NCBI GenBank assembly: GCA_963804055.1
Contig: CAWDOU010000001.1
Span: 451,156-483,155 of the forward strand
Direction of reading: 5' to 3'
Source of the DNA: an uncultured Acidimicrobiaceae bacterium
Lineage (GTDB): Bacteria; Actinomycetota; Acidimicrobiia; Acidimicrobiales; RAAP-2
DNA: 32,000 bases
Shown here: positions 1 through 32,000 of the stretch, in pieces
Layout: the number at the start of each line of letters is the position of its first letter
Position numbering within the stretch: the first letter of the stretch is position 1
The notes under the pieces: model-generated
Databases searched by the model: none
What the model was told of the DNA's origin: nothing
Seen by the model: only the letters and a program-made list of their open reading frames with translations
Position numbers and translations under genes: made by a program

Positions 1-41
1 GGCGAAGCTCTGCCTCGAAGCGGTCGGGCTCGCCGGCCGGG

Positions 42-395
42 GTGTCGTCGGATCGCACCAAGAGCCGGTCCGACACACTCCCGGCCCGCGAGGGCACGGT
101 GCAGCTGGCCATCCTGACCTTGGCGATCGTCGTCGCCGTCCTCGGATTCGCCGTGCACTTCCTCTGGGTCGGCGCCCTTGTCCTGATGGGCGTCCTCTGG
201 GGGACCATGGTCGCTGAACGCCAGCAACGACACGGAACGGTCAAGGGACTCGCAGCGGAGGTGGTCACGACCGTCGTGGACGAGGCGAGGGGCGTGATGG
301 ACGCCACCGCCGGGTCCGACGCTGACGGTGCCCCCTCTTCGTCGCAGCCCGGTGACGCGCGCCGAGATGCGCAGGAGCGCCTCGGGGAGGACTGA
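42..395 (+). CDS. hypothetical small membrane protein
   Basis: 117-aa ORF with a GTG start. The long hydrophobic block LAILTLAIVVAVLGFAVHFLWVGALVLMGVLWG is consistent with two TM helices and is followed by an acidic/Ser-rich tail. No family recognised. Confidence 0.4.
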   Translation: MSSDRTKSRSDTLPAREGTVQLAILTLAIVVAVLGFAVHFLWVGALVLMGVLWGTMVAERQQRHGTVKGLAAEVVTTVVDEARGVMDATAGSDADGAPSSSQPGDARRDAQERLGED

Positions 396-431
396 TCATC
401 GATCCCCGGAGAGGCCGGACCGGATCCGGCG

Positions 432-1082
432 CTAGAAGAACCCGATGCGCGAAAGCGGCCAGATCCGCAGGTCGACCTTGCCCACAATGGTCGACTCGTG
501 AATCGGTCCCCAGAAGCGACTGTCGCAGGAATCGGGGCGGTTGTCACCCATGACGTAGACCTCCCCGGCCGGAATGCGATACGCCCGGTGCAACGAATAG
601 GGCGCGGTCGACGGTCCCGGATAGGTGTCGTCCCTCACGCTCGGCGGCAGGAAGGGCTCGGGGAGGAGTCGCCCGTCGATGTAGACGTTCCCGTCCTTCA
701 AGGAGATGACCTCGCCCGGGAGGCCGATGACACGCTTCACGAGGTCCGAGACCGGCGGCCCGGCGCAGTTCTCGTTCGGTGGTGTGGTGAAGACGACGAT
801 GTTGCCGCGGCCGACGCCGTGCAGGTGGTAGCTCAACTTGTTCACCACGATCCGGTCCCCGATCTGCAGGGTGGGCTCCATGGAGCCCGAGGGGATGGAG
901 TACGTGGCCACGACGAACGTCCGCAGCAGCACGGCGACGAGGATCGCCACGACCACGACGCCGACCAGCTCGACGATCCAACGGGACGACGACTCGTCCT
1001 CTGCCTTCTGCGCCGCGCCCTCGCCCTCGCCCTTGTCTTCGCCCTGGTCCGGGGAGCCTTCCGCCTGCGGGTCGCCGTCCAT
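432..1082 (-). CDS. lepB: signal peptidase I (S26 family)
   Basis: Translation carries IPSGSMEPTL (Ser box), GDRIVVNK (Lys box) and GDNRPDSCDSRFWGPI. A TM anchor (VVVVAILVAVLL) follows an acidic N-terminal extension. Confidence 0.9.
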   Translation of the reverse strand: MDGDPQAEGSPDQGEDKGEGEGAAQKAEDESSSRWIVELVGVVVVAILVAVLLRTFVVATYSIPSGSMEPTLQIGDRIVVNKLSYHLHGVGRGNIVVFTTPPNENCAGPPVSDLVKRVIGLPGEVISLKDGNVYIDGRLLPEPFLPPSVRDDTYPGPSTAPYSLHRAYRIPAGEVYVMGDNRPDSCDSRFWGPIHESTIVGKVDLRIWPLSRIGFF

Positions 1083-1117
1083 GTCGGCAGAAAGTATGGC
1101 CTGGCCACCCCGGCGGA

Positions 1118-1915
1118 ATGCGCACCGGCCCGGATGTCACGCCCTCGGGGCACAATGAATGGGTGGTCAGCGCCGTCATCTTCGATTTCTACGGCACCCT
1201 GGCCCGCTTCGCGGACACGGGTGCCTCCAACTACGAGACGATCTTCGCGGCGCACGGCTACCAGCCGGAGCGGGCGATCCTGGACAGCTATTTCTCCCGC
1301 TACGACGGGGTCGAGCACGGTGTGCACTCGGTCAGCGAGGAGGCCTACGAGGCCTGGGTGCGGCTTCGGCTGCGCGACCTCACCAGCGCCTGTGGTGTGC
1401 CCGATCCGCACGTCGAAGACCTCGTCGATGCCTTGCGATCGTCGGACCGGGGCGCCATGGTGCCCTATCCCGAGGCGGCGCCGACGCTGGCGTCGCTTCG
1501 TGCTTCCGGCCTCGCCATCGGCGTCTGCTCCAACTGGGGCTGGGAGCTCGACGCCTTCCTGGACCAGGTCGGCCTGCTGGAGCTGGTCGATGCCGGCATC
1601 ACCTCGGCCCGTGCCGGGGCCCGCAAGCCGCACCCGGACATCTACGGTGCGTCCGTCGCCGCACTCGACGTCGACCCGGCCGACGCCGTCTTCGTGGGCG
1701 ACTCCTGGGAGCCTGACGTGCGCGGCCCGCGGCGGATGGGCATGACCGCCGTGCACGTCTGGCGTGAGGAGGAGCGGGTCGGCTGGCCACCGCCCGAGCT
1801 CCAGGACGGCGACCATCGCGTCGGTGACCTCACCGGCGTCCTCGAGATCGTCCGTGGACTAGGTGCCGGGCGGCCAGCGGACCGTGAGCGCCTCGGGAGC
1901 CCAGTCGGGCCATAG
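1118..1915 (+). CDS. HAD-superfamily hydrolase, haloacid-dehalogenase-like subfamily
   Basis: Motif I is VIFDFYGTL, the DxYGTL variant typical of 2-haloacid-dehalogenase-like HADs. Also present are SNWG, ARKPHPDIY (Lys motif) and FVGDS. The start is uncertain: ATG 1118, or in-frame GTG 1163, which puts motif I at the N-terminus. The 3' end overlaps the convergent gene by 57 nt. Confidence 0.75.
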   Translation: MRTGPDVTPSGHNEWVVSAVIFDFYGTLARFADTGASNYETIFAAHGYQPERAILDSYFSRYDGVEHGVHSVSEEAYEAWVRLRLRDLTSACGVPDPHVEDLVDALRSSDRGAMVPYPEAAPTLASLRASGLAIGVCSNWGWELDAFLDQVGLLELVDAGITSARAGARKPHPDIYGASVAALDVDPADAVFVGDSWEPDVRGPRRMGMTAVHVWREEERVGWPPPELQDGDHRVGDLTGVLEIVRGLGAGRPADRERLGSPVGP

Positions 1916-2440
1916 GGGGTTCCCGAGGACGAATCCGTGGCTGAACTCGGCCACGACCAACGGGCCGTTGCGCTGCGAGTTGTCGTAGACCGTGGCGGTG
2001 CTGGCCAGCACCATGGCGTCGGCCACCAGGGGCCAGAGCCGCTGGTACCGCCCGCGGATCTTCTCCTCCGGGACGGCGTGGCCGCCGGCGACGACGCGGG
2101 CCGCCACGCGGGCGACCGCGAGCTCCTCGGGCACCAGCACGACGTGCACGGCCGTGTAGTACCCCGCTCCGTCGGCCTCGCGCACCAGGTCGAGCTTCGA
2201 GGGGTGGGAGAACACGGTCTCTGCGATGAACGGCTCACGCCGCGCAATGAGGGCCTCCCGAGTGGCGGCGGCGATGCGGGCCGCCTCGTAGGAATGCGTC
2301 TCGGGATGGTCGGGCCAGCGCTGCTGTGCGATCAGGTCGGCGTTCACGAAGCCGACGCGCGCCAGGACGGGGGCGAGCGTCAGGCGGACGAAGGTCGACT
2401 TGCCGGCTCCGTTGGGCCCGACCACGAGGTCGAGTCGCAT
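1859..2440 (-). CDS. zeta-toxin-like P-loop kinase/ATPase (putative type II TA toxin)
   Basis: Walker A GPNGAGKST lies at residues 8-16. The 193-aa size and layout match Zeta_toxin/COG4185-type proteins. It sits 13 nt downstream of a ParD-like gene on the same strand. Confidence 0.7.
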   Translation of the reverse strand: MRLDLVVGPNGAGKSTFVRLTLAPVLARVGFVNADLIAQQRWPDHPETHSYEAARIAAATREALIARREPFIAETVFSHPSKLDLVREADGAGYYTAVHVVLVPEELAVARVAARVVAGGHAVPEEKIRGRYQRLWPLVADAMVLASTATVYDNSQRNGPLVVAEFSHGFVLGNPLWPDWAPEALTVRWPPGT

Positions 2441-2453
2441 GTGTCGGGTTCGG

Positions 2454-2828
2454 TCAGTTCAGGGGGGACGTCGTGCCGTCGGGCTCGTAGCGGACGAGCC
2501 GGCCGTCGTCGTCGAGGGCCACCGTCGCCACGCCCTCGCCGGCCAGGACGTCGCCGTAGTGCACCATGCGCAGCCGCTCCGCGATGGCGGCGTCCGTCTC
2601 GGCGTTGGCGACGAGGCGCTCCTCTGCGGTGAGGTCGCTCAGGGCCAGCGTCCCCTCCAGGGCGGCCTCGACCCGGCGGCGGGCGGTCGAGTGGTGGGTC
2701 GACACCGTGCGGCCCACCCGGGCCCAGTGGTCGAGTTGCTGCTTGGTCGAGCGGCTGTGGCGCGCACCCTCCACGGCAGCGGCGTCGACGAGATCTGCGG
2801 CGAAGCGGGTGACCTTGTCTGCGGCCAT
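2454..2828 (-). CDS. ParD-like antitoxin (putative partner of the zeta-like ATPase)
   Basis: The track ORF 2454..3107 is trimmed to ATG 2828, which has AGGAGG 6 nt upstream (reverse complement of 2835-2840). The N-terminus VTRFAADLVDAAAVEGARHSRSTKQQLDHWARVGR matches my recollection of the ParD_like (PF11903) pattern. The discarded 93-aa extension is Arg/Gly-rich and runs into the neighbouring gene. Confidence 0.65.
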   Translation of the reverse strand: MAADKVTRFAADLVDAAAVEGARHSRSTKQQLDHWARVGRTVSTHHSTARRRVEAALEGTLALSDLTAEERLVANAETDAAIAERLRMVHYGDVLAGEGVATVALDDDGRLVRYEPDGTTSPLN

Positions 2829-2878
2829 GCCGGACCTCCTGCTCTTCCGTTTCTCTTCGAAACAAGTGTAACAGTCTG

Positions 2879-4576
2879 TTACGTTTCCTTGCCCACGGGG
2901 GGCCGGCCGTTCTCGGACAGCCCGGCAGCCAGGACTTTCCGGTCGTCGTCGGTCAACCGGGTGAACTCCATGGCGCTGCTGCCCAGCGGGCGCCACCAGA
3001 CGGCGTCCTCGCACGCCCAGGCCTCGGACCGGAGCCCCACCTTGGTCACCTTCCCGGTGGCCGTCTGGGGGAGCGAGGGTGAGACCCGGACATAGCGCGG
3101 GATCCACTTCGGTCCCAGGTCCGGCTGGGCGGTGAGCCAGGTCGCGAAGTCGTGGGGGTCGAACTCCTTGCCGGGCACCATCTCGAGGGCGACCATGACC
3201 TGGTCGCCGGCGCCCGACGCGGTGTCGGGGACCGGGTAGACCGCGGCGACGGCCAGGTCGGGATGGCGCGAGATGATCGATTCGACGGGCCCGGCGGCGA
3301 AGTTCTCCGAGTCGACGCGCAGCCAGTCGCCGGTCCGGCCGGCGAAGTAGAAGAACCCGTCGGCGTCGACGTAGCCCAGGTCGCCCGTCCAGTACCAGCC
3401 GCGGCGCAGCCGCTCCTGCTCGGCGTCGTCGCGGCGGTAGTACCCCTCGAAGCTGCCCCGGCCGCTCCGATTGACCATCTCACCGATGGCCTCGCCCGCA
3501 TTGAGCAGCCGCCCCTCGTCGTCGAAGCGCGCCGGCGGGCACTCCTCGCCGGTCTCGGGGCTCATGACGGCCAGGTCGACGCCGCTGACGGGCTTGCCCA
3601 GCGCCCCCTTGGGCATCCCGGGGACCGGGTTGATGGCCGCGCCGCCCTCGCTCTGGCCGTAGCCCTCAATGAGGTAGCACCCGAAGCGGGCCCGGAAGCG
3701 GTCGCGGTCGCGGACCGACGCCTCGGTGCCGAACGCGCTCTTGAGCGTGTTCTCGGCGTCGTCGGGCCGCTCGGGGGTGGCCAGGATGTAGGCGATGGCC
3801 TTGCCGACGTAGCTGAACTTGGTGGCGCCGAAGCGGTGCACGTCGTCGATGAAGGCCGAGGCGCTGAAGCGCGGCCGGGTAGCGATGGCCGCGCCCACCA
3901 TGACCGACGGTCCCCAAAGGGCCATCAGCGCGTTGCCGTGGAAGAGCGGCATGGGGCAATAGCACACGTCCTCGGAGGTGTAGCCGTACCCGGGCGCCGC
4001 CACCTCGGCGATGCCGGCCAGCCGGCCCTGCGTGCAGCGGACGGCCTTGGGCACTCCCGTCGTGCCCGACGTGAAGATGAGGAGGAAGAGCGCCTCCTCG
4101 TCGATGTCGTCGATGTGCGTCAGGAGGTGGTCGGCCTCGTCGCTGCCGGCGAACCGGGCGAGGAGATCGTTGTAGCGATCGGTGCCGACGACGAGGATCT
4201 TGTCGCCGGTCACGCCCAGGTCCAGCCCCTGCAGCAGCGCAGCCCCCTCGTCGTCGGTGACGATCATGGCGCAGTCGGTGGCCCGCACATCGGCGGCGAG
4301 CGCCTCGCCCCGCCGCGTCGGGTTGATGCCCACCTTGGCGGCACCGGCGAGCGCAGCGGCGTTCAGCCAGAAGAGGTACTCGGCGCCGTTGGGGAGCAGG
4401 ACGCCGATGTGCGGCTTGCCGTCGCCGAACAGGGAGCGGGCCAGCGCTCCGCGGGTGGCGCCCTCGTTGACGGCCTGGCGCCAGGTCCAGCGGTCGTCGC
4501 CGTCCATGACGCCGATGCGATCGTCTTCGGCACGCGCGGCCAGCAGGTCGGCGACGGTCGTCACGGCAGCTCCCAT
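2879..4576 (-). CDS. AMP-dependent acyl-CoA synthetase/ligase (FadD-like)
   Basis: Adenylate-forming motifs are present: FTSGTTGVPKA, EGYGQSEGG, WYWTGDLGY and QTATGKVTK. The track ORF (684 aa) has a 119-aa Arg-rich extension overlapping the upstream gene, so it is trimmed to ATG 4576. GTG 4564 is an alternative start that would give a GTGA stop/start overlap. Confidence 0.85.
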   Translation of the reverse strand: MGAAVTTVADLLAARAEDDRIGVMDGDDRWTWRQAVNEGATRGALARSLFGDGKPHIGVLLPNGAEYLFWLNAAALAGAAKVGINPTRRGEALAADVRATDCAMIVTDDEGAALLQGLDLGVTGDKILVVGTDRYNDLLARFAGSDEADHLLTHIDDIDEEALFLLIFTSGTTGVPKAVRCTQGRLAGIAEVAAPGYGYTSEDVCYCPMPLFHGNALMALWGPSVMVGAAIATRPRFSASAFIDDVHRFGATKFSYVGKAIAYILATPERPDDAENTLKSAFGTEASVRDRDRFRARFGCYLIEGYGQSEGGAAINPVPGMPKGALGKPVSGVDLAVMSPETGEECPPARFDDEGRLLNAGEAIGEMVNRSGRGSFEGYYRRDDAEQERLRRGWYWTGDLGYVDADGFFYFAGRTGDWLRVDSENFAAGPVESIISRHPDLAVAAVYPVPDTASGAGDQVMVALEMVPGKEFDPHDFATWLTAQPDLGPKWIPRYVRVSPSLPQTATGKVTKVGLRSEAWACEDAVWWRPLGSSAMEFTRLTDDDRKVLAAGLSENGRPPVGKET

Positions 4577-5727
4577 CCCGGTGCGCGGCGCACCAGATCG
4601 CGGTCGAGGGCGTCGACGGTGCCGGCGCCACAGAGGGCCATGGTGCGGCGGAGCTCTGCTTCGTACCAGCGCAGCATGGCCGCCACGCCGTCGGCTCCGC
4701 CCGTCGCGAGGGCCCACAGCCCCGGGCGCCCGACGAGAGTCGCCCGGGCCCCGAGCGCCAGGGCCTTGACCACGTCGGGGGCCCGGCGTACCCCGCCGTC
4801 GACGTAGACCTCGGCCCGCCCGTCCACGGCGTCGACCACCTCGGCCAGGATGTCGGCGGTGGCTGGCGCGTCGGCCAGCTGGCGGGCACCGTGGTTCGAC
4901 ACGACGACGGCGGCCGCTCCGGCCTCGACGCACCGCGCGGCGTCATCCGCCCGCTGCACGCCCTTCACCACGACGGGCAGCGCGCTCAGGCCGGCCAGCC
5001 ACCCGATGTCGTCGGGCGTCAGCGCGGGCTCGAACTCGTTCGTGACGACGGCCATGAACCCACCCTCGCGTGCGCTGTCGGTGCTGTCGCCGGCCAGGTT
5101 GGGCAGGGCCAGGTCGTCGGGCAGGTGCATGCCGATGCGCCACTCACGCAGGCGGAGGCCGGAGACGGGAGCGTCGGCGGTCAGGACCAGGGCCCGGTAC
5201 CCGTGCGCTGCGGCGCGGTGGACCAGGTCTTGCGTGCGGGCCCGTTGGCGGAGGATGTAGATCTGCATCCAGCGGATGGCGTCCGGCGTGGCCGCGGCCA
5301 CGTCCTCGAGCGGGCAGGTGGCCAGCGAGGACAGGATCAGGAGCGCACCCGCTTCGGCGGCGCCCCGGGCGGTGGCCACCTCGCCGTCGGGGTGGGCCAG
5401 CCCCTGAATGGCCGTCGGGGCGATGGCGACCGGCGAGCTGACGGGGCTGCCGAGCAGGGTGGTGGCGGTGGACACCCCGGCGATCCCGGCCAGCACGTGG
5501 GGGTGGAGCTGCCAGTGGCCCCAGGCCTCCACGTTGCCCCGCAGGAGGCGTTCGTCGTCGGCGCCCCCGGCGTAGTAGGCGTAGGCCATCTCCCCGATGG
5601 CGTGCCGGGCATCGCGCTCCAGGTCCTCCAGGGAGAGATCGGTGACCAGGGGTGCCGTGCGGCTCAGGGCCTCAGAGTTGTGCTCGGACGCATCGGTCCT
5701 GGCAGGATGAGCAGGCACGGGCCGCAT
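4561..5727 (-). CDS. FMN-dependent alpha-hydroxy-acid dehydrogenase/oxidase (LldD/glycolate-oxidase family)
   Basis: AYAYYAGGADDE lies near the N-terminus, and VVSNHGARQLD and DGGVRRAPDVVKALALGA lie near the C-terminus. The length is typical of the family. The start could instead be the in-frame GTG 9 nt downstream. Confidence 0.85.
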   Translation of the reverse strand: MRPVPAHPARTDASEHNSEALSRTAPLVTDLSLEDLERDARHAIGEMAYAYYAGGADDERLLRGNVEAWGHWQLHPHVLAGIAGVSTATTLLGSPVSSPVAIAPTAIQGLAHPDGEVATARGAAEAGALLILSSLATCPLEDVAAATPDAIRWMQIYILRQRARTQDLVHRAAAHGYRALVLTADAPVSGLRLREWRIGMHLPDDLALPNLAGDSTDSAREGGFMAVVTNEFEPALTPDDIGWLAGLSALPVVVKGVQRADDAARCVEAGAAAVVVSNHGARQLADAPATADILAEVVDAVDGRAEVYVDGGVRRAPDVVKALALGARATLVGRPGLWALATGGADGVAAMLRWYEAELRRTMALCGAGTVDALDRDLVRRAPGWELP

Positions 5728-5764
5728 GGTAGGCGCGCCCGAGCAGTGGACACCCGGAGGTGCC

Positions 5765-6640
5765 GTGCGTTTCTCCTATGCCGAGTCGATGACGGACCCG
5801 ACCTTCTACGTCCCCCTGGCCCAGGCGGCCGAGGCGGCGGGCTACGACTCCATGGTCGTGCCCGACAGCATCTGCTACCCGGAGGTGTCCGACACCACCT
5901 ATCCGTTCAACCCCGACGGGACCCGGGAATTCCTGGAGGACAAGCCTTTCCTGGAGCCCTTCTCGCTCATCCCGGCCATGGGGGCGTTGACCGAGAACCT
6001 GCGCTTCGTCACCTTCGTGATCAAACTGCCGATCCGCCAGCCGGTGCTCATCACCAAGCAGGTGAGCTCCACGGCGGTGCTCACCGACAACCGTCTGCTC
6101 CTGGGCGTCGGCACCAGCCCGTGGCCCGAGGACTACGAGATCTGCGGCGTGCCCTGGGAGCGCCGGGGCAAGCGGATGGACGAGGAGATCGCCATCATGC
6201 GGGGCCTGATGGCCGGGGGCTTCTTCGAGTTCCACGGCGAGGTCTTCGACGTGCCGTCCATCAAAATGTGCCCCACGCCGTCGCAACCGGTGCCCATCCT
6301 CATCGGCGGCCACCACGAGGCGGCCCTCCGGCGGGCGGCCGTGGACGGCGACGGCTGGCTGCATGGTGGGGGAGACCCCGCCGACCTGCCCGGCCTGCTG
6401 ACCCGCCTGGCCGAGTTGCGGCGGGAGCACGGGACCGAGGACAAGCCGTTCGAGGTCCATGTCATTTCGCTCGATGCCTACACGGTCGACGGCGTGCATC
6501 GTCTGGAGGAGCTGGGCGTCACCGACGTGATCGTCGGCTTCCGCTGGCCCTACGGGGTGGAACAGGACACCGAGACGCTGGCGACGAAGGTGGACAACCT
6601 GAAGCGTTTCGCCGACGACGTCATCGCCAAGGTCCGCTGA
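5765..6640 (+). CDS. LLM-class (luciferase-like) F420/flavin-dependent oxidoreductase
   Basis: The translation VRFSYAE...AAEAAGYDSMVVPDS...LLLGVGTSPWPEDYE...RGKRMDEEIAIMRGL...PILIGGHHEAALRRAA matches the TIM-barrel LLM pattern. GTG 5765 is preferred over ATG 5726 because GGAGG lies 5-6 nt upstream. Confidence 0.8.
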   Translation: MRFSYAESMTDPTFYVPLAQAAEAAGYDSMVVPDSICYPEVSDTTYPFNPDGTREFLEDKPFLEPFSLIPAMGALTENLRFVTFVIKLPIRQPVLITKQVSSTAVLTDNRLLLGVGTSPWPEDYEICGVPWERRGKRMDEEIAIMRGLMAGGFFEFHGEVFDVPSIKMCPTPSQPVPILIGGHHEAALRRAAVDGDGWLHGGGDPADLPGLLTRLAELRREHGTEDKPFEVHVISLDAYTVDGVHRLEELGVTDVIVGFRWPYGVEQDTETLATKVDNLKRFADDVIAKVR

Positions 6641-6651
6641 GAGGGAGGGAC

Positions 6652-7071
6652 ATGACCGACGGATTCCCGAACGCCCGCGAGCTGGGGAACCGCTCCCGCG
6701 CCGCCGTGGCGGCAAAGGACCGTGACACCTGGCTGAGCCTGTTCGCCGAGGACGCCCTCGTGCAGGATCCCATCGGGCCCTCGCCTCTCGACCCCAGCGG
6801 CGAAGGCCACCGCGGGCTCGAGGCCATCGCGGCCTTCTACGACAATGTGATCTCCACCAGCGAGGCGACCGAATTCGAAATGAACCAGTCGTATCTCTGC
6901 GGGGACGAGGTGGCCGAGGTCGGCATCATCCGCATCACGCTCGCCGGTGGCACCCACCAGGCCATCGTGCGCGGCGTCTACACGTACCGGACCGACGGTG
7001 CCGGCAAGATCGCCTCGTTGCGAACCTTCTGGGAGTCCGACGCCATGGAGATCGTGGAGGTCGGCAGTTGA
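6652..7071 (+). CDS. NTF2/SnoaL-like protein (ketosteroid-isomerase-like fold)
   Basis: 139-aa ORF at the 3' end of the 726-aa track ORF. ATG 6652 is preceded by GAGGGAGGGA. The pattern AAVAAKDRDTWLSLFAEDALVQDPIG...FYDN is typical of SnoaL/KSI-like proteins. Its stop overlaps the next start (TTGA). Confidence 0.75.
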   Translation: MTDGFPNARELGNRSRAAVAAKDRDTWLSLFAEDALVQDPIGPSPLDPSGEGHRGLEAIAAFYDNVISTSEATEFEMNQSYLCGDEVAEVGIIRITLAGGTHQAIVRGVYTYRTDGAGKIASLRTFWESDAMEIVEVGS

Positions 7072-7466
7072 GCGTGCGCGTCCAGGTCCGCGAGGGACTG
7101 TTCACGGACGGCGAGGCGCCGGCGCTCCTGGGTACCCGTTGCGCCGCCTGCGGATCGGTCCACTTCCCCCGGGCCGATTCCTGCACCTACTGCGCCACCG
7201 AAGACCCCGAGCCGGTGGAGTTGTCCCGCCACGGCACGTTGTGGGCCTGGACCGCGGTGACCGCGCCGCCGCCCGGCTACCAGGGCGAGGTGCCGTTCGG
7301 CGTCGGCGTGGTCGAGCTGCCCGAGGGGGTCCGGGTCATCACGCGGCTGACCGAGAGCGACCCCGGCGCGCTGACGGAGGGGCAGCCGATGGAACTGCGC
7401 ATCGTGCCGCTGCACCGGGACGAGGACGGGAACGACGTCGTGACCTACGCCTTCGCGCCGGCATGA
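7068..7466 (+). CDS. Zn-ribbon/OB-fold protein (DUF35 family, thiolase partner)
   Basis: Has a CxxC...CxxC rubredoxin-like knuckle (CAACGSVHFPRADSCTYC) followed by an OB-fold segment (GTLWAWTAV...PFGVGVVEL). Stop/start overlaps occur on both sides (TTGA at 7068, ATGA at 7463). Confidence 0.85.
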   Translation: MSVRVQVREGLFTDGEAPALLGTRCAACGSVHFPRADSCTYCATEDPEPVELSRHGTLWAWTAVTAPPPGYQGEVPFGVGVVELPEGVRVITRLTESDPGALTEGQPMELRIVPLHRDEDGNDVVTYAFAPA

Positions 7467-8596
7467 CCGGCGTCACGGTGGCCGGCGTCGGCCTGCACCC
7501 CTTCGGCCGCTTCGACGGCGTCTCGACCACCGACATGGGCGTGGTCGCCGTGCGCGCCGCCTTGCGCGAGGCCGGCATCGGCAAGGGCGGGTTCCAGGCC
7601 GCCTTCTGCGGCACGGCCTACGGCGGGGTCGCCACGGGCCACAAGGTGCTGAGCCGGCTCGGCATGACGGGCATGCCCATCGTCGACGTGGAGGCCGGCT
7701 GCGCGTCAGGCGGTGCCGCACTGATGCTGGCGGGGGCCGCCATCCGGGCCGGGCAGTACGACACGGTCCTCGTCTTCGGCACGGAGAAGATGCCCAAGGG
7801 GATCATCCGCTCGTCGTTCTTCGACCCCTGGCAGGAGGAGGCGGGCCTCGCCTCCACGCCGGCATTCTTCGGCCTGCGGGCGCAGCGACTGTGCCGGACC
7901 TCCGGCATCACCAAGGACCACCTGGCCCGGGTCGTGGTGAAGAACCGTCGCCACGGAGCGGCCAATCCCGACGCCATGTACCAGAAGGAGACGACCGTCG
8001 AGGCGGTGCTCGGATCACGGGTCGTGTGCGACCCGCTCCACCTCTTCATGCTGTGCTCGCCCAACGAGGGTGCCGCCGCCCTGGTGCTGCGGCGGGCCGA
8101 CCTGGCCCCGTCGGGCGTGACGCTGGCCGCAGCCGTGCTGCGCTCCCACATCCCCGGTTCGGTGCTGAGCGAGTCGACGCCACTGGCCGGCAAGGCGGAC
8201 GACGACGTCCCGGCGCCGACCACCCTGGCTGCCACGGACGCCTACGAGGAAGCCGGGGTGGGACCTGCTGATCTGCACGTCGTGGAGTGCCAGGACACCG
8301 ACGCCGCCCGCGAGCTGGGCTCGTGCGAGGAACTGGGCCTGTGCGAGCCCGGCGGGTCCGCCGCGCTGCTCGACTCGGGCGCCACCACCCTGGGCGGACG
8401 CCTCCCGGTCAATCCGAGTGGGGGGCTGCTCTCGAAGGGCGAGCCGCTCGGCGCCTCCGCCCTGGGCCAGGTGGTCGAGCTCGTGCGCCAGCTGCGGGGC
8501 GAGTGCGGGCCACGCCAGGTCGAGGGCGCCCGGGTGGCCTTGTCACACACGGTGGGCCGGGGGGCCAACGCCGGCGTGGTGATCCTGACCCGTTGA
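7463..8596 (+). CDS. SCP2-type thiolase-like protein / lipid-transfer protein (Ltp-like)
   Basis: Begins MTGVTVAGVGLHPFGRF. Contains VEAGCASGGAAL (nucleophile Cys box) and NPSGGLLSKGEPLGASALGQ. Translationally coupled to the DUF35 gene. The track ORF 6947..8596 is trimmed to ATG 7463. Confidence 0.85.
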   Translation: MTGVTVAGVGLHPFGRFDGVSTTDMGVVAVRAALREAGIGKGGFQAAFCGTAYGGVATGHKVLSRLGMTGMPIVDVEAGCASGGAALMLAGAAIRAGQYDTVLVFGTEKMPKGIIRSSFFDPWQEEAGLASTPAFFGLRAQRLCRTSGITKDHLARVVVKNRRHGAANPDAMYQKETTVEAVLGSRVVCDPLHLFMLCSPNEGAAALVLRRADLAPSGVTLAAAVLRSHIPGSVLSESTPLAGKADDDVPAPTTLAATDAYEEAGVGPADLHVVECQDTDAARELGSCEELGLCEPGGSAALLDSGATTLGGRLPVNPSGGLLSKGEPLGASALGQVVELVRQLRGECGPRQVEGARVALSHTVGRGANAGVVILTR

Positions 8597-8620
8597 GCTG
8601 ACCGCAGGAAGAACACGCGA

Positions 8621-8637
8621 CCGGCCACGGGGGCCGG
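8621..8637 (+). terminator. candidate GC hairpin after the thiolase operon
   Basis: CCGGCC (8621-8626), a 5-nt loop, then GGCCGG (8632-8637), 25 nt after the stop at 8596. There is no U-tract, so this is weak. Confidence 0.25.
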
Positions 8638-8650
8638 CGGGGAGCCGTGC

Positions 8651-9169
8651 ATGGTCGATGCGAGCCTGTGGCAGGAGGGTCCGGAGTCGCCGGTCACCGA
8701 GTGGCGGGCGACCGTCTGGGGCATGCCGACCCTCTTCTCCCTGATGGGCATTGTGTTCGGACTCGGCTTCCTGGTGATCGGCGCCGATCATCTCGTGGCA
8801 CCGACGAGCTCGATCTCCCGTCTGCTTGCGCTCGGAATGATCGTCGGCGGACTGTGGTTCGCCGGTCTGAGCGGGCTGTCGGCCCTTTTCACCGTGAAGA
8901 GCATCAGGTTGCGGGAAGACGGAGACCTCGTGTTCACCGCATGGCGCCGGGAGGTCCGTGTCCAACCGGGTGGCCTGCTCTCCGTGCAGCCTGTGGTGTT
9001 CGATTGGAACAGGCTGCTTCCCTTCAGGGTCGACTCGGACCAGGGGACCCTCTGGTTGTGGCCCAGGTTCACCGACATGGACACGCTCTGGGACGCGTTC
9101 TTGTCGCACAGCCTGTTGGCGTCCGTTGCGCCGCTTTCGCCGTCCTTCCCGTGGAGCCGGAGCGGCTGA
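8651..9169 (+). CDS. membrane protein, two TM helices plus a beta-rich C-terminal domain (bacterial PH-like/YdbS-like layout)
   Basis: 172-aa ORF. Hydrophobic helices are LFSLMGIVFGLGFLVIGA and LLALGMIVGGLWFAGLSGL. Next comes VKSIRLREDGDLVFTAWRREVRV, a TM-TM-PH type arrangement. The family call is tentative. Confidence 0.5.
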   Translation: MVDASLWQEGPESPVTEWRATVWGMPTLFSLMGIVFGLGFLVIGADHLVAPTSSISRLLALGMIVGGLWFAGLSGLSALFTVKSIRLREDGDLVFTAWRREVRVQPGGLLSVQPVVFDWNRLLPFRVDSDQGTLWLWPRFTDMDTLWDAFLSHSLLASVAPLSPSFPWSRSG

Positions 9170-9193
9170 GAGCTGGTCGCGTTGCGGTCGATC

Positions 9194-10078
9194 TCAGGCG
9201 CCCGCGGGCGCGGTCAGGGAGGAGCGCCACGCCGGGGGAGCGATCGTCGCGAGATCGCGCTGCACCTTCGGCGTGCTGTCGCGCGGAGGCGAGTCGAAGA
9301 ACGTGATCGATCGGCAACCCGACAGGGAGACGAGCACGGGTCCGAAGGCCGTGCCGTCGGCGTACTGGAAGTACAGACGTGCCTCGGAGCCATTGTCTCT
9401 CGGGCAGGCCACGCCGGCGTGAGCCGCCGGAGCCGCATTGATGTCGTCCACCAGGGTCGAAGCGAGTCGGGCCCCGATCGACCCATAGGCGATTTTGCAC
9501 TGCGTGCTGTCCGACCCCGGGTCCCATTGCACGGTGCCGGCGGCCGGTTGCGAGCGAATGGGCACCGTCGTGGTTCCCGGGGGAGATGTGGCGGGGTAGA
9601 CGAGGTCGCAGCGTCCATCACGCACGTACGTCGTTTGCACGACCCGGGGGATGGACTGCACGTTGAACGCCGACTGCCCGATTGACGTGCAGCTCTGCTG
9701 TCGGGTGACCGGCAGGAATCCGCCCCCGACGCTGACGAGGTCGCCCTCGTGCGCAATGACGTGTCCTTGTGCATTGAGCAGTTCGGCGGGGTGGAGCCGC
9801 ACTTTGAAACCGGTTGGCCACAGGAAGGGGTCACGCCCCCCGAGGCCGGCGCAGGCGCCCGACTTGGTCAGATAGACGTGGAATGGCCCTTCGCTCGCGG
9901 CCTCCATGGAGAAGCCCCCGTCAGACGTCCAGCCGTCGGACGGAAGCGAGTAGGTCGGCCCGTCGTGCGAGTGTGCGCTTGCCGCCGCCGCGGAGGACGT
10001 CAGCCCGGTCCCGAAAGCCAGTACGGCCAAGACGATGACGGCGCCGGCCCGCCCGGTCCGAAGCGTGTGCGTGCTCAC
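9194..10078 (-). CDS. secreted hypothetical protein
   Basis: 294-aa ORF with a signal-peptide-like N-terminus (RTGRAGAVIVLAVLAFGTGLTSSAAAASA). Several Cys residues lie in the mature part. No family recognised. Confidence 0.55.
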   Translation of the reverse strand: MSTHTLRTGRAGAVIVLAVLAFGTGLTSSAAAASAHSHDGPTYSLPSDGWTSDGGFSMEAASEGPFHVYLTKSGACAGLGGRDPFLWPTGFKVRLHPAELLNAQGHVIAHEGDLVSVGGGFLPVTRQQSCTSIGQSAFNVQSIPRVVQTTYVRDGRCDLVYPATSPPGTTTVPIRSQPAAGTVQWDPGSDSTQCKIAYGSIGARLASTLVDDINAAPAAHAGVACPRDNGSEARLYFQYADGTAFGPVLVSLSGCRSITFFDSPPRDSTPKVQRDLATIAPPAWRSSLTAPAGA

Positions 10079-10139
10079 CAGCCAACACGATACGTCGGAC
10101 GTGTTCGAATTGTCGGTCCCGGTTCACCGGGCCTTCCGC

Positions 10140-10583
10140 TCAGGAGCGGGGCGGCAGCACCGTGAAGGCGATCGTCGAGACGGCCGCCAGCTTGTTCTCC
10201 CGGCCGACGTCCGTGACCTCCACCTGGAGCACGAAGGTGGAACGGCCCTGCCGCACGATCCAGGCGTCGGCGCGTGCGGGGCCGACGGCCACCGGGGACA
10301 GGAAGTGGATGTTCATGTCCGAGGTCGCGGTGCTGAAGCCGTTCTCGTGATCGCACGAGTCATAGGCCAGACGTCCGGCGCAGACGTCGATCAGCACCGC
10401 AATGAGGCCGCCCTGCAGCGCGCCACGGACATTCGCCACTTCCGGGCGGACGTCCATCTCAATGATGAGGTGACCCTCGGGCGCCGGGATGTCCTTCGTG
10501 CCGAGTTGCTCGAAGAGGTGCCCCCCCTGTGCGATCACCTCGTTGTGCAGCTGGGACAGTTCCGCGTTGGGGAGCTTCGCCAT
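10140..10583 (-). CDS. PaaI-family hotdog-fold thioesterase
   Basis: Trimmed to ATG 10583 (MAKLPNAELSQLHN...). The segments NVRGALQGGLIAVLIDVCAG and FLSPV...A.IVRQGRS fit the PaaI/4HBT pattern. The 63-aa upstream extension of the track ORF is Pro/Arg/Gly-rich. Confidence 0.8.
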   Translation of the reverse strand: MAKLPNAELSQLHNEVIAQGGHLFEQLGTKDIPAPEGHLIIEMDVRPEVANVRGALQGGLIAVLIDVCAGRLAYDSCDHENGFSTATSDMNIHFLSPVAVGPARADAWIVRQGRSTFVLQVEVTDVGRENKLAAVSTIAFTVLPPRS

Positions 10584-10609
10584 GGGACATGGATATCCCA
10601 ACTCCGACG

Positions 10610-10637
10610 GGGCCGCTAATCGGGTCGGGCGCGGCCC
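10610..10637 (-). terminator. candidate hairpin downstream of the 217-aa gene
   Basis: GGGCCGC (10610-10616) pairs with GCGGCCC (10631-10637) across a 14-nt loop, about 20 nt after the minus-strand stop at 10657. There is no clear U-tract. Confidence 0.25.
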
Positions 10638-10656
10638 TCCGTTGCCGATGCGAGGC

Positions 10657-11310
10657 CTACCTCGTGACGTCGAAGGTGGCGGTCCCCGTCGTCCTGTCCC
10701 CGTGGTGCACCGTCCGACCGATTGTGCCGGTGACGTGGTCGGAGCCGATCGTCCCGCTGAAGTGGGCGACATTCGACGTCGTCCGTCCGGTCAAGGTGGC
10801 GTGGATCGGCTGTCCGTGGAAGGAGCCGGTGACCGTGCCGAACGTCTGCGCGGCCTTCGACGTCAGGCTCAGATTCGACAGGTTCAGCGAGATGTCGAGG
10901 GTGAAGGCGGTCCCCTCGATCGTCCCGGTGATGTCCGCCACGGGCAGGCTTGCGGGGATGGAGAGCGAGGTCGTGCCCAGTCCCGTGCCGCTCTGCTGCG
11001 GCAGGGGTGGGACGACACCGGTCGCAACGATCGGGAGCCCGCGGGCCGAACCGCTGATCGGCCCGATGGTGGGCTTTGTCCCGCTCGCGCCGGTCCACGA
11101 GACGGTGGCACTGCCTTTTCCGAGGGGAATCGAACGCAACCGTGCGATCTCGGCCGTCACGGGCACGGAGAGCAACCCGAGCGCCGTCAGTGTCCCGACG
11201 GCGATGGCGGTGCAGCGCCACGTCCCGCGCCGGGACCACAGGCGAGGGGAGTGTCCGGCCGGCATCCGCTGATCGTAGGCAGCCACGATGTCCCAGGGCG
11301 GCGAGTTCAT
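10657..11310 (-). CDS. membrane-anchored/exported hypothetical protein
   Basis: 217-aa ORF with an N-terminal hydrophobic anchor, CTAIAVGTLTALGLLSVPVTA. The remainder is Gly/Thr/Ser-rich with recurring GTI/GTV motifs. No family recognised. Confidence 0.5.
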   Translation of the reverse strand: MNSPPWDIVAAYDQRMPAGHSPRLWSRRGTWRCTAIAVGTLTALGLLSVPVTAEIARLRSIPLGKGSATVSWTGASGTKPTIGPISGSARGLPIVATGVVPPLPQQSGTGLGTTSLSIPASLPVADITGTIEGTAFTLDISLNLSNLSLTSKAAQTFGTVTGSFHGQPIHATLTGRTTSNVAHFSGTIGSDHVTGTIGRTVHHGDRTTGTATFDVTR

Positions 11311-11432
11311 CCCGTCGTCACGCTTCCTTCGCGGCCCGTGGCCTCACCGGGTCGGCCGGAGGCGGTGCATAGGATTGCTCCGTGGCGTCGGCCGGCGAAC
11401 CTCCGACACCGGATCCCCTCTGGGTCGGTGAC

Positions 11433-12488
11433 ATGCAGATCCGTCTGCTGGCTCCGTCCGAGTCAGCCCGGCTCGGCGAAGCCGTTCGGGCCGTCTACGG
11501 CGAGACCTACCCCGTGCAGTGGACCTACGACCCGGACGAGGTGGCCCGCCGTATCGCCGCCGGTCTCCTGATCTCGGCCATCGCCGAGACGGCCGAGGGC
11601 GAGCTGCTGTGTCATTCGGGTCTCGTGCTCAACGCACCGGGTGACGCCATCGGCCACGCCGGCCAGGCTCTGACGCTGCCCGCGGCGCGGGGGCAGCACA
11701 TCTTCACCACGGTCAAGCGTTACCTCGTCGACTGGGCGGCGGCCCTGGCGCTCGTCGGCATGTACAGCGAGGCCACTGCCGCCCATCCCTACAGCCAGCG
11801 GGCCCTGTTGGATCTGGGCGGCCACGAGACGGGATTCTTGCTCGGCTTCATTCCTGCGACGGTCGACAACAACGCCGCGGAGGGGTCGAGCCGGGGCCGC
11901 ACGTCGGCCGCATTGTTCTTTCTCCGGTTGCGACCGGGCCATGAGCGGATGCTCTATGCGCCCACCCGTCACCGCGACATCGTGCTCCAGACGATTCAGA
12001 TCTGTGGGTCCCGGTCCACCCTGGCCGAGGCGCCGGCGAGCCCGGACCTTCCCCCCGTCTCCGAACTCTCCATCGAGAATGATCCCGGCGACAACGTCGC
12101 GACCCTGATGGTGCACCGGGCCGGCGAGGACCTGACCGCCCGTGTCGACGCGGAGCGCGCCCGGCTGTTCGGTGAGGGCGTCGACGCCCTGTATGTGGAT
12201 CTGCCGCTCGACCGGCCCGAGTCGGCGCACGTGAGCACTGCCCTGCAGGAGCTCAGCCTGTCCTACTCGGGGATCTTCCCCAACAACCGGGCCGCGGCGG
12301 ACGTCCTCCGGCTGCAGTGCCTGCGCGACGCCACCGCCTGGAGTCACGACGTGGCGGTGGCCTCCCCCCACGGTGCCGCACTGCTCGAGTATGTGATCGC
12401 GGACATGGAGGCGGTGGGCCAGAGGGTCGAGCGGGCCGCCAACACGTGTGTTCCCGGTGACGCCGTCCCGCTGGTCGCCGTGCGCTGA
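11433..12488 (+). CDS. GNAT-like acetyltransferase with an uncharacterised C-terminal half
   Basis: The N-terminal ~150 aa (MQIRLLAPSE...LTLPAARGQHIFTTVKRYLVDWA...YSQRALLDLGGHETG) has the layout of a GNAT acetyl-CoA-binding fold. I could not assign the C-terminal ~200 aa. The start could also be ATG 11382. Confidence 0.55.
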   Translation: MQIRLLAPSESARLGEAVRAVYGETYPVQWTYDPDEVARRIAAGLLISAIAETAEGELLCHSGLVLNAPGDAIGHAGQALTLPAARGQHIFTTVKRYLVDWAAALALVGMYSEATAAHPYSQRALLDLGGHETGFLLGFIPATVDNNAAEGSSRGRTSAALFFLRLRPGHERMLYAPTRHRDIVLQTIQICGSRSTLAEAPASPDLPPVSELSIENDPGDNVATLMVHRAGEDLTARVDAERARLFGEGVDALYVDLPLDRPESAHVSTALQELSLSYSGIFPNNRAAADVLRLQCLRDATAWSHDVAVASPHGAALLEYVIADMEAVGQRVERAANTCVPGDAVPLVAVR

Positions 12489-12503
12489 GGGCGCCAACCC
12501 GGA

Positions 12504-13118
12504 TCAGGCGATCGGGAAATCGAAATAGGTGTCCGGGTACGGCTCGTGTCCGAGGGTGTAGTGCCACCATTCACGGTCGTAGGACCTGAAGCCGCAGTCC
12601 TCCATGATGGAGCACAGAGAGCGGCGGTTCCTCGCCTCGAGTTGCGAGATTCCCCGTGCGCCATGATGCGAGATCGGATCCATCAGATCGTGGTCTCCAC
12701 CCATGGCAGCCAGATCTCCGCTGCCCAGGTCGTAGAGGGTCAGGTCGACCGTGCTGCCCCTGCTGTGCCCCGATCTGGTCGCCACGTAGCCGTCCTCGAA
12801 CATCGTGACCCTCTCCATGTTGGGATAGTGCCGCATCTTCGTCCGGCCGTCCTCCGGCTGTTCTGACCATCGCACGAAGCAATCCACGGCCCGCTGCGGC
12901 CGGTAGCCGTCCCAGAGGAGCAGACCGAAACCCCACGACGCAGCCTGGTCCCGTGCGTGCGCGAGCGCTGCGCACAATGCCCTCGTACCGACGATGCGAT
13001 TCGCCAGGTACCCGTCGACCGGCCGCCCGGTGAAGTTGTCCCACGTGGCGTACTTTGCATCCCAGCGAACTCCGGGCACCAGCTCGTCGACGTAGACGAA
13101 CTGCTCGAACATGGTCAT
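12504..13118 (-). CDS. vanX: D-alanyl-D-alanine dipeptidase VanX
   Basis: Trimmed to ATG 13118 (MTMFEQFVYVDELVPG...). VanX signatures are present: WDGYRP, SGHSRGSTVDLTL (Zn ligands) and REWWHYTL. Its start overlaps the ligase stop (ATGA at 13115-13118). Confidence 0.92.
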   Translation of the reverse strand: MTMFEQFVYVDELVPGVRWDAKYATWDNFTGRPVDGYLANRIVGTRALCAALAHARDQAASWGFGLLLWDGYRPQRAVDCFVRWSEQPEDGRTKMRHYPNMERVTMFEDGYVATRSGHSRGSTVDLTLYDLGSGDLAAMGGDHDLMDPISHHGARGISQLEARNRRSLCSIMEDCGFRSYDREWWHYTLGHEPYPDTYFDFPIA

Positions 13119-14149
13119 CTCGCGCTCAGCGCCAAGGCCACGACCCGGTCGACGACATCGGCGAGCGACCATCCCGCGGCCGCCATCATCCTCGGAAAGC
13201 GGCTGTACGACGTCAGGCCGGGCATCGTGTTGACCTCGTTCAGGACGACCGTTCCGTCCTCCTGCAGGAACAGGTCCACCCGCGACAGACCCCGGCACCC
13301 CAAGGCCTGGTAGAGGGTCCTCGCCGTCTCTTGGACACGTGCTCGTGATTCCGGTGGGATGTCGGCGGGCACAATGAAGGTGGCGTTCTCCGAGCCACTC
13401 TCCGGCCGCTGTTCCTGATGGATTCTGAAGAACCCATGGGACAGAGCGACGCGGTCCGGCTCGCCGACGATCAGGTCGGCGCCGTTGCCGATGACCGCGC
13501 AGCCGATCTCGCTCCCGATGAGGGCGTCCTCAATGAGGACCTTCGTGTCGTAGCGCCGTGCGGTGTCGATCGCACCCAGGAGTTCCTCCGGGCGGGAGAC
13601 CTTGCTGACGCCGAACGACGACCCCGACCGGGCCGGCTTTACGAACACGGGGTAGGTGAACTCGTCGGGATCGACGACAACGTGCGGTGTGATCGCTCGG
13701 AAACGCGGTGTTTCGATGCCGGCCTGGCGAGCGACGAGGTACGTGAGCGACTTGTCCATGCACAGCGCGGAGCTCTGAATGTCGCAGCCCACGTAGGGGA
13801 CGCCGGACAGGTCCAGCAAGCCCTGGATGGCCCCGTCCTCGCCCTGTTTCCCGTGCAGAACAGGGAACACCAGGTCCACGGGGACCTCTTCGTAGCCCTC
13901 CGGGGTGTGGACGAGGAGCCCGTGCACGCGTCGGTCCGGCGACAGCAGCGCGGGAAGGCAGGTGCCGGCTTCCCAATCCGCATCGGGGTCGTCACACAGT
14001 GTCCAGTTGCCCCGTGTCGTGATGCCGACGTAGAACGGTTCGTACGTAGCGGGGTCGAGGGCCCTCGCGACCTCTTGCGCTGACTTGAGCGAAACCGCAT
14101 GCTCTTCTGAAGATCCTCCGAAGAGGACCGCGATCCGCACCCTAGCCAT
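13115..14149 (-). CDS. vanA: D-alanine--D-lactate ligase (VanA/VanB-type)
   Basis: Begins MARVRIAVLFGGSSEEHAVSLKSA. Contains GFFRIHQEQRPESGSENATFIVPADI and LNEVNTMPGLTSYSRFPRMMAAAG. These closely parallel enterococcal VanA as I recall it, including the His-containing RIHQE segment. Flanked by vanH and vanX with overlapping stop/start codons. Confidence 0.92.
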   Translation of the reverse strand: MARVRIAVLFGGSSEEHAVSLKSAQEVARALDPATYEPFYVGITTRGNWTLCDDPDADWEAGTCLPALLSPDRRVHGLLVHTPEGYEEVPVDLVFPVLHGKQGEDGAIQGLLDLSGVPYVGCDIQSSALCMDKSLTYLVARQAGIETPRFRAITPHVVVDPDEFTYPVFVKPARSGSSFGVSKVSRPEELLGAIDTARRYDTKVLIEDALIGSEIGCAVIGNGADLIVGEPDRVALSHGFFRIHQEQRPESGSENATFIVPADIPPESRARVQETARTLYQALGCRGLSRVDLFLQEDGTVVLNEVNTMPGLTSYSRFPRMMAAAGWSLADVVDRVVALALSAR

Positions 14150-15197
14150 GAGGATCCGCTCCCAGGAAGCAGAGACAGTTGGTGAGAGTGGCCTCCATGA
14201 TGTCCCGGAGGGCGTGGTCCGTGTAGTAGGCGGTGTGTGGTGTGATCACGACGTTCGGCAGCTTCTGCAATCGCGCCAACAGCGGGTGCGAAGCGGGATC
14301 CCGGCTGTGATCGAAGTAGAAGATGCCGTCCTCGCCTTCGAGGACATCCAGGGCCGCTCCACCGAGGCGCCCGCTCTCCAGGGCGTCGAGAAGGGCCTCC
14401 GTGGCGACGAGTGATCCCCGTCCCGTGTTGATGACGAACGCCCCTGGCTTCATCTGCCCGATCCGTTGGCGGTCCAGGAGGTGGTGGGTCTCTCCGGTGA
14501 GAGGCGTGTGGAGCGTGACGACATCGCTGTGCGCCAGCAGGGCGGCGAGGGGCACGCAGCCGATGGAGGGCTCTGGACGCCGGTCATGGACGAGCACCCG
14601 ACCGCCGAAGCCCCGCAGGCGGTCGAGAACCGCAGATCCGATGCGCCCCGCCCCGATCACGCCGATCGTCATGTCGCGGAGCTCCCGCCCGAGGACCTCG
14701 CCCAATCGGTAGTCGTGCGCCTGTGAGCGGAGGACTGTCGATTGGGCGTTTCGCGCCACCATCAACAGCAACAGCAGCGTATAGTCGGCCACGCTGGCCG
14801 GCGAGTAGGCGACGTTCTCGACCGAAATCTGCAGGCACTCCGCTGCGCGCAGATCGATATGGTCATATCCCACGCTCCTGGTCGAGATGTACCTCACGCC
14901 GGCCTGGTGGAGAGCACGAAGGGTGGCGTGTGAGACCTGCGATTTGTGGCCGATGCTGATGCAGCGATTTCCGGCGCTCAGGCGAGCGGTTCCCTCCGAC
15001 GCCGGGGCGCTTGTGATGGTCGGGCTGACGCCATGTCGGGCCGCGATCTCCCGGAGCAAGGCCGTCTCGTTCGGCTCGCAGCCATAGAAGGTGATGCCGA
15101 TCCGAGCAGAGGTGTGGGTTTCATGGCGCGCGCCCGCAGAGAACGCCGGCCGGGGTGCGGGGTGAGCTGCCGAGCGCACCGGTACTCTGGGGTCCAC
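14142..15197 (-). CDS. vanH: D-lactate (2-hydroxyacid) dehydrogenase VanH
   Basis: Has IGITFYGCEPNE near the N-terminus, the NAD-binding segment GVIGAGRIGSAV, and the D-2-hydroxyacid dehydrogenase core. An 8-nt overlap with the vanA start lies at 14142-14149. The first ~33 aa are an Ala/Pro/Arg-rich extension, so the true start is uncertain. An in-frame GTG lies at 15179. Confidence 0.88.
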   Translation of the reverse strand: MDPRVPVRSAAHPAPRPAFSAGARHETHTSARIGITFYGCEPNETALLREIAARHGVSPTITSAPASEGTARLSAGNRCISIGHKSQVSHATLRALHQAGVRYISTRSVGYDHIDLRAAECLQISVENVAYSPASVADYTLLLLLMVARNAQSTVLRSQAHDYRLGEVLGRELRDMTIGVIGAGRIGSAVLDRLRGFGGRVLVHDRRPEPSIGCVPLAALLAHSDVVTLHTPLTGETHHLLDRQRIGQMKPGAFVINTGRGSLVATEALLDALESGRLGGAALDVLEGEDGIFYFDHSRDPASHPLLARLQKLPNVVITPHTAYYTDHALRDIMEATLTNCLCFLGADPHG

Positions 15198-15287
15198 CCC
15201 ATCGAGTCAATCCATTGCGATGTTGTCAGCGGGTATCGAGCTTTGGATACGCCGGCGATATGTCCCGGCACGTAACCTGGCCTGAAT
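15198..15287. promoter_or_regulatory. divergent vanH / vanR control region
   Basis: A 90-bp gap between the divergent vanH and vanR starts must hold both promoters. ATCGAG occurs at 15201 and 15235, and GCGAT(g/a)T(t)GTC-like words at 15217 and 15255. A TAACCT (TANNNT) -10-like hexamer at 15273-15278 sits 9 nt before the GTG start of vanR, and there is no SD. Confidence 0.45.
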
Positions 15288-15974
15288 GTGCGTGTTCTGA
15301 TCGTCGAGGACGAGCCCTACATGGCCGATGCCATTCGTGACGGTCTACGGCTGGAGGCGATCGCCGCCGATATCGCAGCGGACGGTCACGCTGCCCTGGA
15401 GCTGTTGCGCGTCAATTCCTACGACATCGCCGTCCTCGACCGCGACATCCCAGGGCCCTCTGGTGACCAGGTGGCGGGGCGCATCGTCGCCTCGGGCAGC
15501 GGCATCCCTATCCTCATGCTCACAGCCGCAGACCGCCTCGATGACAAGGCTTCCGGGTTCGAGCTCGGCGCCGACGACTACCTCACGAAGCCCTTCGAGC
15601 TCCGGGAGCTCGTGCTTCGCCTCCGGGCACTCGATCGCCGGCGAGCGCACCACAGGCCGCCGGTGCGGGAGATCGCAGGGTTGCGGCTCGATCCGTTCCG
15701 ACGCGAGGTGTATCGGGACGGGCGCTATGTCGTGCTCACCCGCAAGCAGTTCGCAGTGCTCGAGGTACTCGTGGCGGCAGATGGCGGCGTCGTCAGTGCC
15801 GAAGAGCTCTTGGAACGGGCTTGGGACGAGAATGCGGACCCTTTCACGAATGCGGTGCGCATCACGGTCTCATCGTTGCGCAAGCGTCTCGGTGGGCCCC
15901 CGATCATCGCCACGGTGGCCGGTGTCGGCTATCGGATCGAGGCTGCGGCGGAGTCTGAGGAAGATCATGGATAG
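15288..15974 (+). CDS. vanR: OmpR-family response regulator VanR
   Basis: The receiver domain shows MRVLIVEDE, the phospho-acceptor context DIAVLDRDIPG, and DDYLTKPF. A winged-helix C-terminus is present (LTRKQFAVLEVL...GVGYRI). It is divergent from vanHAX and overlaps vanS by 8 nt. Confidence 0.85.
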   Translation: MRVLIVEDEPYMADAIRDGLRLEAIAADIAADGHAALELLRVNSYDIAVLDRDIPGPSGDQVAGRIVASGSGIPILMLTAADRLDDKASGFELGADDYLTKPFELRELVLRLRALDRRRAHHRPPVREIAGLRLDPFRREVYRDGRYVVLTRKQFAVLEVLVAADGGVVSAEELLERAWDENADPFTNAVRITVSSLRKRLGGPPIIATVAGVGYRIEAAAESEEDHG

Positions 15975-17073
15975 AGCCTCCGGCTTGAGTGTTCGCCTCA
16001 AACTGACGCTCAGCTACGCCGGTTTCGTCATGGTCGCAGGTGCCCTTCTCCTTGGTGCCGTCTGGGTGTTCCTGTTGCGCTACGTGCCCAGGGGCGAGAC
16101 CGTTATCGTCCACAACTCGCGCATCCTGGTGTCCCCGGGTCGCGGCGAGCTTCTGCGGGATTTCGGGCCGGCTGCAGCCGTCGTCCTGGTGTGTCTGTTG
16201 GTTTTCGGGCTCCTCGGGGGATGGCTTCTTGCCGGCCGGATGCTCGCCCCTCTGGCCCGGATCACCGAGGCCACACGCATGGCTGCAGAAGGATCACTGT
16301 CGCATCGGATACGCCTCCCCGGCCGGAAAGACGAGTTCCGCGAGTTGGCAGATGCCTTCGACACCATGCTGGCGCAGCTGGAGGCACATGTGGCGGAACA
16401 GCAGAGGTTCGCCTCCAACGCCTCCCATGAACTTCGCACGCCGCTGGCGATCACACAGACACTTCTTGAGGTCGCGCGAAACGATCCCTGTCGAGGAGAC
16501 GACCAGCTCGTCGACCGTCTTCTCCTGGTGAACGCCCGCGCCATCAATCTCACCGAGGCGTTGCTGGTGCTCAGCCGCGTCGACCAACGGTCGTTCACGC
16601 CGGAGGACGTCGACATGTCGCTTGTGGTGGAGGAAGCCACCGAGGTGCTCCTTCCTCTCGCCGAGAAGCACGGCGTGACGATGGATGTCTCCGGAGGCCT
16701 GGCTCAGACGACGGGTTCCGCTGCACTCTTGTTGCAACTGACGACGAACCTCGTGCACAACGCAATCGTGCACAATCTCGATCACGACGGTGCCGTGTGG
16801 GTCACCATCGGTGTCCAGGGCCAAGACGTGGTGCTGACGGTCGAGAACACCGGAGCGAGGCTCACCGCGCAGGCCGTCTCCACACTGGTCGAGCCGTTCC
16901 AGCGCGGATCCACGCGCCTGCACACCGACCACGGTGGCATAGGTCTCGGGCTGGCGCTTGTCGACAGCATCACGAGCGCACACGACGGGACGCTCACGCT
17001 GGCCCCCCGTCCCAGCGGAGGGCTCTGTGCGGTGGTTCGACTGCCCGCGGTGCCACGGGAGGTGGTTCGGTAG
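15967..17073 (+). CDS. vanS: sensor histidine kinase VanS
   Basis: ATG 15967 lies inside track ORF 15328..17073. There are two TM helices with a short extracytoplasmic loop, a HAMP-like linker, the H-box ASHELRTPLA, the N-box LVHNAIVHN and the G-box DHGGIGLGLALV. Confidence 0.85.
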   Translation: MDRASGLSVRLKLTLSYAGFVMVAGALLLGAVWVFLLRYVPRGETVIVHNSRILVSPGRGELLRDFGPAAAVVLVCLLVFGLLGGWLLAGRMLAPLARITEATRMAAEGSLSHRIRLPGRKDEFRELADAFDTMLAQLEAHVAEQQRFASNASHELRTPLAITQTLLEVARNDPCRGDDQLVDRLLLVNARAINLTEALLVLSRVDQRSFTPEDVDMSLVVEEATEVLLPLAEKHGVTMDVSGGLAQTTGSAALLLQLTTNLVHNAIVHNLDHDGAVWVTIGVQGQDVVLTVENTGARLTAQAVSTLVEPFQRGSTRLHTDHGGIGLGLALVDSITSAHDGTLTLAPRPSGGLCAVVRLPAVPREVVR

Positions 17074-17156
17074 ATATCCGGTCCTGGGCCGTCGCGCCTG
17101 TTCCGCAGGCTCGCAGACCCCCATACGTGCTTCGTCGTCACGAACTGATTCCAAAG

Positions 17157-17681
17157 GTGTACGTGAAAACCTTCCCGAAAGTGGTCCTCGCGGTGTACAC
17201 GGCCGTCCTGCTCTGGCTGATTCTGTTCAAGTTCTCAGTGCATATCGATGCTGTGCTGCACTACGACAGGAGGAGTCTGAACCTCGTGCCGTTCTCGGAC
17301 GCTTCGGGGAGCGTGGGCGAGATGCTCGACAATGTCCTCGTCTTCATCCCGTTCGGTGTGTTATTGGGCGTCACCTGCAAGCGTCTCAATGTGTGGCGCA
17401 AGCTTCTCGTTGTCCTTGCCTTCAGCCTGACCGTCGAGGTGCTGCAGTACGTGTTCGCCATCGGAGCCTCGGACATCACCGACGTCATCGCGAACACGTT
17501 CGGTGGCCTTCTCGGGCTGATGGCCTATGACCTGGGTCGCAGGCACATTCGTAAAGAGAGCCTCGACAGGTTCATCGTGACCGCGGGAAGTGCGTTCCTC
17601 GCGGTGTTTCTCCTGCTTCTTGCGGTAGTGGAGATCCGTCATGGAGTGCGATATCACTTGCCCCACACGAGGGGCAACTGA
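17157..17681 (+). CDS. VanZ-like family membrane protein
   Basis: The C-terminal part of track ORF 16797..17681 has the layout VLAVYTAVLLWLILF...NLVPF...NVLVFIPFGVLLG...EVLQY...SDITDVIANTFGGLLG, typical of VanZ (PF04892). The start is ambiguous: GTG 17127, 17157 or 17163. GC is visibly lower here than in the van enzymes. Confidence 0.75.
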   Translation: MYVKTFPKVVLAVYTAVLLWLILFKFSVHIDAVLHYDRRSLNLVPFSDASGSVGEMLDNVLVFIPFGVLLGVTCKRLNVWRKLLVVLAFSLTVEVLQYVFAIGASDITDVIANTFGGLLGLMAYDLGRRHIRKESLDRFIVTAGSAFLAVFLLLLAVVEIRHGVRYHLPHTRGN

Positions 17682-17705
17682 ATGAGGGTCGGTGAGCCGC
17701 CGAGA

Positions 17706-18116
17706 TCAGGGCAGCGTGGAGCCCGCGTCCATCGGGACTCCGACGACCGAGGCGATCCGGCTGAGGTCGGCGTCGTGGGCCAGGAGCACCGCCCCGTGGC
17801 GGAGCGCCACCGAGGCGATCATGCAGTCCACCAGCCCACGTGGTGTCACGCCGGCCCGGCGACATCTCCGATAGATCAGGCTCGCTGCGTCGAAATCGGC
17901 GACGGCCTCGAAGGTGAGCAGGTGACAGCGGGCGAGCAGTCGCTGCAGATCGGCCGCCCGGTTGTCACTGCGCGCGCCGGCGACGACTTCCATGACGACG
18001 GGTTCGGTGACCGCCAAGGCGCCATCGTCGGCGATGAGTTCGGCCATGCGTTGGTCGACGCGGCTGCCGGAACCGCGGTCGTACTCCACCCAGGCCGAGG
18101 TGTCGGCGAGGATCAC
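17706..18116 (-). CDS. vapC: PIN-domain ribonuclease toxin VapC
   Basis: Begins MILADTSAWVEY. The PIN acidic residues appear in ILADTS, VMEVV, LVDCMIA and LLAHDAD. The GTG start overlaps the vapB stop (GTGA at 18113-18116). Confidence 0.88.
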   Translation of the reverse strand: MILADTSAWVEYDRGSGSRVDQRMAELIADDGALAVTEPVVMEVVAGARSDNRAADLQRLLARCHLLTFEAVADFDAASLIYRRCRRAGVTPRGLVDCMIASVALRHGAVLLAHDADLSRIASVVGVPMDAGSTLP

Positions 18117-18325
18117 CGCCCGTCGGCGGGGCCCGAGTCCTGGGGAACCTCCCCGATGGCGTGCGCCCCCCGCATCGCCAGCGCCTCGTCACGGGTCATG
18201 GGCTGCCCGGCGAGGTGCCGGAGTGCCAGGTCGACCGCTTCCGTCTTCGTGTGCACGCCGTAGCGGTCCATCACCGCCCGGAGAACCGTCTCCTCTATCT
18301 CGATGTTGGTGCGTGCCCGGCTCAT
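18113..18325 (-). CDS. vapB: VapB-family antitoxin
   Basis: Trimmed to ATG 18325 (MSRARTNIEIEETVLRAVMDRYGVHTKTEAVDLALRHL), the classic VapB_antitoxin N-terminus. 70 aa, with a 4-nt overlap with vapC. Confidence 0.8.
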   Translation of the reverse strand: MSRARTNIEIEETVLRAVMDRYGVHTKTEAVDLALRHLAGQPMTRDEALAMRGAHAIGEVPQDSGPADGR

Positions 18326-18362
18326 ACACGTATCGTACACATGACGTGTAGGGAGCGTGTAG
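18325..18362 (-). promoter_or_regulatory. vapBC operator/promoter (four TACACG/CGTGTA half-sites, leaderless -10)
   Basis: TACACG lies at 18325, TACAC(a) at 18336, and CGTGTA at 18345 and 18356. This makes two pairs spaced 11 bp apart in inverted orientation. On the minus strand TACGAT (TANNNT) lies at 18332-18337, 6 nt upstream of the vapB ATG, and there is no SD. Confidence 0.5.
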
Positions 18363-18669
18363 CAAAGCACGCCGTTAATGGTGGATGGAGCCGCAGGGAA
18401 GAGGGTGATTGGTGTCCAGTCCCACAATCCGGATCGACAATCGTCTCGAAACTAACGCCATACCAAGATGAGCATCCCTCCTCGAATTGTCCCTTAGCTG
18501 GACGTCCAGGTGCAGGCCTCACATGAGGCGATCCAAGCTGGCGCATTCGTCACCCGTGAAGGTCTTCAAAGTACCTGACTCCGCAACAGTTGTCGCTGCC
18601 ATTTCCCAGCGGCATACTTCCCAACCGAGCGTTGGGCTGTGAGCCCGATTCTGGCGAAGGCGGTGCACG

Positions 18670-21600
18670 ATGATCAGTCGGCAGAGGGGATCGGGGAGGC
18701 GCGCGCCTTCCACTCAAGCGCCCCCTTTTGCGCGCCTGCCCCAGGGTCGCCTGGGGCGCGGGACATTCCTGGCCTGGGTTCGCCTGGCCCTGTGCACCGC
18801 GCTGGCCGCCGCCGCATCGATCTTGGCCCTTGGTGTTCCTACGGCCAGCGCTGGTGCCGCCGAGCACGCCACGAGCAGCACCTTGGGCTATCGCCTCGTC
18901 GCCTCTGACGGGGGCATCTTCGGCTACGACGCTGCTTTCTTCGGATCTGCTGGTGGCAGGCATCTCAACGAGCCCATCGTCGGCATGGCGCCCACTCCTT
19001 CGGGCGACGGGTACTGGGAAGTTGCCTCCGACGGTGGCATCTTCAATTACGGCGACGCCAAGTTCTTGGGGTCGACGGGAGCCATCCATCTGAACAAGCC
19101 CATCGTTGGCATGGCGGCCACCCCCGATGGCGGGGGCTACTGGCTGGTGGCATCCGACGGCGGCATCTTCACCTACGGCGACGCCAGGTTCTTCGGTTCC
19201 ACCGGTGCCATCCATCTGAACAAGCCCATCGTCGGCATGGCGGCCACCCCTGACGGCGGTGGCTACTGGCTGGTGGCCAGCGACGGTGGGATCTTCACCT
19301 ATGGCGACGCCGGCTACTACGGCTCGACGGGCAATGTCCACCTCAACAAGCCGATCGTGGCCATGACGGCGAGTCCTGACGGCGGGGGCTACTGGCTGGT
19401 GGCCTCCGACGGGGGCATCTTCAACTACGGAGATGCCACCTTCTTGGGATCGACCGGGGCCGTCCACCTCAACAAGCCGATCGTCGCCATGACCCCGACC
19501 CCTGACGGCGGGGGCTATTGGCTCGTGGCCTCCGACGGGGGCATCTTCAACTACGGCGACGCCACCTTCTTGGGATCGACCGGCGGGACAGCGCTCAACG
19601 CCCCCATCGTCGGACTCACCTTCTACCGCTTGATCCTGCATCAGCCGGTCACGTCGCCCACGACCACGTCACCGACCACGACCATTGCACCGACGTCGCC
19701 CACGACGACGACGACTGCCCCGACCACGACGACGACAACCATCCCGACCTCGACCACCACATCAACATCGACCACCAGCACCACGACGACGATTCCTCCC
19801 ACCACGACCACCACGACCGCCTCACCGACGTCGACTACGACGACCACTGCACCCACCACTACGACCACCACGACCACTTCACCGACGTCGACCACCAGCA
19901 CGACGTCGACCACCAGCACGACGGTGGCGACCCCCATTCCGACGATCACCTCGATCAGCCCGACCGCTGGGCTGACCTCGGGTGGGACGTCGGTTGTCAT
20001 CACCGGCACACACCTCAACGGGGCGACCACGGTCAAGTTCGGCACCGCCTCAGCCAGATTCACCGATGACAGCACCACCTCTGTCACGGCCACCGCCCCA
20101 GGAGGGTCAGCCGGCACCGTCGACATCACGGTCACGACACCGGGGGGCACTTCGGCCACCTCGTCGGCCGATCAGTTCACCTACGTGGCCGTTCCCGCTG
20201 TCTCCTCCATCAGCCCGACCGCAGGAAGCTCCTCCGGGGGCACGAGTGTCACCATCACCGGGACCAACCTCTCGGGGGCCACCTCGGTCGAGTTCGGATC
20301 CAACCCGGCCACAGTTACCGGCGACAGCACTACCTCGATCATTGCGACCGCACCCGCGGGAACGGGCACCGTCGACGTGACCGTCACCACTCCCGGAGGC
20401 ACCTCGGCCATTTCGGCGGCCGACGAGTTCAGCTACGTCTTTGACCCATGCAGCCCGCTAACGGCAAACACGGAGGTTCCCTCGGGCATCTATGTCGTCA
20501 ATTGCACAATGGACGTGCCCCCAGGCGTCACTTTGACGCTTGACCCTGGTGTGATCCTGAAGTTCGGATCAGCAGATGGCATCACCGTCGACGGCACGCT
20601 CGACGCCGTGGGCACCAGCACCGAGCCCATCACCTTCACCTCTCTCAACGACAACTCGGTTGGAGGTGACACTGGCGATGGAACCCCAGGCGTCACAGAC
20701 TGGAGCGGGATCTCCGTTCAGAACTCAGGGTCAATCGATCTCGAGCACGCCGAGATCGCCTACGGAGCGGACGGCATCGAAGGCGGCGGCAACGGATCGT
20801 TCGTCGTCTCCAACGACGTCTTCTTGACCACGGGCACGCCCGTGTCGCTCGACACCTCTGCCTCGGTCACGATCCAGGACGACACCTTTAGCAACAGTGG
20901 CGAGACCCCAGTTTCCGTCGATGCCCCGACGCCGGTGGTCGAGAACAACACCGTGAACCAGAACTCGAGTTCTGGTTCGTCAGAGGTCGCTTTCAGCGTC
21001 GACGGCACCGCGCTCGACCTCAGCCAGTTGCAGCCCAACACAGTGATCGGTACTGGCTTCGTCGGGTTCCAGATCTCAGGGGTTCTGGCCGCAAGTGGGA
21101 CCCTTGCGGCAGGTCCACAACCTTGGATGGTTGGCGCCAATGAAACGGAGACCTCCCTCGTCGTGCCCCAGGGGATTACCTTGACCGTCGCACCGGGTGT
21201 CGTGGTCAAGGGGACGCAATTCGGGTGCGGACCCTATTGCTCGGTTGTGAGCCTCAAGATCGACGGCACGCTCGACGCCGTGGGCACCAGCACCGAGCCC
21301 ATCACCTTCACCTCTCTCAACGACAACTCGGTTGGAGGTGACACTGGCGATGGAACCCCAGGCGTCACAGACTGGAGCGGGATCTCCGTTCAGAACTCAG
21401 GGTCAATCGATCTCGAGCACGCCGAGATCGCCTACGGAGCGGACGGCATCGAAGGCGGCGGCAACGGATCGTTCGTCGTCTCCAACGACGTCTTCTTGAC
21501 CACGGGCACGCCCGTGTCGCTCGACACCTCTGCCTCGGTCACGATCCAGGACGACACCTTTAGCAACAGTGGCGAGACCCCAGTTTCCGTCGATGCCCCG

Positions 21601-22848
21601 ACGCCGGTGGTCGAGAACAACACCGTGAACCAGAACTCGAGTTCTGGTTCGTCAGAGGTCGCTTTCAGCGTCGACGGCACCGCGCTCGACCTCAGCCAGT
21701 TGCAGCCCAACACAGTGATCGGTACTGGCTTCGTCGGGTTCCAGATCTCAGGGGTTCTGGCCGCAAGTGGGACCCTTGCGGCAGGTCCACAACCTTGGAT
21801 GGTTGGCGCCAATGAAACGGAGACCTCCCTCGTCGTGCCCCAGGGGATTACCTTGACCGTCGCACCGGGTGTCGTGGTCAAGGGGACGCAATTCGGGTGC
21901 GGACCCTATTGCTCGGTTGTGAGCCTCAAGATCGACGGCACGCTCGACGCCGTGGGCACCAGCACCGAGCCCATCACCTTCACCTCTCTCAACGACAACT
22001 CGGTTGGAGGTGACACTGGCGATGGAACCCCAGGCGTCACAGACTGGAGCGGGATCTCCGTTCAGAACTCAGGGTCAATCGATCTCGAGCACGCCGAGAT
22101 CGCCTACGGAGCGGACGGCATCGAAGGCGGCGGCAACGGATCGTTCGTCGTTGAACAGACAACCATCACAGACGTCGGTACTGCTATTGCCTTCTCCGGG
22201 AACTCTGCACTCATGAGCGGCATCACGATCGATGACGCCCAATCGGGTTTGTCGGTGACAAGCGGAGCAGCAACACTTCGAGCGATTCTTAACAACGTGC
22301 AGGTTGGCGTCGAGGCTTGTGACTGGGGCACATCCACGTCCTGCTCCGTTGATGCGTCCTACTCCTATTGGGGAAATCCAAGCGGTCCTGGAGGAGGCAC
22401 AAACGGCGAACCATCGGTATGCGGCGACGTCTGGACGAGCCCGTACTACACGTCTGACTCAGAGAGCTCAACCGATACGGGCACGGTCTTTGAGGCAAAC
22501 TGCGACGGTTCGCCAACTCCCGATCAACAGCTAGCTACGGCAGAGCAGAATGAGAGTAGCGCGGAAAGCGTGCTGCAATTGGAGTGTTCGTCTATCGGTC
22601 AGCCCTATTGTCAAGAATTGCAGAGCGACGACCAGTGCCTCTCGGGTCTGATCAGCCTCGGTGAAGCGGCTTCTGAGTACTCCTTCACGGGTCCCGAGGA
22701 CGTGGTCGGGAACGGTGCCGAATTCATCGAGGAGAATGCTTCGGAGGACGTCGGAAATGTTGCAAAAGACGCTGCCTTCCTGGACACAATTTCGTCCTTT
22801 GTTTCAACGGTTCTGCAGGTAGCCGACGCATTGAATTCCTGTTTCTAG
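18670..22848 (+). CDS. large secreted multi-repeat protein (propeller-like repeats, Thr/Pro linker, 2x IPT/TIG, repeated beta-helix-like modules, Cys-rich acidic tail)
   Basis: A single 1392-aa ORF. The N-terminus has a signal-peptide-like segment (FLAWVRLALCTALAAAASILALGVPTASA). Two segments of the type ITSISPTAGxxSGGTxVxITGTxLxGATxVxFG...VTTPGGTS are IPT/TIG-like. The modules GTSTEPITFTSLNDNSVGGDTGDGTPGVTDWSGI with short strand-turn periodicity, plus a YWGNPSGP cap motif, resemble right-handed beta-helix proteins. The exact start codon is uncertain. Confidence 0.85.
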   Translation: MISRQRGSGRRAPSTQAPPFARLPQGRLGRGTFLAWVRLALCTALAAAASILALGVPTASAGAAEHATSSTLGYRLVASDGGIFGYDAAFFGSAGGRHLNEPIVGMAPTPSGDGYWEVASDGGIFNYGDAKFLGSTGAIHLNKPIVGMAATPDGGGYWLVASDGGIFTYGDARFFGSTGAIHLNKPIVGMAATPDGGGYWLVASDGGIFTYGDAGYYGSTGNVHLNKPIVAMTASPDGGGYWLVASDGGIFNYGDATFLGSTGAVHLNKPIVAMTPTPDGGGYWLVASDGGIFNYGDATFLGSTGGTALNAPIVGLTFYRLILHQPVTSPTTTSPTTTIAPTSPTTTTTAPTTTTTTIPTSTTTSTSTTSTTTTIPPTTTTTTASPTSTTTTTAPTTTTTTTTSPTSTTSTTSTTSTTVATPIPTITSISPTAGLTSGGTSVVITGTHLNGATTVKFGTASARFTDDSTTSVTATAPGGSAGTVDITVTTPGGTSATSSADQFTYVAVPAVSSISPTAGSSSGGTSVTITGTNLSGATSVEFGSNPATVTGDSTTSIIATAPAGTGTVDVTVTTPGGTSAISAADEFSYVFDPCSPLTANTEVPSGIYVVNCTMDVPPGVTLTLDPGVILKFGSADGITVDGTLDAVGTSTEPITFTSLNDNSVGGDTGDGTPGVTDWSGISVQNSGSIDLEHAEIAYGADGIEGGGNGSFVVSNDVFLTTGTPVSLDTSASVTIQDDTFSNSGETPVSVDAPTPVVENNTVNQNSSSGSSEVAFSVDGTALDLSQLQPNTVIGTGFVGFQISGVLAASGTLAAGPQPWMVGANETETSLVVPQGITLTVAPGVVVKGTQFGCGPYCSVVSLKIDGTLDAVGTSTEPITFTSLNDNSVGGDTGDGTPGVTDWSGISVQNSGSIDLEHAEIAYGADGIEGGGNGSFVVSNDVFLTTGTPVSLDTSASVTIQDDTFSNSGETPVSVDAPTPVVENNTVNQNSSSGSSEVAFSVDGTALDLSQLQPNTVIGTGFVGFQISGVLAASGTLAAGPQPWMVGANETETSLVVPQGITLTVAPGVVVKGTQFGCGPYCSVVSLKIDGTLDAVGTSTEPITFTSLNDNSVGGDTGDGTPGVTDWSGISVQNSGSIDLEHAEIAYGADGIEGGGNGSFVVEQTTITDVGTAIAFSGNSALMSGITIDDAQSGLSVTSGAATLRAILNNVQVGVEACDWGTSTSCSVDASYSYWGNPSGPGGGTNGEPSVCGDVWTSPYYTSDSESSTDTGTVFEANCDGSPTPDQQLATAEQNESSAESVLQLECSSIGQPYCQELQSDDQCLSGLISLGEAASEYSFTGPEDVVGNGAEFIEENASEDVGNVAKDAAFLDTISSFVSTVLQVADALNSCF
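18886..19623 (+). repeat. six tandem 126-bp (42-aa) coding repeats
   Basis: Units begin at about 18886, 19012, 19138, 19264, 19390 and 19516. The consensus is YWLVASDGGIFxYGDAxFxGSTGxxHLNKPIVGMxxTPDGGG. The DNA copies differ at many synonymous positions. Confidence 0.85.
19645..19941 (+). repeat. low-complexity ACC/ACG-rich tract encoding a ~100-aa Thr/Pro/Ser linker
   Basis: The translation is TSPTTTSPTTTIAPTSPTTTTTAPTTTTTTIPTSTTTSTSTTSTTTTIPPTTTTTTASPTSTTTTTAPTTTTTTTTSPTSTTSTTSTTSTT. Confidence 0.85.
20589..22151 (+). repeat. 100% identical 672-bp in-frame tandem repeat, 2.3 copies
   Basis: Unit starts are at 20589, 21261 and 21933. By eye, copies 1 and 2 are identical over all 672 bp. 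Copy 3 is identical for 219 bp, to 22151. The antisense track ORFs 20760..21209 and 21432..21881 are letter-identical. Confidence 0.95.
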
Positions 22849-23166
22849 GTTGCGTTCGCCGCGATACGTGCAGGCCAAACGACCACTGTCTGCCGAGGGC
22901 GGCTATTGCTGCCGAACGATTGAATGCGACGGATAGCATTCGCGCCGGCTGCAAGGGAGCGCGTGGAGAGACCGCAACCTGGCGCCTTTCGATAACCGTA
23001 GAAGATGCTGAGACCATGGTGAGATTGCCATGTGATTTCTGGAGCTACGGCTAGTAATCGGCAGCCCTGCAACATATGCCTGTCCAAGCGTCTGGTAGTT
23101 CGCAGATTCACAACCTCCCTTCACGGTGGCGACGCGTACCTGGCTGGGCCTAGGCAGCTTTCGGAG

Positions 23167-24447
23167 TCATTGCACCCCGAACCACCCCAGCACCGTCTGC
23201 AGGACGAGGAAGGCGGCGAACGCGCCGACCGTCACCACGGTGATCGTCCCGAGCCAGCGGGCGGCCGTGCCGTTGGCGGCGCCCCCCAGGAGGGAGCGCC
23301 GGTTGGCCAGCACCAGAATGAAGGTGAGCGTGATCGGCGTGATGACGCCCTCCAGGACCTGCGTGTTCACAATGAGGGTCAGGAGGTTGCCCGGCACCAG
23401 GACCACCGCTGCCCCCGCCACGATCTGGAAGGTGAAGACCCCGAGGAAGAGCGGCGCCTTGCGGAAGCTGCTCGATACCGAGCGCTCCGCCCCGATCACC
23501 TCGGCCACCGCATAGGAGGTCGAGAGCGGCACGACGGCCGCGGCGAGGGCCGAGGCGCCGAGCAGCCCGATGCCGAAGAGCGCCTCGGCCGCCTGGCCCG
23601 CCACCGGCTCCAGGGCGTGCGCCGCCTGTGAGGCCGAGGTGAGCGCGCCGGACCCCCCGATGGCTGCGGCGGTGGCGATGATGATCGTCATGGAGACGAT
23701 GTCCGAAATGACGGCCCCGCCGATGGCGTCGACCCGCTGGTAGCGGTACTGGGAGACCTGCACGCCCTTGTCGACCACGGCACCCGCCTCGTAGAGCTGG
23801 ATGTACGGCGTGATCGTCGTCCCGATGAGCGCCACCCCGAGGAGCAGGAAGCCCGAGGTGAACACGAAGTGCGGCCACAGCGTGTGGGTGACGACCTGGT
23901 GCCAGTCGGGATGCCCGAGGACGGCGGCGATGGGGTAGGTGATGAAGACGAGCGTCATGAGGAGGAAGATGCGCTCGGCGTAGCGGTACGACCCGAACAG
24001 GACCAGCGCCCAGATGACGACGGCGGCGATGGGGACGCAGAGGTAGCGCGACACCCCGAAGAGGCTGAAGGCCGTGGCGATGCCGCCGAACTCCGTCACC
24101 ATGAGCCCGAGGTTGGCCACGGCGAAGGCCGCAATGGCGAACGCGGTCAGCCGGAGCGAGAACTCCTCGCGGATGAGCGCCGCCAGCCCTTTGCCGGTGT
24201 ACACCGAGAGGCGGGCCACCATCTCCTGAATGACGACGTAGAAGACCGTGACGACCACCATGAAGAACAGGGTCCGGTAGCCGAACTGGGCGCCGGCGGA
24301 CGCGTACGTCACGACACCGCCGGCGTCGTTGCCGGCACTGGCCGCAATGAGACCCGGGCCGGCGAAGGTCAGGTACAGCAGGAAGCGATTGCGGTTGCTC
24401 GACAGGCGCGTCGCGTCGCCCGCCGGAGCCCGCGTGCGAACGGGCAT
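23167..24447 (-). CDS. Nramp (SLC11)-related transporter with non-canonical metal-site motifs
   Basis: 426 aa with about 11 hydrophobic helices. An Nramp-like TM1 region (AGPGLIAASAGNDAGGVVTY) and TM6 region (ALIGTTITPYIQLYEAG) are present. GAGGAG lies 7 nt upstream of the ATG. Confidence 0.8.
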   Translation of the reverse strand: MPVRTRAPAGDATRLSSNRNRFLLYLTFAGPGLIAASAGNDAGGVVTYASAGAQFGYRTLFFMVVVTVFYVVIQEMVARLSVYTGKGLAALIREEFSLRLTAFAIAAFAVANLGLMVTEFGGIATAFSLFGVSRYLCVPIAAVVIWALVLFGSYRYAERIFLLMTLVFITYPIAAVLGHPDWHQVVTHTLWPHFVFTSGFLLLGVALIGTTITPYIQLYEAGAVVDKGVQVSQYRYQRVDAIGGAVISDIVSMTIIIATAAAIGGSGALTSASQAAHALEPVAGQAAEALFGIGLLGASALAAAVVPLSTSYAVAEVIGAERSVSSSFRKAPLFLGVFTFQIVAGAAVVLVPGNLLTLIVNTQVLEGVITPITLTFILVLANRRSLLGGAANGTAARWLGTITVVTVGAFAAFLVLQTVLGWFGVQ

Positions 24448-24541
24448 GGGTCAACTCCTCGTTGGACAGGCCCACGGGCGCGAGGAGACCCCGGCGCGTC
24501 GCGGGTCGTGGTGCTGGACGTGCCGGGCCGCAGCCCGGGGA

Positions 24542-24607
24542 TCAGATCAGGTGGAGATCTGACGCAACCTGGGTGCAGGTCGTACTCGGGGGCTCGTCGA
24601 GGATCAT
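24542..24607 (-). CDS. candidate 21-codon upstream ORF in the transporter leader
   Basis: The minus strand reads AAGGAGG-tgcaggc-ATG ATC CTC GAC GAG CCC CCG AGT ACG ACC TGC ACC CAG GTT GCG TCA GAT CTC CAC CTG ATC TGA (MILDEPPSTTCTQVASDLHLI). This is the strongest SD match I saw in the window. It is followed by the hairpin CCGGGC-tgcg-GCCCGG. Below the track's size cutoff. Confidence 0.3.
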   Translation of the reverse strand: MILDEPPSTTCTQVASDLHLI

Positions 24608-24745
24608 GCCTGCACCTCCTTGTCGCGCGTCGTCAGCGGATGTTGACGCGACGAGTCTACGTCAAGGGAGCGCGTGTGCCCAGCGCGTCACGCCGGCGGC
24701 GCGTCGAGTCGACGCAGCACGGAGGGCGAGCCACACCGGCCTCGA

Positions 24746-25690
24746 TCATGGGGCGAGGAGGACCACCTTGCCGAACTTGGACCCGGCGGCGAAGTGGTCG
24801 TAAGCCGCCTGCGCCTCGGCGAGCGGGAACGTCTCGTGCACCGGGACCTGCAGGCGTCCGGCCACCAGCGCCGGCAGCACGTGCGCCGCCACGTCGGCCG
24901 CCACGTCCGCCTTCTCGCGCCGGCTGCGGGCGCGCAGGGTGGAGCCGCCGATGCGGACCCGCTTCTGCATGAGCTGCATGAGCTCCACCTCCATGCGGCC
25001 CCCGCCCCCCACGCCGATCACCACGACGCGGCCCCAGGTCGCGACATGGGGCAGCACGCTGGTCAGGCTGGGCGCGCCCACCAGCTCGAGCACGACGTCG
25101 TAGGGACCCTGCGCCGCCTCGTCGCCCGGTGCCAGCACTGCGTCGGCGCCGAGCGCGGCGACGGCGTCACGCCGCGCCGGGTCGCGCACGGTTGCGGTCA
25201 CGGTCGCCCCTGCGTTCGCGGCCAGCTGCACGCCGGCGGTCCCGACCCCACCGGCCGCCCCCGACACCAGGACGCGCTCGCCCATCCGCAGCTCGGCCTG
25301 GCGGAAGAGGGCGTCGTAGGCGGTGGTGAAGACCTCGGGGAAGCCTCCCGCCTCGGCCCAGGACAGGCCGGCGGGGACGGGCAGCGCATGGGCCTCGTCG
25401 ACGAAGGCCAGCGTGGCCTGCGCCCCGCCGCCGACCACCGCCATGACCCGGTCGCCGGGAGCGAAGAGCGTGACCTGGCGGCCCACCGCCACCACCTCGC
25501 CGGCGAACTCCATGCCGGGGATGTCGGCGGGCCAGCCCGGCGGCGCCGGATAGAAGCCGGCCCGCTGGACCAGGTCCGCCGCGTTCAACCCGGCGGCCTT
25601 CACCGACACCAGCAGCTCGGTGTCGCCGGGGACGGGATCGTCCCGCTCCTCCCAATGCAGCTGGCCCTCCCGGATCACCACGGCGTGCAT
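24746..25690 (-). CDS. qor: NADPH:quinone oxidoreductase (zeta-crystallin/MDR family)
   Basis: Trimmed to ATG 25690 (MHAVVIREG...). Contains AAGLNAADLVQRAGFYP, PGMEFAGEVVAVG, and the nucleotide-binding segment VLVSGAAGGVGTAGVQLA. Confidence 0.85.
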   Translation of the reverse strand: MHAVVIREGQLHWEERDDPVPGDTELLVSVKAAGLNAADLVQRAGFYPAPPGWPADIPGMEFAGEVVAVGRQVTLFAPGDRVMAVVGGGAQATLAFVDEAHALPVPAGLSWAEAGGFPEVFTTAYDALFRQAELRMGERVLVSGAAGGVGTAGVQLAANAGATVTATVRDPARRDAVAALGADAVLAPGDEAAQGPYDVVLELVGAPSLTSVLPHVATWGRVVVIGVGGGGRMEVELMQLMQKRVRIGGSTLRARSRREKADVAADVAAHVLPALVAGRLQVPVHETFPLAEAQAAYDHFAAGSKFGKVVLLAP

Positions 25691-25748
25691 GGGGGTCACC
25701 CTACGCGGCCCGGGCACGCGGCCATCGGTGCCCGGTAGGGTCACCCCC

Positions 25749-26237
25749 ATGGCTCTCTACGACATCCCCATCCACACCCTCCAGGGCGACGATGCCACCC
25801 TGGGTGACTACAAGGGCAAGGCCCTGCTGCTGGTCAACGTCGCCTCCAAGTGCGGACTCACCCCGCAGTACGAGGGCCTCGAGCGCCTGCAGAAGACCTA
25901 CGGCGACCGTGGCTTCTCGGTCATCGGCTTCCCGTGCAACCAGTTCCTGGGCCAGGAGCCCGGCACCGCCGAGGAGATCGCGCAGTTCTGCTCTGCCACC
26001 TATGGCGTGGACTTCCCGCTCATGGAGAAGATCGAGGTGAACGGCGACGACCGCCACCCGATCTACGCCGAGCTGACCGAGAAGGAGGACGCCGAGGGCA
26101 CGGCCGGCGACATCACGTGGAATTTCGAGAAGTTCCTCGTGTCCCCCCAGGGCGACGTCGTGGCGCGCTACCGGCCCCAGGTGGAGCCGGAGGACCCGAC
26201 CATCGTGGCCGACATCGAGGCGCAGCTGACCGCTTGA
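25749..26237 (+). CDS. gpx: glutathione peroxidase (Cys-type)
   Basis: ATG 25749 lies inside track ORF 25620..26237. Contains LLLVNVASKCGLTPQY (catalytic Cys), GFPCNQFLGQEPG and WNFEKFLV. Confidence 0.9.
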   Translation: MALYDIPIHTLQGDDATLGDYKGKALLLVNVASKCGLTPQYEGLERLQKTYGDRGFSVIGFPCNQFLGQEPGTAEEIAQFCSATYGVDFPLMEKIEVNGDDRHPIYAELTEKEDAEGTAGDITWNFEKFLVSPQGDVVARYRPQVEPEDPTIVADIEAQLTA

Positions 26238-26944
26238 GACCGCCGCACCCCGTTCCGGCGGGGTTCACCGCGTCCATCTTCGACATGGACGGGCTTCTCA
26301 TCGACTCCGAGATCCTCTGGCACGAGGCCGAGATCGAGATCCTGGGCGGTCTCGGCGTCCCCCTCGCCGCCGAGGGCTGCCGCTCGACCAAGGGCATGTT
26401 CGTGGACGAGGTCACCGCACACTGGTACGCGCTGTACCCGTGGCCCGGCGCCACGCCGACGCCCGACGAGGTGGCGGTATCGATCGTCGACCGCGTGATC
26501 GAGCTCATCACGACCAAAGGCGTGCTCAAGCCGGGCGCCGAGCACGCCATCGACCTGTGCCGCGACCGCGGGCTCCCGCTGGCGGTGGCATCGTCCTCGC
26601 AGTACCGGTTGATCGACGCCGCGCTGACGCACTTCGGGCTGCGCGATCGGTTCGACCTGGTGCACTCGGCCGAGGACGAGGAGTACGGGAAGCCGCATCC
26701 GGCCGTCTTCCTGACCGCCGCGGCCAAGTTGGGTGCCGTGCCGCGTCGGTGCCTCGTCTGGGAGGACGCGCCGGCCGGCGTCCTGGCGGCCAAGGCGTCC
26801 TCCATGACCTGCATCGCCGTGCCGGAGGAGGGCGAGGGCGACCATCCGGCCTTCGGCCTGGCCGACCTCGTCGTGGGCTCGCTGCTCGACGTCACCGCGA
26901 GCTCGCTCGACGGCCTGGAGCGCGCGCTGACCCCGGGGGTGTAG
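26234..26944 (+). CDS. hxpB: HAD phosphatase, HxpB/YniC-like (sugar/hexitol phosphatase)
   Basis: SIFDMDGLLIDSEILWHEAE...HWYALYPWPG...YGKPHPAVFLTAAAKLG...WEDAPAGVLAAKAS is collinear with E. coli YniC as I recall it. The probable TTG start at 26234 overlaps the gpx stop (TTGA). Confidence 0.8.
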   Translation: MRPPHPVPAGFTASIFDMDGLLIDSEILWHEAEIEILGGLGVPLAAEGCRSTKGMFVDEVTAHWYALYPWPGATPTPDEVAVSIVDRVIELITTKGVLKPGAEHAIDLCRDRGLPLAVASSSQYRLIDAALTHFGLRDRFDLVHSAEDEEYGKPHPAVFLTAAAKLGAVPRRCLVWEDAPAGVLAAKASSMTCIAVPEEGEGDHPAFGLADLVVGSLLDVTASSLDGLERALTPGV

Positions 26945-26989
26945 CCCCGCGCCGTTCGCGGCGACCGAGGACGGCTGGCGAGCGCTCGA

Positions 26990-27850
26990 GTGGCCCTCAG
27001 TGTCGCTTCCTGGGGCAGGCTGGTGTCAATGGATGCGGACGACGAACGCCACCGGGCGGCAGCCCGCCCGCTGGCCCGGGAGCGTTCGAGGTTGTTCGAC
27101 CAGCAGGCCGAGGCCTACGACCGGTTCCGGCCGACCTATCCCGATGCGGTGATCGACGAGGTGCTCGGTCCGGCGCCTGCGGGCCTGCATGTTCTCGACG
27201 TCGGTTGCGGCACGGGGATTGCTTCACGGCTGATGGCCCGTCGCGGCGCCAAGGTGCTGGGAGTGGAACTCGGTCCGCGCATGGCGGAGATCGCCCGCAG
27301 TCATGGGGTCGAAGTGGAGATTGCCGCCTTCGAAGGCTGGGACGCTGCTGGTCGCACATTCGACCGGGTGACTTCGGCGCAGGCCTGGCACTGGCTCGAC
27401 CTGCCTGTCGCCACGGCGAAGGCGGCCTCGGTGCTGCGACCGGGGGGCGCGCTCTGTCTGATCTGGAATGCGGGGTGTCAGCCCGATGGCCTCGCCGACG
27501 CTCTCGAGGGGGTGTACGAGAGCATCGTGCCGCCCGGCGGTCACCGTCTGTTCAGAGGCTACGCGGCCGATCGGGTATCGGACTTCACGACCGGCCTCGG
27601 CTCGGAGATCGACGCCGTCTCCGCAGAGCCCGCATTCGGTGCGCCGACGCAGAGGTGGTTCCCGTGGACGCGGGTCTACCAGCGCGATGAGTGGCTGCAC
27701 CAGCTCGCCTCACGGAGCGACCACGCCGCCCTCGAACCCGCGGTCCGAGGGCGGCTGCTCGAAGCCATCGGCGCGGCAATCGACGACCGAGGCGGCTCCT
27801 TCGTCATGAACTTCGAGACCGTCCTGATCACGGCGAGCCGGCTGGGGTAG
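26990..27850 (+). CDS. class I SAM-dependent methyltransferase
   Basis: Motif I is VLDVGCGTGIASRLMARRGAKVLGVE, and the post-I and motif II regions are present (AQAWHWLD, LRPGGAL). The start may be ATG 27029 (MDADDERH). Confidence 0.8.
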   Translation: MALSVASWGRLVSMDADDERHRAAARPLARERSRLFDQQAEAYDRFRPTYPDAVIDEVLGPAPAGLHVLDVGCGTGIASRLMARRGAKVLGVELGPRMAEIARSHGVEVEIAAFEGWDAAGRTFDRVTSAQAWHWLDLPVATAKAASVLRPGGALCLIWNAGCQPDGLADALEGVYESIVPPGGHRLFRGYAADRVSDFTTGLGSEIDAVSAEPAFGAPTQRWFPWTRVYQRDEWLHQLASRSDHAALEPAVRGRLLEAIGAAIDDRGGSFVMNFETVLITASRLG

Positions 27851-27997
27851 CCCGGGACCCGTGATCAGCCGCACCAGCACGCTCTGCGGGCGTCCGGGAC
27901 CGACTCGTCTTTGAACCGTCCGAACTGTTCGCTCCTCGAGGGAGGCCCACAGAGCGCCACGTGAGCTGACCAGCTCGGAATCTGCCAGGATCGAACG

Positions 27998-28531
27998 ATG
28001 GTTGAGCGTCCCATACGCATTTTGGGCGACCCTGTCCTTCGGTCCCCCTGTAAGGAGGTCGAGTCTTTCGACCATGGCCTGGCGAGTCTCGTGGCCGACC
28101 TGGAGGAGACGGTGGCAATGCCTGGTCGCGCCGGACTGGCAGCCAACCAGATCGGAGTCGTTCGCCGCGTCTTCTCGTGGCACATCGACGGTGAGGTGGG
28201 TCATGTCGTCAACCCGGTGATCGAAGCCGAAGAAGGTGAGCAGGACGACGACGGCGAAGAAGGGTGCCTTTCAATACCCGGCCTGTTTTACCCGTGTCCG
28301 CGGGCGGAGTTCGTGAGAGTGCGAGGGTTCGACCGGCACGGCGAGGCAGTGGTGGTCGAAGGTCACGGCCTGATGGCGCGCTGCATCCAGCACGAGGTGG
28401 ACCACTTGAACGGCCGCCTTTTCATCGACCGCCTGACGGGGCCCATCCGCAAGCAGGCAATGCGCGACCTGCGGCTGTTGTCTGCCCCGGGCGATGGTCA
28501 GCCGGCTCCGGCGACGCCAATCTGGCACTGA
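27998..28531 (+). CDS. def: peptide deformylase
   Basis: All three Def motifs are present: GLAANQIG, EGCLSIPG and HEVDHLNG. Confidence 0.92.
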   Translation: MVERPIRILGDPVLRSPCKEVESFDHGLASLVADLEETVAMPGRAGLAANQIGVVRRVFSWHIDGEVGHVVNPVIEAEEGEQDDDGEEGCLSIPGLFYPCPRAEFVRVRGFDRHGEAVVVEGHGLMARCIQHEVDHLNGRLFIDRLTGPIRKQAMRDLRLLSAPGDGQPAPATPIWH

Positions 28532-28826
28532 GTGTCACGGTCCCGGCGCACTGTGACCTCATCTGCCGGCGGGTCGGACAAACGTGGCCCGTGGCCGAGG
28601 GCGGCGTCAACGCCATCGAGGCGATGTGTGACATTGCCGGAGAAGTGGTCGGTCCGGCATAGCCACGGCGGCATCGTTCGATCGCATGGCGCCTGGAGGT
28701 ACCGTTCAGCGGCAACCCGGCCAACCGGGGCTCATCGCACGTGGCTGCAGTTCCGTGACTCGCCAGCCATGCGAAGAGCCAACATGACTCATGCGTAAGC
28801 CCTTCGAGCAGAGGAGAGGACCCAGA

Positions 28827-29261
28827 ATGCCGGACCCGCGCTACGCCGCCTACCGTGCCGCAGATCCGTACTTCAATTTGGTTCGCGGCGCGCTGGACGA
28901 CTGCGTTGACGGCGACCATTTCTTCGAAACTGTTTCCGACGGCGTCATCTATGAGGTGCTCTACGACTTTCCGGGATGGCCCCGCGTTGTTCAGGGTCGC
29001 GCTGCGCTGATGGCTCAGTTCAAGGGCTACGGCGAGAGCATCGATCTTCAATCCGCCGACAATCTGATCGTTCGCAAAGGTGACGGCGGTCGTGTGGTCG
29101 TTCTCGAATATGAAGTCCACGGGACGATTCGCGCGACGGGCGTGCAGTACGACAATCGATTCTGTTCCGTTGTCGAGATAGAGGACCGAAAGATCGCACA
29201 CTGGAGGGACTACATGGATTCGCTGGCAGCCTGGAATGCATTGACAGCCCAGGCCCCATAG
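28827..29261 (+). CDS. NTF2/SnoaL-like (PhzA/B- or KSI-like) small protein
   Basis: ATG 28827 is preferred because AGGAGAGGA lies upstream; the track start is 28791. The ~144-aa size and the pattern VLEYEVHGT...YDNRFCSVVEIEDRKIAHWRDYMDSLA are typical of the NTF2-like fold. Confidence 0.6.
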   Translation: MPDPRYAAYRAADPYFNLVRGALDDCVDGDHFFETVSDGVIYEVLYDFPGWPRVVQGRAALMAQFKGYGESIDLQSADNLIVRKGDGGRVVVLEYEVHGTIRATGVQYDNRFCSVVEIEDRKIAHWRDYMDSLAAWNALTAQAP

Positions 29262-29437
29262 GGAAGGGACGTGACCGGGAACCGGATCAGGGTCATCACC
29301 CACCACTCACTACGAAGCAGTTCACTTCCCTGTCCCCGGGAGTACAGCACCTACCCACTGCCGGCGACGCTGGAGGCAGGCTGCTTCTGACCCGATAGCG
29401 TGCGGAACGTGGAGGTTGGCTCTCGGCGCGGTGCGGT

Positions 29438-29599
29438 ATGAACAAGGACTGGCATGCAGAGCATCGGTTACCTCGCGGTGCGAGCCTCGAAGAACGTATT
29501 GAGTGGCATGTGGCGCATGCAAAGACCTGTGGATGCCGTCCTATCCCGCCGGAGATCTTGCAGGCGATCAGCGACAAGCGCACGTCGAAGCCCCACTAG
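29438..29599 (+). CDS. small conserved-looking protein (53 aa), absent from the ORF track
   Basis: ATG 29438 to TAG 29597-29599 encodes MNKDWHAEHRLPRGASLEERIEWHVAHAKTCGCRPIPPEILQAISDKRTSKPH. I recall widespread small bacterial proteins with the pattern WH..H.MP.NaT..eRi.WH..Ha..CgCR.iP. The competing antisense 95-aa ORF is Arg/Ser/Cys-rich and looks spurious. Confidence 0.45.
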   Translation: MNKDWHAEHRLPRGASLEERIEWHVAHAKTCGCRPIPPEILQAISDKRTSKPH

Positions 29600-29604
29600 C
29601 GCCG

Positions 29605-29620
29605 CCGACCCGGCGGTCGG
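29605..29620. terminator. candidate bidirectional hairpin between convergent genes
   Basis: CCGACC-cggc-GGTCGG lies 5 nt after the small-ORF stop and 24 nt from the GNAT stop. It is followed by the pyrimidine/T-rich stretch gatctctaggtctcttcctg. Confidence 0.3.
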
Positions 29621-29644
29621 GATCTCTAGGTCTCTTCCTGATTG

Positions 29645-30196
29645 TCAGGGTAGCTGTTGCACGAGAAGCTGCCCGGGCCAATCACCCTGGCGGAAGGCAT
29701 CCGTAGGGGTGAACCCCGCTCCCTCGTAATACCTCACCAGCTCCCGGTTCCCTCCAGCCCAGCAATCGACGCGCAGCAGCGTTCGATCCCGATTGAGACA
29801 CTCCGTCCGGGCATGGTCCAGCAGAGCCGCACCGATCCCGCGCCCCTTGTAACGCCGAGACACCAGCAGAAGGTCGATATAGAGGTCCGGTTCGCTCGCC
29901 GCGGGCACGTAAGGCGGCGGAGAGTCGCTGATGATGAGTGCTCCGACCGGGTCGGGGCCAAGCTCGGCGACAGTGAACCCAGGTTTCGTTGTCATCTCAA
30001 GAACCAACTCCTGTCTCTCGGGCCGTTCTGACCAAGGCTGACTGCCCCACTGACCCTCGAGGCCCCGAGCGGTGAGCCACGACACCGCCTCGTCGAACAG
30101 GGAAAGAAGCGACTGTTGATCTGCCGGACCGCCTGGGCGGATTCGTAGTTCCACGCATCGCGATCGTAGAACGCCGATGCTCTGCATTCTCGACAC
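29645..30196 (-). CDS. GNAT family N-acetyltransferase
   Basis: The acetyl-CoA motif is LLLVSRRYKGRGIGAALLDHA. The tail YYEGAGFTP is typical of the GNAT fold. An internal GTG at 30154 is an alternative start. Confidence 0.8.
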   Translation of the reverse strand: MSRMQSIGVLRSRCVELRIRPGGPADQQSLLSLFDEAVSWLTARGLEGQWGSQPWSERPERQELVLEMTTKPGFTVAELGPDPVGALIISDSPPPYVPAASEPDLYIDLLLVSRRYKGRGIGAALLDHARTECLNRDRTLLRVDCWAGGNRELVRYYEGAGFTPTDAFRQGDWPGQLLVQQLP

Positions 30197-30294
30197 GCAG
30201 GCCGGGGCAATCGGTCACGGTCTCGGCGGTGTGCCGGGAGACCTGCCCAGATGTGAGCAAGGCCGTCGCACCATAGGTGGAATACGGTTGAGAG

Positions 30295-31062
30295 ATGACA
30301 TACGTCGATATTCTCGGCCACCCCACATGGATATCGGTCGGCATCGAGAACGATGAGACGACGTTGCTGCTGCACGGCGGCATTGTGGACAGCCGTTCCC
30401 TTCTAGGTTCGATCGGCCCGGCACTCAGCGAGCGCTACCGCGTTGCGGCATTCGATCGGCGTGGTCATGGGCGTACAGCCGACACAGCGGAGGGACTCCA
30501 CTACGACACGATGGCCGATGAGACAGTCGCAGTACTCGAGTATCTGGATCTGGATCGTCCGGCACATCTGATCGGACACAGCGACGGGGGCGATGTAGCG
30601 CTGTTGGTCGCGATGCGACGACCCGACCTGGTCCAGCGCCTCGTCCTGATTGGTTCGAACTTCCATCACACCGGGCTGCTGGCGATCGGCGAGCTCATGA
30701 CCCCAGATGTCCATGAGATGTTCGCGACGATGTACGGCGAGTGTTCGCCCGATGGACGGGAGCACTTCGATGAGTTTCTCGCCAAGACCTATGCGATGTG
30801 GGCTTCGGAGCCCTCACTGACTCCAACGGACCTTGCCACGGTCTCGGTGCCAGTCTTGGTCCTCGTAGCCGACGACGATGCGATCGCGCTGTCTCATACG
30901 TGCTTGCTGTACGAGTCGATTCCGGGCGCGCAGCTCGCGGTCGTCCCGGGTGCATCACATTTGCTGCCTATTGAGCAGCCCGAAGAGACGGTGCGCATCA
31001 TTCGCAAGTTCCTTGAATCGAGCCTGCCGCCCGCGACCTTGATGCCGATCAGGCGGATCTGA
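30295..31062 (+). CDS. alpha/beta-fold hydrolase
   Basis: Contains the HGG oxyanion region (LLLHGGIVDS), the nucleophile elbow GHSDGG, a late Asp (LVADDDAI) and a His (GASHLLPIEQPE). Confidence 0.85.
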   Translation: MTYVDILGHPTWISVGIENDETTLLLHGGIVDSRSLLGSIGPALSERYRVAAFDRRGHGRTADTAEGLHYDTMADETVAVLEYLDLDRPAHLIGHSDGGDVALLVAMRRPDLVQRLVLIGSNFHHTGLLAIGELMTPDVHEMFATMYGECSPDGREHFDEFLAKTYAMWASEPSLTPTDLATVSVPVLVLVADDDAIALSHTCLLYESIPGAQLAVVPGASHLLPIEQPEETVRIIRKFLESSLPPATLMPIRRI

Positions 31063-31249
31063 GTCTTCGTTCGAGGGCCATCCGGTGGACTCCCCAGCCC
31101 CCAGTCGTGGGTGCCGCAGGGTGGCACCTCATCCCGGCCGCGTACGGGGGCCTTCAGTTGGTCTCCACCCCGGCCAGATCTCATCGGATCTCCTCGAAGG
31201 GTCCCACAAGGGCAGATCCGCCCCACCCCCGGCGCACGGGGACAGGAAC

Positions 31250-31942
31250 CTACAGATCGGCTTCGTAGTCCTGACCGAGCCCGCCCAGCCGGTCTCTGAT
31301 TCGTTGCGTGTCCGGATGGGCTGAACCGAAGATGCGGATTCTCTTGGAGAGGAGGTTCTCGTAGATAACGTTGGCCTCATCGAATCCGTCCGCCCGTTGG
31401 AGCGTGTGGGCCAGGTTTTCGAGTGACATCAGGGTCCTTGGATCATCAGGGCCCACCGTTCTGCTGCGGGTGGCGACAATCCGTCTGCGAATCTCGGACG
31501 CTTCGCCTACCCGACCTGATTCAAGCAAAGTGGTGGCCAGGTGCGACATGGTCGTCAAGCAGTCCTCGCTGTCGCCGGCGCCCTCCTCGTTGTACCGATC
31601 TACAGCCTCTTGGAGAAGCTGACGCGACCTGGAAAGACTTCCGAGGCTCCTCGAATTGCACCCAAGCCATTCCAAGGCCAGCAAGGTCTGCTTGTTGTTG
31701 GGGCCCAATCTGGACTGTCGTCCAGCGAGAACGCGCTCAAAAATCGGGAGCGCCTCTCGATGTCGACCTAATCGATCCAGGTCGAACGCTTGAAACGCCT
31801 CCGCCGTCAGAGTTCTCAGATCCTCTGGCCCGAGCTCGCTGCGGACGTGAGCAGCGACATCCGCCCGGAGCCGAACGGCTTCCTCGAAGCGACCGAGGCG
31901 CTCGAGTCGTTCAGCAACCTCGCCCTTGGCGTTCATTGTCAT
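31250..31942 (-). CDS. tetratricopeptide-repeat (TPR) protein, possibly N-terminally longer
   Basis: Recurrent 40-42-aa units of the type LGRxxEAxxLxExVLxxRxRxLGPxHPxTL (TPR_10/12-like). The reading frame has no stop between 31942 and the window end at 32000, so the gene may continue beyond the window. Confidence 0.65.
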   Translation of the reverse strand: MTMNAKGEVAERLERLGRFEEAVRLRADVAAHVRSELGPEDLRTLTAEAFQAFDLDRLGRHREALPIFERVLAGRQSRLGPNNKQTLLALEWLGCNSRSLGSLSRSRQLLQEAVDRYNEEGAGDSEDCLTTMSHLATTLLESGRVGEASEIRRRIVATRSRTVGPDDPRTLMSLENLAHTLQRADGFDEANVIYENLLSKRIRIFGSAHPDTQRIRDRLGGLGQDYEADL

Positions 31943-32000
31943 CGCCGACTCTGGCCCACGATGACGGATTGACCAGTCCAGGGTGCCTTGTGCGGACCGA

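Follow-up and report, generated by a model that had tools for sequence, protein, structure and literature searches.

A probable inducible glycopeptide-resistance cassette of the vanHAX–vanRS kind, carried within a 10.7-kb insert in a soil Acidimicrobiaceae genome

Clinical glycopeptide resistance is held to have its natural reservoir in the van clusters of soil Actinomycetota. The cluster of Streptomyces coelicolor, vanRS-vanJ-vanK-vanHAX (VanA-Sc type), is inducible and is carried by a non-producer. In the Rhodococcus equi operon vanO, vanHOX is reported (Gudeta et al. 2014) to be opposite in transcription to the regulator genes. In Enterococcus, the VanA operon of Tn1546 (vanRSHAXYZ) is collinear, and vanI is the type of Desulfitobacterium / Desulfosporosinus. 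Arrangements of the vanHAXRSZ and vanRS-vanZ kinds occur in Cryptosporangiales, Micromonosporales and Micrococcales (Andreo-Vidal et al. 2021, PMC8698665). The same 2021 survey, the most extensive in print, recovered no van-like gene in 216 Acidimicrobiales assemblies (PMC8698665), so the class of the host described here lies outside its coverage.

The locus treated here lies in a 32-kb window, by which we mean the whole stretch of 32,000 nucleotides that was analysed. Judging from its sequence, it is probably a functional, inducible D-Ala-D-Lac glycopeptide-resistance cassette, part of the flexible genome of an uncultured soil Acidimicrobiaceae genus, that arrived within a 10.7-kb insert. All six genes of the original prediction are present where it placed them, in the divergent arrangement it described. 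On the minus strand are vanX (12504-13118; 204 aa, D-Ala-D-Ala dipeptidase; NF033115 equivalog, 392 bits against a cut-off of 320, and Pfam Peptidase_M15), the D-alanine-(R)-lactate ligase gene (13115-14149; 344 aa; NF000206 D_ala_D_lac, 581.9 bits, cut-off 550) and vanH (14142-15197; 351 aa, D-lactate dehydrogenase, for which VanH models are all the best matches). On the plus strand are vanR (15288-15974; 228 aa, OmpR-family response regulator), vanS (15967-17073; 368 aa, sensor histidine kinase) and a gene for a VanZ-family membrane protein (17163-17681; 172 aa; Pfam VanZ, PF04892, 85.6 bits, GA 30.1). The couplings, read at the junctions, are likewise as described: vanH and vanA overlap by 8 nt (ATGGCTAG), vanA and vanX have ATGA in common, and vanR and vanS overlap by 8 nt (ATGGATAG). 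The D-Ala-D-Lac remodelling cassette is complete and intact, and is accompanied by a two-component regulator of its own and a gene of the VanZ family. Values of dN/dS of 0.08-0.25 in comparisons with four relatives indicate that all six genes are under purifying selection.

The enzyme triad of S. coelicolor recurs in the window, down to the 8-nt and ATGA couplings. Its ligase is ~70-72% identical to VanA-Sc-type ligases (NF000129 score 565, cut-off 650), its VanR is ~85-90% identical to VanR of Actinomycetes van loci, and the repeat ATATCG-N5-RTATC stands upstream of vanH both here and in many Streptomyces loci. The sensor loop of S. coelicolor VanS is short, as it is in the window VanS (PMC7109055). 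Unlike the S. coelicolor cluster, the window has neither vanJ nor vanK and has a VanZ-like gene after vanS; its vanRS is directly divergent from vanHAX, with one common 90-bp control region, and its ligase belongs to a separate Acidimicrobiaceae clade. With R. equi the likeness is in the regulators, whose top NCBIfam models are VanR-O and VanS-O; the VanO-type scores are below their cut-offs for VanR (433, cut-off 505), VanS (446, cut-off 720) and the ligase alike, and the murG and orf2 accessory genes that accompany vanO (PMC8698665) are absent from the window. The mechanism and gene families are those of Tn1546, with identities of 60% for the ligase, 61% for VanX, 54% for VanH and 50% for VanZ (over 141 aa); at 34% for VanR and 24% for VanS, the window regulators are of another lineage. 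Unlike Tn1546, the window lacks vanY and a Tn3-family transposase or resolvase, and it is divergent where Tn1546 is collinear. In having a VanZ-like gene attached to vanRS beside vanHAX, the window resembles the arrangements of non-producing Actinomycetota reported in PMC8698665.

The ligase is above the general D-Ala-D-Lac cut-off and below every type-specific NCBIfam cut-off (VanA, B, D, F, I, M, O, A-Sc and A-Ao2), the top scores being VanI (573 bits, cut-off 700), VanA-Sc (565, cut-off 650) and VanO (541, cut-off 750). Since no type-specific cut-off is reached, the sequence identifies the protein at 13115-14149 as a D-alanine-(R)-lactate ligase that belongs to none of the named van types. 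The predicted VanA-type segment RIHQE...GSENA was confirmed, as FRIHQE...GSENA (RIHQEQRPESGSENA, residues 242-256). In Van ligases, the Tyr of Ddl enzymes is replaced by an omega-loop His, and the corresponding His244 is invariant in a 17-sequence alignment. In the tree, the Van D-Lac clade stands apart from Ddl and D-Ala-D-Ser ligases, and the window ligase falls inside it with 99/99 support rather than with the housekeeping Ddl. The only ddl of the assembly is separate, on contig C13, and its product is 37% identical to the van ligase. The window ligase and three other Acidimicrobiaceae sequences form a clade of their own (100/99); vanI is in the same large group of the tree, and the Clostridia ligases form another clade (100/99), apart from that of the window. 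When the tree was rooted on the genome's own Ddl, the window clade appeared as the earliest Van branch. This is a long-branch artefact, the Ddl outgroup branch measuring ~10 changes/site; use of 16 nearer outgroups, among them one that scores above the VanG cut-off, shifted the root and abolished the effect, so the basal placement was dropped. No feature of the ligase tree marks the window copy as ancestral.

VanX has the zinc motifs attributed to it, SGHSRGSTVD at residues 116-125 and EWWH at 183-186, and so has the Zn ligands (His, Asp, His) and the catalytic Glu in addition to a score above the equivalog cut-off. VanH is below the cut-off of every VanH model (vanH_gen 454.7, cut-off 540; VanH-Sc 436; VanH-Amyco 423), and the best family outside VanH reaches just 187 bits. 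It has the Pfam domains 2-Hacid_dh and 2-Hacid_dh_C and, in translation, the motifs GAGRIG (GxGxxG), NTGRG, LEGE and TPH, and its gene is translationally coupled upstream of the ligase. Two details of the original prediction need amending: the vanH start at 15197 is GTG, not ATG, and the N-terminal extension, 33 aa long and variable, is usual for actinobacterial VanH rather than unusual. The same design, an in-frame GTG followed by an extension of varying length (9-42 aa), is present in 18 of the 20 distinct clusters from Acidimicrobiia and also in two Actinomycetes, and the NCBIfam actinobacterial VanH models are 337-351 aa long.

Among the Acidimicrobiia and Actinomycetes loci listed, regulators adjacent to vanHAX are 81-93% (VanR) and 63-81% (VanS) identical to those of the window. 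These identities mark VanRS as a van-associated two-component system of the actinobacterial type; the subtype cut-offs of the best-matching models, VanR-O and VanS-O, are missed. VanS has two predicted TM helices, an extracytoplasmic loop of ~30 aa, and the HAMP, HisKA and HATPase domains. For vanZ, the ORF as listed from 16797 overlaps vanS; the start is most likely GTG 17163, with AAAGG upstream, giving 172 aa. The VanZ-like protein scores 158 bits against NF033125 VanZ-A (cut-off 250), and orthologues of its gene lie downstream of vanS in the relatives G042 and G048.

The divergent control region (15198-15287; 90 bp) separates vanH from vanR. On the vanH strand it contains three hexamers, ATATCG / GTATCC / TCGATAC, in 11-bp phase (15233-15261). 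TTGACT (15205-15210) stands 7 nt before the vanH GTG, and TAACCT (15273-15278) 9 nt before that of vanR. All the Acidimicrobiia clusters show conservation of this block. Most of the 24 Acidimicrobiia loci carry this VanR-box with a leaderless-type promoter, TTGACT-N6-7-GTG being in frame in 18 of 20 distinct clusters, and the ATATCG-N5-RTATC repeat is upstream of vanH in most Actinomycetes loci too. A search for the two-box operator motif gave a single site in the window, and a single site in the 4.2-Mb genome as a whole. Hong et al. reportedly described, in 2004, a VanR-dependent leaderless-type van promoter in S. coelicolor. We infer that the control region is a putative promoter of this kind; the reading stays at that level because TTGACT matches the actinobacterial -10 consensus TANNNT poorly.

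From these elements we propose the following scheme. VanS would sense glycopeptides at the membrane and phosphorylate VanR, as their families suggest, and VanR-P would bind the three phased hexamers and turn on vanH-ligase-vanX leftward and vanR-vanS(-vanZ) rightward, both from leaderless-type promoters. D-lactate made by VanH would be joined by the ligase into D-Ala-D-Lac, and VanX would degrade the D-Ala-D-Ala produced by the housekeeping Ddl; with this dipeptide removed, precursors would end in D-Lac, which vancomycin binds poorly. Some further protection, against lipoglycopeptides, probably comes from the VanZ-like protein. The host is an uncultured soil Acidimicrobiaceae MAG (class Acidimicrobiia; 86% complete, 3.4% contamination). 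No NRPS condensation domain was found in the genome at this completeness, which supports the view that the host is a glycopeptide non-producer; the likely use of the cluster would then be defence against soil producers.

How did the cluster reach its present site? In two genus relatives, the genes that flank it are next to each other, ~23 bp apart in G072 and ~850 bp apart in G003; homology with G072 stops near 12495 and restarts at 23173. These abutting flanks define an insert of 10.68 kb (12496-23172). On the left is a conserved gene for a 368-aa protein with no Pfam match (11382-12488, plus strand), with 78-81% nt identity in G003, G010 and G072, where it adjoins the right flank; on the right is an Nramp-family transporter gene (23167-24447, minus strand; Pfam Nramp 264 bits), with 86-87% nt identity in G003 and G072. 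In addition to the van cluster, the insert contains a vapC (PIN) and vapB toxin-antitoxin pair (17706-18362, minus strand; Pfam PIN 56.5 and VapB_antitoxin 42.8 bits), convergent with vanZ, and a gene for a 1392-aa secreted repeat protein (18670-22848, plus strand; IPT/TIG and NosD-like beta-helix, by Pfam and NCBIfam matches), which, being between the breakpoints, is co-resident cargo, and it ends in a 320-bp non-coding tail. The right-hand neighbours of the cluster are thus vapBC and a surface protein and not the ordinary metabolic genes expected. The original prediction that no mobile element is visible is right in part: neither a transposase, an integrase nor an NRPS gene was found in the 32 kb by Pfam scans of long ORFs. 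Against it stand the insert itself, missing from relatives at a site that is otherwise collinear, and the cluster of the sister species G042, which adjoins a tyrosine integrase, a tRNA-Lys, IS21 and IS110. In our window, the recombinase or transposase and the bordering tRNA or att repeats of an island or transposon are not seen: no tRNA gene was found across the 32 kb, and a search of the insert edges gave no repeats, direct or inverted, and no tRNA gene or att-like sequence. In G042, a repeat of the tRNA-Lys 3′ end was not found within the 20 kb fetched. We suggest that the cluster reached its current site within the insert; no recombinase is left next to it here, and the sister species retains its own cluster next to a tRNA-linked integrase.

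Base composition says less. The G+C of the insert is lower than that of its surroundings, and the trough noted toward vanZ (36/60 for 17161-17220, as counted) is real; as evidence of acquisition it is weak. Van ligase genes are ~5-7 points below their flanks in the Actinomycetes and Acidimicrobiia loci fetched and above them in Clostridia. Because the dip is family-wide in the high-GC hosts sampled and reversed in Clostridia, we dropped it as a stand-alone sign of recent transfer.

The alternative that survives best is that the cluster is an old vertical trait of the genus or class, lost by most lineages, the insert being what remains after deletions in relatives. The low G+C, being family-wide, is no mark of recent arrival; one divergent vanSR/vanHAX layout is found in 24 of 24 Acidimicrobiia loci and in none of the other classes sampled; and a single Acidimicrobiia clade is not rejected by the AU test (p = 0.46). 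Relative to G048, dS is 0.60-0.77 for van genes and 0.28-0.48 for two core genes, the van values being only ~1.5-2 times the core ones; as van dS is not far above core dS, vertical descent could account for some of the spread inside the closest sub-clade. As an account of the whole distribution, however, we consider vertical descent unlikely. The cluster is present in 3 of 41 relatives, in at least 13 of 81 genus genomes and in 3 of 400 other genomes of the class; it is patchy. Vertical conservation as core would have weakened the idea of acquisition; the cluster is not such a core, and this favours acquisition or flexibility. It lies on different contigs and at different sites in different species (in G048, on the opposite side of the ADH block). 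The relatives with the most similar flanks, G003 and G010 (87-92%), are without it, the junctions are clean, and G011 and G042 differ in van identity (72% and 80%) at equal core similarity to G000. The integrase and tRNA-Lys context in G042 also argues against vertical descent.

A silent cluster, or one with a role other than glycopeptide resistance, such as envelope remodelling on another signal, is much less probable still. The N-terminal half of the VanS sensor loop is unlike the DQGW stretch of the vancomycin-binding loop of S. coelicolor (PMC7109055), as this reading would have it; against this, every gene is under purifying selection, the enzyme triad is complete with intact catalytic motifs, VanR is close to van-linked VanR, and the predicted VanR box and promoter are conserved and common to Actinomycetes van clusters. 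An assembly or binning artefact that brought in the cluster of another organism is scarcely credible: the genome is a MAG and the insert is of lower G+C, but the insert is inside a 1.11-Mb contig whose flanks are collinear with many genus genomes (76-92% identical to 80 of them), every one of the nearest van clusters comes from a MAG of this genus, and a 99% identical ligase is present on a separate 12-kb contig.

Returning to the preferred reading, a resistance cassette of the flexible genome, this is an ordinary van system in an under-reported host class, with no new mechanism. Its interest lies in the distribution: in one abundant, uncultured soil Acidimicrobiaceae genus, complete clusters of vanHAX-RS that appear to be under selection occur in ~1/6 of the species, with several ligase lineages, one class-typical layout and at least one copy beside a tRNA-linked integrase. 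This extends the range of known van hosts and provides additional sequences for work on van ancestry. It is tempting to go further and propose that the Acidimicrobiia have their own long-resident, diverse van pool, the source of the shallow crown of Actinomycetes (VanA-Sc-like) and Clostridia (VanI-like) ligases; we regard this as doubtful. Were it true, part of the environmental van reservoir would have its root closer to this little-studied class than to the glycopeptide-producing actinomycetes.

Among other Acidimicrobiia loci, no recombinase was found in the ORFs scanned in the flanks of L015, L017 and L047. In L017 and L047, tRNA genes lie ~0.4-1.5 kb from vanX.

An open reading frame list and profile searches (Pfam and NCBIfam) agree on six van genes in the window. 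On the minus strand lie vanX (12504-13118, 204 aa; NF033115, 392 bits against a cut-off of 320), the gene of a D-Ala-D-Lac ligase (13115-14149, 344 aa; NF000206, 582 bits against a cut-off of 550) and vanH (14142-15197, 351 aa), whose top six families are all VanH models, the best non-VanH family reaching 187 bits. Divergent from these, on the plus strand, are vanR (15288-15974; top profile match VanR-O), vanS (15967-17073; top match VanS-O, with HAMP, HisKA and HATPase domains) and a VanZ-family gene (Pfam VanZ, 85.6 against 30.1), which most likely starts at GTG 17163, a codon preceded by AAAGG, and would then encode 172 aa. The original prediction of a complete cassette is borne out in much of its detail. 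Read from the sequence, vanH overlaps the ligase gene by 8 nt, the ligase gene and vanX share ATGA, and vanR overlaps vanS by 8 nt; the ligase carries RIHQEQRPESGSENA, including His244, VanX has SGHSRGSTVD and EWWH, and G+C at 17161-17220 is 36/60, as counted earlier. The motifs for NAD binding and catalysis typical of D-2-hydroxyacid dehydrogenases are present in VanH. vanX and the convergent gene on its left flank stop 15 nt apart (12488-12504), and the end of vanZ is 24 nt from the convergent vapC (17681-17706); neither side has space for separate terminators.

The cassette is thus real and intact, and its mechanism and every part are those of the classical VanHAX/VanRS system. Identity to the Tn1546 proteins is 60% for the ligase, 61% for VanX, 54% for VanH, 50% for VanZ, 34% for VanR and 24% for VanS. 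Pairwise dN/dS is 0.08-0.25 for all six genes in comparisons with G042, G048, G011 (relatives in the same genus) and L015 (a fetched van locus); therefore, the genes are maintained by selection. The cassette is very probably functional. For every named ligase type, the score stays below the NCBIfam cut-off (highest are VanI, 573/700, VanA-Sc, 565/650, and VanO, 541/750), and the ligase therefore falls outside all named types.

The divergent arrangement of vanS-vanR and vanH-ligase-vanX is common to the 24 Acidimicrobiia loci, 18 of them distinct, and absent from every Actinomycetes and Clostridia locus fetched. Among the Acidimicrobiia clusters, the 90-bp spacer between the two arms (15198-15287) is strongly conserved. 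Its sequence on the vanH strand is ATATCG-ccggc-GTATCC-aaagc-TCGATAC, followed by TGACAA, TTGACT, 7 nt and the GTG of vanH. If transcription starts at this GTG, the centres of the three hexamers fall near -61, -50 and -39, the usual position for an activator of the OmpR/PhoB type. On the opposite strand, the last hexamer precedes TAACCT by 11 nt, and TAACCT precedes the GTG of vanR by 9 nt; given this spacing, one operator could serve both promoters. The pair ATATCG-N5-RTATC has a single occurrence in the window, where chance would give 0.19, and a single one in the complete genome; most of the Actinomycetes loci fetched also have it upstream of vanH, and the Clostridia loci fetched all lack it.

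The same spacer bears on the start of vanH. The codon at 15197, which had been given as an ATG start, is GTG, and in the Acidimicrobiia clusters vanH is preceded by TTGA[CG]T-N5-8-GTG. In 18 of 20 distinct clusters the conserved GTG is in frame and the reading stays open as far as the VanH core, and the resulting extensions, of 9-42 aa, are always whole numbers of codons and poorly conserved in sequence. This combination speaks for the GTG as the true start and for a transcript with little or no leader. Accordingly, the N-terminal extension, earlier described as unusual, is an ordinary feature, a variable stretch that links the enzyme core to a start codon carried by the promoter.

Is the cassette part of the core genome of its host? 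The host is an uncultured soil member of the Acidimicrobiaceae, class Acidimicrobiia, and the window sits in a 1.11-Mb contig of an assembly of 4.22 Mb in 14 contigs (69% G+C, 86% completeness, 3.4% contamination). Besides the van ligase, the only gene of the Ddl family in this assembly is the housekeeping D-Ala-D-Ala ligase gene, ddl, on contig C13, whose product is 37% identical to the van ligase. Since no NRPS condensation domain is found in the assembly, the host is a non-producer, within the limits of an 86%-complete MAG. That the cluster might be vertically conserved core, an outcome that the original prediction had itself set against its reading, was checked, and its distribution is patchy. 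A D-Ala-D-Lac ligase above the family cut-off is present in 3 of the 41 relatives sampled and in 3 of 400 other genomes of the class (178 genera), and is absent from the 16 further families sampled in the order. In a DNA search of 81 genus genomes with window 7000-26500, at least 13 matched the van segment (about 12505-17056), with identities of 71-81%. A further five genomes (G020, G047, G060, G076 and G015) contain only vanRS-like DNA, at 75-76% nucleotide identity, with no vanHAX among the matches listed, and may carry orphan vanRS pairs.

In the same search, the thiolase gene (7000-8600) and the ADH/GSHPx block (24737-26500) were found in nearly all genus genomes, at 76-92% identity. In many of them the two are merely 100-750 bp apart, and therefore the intervening stretch is a variable region. 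Across the genus this stretch, window 8600-24737, is a variation hot spot: many genomes have 0.1-0.75 kb at this place, the genome of the window has 16 kb and G048 has about 50 kb. Within it, about 23 bp separate the counterpart of the gene at 11382-12488 from the Nramp gene (23167-24447) in the relative G072, and about 850 bp do so in G003. Because homology to G072 breaks off near 12495 and restarts at 23173, we recognize a 10.68-kb insert in the genome of the window. It comprises the two divergent arms of the van cluster (vanX-ligase-vanH and vanR-vanS-vanZ), vapBC with its PIN and VapB domains, a gene for a 1392-aa repeat surface protein and, at the right end between this gene and the Nramp gene, a putative non-coding tail of 320 bp (22849-23166) with lower G+C. 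The van cassette is thus accessory and occupies a 10.7-kb insert in a variable part of the genome. Most relatives with van have the cluster and the thiolase and ADH/GSHPx flanks on separate contigs; in G048 the cluster lies about 3.4 kb past the ADH/GSHPx block, on the opposite side.

The insert coincides with the G+C trough of the window. The van genes have 58-67% G+C and a GC3 of 0.77-0.83, against 0.86-0.95 for the core neighbours. Across the fetched van loci, however, G+C of the ligase gene and of its flanks is 0.60 and 0.65 in Acidimicrobiia, 0.64 and 0.705 in Actinomycetes, and 0.49 and 0.43 in Clostridia. Since this pattern is general across host classes, the intermediate G+C is a trait of the family and provides no clock. 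The argument for insertion is founded on the empty site rather than on composition.

The earlier claim that no mobile element is present holds literally for the window, where searches for tRNA genes, flanking repeats, integrases and transposases came up empty, but it does not extend to the lineage of the cluster. In G042, whose van cluster belongs to a sub-clade sister to that of the window (80% DNA identity, vanZ also present), a tyrosine integrase (Phage_integrase and SAM-like domain) and tRNA-Lys(TTT) directly adjoin the cluster, immediately downstream of vanZ (L095:13105-14475; G042:C15, about 39100-40475). Upstream of vanX are IS21 (IstA/IstB) and IS110 transposases and an adenylate-cyclase/AAA_16/TPR protein. 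This locus looks like a tRNA-linked island carrying van as cargo. In four other van-bearing genomes no integrase is on the van contig, or none within about 180 kb of van, and none is among the flanking ORFs scanned around the van loci L015, L017 and L047. In two of these Acidimicrobiaceae clusters a tRNA gene lies beyond vanX, tRNA-Ser at about 0.4 kb (L017:10081-10170) and tRNA-Arg at about 1.5 kb (L047:11201-11273).

A protein search with the ligase returns about 40 metagenome clusters at 75-84% identity, followed by named ligases of Streptomyces and Actinoallomurus and others of the VanA-Sc type at about 70-72%. In a tree with 16 near outgroups, the Van D-Lac clade has a support of 99/99. 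The window ligase pairs with L015, and that of G042 with L016, the locus of G048; all four join at 100/99, and L017 is added at 98/91. The remaining Acidimicrobiia ligases form an unresolved comb, and the crown of sampled Actinomycetes and Clostridia falls inside it, weakly supported (85-91); monophyly of the Acidimicrobiia ligases is compatible with the AU test (p = 0.46). Because the sample, the best 80 loci, is biased to query-like sequences and leaves out VanO, VanF, VanD and VanA-Ao, this tree allows no claim about ancestry. Two ligases come from contigs binned outside these classes: L089, whose 2.9-kb contig is binned as 'Patescibacteria group', branches within the Clostridia (VanI-like) clade, and for this short contig mis-binning seems likely; L045, on a 14.7-kb contig binned as 'Candidatus Dormiibacterota', falls in the Actinomycetes crown.

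Core identity to the genome of the window is alike for G011 and G042 (86-91%), and van identity is 72% for G011 and 80% for G042, a pattern that does not fit simple co-divergence. Against G048, the van genes have a dS of 0.60-0.77 and two core genes one of 0.28-0.48, an excess that is modest and confounded by codon bias.

The nearest relatives of the cluster in the literature are the van cluster of S. coelicolor, the vanO regulators of R. equi and the vanHAXRSZ arrangements of other Actinomycetota (PMC8698665). That survey found zero van-like genes in 216 Acidimicrobiales assemblies; a 2026 preprint gives only vanT and vanW calls for Acidimicrobiia MAGs, with van ligase, vanH and vanX calls in Thermoleophilia, and the class goes unmentioned in a phylogenetic study of 2024. 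Thus, complete vanHAX-RS clusters in Acidimicrobiia are undescribed in the literature searched, and a host class overlooked by the published survey (PMC8698665) is now seen to carry a van cassette. This is of moderate value for work on the resistome and on van ancestry, with little mechanistic novelty.

Some relatives depart from the common plan. In G044 (L029/L097) and G058 (L087/L102) the conserved GTG is out of frame with the VanH core, with stop codons too between them in G044, and vanH matches start only at residues 116-133; vanH may be broken in both, with ligase and vanX apparently intact. In G082 the van-linked vanS has a second two-component pair as its immediate neighbour (L099:4834-6880), a distant one at 48% to VanR and 35% to VanS.

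Follow-up and report, generated by a model that had tools for sequence, protein, structure and literature searches.

A perfect in-frame array of 672-bp units encoding predicted beta-helix modules, with copy numbers that differ between close relatives

Layout of the gene and its 672-bp array

The window, a stretch of 32,000 nucleotides from an uncultured Acidimicrobiaceae bacterium, carries on its forward strand a complete gene for a secreted multi-domain protein that contains a tandem array of long, perfectly identical units. The encoded protein features, in this order, a signal-like N-terminus, six 42-aa repeats, a Thr/Pro linker, two IPT/TIG domains, predicted beta-helix modules and a Cys-rich C-terminal domain. 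The features are listed below by their positions in the window, together with the evidence used to delimit them.

18670-22848, + strand: the complete gene, encoding 1,392 aa and ending in a stop codon (ORF list and translation)
18670-18852, + strand: signal-like N-terminal segment, aa 1-61, with a basic start and a long hydrophobic stretch (translation read by eye)
18835-19613, + strand: older 126-bp tandem repeats, approximately six copies of 42 aa, ASDGGIFxYGDAxFxGS... (TRF and repeat search)
19660-19923, + strand: low-complexity Thr/Pro/Ser-rich linker (TRF rows and translation)
19939-20439, + strand: two IPT/TIG domains, diverged copies (Pfam PF01833, two stretches; repeat families D4 and D5)
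20455-20587, + strand: pre-head segment of the first module, ..VPPGVTLTLDPGVILKF.. (translation, boundary comparison and HMM module map)
20588-21259, + strand: unit 1, a head (DGTLDAVGTSTEPITFTSLNDNSVGGDTG..FVV, 220 bp) plus a body (452 bp), with 0 mismatches against unit 2
20955-20978, no strand: perfect 24-nt palindrome GAACCAGAACTCGAGTTCTGGTTC in unit 1, with a second copy at 21627-21650 in unit 2
21260-21931, + strand: unit 2, the same letters as unit 1 (exact comparison)
21932-22151, + strand: partial unit 3, a head alone (220 bp), matching those of units 1 and 2 letter for letter (exact and boundary comparison)
22152-22317, + strand: body of the terminal beta-helix module, not repeated elsewhere in the gene, EQTTITDVG... 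(alignment A1)
22318-22848, + strand: C-terminal domain of approximately 175 aa with eight conserved cysteines, CDW...C.VDA..YWG..., followed by the stop (invariant columns of alignment A1)

Identity within the array is complete, as positions 20588 to 21479 equal 21260 to 22151 base for base in an exact comparison (892 bp, 0 mismatches, period 672), and a perfect match of this length is impossible by chance. As assembled, the periodic tract (20588-22151) comprises 1,564 bp or 2.33 units, and the unit of 672 bp corresponds to 224 codons in frame with the ORF 18670-22848. The partial third unit doubles as the head of the terminal, non-repeated module. The edges of the array are abrupt, with identity dropping at once from 100% to the background (46% and 43%) outside, although the stretches compared there still contain approximately 30 identical bases. 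The array is missing from the TRF list because the longest period of TRF is 500. These results agree with the preliminary description, which had reported a perfect in-frame 672-bp duplication of 2.3 copies ending at 22151; its start at 20589 was nearly right, the identity beginning one base earlier, at 20588. The two antisense ORFs that it cited as confirmation (20760-21209 and 21432-21881) are indeed identical, though this is a necessary consequence of the array. It was also correct in describing the 126-bp repeats as more diverged, their mutual identity being 64-81% against the perfect units of the array. The pre-head segment, located outside the perfect array, is an old and strongly altered paralogue of the unit tails. 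The palindrome sits approximately 370 bp away from the array boundaries, was not found in the loci of the homologues and is probably incidental.

Upstream of the array, the N-terminal segment includes a possible cleavage site between TASA and GA (translation read by eye) and may represent a candidate cleaved signal peptide or an uncleaved membrane anchor. The ATG start of the gene is also present in the orthologue on contig L084, described below. The 126-bp repeats probably form the blades of a beta-propeller-like domain; no significant Pfam model covers this region, and its database relatives reach up to 70-79% identity, some of them being named beta-propeller or streptogramin lyase at source. 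The two IPT/TIG copies share 70-81% DNA identity, and PF01833 (TIG) scored above its gathering threshold (88.3 vs 20.9 bits) at aa 424-505 and approximately 509-590. Downstream of the array, the body of the terminal module is conserved in the homologues P0122 and P0121 (alignment A1) and was modelled by AF2 with a pLDDT of 80-90, while the C-terminal Cys-rich domain had low AF2 confidence, no Pfam match and no PDB relative. The label of a surface protein given earlier is thus backed in part, by the signal-like N-terminus and the extracellular-type domains, but not by an anchor motif, as inspection of the translation revealed neither an LPXTG-type motif nor a C-terminal hydrophobic anchor.

The array unit itself is a right-handed beta-helix module by its Pfam match and predicted fold. 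The Pfam model Beta_helix (PF13229) matched positions 20455-22317 in three stretches with 81.9 bits (cut-off 25.9), and NosD (PF05048) matched with 42.8 bits (cut-off 23.6). An AF2 model of the pre-head, two units and the terminal module had a pLDDT of 90.1 and a pTM of 0.85 and was all-beta with short strands only; for this two-unit construct the pTM suggests one rigid all-beta body. The top PDB matches in Foldseek were right-handed beta-helix proteins, including PL6 alginate lyases, Ag43 and tailspikes, but these matches were weak (TM 0.1-0.28, E 1e-3 at best). Precomputed hits of PF28492 (Beta_helix_4) exist for homologues P0121-P0134 and others, and the window protein would belong to this family solely through its 35-49% identity to members.

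Copy number among close and distant relatives

The closest relative was found on an independent contig, L084 (ENA ERZ25039540 contig_16422), which is 99.27% identical to the window over positions 12433-22151 (9.7 kb) and syntenic with it, carrying vanHAX-like, VanRS, VanZ and VapBC genes and then the array gene. Within the array gene, a single substitution (at 22647) separates the two. In L084 the 672-bp period is kept without a mismatch for 2,236 bp, or 4.33 units versus 2.33 in the window (both read from assemblies), and the called product of L084, 1,840 aa, equals 1,392 plus 448 residues (2x224). Its array closes with the same 0.33 partial copy. The comparison of copy number in relatives, proposed as a check in the preliminary description, thus yielded a difference of whole units.

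Differences of the same kind recur among homologues with 35-49% identity to the window protein. One lineage includes contigs with 1.11 (L079/L080), 2.11 (L002) and 3.11 (L078) copies of a 672-bp unit, and their flanks are 100% identical over more than 7 kb; these counts come from JGI contigs, in which collapse or loop mis-counting may have occurred. In another, L082 and L001 have flanks 98.8% identical and carry 1.99 vs 2.99 copies of a 690-bp unit, and in a third, the 99.8% identical flanks of L083 and L081 enclose 2.04 vs 3.04 copies of a 711-bp unit, L081 being located on a contig of 4.08 Mb. The ENA 'contig_N' assemblies (L001, L003, L081-L084) would be long-read assemblies, to judge by how they are named and where their accessions fall. 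Many of the related loci with arrays derive from Microflora Danica (MFD) MAGs, and several arrays are from Nanopore long-read assemblies. The Microflora Danica MAGs were obtained from Nanopore reads with a median N50 of 6.1 kb by Flye assembly and Medaka polishing (PMC12313526), and reads of this length span arrays of 1.5-3 kb.

Of 78 sequences scanned (77 related loci and the window), 30 contained a tract of 40 bp or more that repeats exactly with a period of 310-1,331 bp, and nearly all of the periods were about one module (589-774 bp) or two modules long. Among them are 4.29 units in L026 and two arrays of 3.23 and 3.35 units in L005. Periods were divisible by 3 in 11 of the 13 scanned arrays with approximately two or more perfect copies, the exceptions being L028 (period 625) and a 310-bp repeat of L020 that lies outside the matched gene. 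Identity between adjacent modules was spread over 0.2-0.8, with an additional spike at or above 0.97 (11 of 53 pairs), which is the shape expected from rapid birth and death of copies. All ten independent arrays with a fractional excess had the excess peptide within the conserved pre-head/head, which has the consensus VPxGxTLTxxPGxVxK...GTLxAxGT..PIxFTSxNDxSxGG..GDW. Between neighbouring modules otherwise 52-92% identical, there were also isolated patches of 128-248 bp with 100% identity, which by their sequence look like gene conversion. The C-terminal domains differ among homologues, and P0124 has the same modules in front of a cutinase. Short-read contigs (L014, L032, L033, L043, L050 and L055) end inside module heads.

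Origin of the array and alternative explanations

We consider it likely that the locus holds a genuine in-frame array of whole beta-helix modules, (head+body) x 2 + head, which is resized by recombination. The mechanism is deduced from its end products. Being long and perfect direct repeats, the units would allow sister chromosomes to undergo unequal homologous recombination, a route that we consider more likely than replication slippage or gene conversion, and such recombination would add or remove whole 672-bp units with the frame kept, so that the proteins of related cells differ by multiples of 224 residues (1,392 vs 1,840 aa). In each lineage, the array probably began with a crossover within the head/pre-head, a conserved segment that otherwise diverged neighbouring modules have in common, and we propose that fractional arrays end in the head/pre-head because this crossover was seeded there. 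A single unequal crossover predicts exactly 2.0 periodic copies, and the extra 0.33 requires the added assumption of an identical head, either pre-existing or converted. A rigid beta-solenoid is predicted to grow by one block of rungs with every unit, roughly 3-5 nm by our estimate; the propeller and TIG part lie on the N-terminal side of this block and the Cys-rich domain on its C-terminal side. This rod geometry, as well as any selective benefit of length variation, is a matter of interpretation.

The count itself depends on the assembly. A true head-body-head arrangement forms a cycle in the assembly graph, 2.33 copies correspond to exactly one extra traversal of it, and the frequent termination of relatives' short-read contigs in module heads indicates that these repeats disturb assemblies, and database searches gave no record of the proteins of the window; the copies could then be unreal, either through a loop traversed twice or through collapse of a longer array. 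We find this improbable, as the independent L084, 99.3% identical, has the unit of the window in 4.33 perfect copies, and as homologous multi-copy perfect arrays occur in MFD Nanopore MAGs with reads long enough to span 1.5-3 kb. It is also quite improbable that the array reflects one very recent, neutral and static duplication with no elevated copy-number dynamics, which will later diverge or be lost. Zero divergence by itself says only 'recent', and the known alleles of the window gene are two only, but these are two units apart with one base different in the rest of the 4.2-kb gene, so that copy number has changed at least once, and possibly twice, in almost no point-mutation time. Whole-unit allele differences in three other lineages, one of them a 1/2/3 series, and the spike of adjacent modules at least 97% identical with few intermediate pairs, argue further against a static duplication. 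The earlier proposal of a very recent or ongoing duplication or conversion, giving a length-variable protein, is in this way supported by L084 and by the three other lineages.

Fixed copy number under concerted evolution, in which gene conversion or strong selection keeps the units identical, would fit the conversion-like patches between diverged modules in relatives and the terminal module, which has the same head as the array units, letter for letter, but an unrelated body. We regard this as highly improbable, because copy number does vary (2.33 vs 4.33 here; 1/2/3, 2/3 and 2/3 in other lineages) and protein-level selection cannot account for identity at synonymous sites. Of a different weight is the possibility that the array is recombinationally unstable and its variation is mutational noise, the beta-helix modules being tolerated spacers and the change in length unused; we lean away from it but take it seriously. 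A conserved head by its nature exposes modules to unequal crossover, their presence before different C-terminal domains (cutinase in P0124) is consistent with a generic spacer, and the period is not divisible by 3 in some Nanopore loci (625 in L028, 1331 in L006). On the other hand, 11 of the 13 multi-copy arrays have periods divisible by 3 and keep reading frames intact, and many lineages retain perfect multi-copy arrays even though misfolding is usually counted as a cost of having identical domains side by side, as argued for Periscope Proteins (PMC8201768).

Returning to the proposed recombination of the array, we suggest, more tentatively still, that this whole family of secreted beta-helix proteins of soil Actinomycetota-like bacteria (Solirubrobacterales and Acidimicrobiales MAGs) may be a population-level length-variable system, in which the conserved module head would act as a recombination handle that seeds perfect arrays of 200-257-aa solenoid blocks and goes on resizing them, with length tuning the distance of the C-terminal domain. 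If so, steps of a few nanometres would set how far the Cys-rich or enzymatic C-terminal domain is from the rest of the protein or the cell, and the family would amount to Periscope Proteins built from beta-solenoids, at work in natural strains that occur together.

Relation to known length-variable proteins

Periscope Proteins, together with the alpha C/Rib proteins, form the closest known class. In group B streptococci, the alpha C protein and Rib resemble the window array in their nucleotide-identical repeats and in the gain or loss of whole in-frame repeats, which results in size variants. Their repeats are of approximately 79 aa in up to about nine or more copies, the streptococcal proteins are LPXTG-anchored, and immune escape has been shown experimentally for them. 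Simple-sequence contingency loci, in which repeats of 1-8 bp shift the frame or alter a promoter and thereby switch expression on and off, likewise produce repeat-driven, high-frequency and reversible change of an exposed protein. The window array, however, has a 672-bp unit (224 codons) in frame, which alters length and not expression, and we rejected its assignment to such loci. Of the term 'contingency-type' used in the preliminary description, the variable length stands, while on/off phase variation via simple-sequence repeats does not apply.

Right-handed parallel beta-helix proteins (PF13229 and PF05048; PL6 lyases, Ag43 and pertactin passengers, phage tailspikes) have their fold class in common with the predicted unit, but no catalytic or autotransporter features were identified in the window protein, and a head-plus-body unit in perfect tandem copies is a feature of the window not described for those families. 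Periscope Proteins include SasG, Rib, Sgo_0707, CdrA and others (Whelan et al. 2021, PMC8201768). Like the window array, they have long tandem folded modules that are nearly or fully identical in DNA, flanked by other domains and stalk-like, with a repeat number that differs between very close strains and for which intragenic recombination has been proposed. The same combination was found here: long, DNA-identical tandem repeats of a unit predicted to fold with high confidence, and a repeat number that varies between close relatives as read from assemblies (2.33 vs 4.33, and three homologous lineages). The differences are that the unit in the window is a 224-aa right-handed beta-helix block, predicted to be one rigid body, in place of small Ig-like or other globular beads; that copy numbers in the family are low so far (1-4.3) and the hosts are uncultured soil Actinomycetota-like bacteria; and that the window protein has no wall-anchor motif that we could find.

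The locus is a real length-variable array. Its general kind is well known, the soil protein family that carries it has been little studied, and cell-surface anchoring and an adaptive role of length variation are putative. To our knowledge, variable-length repeat proteins have been catalogued almost entirely in cultured pathogens and with small bead-like domains. The window locus and its relatives extend this genetic behaviour to soil bacteria that are uncultured and to a unit that is far larger and part of a beta-solenoid, and metagenome assemblies already contain natural alleles one or two units apart. In short-read assemblies, such genes are broken or given a wrong number of copies, and copy numbers in MAGs are better taken from spanning long reads. 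Because copy number outpaces point substitutions, the locus is a clean natural system for studying rates of intragenic recombination, and it could reveal whether identical adjacent solenoid blocks escape the misfolding discussed for identical tandem domains.

The perfect array and the protein that carries it

The large gene at 18670-22848 (+), encoding 1,392 aa, is the sole long ORF matching the local codon bias. Direct comparison at an offset of 672 bp, equal to 224 codons and in frame with this ORF, gave 0 mismatches over 892 bp (20588-21479 against 21260-22151), and the periodic tract at 20588-22151 thus comprises 1,564 bp or 2.33 units. The tract edges are sharp, both registers dropping at once to background similarity outside. 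The perfect 672-bp duplication reported in the preliminary description was borne out in every particular, with a start at 20588, one base before the 20589 given there, and the end at 22151 as claimed; the two antisense ORFs described as letter-identical are so because they reflect the repeat itself. Older repeats in the same gene are diverged, including the 126-bp units (64-81% identical) and the two IPT/TIG copies (70-81%).

Each unit consists of a 220-bp head, with the pattern DGTLDAVGT..PITFTSLNDNSVGGDTG..DW.GI.., and a 452-bp body. The partial third copy is exactly one head, which leads into a terminal module whose body is unique and kept in homologues. From the N- to the C-terminus, the protein is organised as follows.

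Features of the large protein (gene at 18670-22848, plus strand)
N-terminus: signal-like segment, basic and hydrophobic
18835-19613: about six 42-aa repeats, ASDGGIFxYGDAxFxGS..PIVGM
After the 42-aa repeats, before IPT/TIG: Thr/Pro-rich linker
After the linker: two IPT/TIG domains (Pfam, 88 bits)
After IPT/TIG: beta-helix region (Pfam Beta_helix, 81.9 bits, cut-off 25.9)
22318-22845: C-terminal domain, ~175 aa, with eight cysteines that are invariant in the homologue alignment A1

An AlphaFold model of the segment preceding the head (pre-head), two units and the terminal module, built from 19 aligned sequences, was all-beta with a mean pLDDT of 90.1 and a pTM of 0.85. The best Foldseek matches to this model in the PDB were right-handed beta-helix proteins, namely PL6 lyases, antigen 43 and tailspikes, with low TM-scores, which establish only the fold class and give no functional assignment. 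The 42-aa N-terminal repeats matched no Pfam family over the cut-off and nothing meaningful in the PDB; their relatives are 70-79% identical and some are named beta-propeller by the source. Large proteins with repeats at this level of identity number in the hundreds in Acidimicrobiales-type metagenome bins and combine them with many different domains; the repeat is widespread and undescribed. The cysteine-rich C-terminal domain, with a helical tail ending in Cys-aromatic, is common to only 12 of the 77 homologues, has no Pfam hit and no sequence relative in the PDB, and was poorly modelled by AF2 (pLDDT <50 past residue ~133). It is an uncharacterised extracellular domain. In six homologues (P0124, P0142, P0148, P0160, P0186 and P0196) the same beta-helix modules instead precede a cutinase domain (PF01083), and in P0124 the modules are perfectly repeated; the module array thus pairs with different C-terminal 'heads'. 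Inspection of the protein revealed no wall-anchor motif. The product, called a surface protein in the preliminary description, can justifiably be described as secreted or envelope-associated and is a putative surface protein.

Genomic neighbourhood and the closest relative

About 1 kb upstream of the large gene there is a cluster of the vancomycin-resistance type (12504-17681), and a VapB/PIN (VapC) toxin-antitoxin pair is located directly upstream.

Upstream features in the window
13115-14149, minus strand: D-Ala-D-Lac-ligase-like gene (source names of relatives: VanA-Sc or D-alanine-(R)-lactate ligase)
14142-15197, minus strand: VanH-like 2-hydroxyacid dehydrogenase
17706-18427, minus strand: VapB/PIN (VapC) pair

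Exact look-ups of the window's large protein, its Nramp neighbour and a reconstructed 1,840-aa allele returned no record. A whole-protein homology search gave no full-length orthologue, its matches being dominated by IPT/TIG proteins and by proteins related to the N-terminal repeats, and single-protein scans of genome and metagenome contig collections gave no close relative. A 99%-identical relative (P0230) of the neighbouring D-Ala-D-Lac-ligase-like gene led to the closest related locus, L084 (ENA ERZ25039540 contig_16422), which has the window's gene order: vanX-, vanA- and vanH-like genes, response regulator, kinase, VanZ-like gene and PIN/VapB, followed by a gene encoding 1,840 aa. Against window positions 12433-22151, the locus is 99.27% identical, and within the large gene there is one substitution only, at 22647. 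It carries an exact 2,236-bp run at period 672, equal to 4.33 perfect copies of the window's unit and ending in the same 0.33 head. Its product starts at the same codon and has 1,392 + 2x224 residues. The two alleles are, thus, almost identical and differ essentially only by two whole units.

The comparison of copy number in relatives, suggested as a check in the preliminary description, therefore supports variability (2.33 units in the window against 4.33 in L084) and its reading of a recent or variable duplication; a static recent duplication is contradicted by L084 and was rejected.

Beyond the array, the cluster in the syntenic L084 also includes genes for a VanX-like M15 peptidase, a response regulator and a histidine kinase, together with a VanZ-like gene, and the toxin-antitoxin pair is kept. 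Over 12433-22848, divergence between the two is a mosaic, with 68 of the 71 differences at 12.5-17.5 kb, in the van-like cluster, and only three in the stretch that runs from 17.5 kb through the large gene, which suggests inter-strain recombination or differing selective histories of the two segments. At the locus of the closest homologue, represented by L078, L002 and L079 of a JGI series of related loci, the homologous gene is adjoined downstream by a T5orf172-domain gene and a complete type I restriction-modification system (HsdM/S/R), of which there is no equivalent beside the window's gene.

Arrays across the family and the question of assembly

With the beta-helix and C-terminal part as query, we found 77 relatives, 35-49% identical where most of the query was covered, and in many of these the equivalent module is itself present in perfect tandem copies, the unit varying in length from 176 to 257 aa. 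Arrays were letter-perfect also at the DNA level, for example in L001 (2.99 units of 690 bp), L002 (2.11 of 672 bp) and L003 (3.14 of 624 bp). A profile-based scan of species-representative genomes yielded 74 loci, mostly from Solirubrobacterales and Acidimicrobiales MAGs, and together with three loci fetched earlier and the window these made up 78 sequences, 30 of which contained exact runs of ≥40 bp with periods of 310-1,331 bp. Nearly all of these periods correspond to roughly one module (589-774 bp) or to two, and further examples include L026 (4.29 units), L027 (3.15) and L022 (2.36). At L005, a locus of a Solirubrobacterales MAG, two distinct perfect arrays lie within 4 kb of sequence (771 bp x 3.23 at 9780-12267 and 612 bp x 3.35 at 13881-15928); such behaviour is therefore shared by several paralogues of a single genome.

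Within 90% protein clusters, length differences between members amount to whole units. The JGI series comprises 1.11 (L079/L080; samples 3300050017 and 3300037233), 2.11 (L002; sample 3300048764) and 3.11 units (L078; sample 3300056587) between flanks that are 100% identical over >7 kb, while L082 has 1.99 units against 2.99 in L001 (flanks 98.8% identical) and L083 has 2.04 against 3.04 in L081, which lies on a 4.08-Mb contig (flanks 99.8% identical). Across the family, the identity of adjacent modules ranges over 0.2-0.8, apart from a distinct peak at ≥0.97 that holds 11 of 53 pairs, and few pairs fall in between. Such a pattern is expected for fast birth and loss of copies.

As had been recognised in the preliminary description, the window's array could also be an assembly artefact: head, body and head form a loop in the assembly graph, and 2.33 copies would correspond to one extra turn of it. 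Against this, the window's unit is present in 4.33 copies in the independent assembly of L084, and many homologous perfect arrays come from Microflora Danica MAGs based on Nanopore reads, which span arrays of 1.5-3 kb. For these MAGs, reads with a median N50 of 6.1 kb were assembled with Flye, and Medaka was used for polishing (PMC12313526). The ENA 'contig_N' records (L001, L003, L081-L084) appear, judging by how they are named and by the range of their accessions, to be assemblies of the same kind. Moreover, short-read contigs of relatives often stop inside the module head, as real perfect repeats cause. An artefact is the less likely reading. The exact number of units in the window's genome (2.33 as assembled) is uncertain, and the 1/2/3 series of the JGI loci may be due either to biology or to assembly.

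The short-read (k141_) contigs ending inside the conserved head were L014, L032, L033, L043, L050 and L055, from Solirubrobacterales, Acidimicrobiales and Trebonia MAGs, and genes of this family are thus systematically broken or truncated in short-read MAGs. Among 13 arrays with about two or more perfect copies, the period was divisible by three in 11, the exceptions being L028 (625 bp, 8102-9350) and a 310-bp repeat in L020 that lies outside the matched gene. L006 has a period of 1,331 bp, or 2x666-1, at 6141-8254, and in L001 a frameshift at ~9954-10001 splits the homologous gene into separate ORFs (P0198 and P0121). The odd periods in L028 and L006, both from Nanopore assemblies, and the split in L001, a 'contig_N' record presumed to be Nanopore, are probably indel errors and less likely real frameshift alleles.

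Possible origin of the arrays and comparison with known systems

Perfect 672-bp direct repeats would be ideal substrates for unequal homologous recombination, each event adding or removing 224 codons in frame. A single unequal crossover would give exactly 2.0 periodic copies, so that any fractional excess would mark sequence already identical between the neighbouring modules. Ten independent arrays show such an excess, and in every one of them the surplus peptide maps to the pre-head or head, where alignments show the module to be best conserved. Further, in relatives with modules otherwise 52-92% identical there are isolated patches of 128-248 bp at 100% identity, which look like conversion tracts between modules. 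The most economical history would, we infer, have three steps: diverged neighbouring modules come to share a short identical head tract, possibly via conversion; a crossover within this tract founds a two-unit array; and the long perfect homology then drives fast expansion and contraction. Each unit would lengthen one rigid solenoid by a block of rungs. The rise of a beta-helix is usually 4.8 Å per rung and, with ~22 strands per unit in the model, the added length is estimated at ~3-5 nm per unit.

The length-variable repeat array belongs to a known kind and would not greatly surprise specialists in bacterial repeat proteins. Among described classes, the Periscope Proteins come nearest. These surface proteins carry long tandem repeats of high identity, whose number varies between close strains by intragenic recombination and alters the projection distance of a functional domain (PMC8201768). 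Shared features are the DNA-identical folded repeats, the fold being predicted here, and copy-number variation between near-identical alleles. Surface attachment and rod-like projection, also typical of that class, are putative for the window's protein. However, the repeat of Periscope Proteins is a small globular domain, whereas the window's protein has a 224-aa solenoid block, low copy numbers and soil Actinomycetota-like hosts. Phase variation of the contingency-locus type was rejected since the unit is long and in frame, and the term 'contingency-type' used in the preliminary description does not apply in its strict sense. What is worth recording is the recurrence of such arrays in a little-known family, with natural alleles differing by whole solenoid blocks of 200-257 aa.

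Additionally, the coding sequence of each unit contains a perfect 24-nt palindrome, GAACCAGAACTCGAGTTCTGGTTC, at 20955-20978 and 21627-21650. It greatly exceeds all other palindromes in the window, which reach up to 16 nt. As a search of the homologues' loci found no counterpart and both copies are far from the array boundaries, a role as duplication hotspot was rejected. The palindrome is probably incidental.

Follow-up and report, generated by a model that had tools for sequence, protein, structure and literature searches.

The 32,000-nucleotide stretch of DNA analyzed here (the window), which comes from an uncultured soil actinobacterium of the Acidimicrobiales, raises the question of what role might be played by a 1392-residue protein, encoded on the + strand at positions 18670-22848, whose combination of domains an initial annotation could match to no described family. 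We find the predicted reading frame and domain order borne out by domain matches, and likewise the lack of precedent: no characterized family fits the full length, and no full-length homolog was recovered among the 5.8 billion proteins searched. Separate relatives exist for the N-terminal half and for the C-terminal half. Translation can plausibly begin only at ATG 18670, since there is an in-frame stop upstream at 18640. Along the gene the GC-content drops from 0.71 to 0.56, a possible sign of recent chimera formation, in which case the parts may not yet cooperate. The anatomy originally described holds up, as does the reading as a secreted surface protein or adhesin; the most informative feature, namely the exact, copy-variable DNA units of its beta-helix, had been missed.

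The spacers flanking the gene are of lower GC-content than the window (0.672), as had been noted for the upstream one: this (18326..18669; 344 bp, GC 0.567), counted from the start of a 70-residue VapB, yielded neither a sigma-70 consensus promoter nor a match in Rfam, and the downstream one (22849..23166; 318 bp, GC 0.588), which precedes a convergent Nramp gene, contains one weak terminator-like hairpin (23015-23032), no more than chance expects. The divergent neighbor, recognized earlier as a vapBC toxin-antitoxin pair (17706..18427, - strand), indeed codes for PIN (PF01850) and VapB (PF09957) domains, and provides context only.

The protein begins with a Sec-type signal peptide (18670..18855, + strand; residues 1-62), comprising a long arginine-rich n-region, a hydrophobic core at residues 33-57, which is the sole hydrophobic segment and the single KD19 peak (2.07) in the protein, and an ASA|G motif at residues 60-62/63, where we infer that cleavage occurs. 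The mature protein contains 14 cysteines and 128 acidic versus 18 basic residues, a composition that, judged from sequence, is an extracytoplasmic signature. Next come the six 42-residue repeats that had been predicted (18880..19635, + strand; residues 71-322), which TRF detected as a period of 126 nucleotides (5.4 copies, 81% matches at 18901-19583). No Pfam family matched this module above threshold. Its AF2 model (pLDDT 92.3, pTM 0.88) is that of a six-bladed beta-propeller, and a Foldseek search with this model returned 1238 PDB matches at E<=0.001, the top-listed ones being mostly WD40-type, YVTN and RCC1-like propellers. A profile of the module matched 7986 of 8000 scored proteins, so that at least 7986 proteins besides this one carry it. 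In 101 of the best 120 matches it occupies one end of the protein, and the annotated partners among these 120 are mostly CHAP, NlpC/P60, Amidase_3, YkuD with PG_binding_1, M23 and polysaccharide deacetylase domains. Because its fusion partners are mainly peptidoglycan enzymes, the propeller is the probable missing wall anchor, and the best candidate for a non-covalent one; such guilt by association cannot tell its ligand. The earlier statement that the protein has no anchor is thus probably wrong, given that thousands of Acidimicrobiales proteins carry this propeller fused to hydrolases and transpeptidases of peptidoglycan.

The propeller is followed by the roughly 100-residue Thr/Pro linker of the initial annotation, which we delimit as a Thr/Ser/Pro-rich low-complexity stretch at residues 326-420 (19645..19929, + strand; 64% threonine over residues 331-420, 14% serine, 11% proline). 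By analogy with actinobacterial Thr/Pro linkers in general it is probably extended and O-glycosylated. The two predicted IPT/TIG Ig-like domains (19939..20445, + strand; residues 424-505 and 509-592) were recovered by PF01833 in two stretches (E=3.3e-25), and NCBIfam NF058597 also covers this region.

The next region had been read as three beta-helix modules of about 224 residues. Both the beta-helix assignment (PF13229, 38-40 bits; PF05048/NosD, 38.9 bits; all above cutoffs) and the 224-residue period stand, but the modules are not three diverged ones. A diverged lead-in of 45 residues (20455..20587, + strand; residues 596-640, with Cys594 and Cys612), which aligns with the lead-ins of homologs, opens the helix. 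It is followed by an exact tandem array (20588..22151, + strand) of a 672-bp, 224-residue unit, comprising unit 1 (20588-21259, + strand), unit 2 (21260-21931, + strand) and a partial unit 3 (21932-22151, + strand). Positions 20588-21479 equal 21260-22151 base for base, and this self-match of 892 nt at period 672, all in frame, amounts to 2.33 copies that are 100% identical at the DNA level. The last, unique turns (22153..22314, + strand; residues 1162-1215), conserved among homologs, complete the helix. An AF2 model of residues 820-1392 (pLDDT 88.9, pTM 0.86) predicts a continuous beta-strand solenoid with strands up to model residue 396 (residue 1215); this would be a rigid rod, the proposed length-variable stalk.

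The copy number of this unit differs between assemblies. A second assembly of the same locus (L067; ENA ERZ25039540 contig_16422), most of which aligns at 99.27% identity over 9.7 kb with one SNP inside the gene, contains an exact self-match of 2236 nt, i.e. 4.33 copies, and codes for a product of 1840 residues; its array is exactly two units longer. This difference is one between two assemblies, at the assembly level, and a miscount of units by a long-read assembler could in principle produce it. L067 and L068, the latter a short-read assembly from this species, have the same vapBC arrangement. At least 20 of 78 homologs have exact internal repeats, 122-563 residues long with periods of 171-257 residues, and among 66 loci in MAGs, many of them from Microflora Danica, exact tandem tracts reach 1717 nt. 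Within single 90%-identity clusters, proteins have common termini and differ in length by whole units: P0139 (883 residues) and P0495 (1120 residues) differ by one 237-residue unit, and P0490, P0123 and P0492 contain 1.11, 2.11 and 3.11 copies. The units are identical within the gene, yet only 45% identical to those of the closest relative, which has the same 224-residue period. Homologs with internally identical, copy-variable units also occur in other soil Actinomycetota.

The protein ends in what had been described as a Cys-rich acidic tail. It does contain 8 cysteines and 35 acidic versus 2 basic residues, but modeling and alignment indicate a conserved folded C-terminal domain rather than a loose tail. 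It consists of a Cys-rich cap (22315..22518, + strand; residues 1216-1283) with the motif C-x-W-x(n)-C-x-V-D-A-x-Y-x-x-W-G and four of the eight invariant cysteines, which together form invariant columns in two alignments (A1 and A3), followed by a predicted four-helix bundle and the stop codon (22519..22848, + strand; residues 1284-1391; helices at 465-489, 492-515, 523-537 and 545-572 in model numbering), with the other four, including the penultimate residue, Cys1391. A profile of this domain recovered 314 clusters, always at the extreme C-terminus; 128 of 133 family members have exactly 8 cysteines, and 133 of 140 have one within the last five residues. No relative was found in PDB or among viruses. 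The partners of the family are Ig-like spacers rather than enzymes. As stated earlier, the tail has neither a true LPXTG (relaxing the pattern gave just three matches, all to the Ala-rich strings LAAAA and LAASG) nor a transmembrane segment (KD maximum 1.23); this does not extend to the absence of any anchor, for which the propeller is the best candidate. A cutinase domain (PF01083) is annotated in three relatives (P0132, P0156 and P0168), and inspection of P0132 showed it to come after the beta-helix array, where the Cys tail would otherwise be. This substitution, the invariably terminal position of the tail and its Ig-like partners suggest that the C-terminus is the working end.

Taking these features together, we propose, with confidence that is evenly balanced, that the protein is a secreted cell-surface stalk of variable length, a "Periscope"-type fibril made of propeller, linker, TIG domains, beta-helix rod and disulfide-locked tip. 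Following export by Sec, the N-terminal propeller would bind the cell's own wall non-covalently, via peptidoglycan or a wall polymer; the Thr-rich linker of about 95 residues, probably glycosylated, would cross the wall; and the two TIG domains with the rigid right-handed rod would hold the cap and four-helix tip, presumably locked by disulfides, off the cell, where it might have an adhesive or shielding role. Because the rod is built of exact 672-bp units, unequal recombination between them would add or remove whole 224-residue units in frame, each contributing an estimated ~3.5-4.5 nm, so that the projection of the tip could change faster by gain and loss of units than its sequence by point mutation.

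The same stalk might be reversed, the 8-cysteine helical tail holding the protein to the cell or self-associating into a layer and the propeller acting as a distal lectin-like head for a glycan or for the walls of other cells, an arrangement we regard as somewhat unlikely. Beta-propellers are common as lectins. Every other inspected member of the beta-helix/tail family has the tail with neither the propeller nor another known anchor, and the family may therefore be released or tail-anchored. The fixed terminal position of the tail and its terminal cysteine also speak for reversal, and the classic Periscope Proteins SasG, Rib and Sgo_0707 are anchored C-terminally with an N-terminal head (PMC8201768), a polarity opposite to our proposal that counts against it. 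However, the tail is strongly acidic and has neither membrane segment nor sorting motif; the cutinase of P0132 points to the C-terminus as the functional end; among the partners of the propeller are L,D-transpeptidases, enzymes that work on the wall of the cell producing them; and the linker, of a wall-spanning type, adjoins the propeller and not the tail. It seems unlikely to us that the protein is a secreted lyase, hydrolase or epimerase acting on polysaccharides, in which the units would be catalytic and the propeller and TIG domains would bind carbohydrate or act as spacers. PL1/3/6/9, GH28 and the AlgE/AlgG epimerases do adopt the right-handed beta-helix fold, AlgE enzymes also carry duplicated beta-helix modules, and PF13229 and NosD score above cutoffs. 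The top Foldseek matches of the helix were PL3, GH87, tailspikes and AlgE4, but none was significant (all E >0.1 in PDB and >0.008 in BFVD; TM <=0.32). There was no sequence match in PDB, and HMM searches recovered no catalytic family at E<=1 and no SLH domain. The glycan-degrading and S-layer options of the initial annotation are accordingly unsupported, the structural matches being to generic beta-helices only. Within the unit only one loop motif is conserved (GTLDAVGT..PIxFTS.NDNSVGG.TG.G.P..GDW.GI), the remainder being variable with indels, and exactly duplicated units in varying number typify stalks rather than active sites; the Ig-like partners of the tail family likewise argue against an enzyme.

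A polymorphic toxin or contact-dependent effector like WapA or CdiA, with a wall-binding N-terminus, a repeat shaft and a C-terminal toxin, is very improbable in our estimate, even though the layout resembles that of B. subtilis WapA, homologs lie in variable islands beside toxin-antitoxin, restriction-modification and resolvase genes, and a bundle of helices might be able to enter a membrane. The tail keeps its 8-cysteine pattern across the 314 clusters and diverges about as fast as the shaft, no toxin Pfam family matches, and no immunity-like ORF lies downstream, where the 318-bp spacer leads to the convergent Nramp gene. We find it scarcely credible that the exact repeats and the copy difference are assembly artefacts or that the gene is a decaying pseudogene. 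Assembly of exact tandem repeats is difficult, the L068 assembly is interrupted within the gene, and some homologs are frameshift-split in long-read MAGs; against this, two independent assemblies both preserve the reading frame over 4.2 kb, the unit has a length divisible by 3, the arrays (1.5-2.9 kb) are well below long-read length, and the pattern recurs with different periods in dozens of independent loci, one of them on a MAG record titled "chromosome: 1" (OY970210.1).

The proposed stalk can be set beside several known systems. WapA combines a signal peptide, wall-binding repeats, a long repeat shaft and a C-terminal effector; the order of parts is the same here, but the shaft is a beta-helix instead of RHS/YD repeats, and a conserved C-terminal domain, presumably rich in disulfides, takes the place of a polymorphic toxin with its immunity gene. 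The wall-targeting modules LysM, SH3b, GW, CWB/choline-binding and SLH attach Gram-positive surface proteins and autolysins non-covalently; like them, the propeller is a repeated module at a protein end, fused to unrelated catalytic domains that act on peptidoglycan (CHAP, NlpC/P60, amidase, M23, YkuD) as well as to Ig arrays resembling adhesins, whereas its predicted six-bladed fold differs from theirs and its sequence is related to none of these families. With the right-handed, pectate-lyase-like beta-helix proteins (PF13229, NosD PF05048, Beta_helix_4 PF28492) the rod shares above-cutoff HMM matches and an agreeing predicted fold, but no catalytic subfamily or solved structure beyond the generic fold, and it differs in its exactly duplicated units and in lacking a nos gene context. 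The archaeal S-layer protein PDB 1L0Q (YVTN propeller and PKD; Foldseek rank 32) similarly joins a propeller to Ig-like domains in a surface protein, but the propeller similarity is only generic (TM about 0.5). The defining features of the Periscope Proteins (SasG, Rib, Sgo_0707 and CdrA; Whelan et al. 2021, PMC8201768) offer a further comparison. Unlike these proteins of host-associated pathogens, with their bead-like Ig, G5-E or SHIRT units, the protein of this uncultured soil Acidimicrobiales bacterium has as its unit a 224-residue stretch of continuous solenoid, lacks an LPXTG sortase signal, would be anchored with reversed polarity by an N-terminal non-covalent propeller, and ends in a previously undescribed tip domain. 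In common with them it is exported and contains long tandem repeats of folded units that are of very high DNA identity, vary in number between close strains and are predicted to form a rod, with intragenic recombination as the proposed driver.

The 1392-aa reading frame at 18670-22848 (+), first noticed from the sequence alone, proved to be a real and intact gene. The ATG at 18670 is its sole sensible start because an in-frame stop lies at 18640, and a GC3 of 0.77 together with the domain matches indicates a coding gene rather than a chance high-GC ORF. The order of parts given in the initial annotation, namely leader, repeats, linker, two TIG domains, beta-helix and tail, also stood. The signal-peptide-like N-terminus is predicted from one hydrophobic segment (aa 33-57) followed by ASA-G; the six 42-aa repeats (aa 71-322) are recovered by TRF with a period of 126, 5.4 copies and 81% matches; the Thr/Pro linker of about 100 aa lies at aa 326-420 and is 64% Thr; and the two IPT/TIG domains match PF01833 in two stretches (E=3.3e-25; 88.3 bits against a cutoff of 20.9). 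Both the Beta_helix (PF13229; 38.4-39.7 bits against a threshold of 25.9) and the NosD (PF05048; 38.9 bits against 23.6) models match the beta-helix region above their cutoffs, and the acidic, Cys-rich tail (8 Cys; 35 acidic against 2 basic residues) is without a Pfam match. As had been claimed, a true LPXTG motif and a TM anchor are both lacking: towards the C-terminus KD19 reaches 1.23 at most, and the last residues read ...ALNSCF. A sortase-anchored protein was rejected since a loosened LPXTG pattern matched only LAAAA/LAASG strings far from the C-terminus; likewise, a Tat signal was rejected for an RR with no hydrophobic motif after it, and a lipobox because "LALC" has Leu at position -1. 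The mature protein contains 14 Cys, and this even count fits extracellular oxidative folding. A full-length homology search recovered no full-length relative, its matches being dominated by TIG-rich and propeller proteins, and a look-up of the exact 1392-aa product found no database record. As a repeat-rich surface protein the gene product is nothing out of the ordinary; three details set it apart, namely a beta-helix shaft whose exact units vary in copy number, a propeller that is abundant yet unannotated and probably wall-binding, and an 8-Cys helical tip not described before.

Where three modules of about 224 aa had been counted, the DNA instead contains 2.33 exact copies of a 672-bp unit (20588-22151): the segments 20588-21479 and 21260-22151 are base-for-base identical, that is 892 nt at a period of 672. 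As 672 bp correspond to 224 codons, the units stay in frame. Using the neighboring VapC protein we located the same locus in other assemblies. One of these, a 12.1-kb contig (ENA ERZ25039540 contig_16422; L067), is 99.3-99.9% identical to the window and differs from it inside the gene by one SNP (22647), and its product is 1840 aa long. Its exact self-match at period 672 extends over 2236 nt, which gives 4.33 copies, exactly two units more than in the window; the copy-number difference is one between two alleles in two assemblies, at the assembly level. In a short-read MAG (GCA_049282715.1; L068), in which a protein of this locus bears the NCBI taxon label "Acidimicrobiales bacterium", the contig ends inside the propeller repeats. 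A scan of JGI metagenomes recovered no relatives and no additional alleles.

The spacers flanking the gene (344 bp upstream and 318 bp downstream) both have a lower GC, as described earlier, and the adjoining vapBC pair was confirmed; searches of the flanks for promoters, terminators and Rfam families returned nothing beyond chance. The window also contains a complete vancomycin-resistance-type cluster (12504-17681), comprising a VanX-like Peptidase_M15 (12504-13079, -), a ligase of the D-Ala-D-Ala ligase family (13115-14149, -), a member of whose 90% cluster is named D-alanine--(R)-lactate ligase by NCBI, a VanH-like 2-hydroxyacid dehydrogenase (14142-15197, -), a response regulator (15288-15974, +), a HAMP/HisKA kinase (about 15968-17073, +) and VanZ (about 17163-17681, +). 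The 71 mismatches between L067 and window 12433-23176 are strongly clumped, with 29 in 12561-13175 (vanX), 17 in 16878-17040 (the 3' end of the kinase gene) and only 4 between 17041 and 23176; they look like recombination tracts in the van genes, with a near-identical background around the stalk gene. Elsewhere in the window are an ORF for a zeta-toxin/AAA_33-like kinase (1859-2440, -), two ORFs with coding-like GC3 and no Pfam match (9194-10078, -; 11382-12488, +), and a further ORF without a Pfam match that failed the GC3 filter (28422-29306, -).

A search with the beta-helix and tail (aa 596-1392) recovered 78 relatives, the best of which are 35-46% identical over 98% of the query. In at least 20 of the 78, long stretches of 122-563 residues recur without change inside the protein, offset by 171-257 aa. 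Scanning GTDB species genomes yielded 66 loci, mostly from MAGs of Solirubrobacterales, Acidimicrobiales and Saccharimonadales, many of them from Microflora Danica; exact tandem tracts of 600-1700 nt with periods of 588-771 bp are seen in many of these, one of them on a MAG record titled "chromosome: 1" (OY970210.1). Within single 90%-identity clusters, proteins with common N- and C-termini differ in length by whole units; for instance, one 237-aa unit separates P0139 (883 aa) from P0495 (1120 aa), and P0490, P0123 and P0492 carry 1.11, 2.11 and 3.11 copies respectively. The last of these is the closest full-length relative and has the same 224-aa period as the window gene. Its units are about 45% identical to those of the window, whereas within each gene the units are identical; this is concerted evolution. 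The unit has a single conserved motif (GTLDAVGT..PIxFTS.NDNSVGG.TG.G.P..GDW.GI), and it is there that the ends of the homogenized tracts concentrate, a pattern expected from unequal homologous recombination.

The Saccharimonadales (CPR) members (L025, L028-L030, L037, L045 and L060) occur alongside Actinomycetota classes thought to host such epibionts, possibly through horizontal transfer or a common surface role. The neighborhoods of four homologues (L069-L072) revealed no conserved gene partner; these genes sit among mobile or defence-type genes (a resolvase, type I restriction-modification, T5orf172, NERD, SRA/McrA-like genes and HTH regulators). Homologues are often miscalled: P0124 (L069 5731-9564) truly starts 270 nt further upstream than its gene call and has a signal peptide, and in P0121 (L072 6767-10868) a frameshift in the long-read contig separates the signal-peptide/Ig-like N-terminal part. 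The JGI names "invasion protein IalB" and "urease beta subunit" given to beta-helix homologues are evidently spurious automatic labels. Gene lengths from short-read MAGs are unreliable for this family, and gene callers often choose the wrong start.

An AF2 model of aa 820-1392 (pLDDT 88.9, pTM 0.86) predicts a continuous beta solenoid that runs through the unit junction to aa 1215, and the repeats would hence form an elongated rod. With about 23 strands per unit, the model would give 7-9 coils, or an estimated 3.5-4.5 nm per unit, so that the window and L067 alleles may differ by about 7-9 nm. A nosZ/nosF/nosY context, as would befit NosD (N2O-reductase maturation), was not seen, since no nos-related Pfam match came from the 29 neighboring ORFs scanned in the window; the PF05048 match reflects the fold only. 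PF28492, annotated on homologues, is a generic family (Beta_helix_4), for which a literature search returned no match. Each unit also contains a conserved loop, N-D-N-S-V-G-G-D-T-G-D-G (20650-20700 and aa 660-675 in the first instance), which resembles a DxDxDG-type Ca2+-binding loop; NDNSVGGDTGDG is the candidate Ca2+ binder in the unit, and its family consensus is DDSVGGDTNGDG.

Beyond aa 1215 the same model predicts a Cys-rich cap followed by four helices at aa 1284-1391. Eight tail cysteines, the penultimate Cys1391 included, are invariant in the tail alignment, and Cys1251 is nearly invariant in a second alignment of homologues. A profile of the tail searched against 1.84 billion cluster representatives recovered 314 proteins; the match lies at the extreme C-terminus in all 150 of the matches listed, and 128 of the 133 long enough to score have exactly 8 Cys in their last 190 residues. 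Upstream of the tail lie beta-helix units and Ig-like spacers (TIG, fn3, Big_13 and CARDB), hardly ever enzymes. Three relatives, P0132, P0156 and P0168, are annotated with a cutinase domain (PF01083), suggesting that the stalk can present different heads; P0156 additionally has a PE-PPE domain. Inspection of P0132 placed its cutinase after an identical-repeat beta-helix array, where the Cys tail would be, which suggests that the C-terminus is the site of a working head.

The 42-aa repeats (modeled as aa 63-330) are predicted by AF2 to form a six-bladed beta-propeller (pLDDT 92.3, pTM 0.88). Foldseek returned 1238 PDB matches at E<=0.001, the top-listed ones being mostly WD40-type, YVTN and RCC1-like and none of them specific; no propeller Pfam family (WD40, YVTN, NHL, RCC1, Kelch or tachylectin) matched even at E<=1, and a PDB sequence search with the propeller gave nothing significant. 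A profile of this module matches at least 7986 proteins at E<=1e-10 (7986 of the 8000 scored), and all matches that carry a source taxon name are from Acidimicrobiales. Many of these proteins consist almost only of the propeller and lack a precomputed Pfam domain; the JGI name "ribosomal protein L24E" borne by many is evidently a spurious automatic label. Peptidoglycan enzymes predominate among the partners annotated in the best 120 matches: 11 CHAP, 5 NlpC/P60, 4 Amidase_3, 2 M23, one polysaccharide deacetylase and 4 YkuD L,D-transpeptidases, three of the last with PG_binding_1; CAP, GH43 and Ig-like domains are among the remainder. Of these 120 proteins, 64 have the module C-terminally and 37 N-terminally, and it is C-terminal in most TIG proteins from the full-length search. 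By association, this distribution is the signature of a common wall-targeting module, and the propeller is probably wall-binding. Some homologues have six blades that hardly differ from one another, and in P0105 five are alike except for I/V changes at one position; certain lineages have thus recently re-amplified the propeller from single blades, a process also described in other propellers (PMC9218822).

None of the 78 beta-helix/tail relatives contains the propeller. All four examined (P0124, P0121/P0487, P0492 and P0497) have a signal-peptide-like N-terminus, followed by Ig-like repeats in the three examined further (P0124, P0121/P0487 and P0492). Conversely, P0003, P0011 and P0104 have an N-terminal propeller and then TIG domains with no beta-helix. 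As relatives carry either half, the gene looks like a fusion of a propeller/TIG 5' part, seemingly the resident one, with a beta-helix/tail 3' part, and judged from these sequences its architecture is unique among the relatives examined. Against a window mean of 0.672, GC falls along the gene from 0.71 (signal peptide) through 0.65 (propeller), 0.67 (TIG) and 0.62 (beta-helix) to 0.56 (tail), suggesting that the 3' half was separately acquired and fused; this is compatible with a chimera and is not proof of it.

Taken with the features that bear on its location (a signal peptide, a propeller with peptidoglycan-enzyme partners, and no LPXTG or TM anchor), we propose that the protein is a wall-held, length-variable surface stalk, a model that we regard as evenly poised between right and wrong. 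Sec would export it and the propeller would attach it to the wall of its own cell; that wall would be crossed by the Thr-rich linker, presumed to be O-glycosylated and extended, and the TIG domains and the beta-helix rod would project a disulfide-locked tip. Through unequal crossover of the RecA type between the exact units of 672 bp, the rod would grow or shrink in steps of whole units. The protein may serve in adhesion, in spacing, or as a shield against phages or epibionts.

Other readings were also considered. The orientation might be reversed, with the tail as anchor, which we think unlikely; here the tail's strictly C-terminal position has to be set beside the cutinase head of P0132 and the wall-enzyme partners of the propeller. 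Somewhat less likely still is a polysaccharide-active enzyme: the region does match beta-helix models, but no catalytic Pfam of the polysaccharide lyase, GH28-type or alginate epimerase families matched at E<=1, PDB sequence searches with the beta-helix plus tail and with the tail profile gave nothing significant, and Foldseek of the C-terminal model against PDB retrieved only generic beta-helix matches with E-values >0.1. With none at E<=0.001 in PDB or BFVD, these generic matches also rule out a specific lyase or tailspike relationship. Viral contigs and viral structures (BFVD) yielded no relatives of the tail and shaft beyond generic beta-helices, so that a prophage origin is unsupported. 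A polymorphic toxin of the WapA/CdiA type, which would have a variable C-terminal toxin and an immunity gene beside it, appears very improbable, as the tail is conserved in 314 clusters and no ORF lies downstream of the gene before the convergent Nramp gene. That the locus is an assembly artefact or a pseudogene is scarcely conceivable; the frame is intact and recurs in the second assembly.

If the wall-held stalk is taken together with the wider distribution of its parts, a joint reading emerges that we offer tentatively and consider rather doubtful: the propeller would be a general Acidimicrobiales wall-targeting domain, a functional counterpart of LysM, SLH or CWB, and the beta-helix/8-Cys tail a new class of length-variable fibril. 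Taken together these modules, both hitherto undescribed, may define a cell-surface system in the uncultured Actinomycetota of soil. The propeller, carried by thousands of autolysins, transpeptidases and adhesins, would target them to the wall non-covalently; the fibrils, their solenoid shaft resized by whole-unit recombination, would be common to Solirubrobacterales, Acidimicrobiales and their likely epibionts, the Saccharimonadales, with cell-cell contact or the evasion of phages and epibionts as possible functions. Both Acidimicrobiia and Thermoleophilia are plentiful in soils and waters; to our knowledge, almost nothing is known of their cell surfaces. If the propeller does bind the wall, it would provide a functional label for thousands of presently unannotated proteins, and a fluorescent fusion would be a handle for labeling uncultured cells.

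The closest known systems are the Periscope Proteins, operationally defined by rod-like repeats of >50 aa that are >=80% identical and vary in number between close strains (PMC8201768). The present gene resembles them in its 224-aa unit, with 892 nt identical at a period of 672, in a repeat number that differs between the two alleles at the locus (2.33 against 4.33 copies), and in repeats predicted to form an elongated rod. It differs from them in the type of unit, the anchor and the polarity. Gain and loss of whole, perfect 672-bp repeats can evidently be tolerated within one continuous fold. The array would carry the Periscope concept, with its Ig-like beads in pathogens, over to environmental bacteria and a continuous solenoid.
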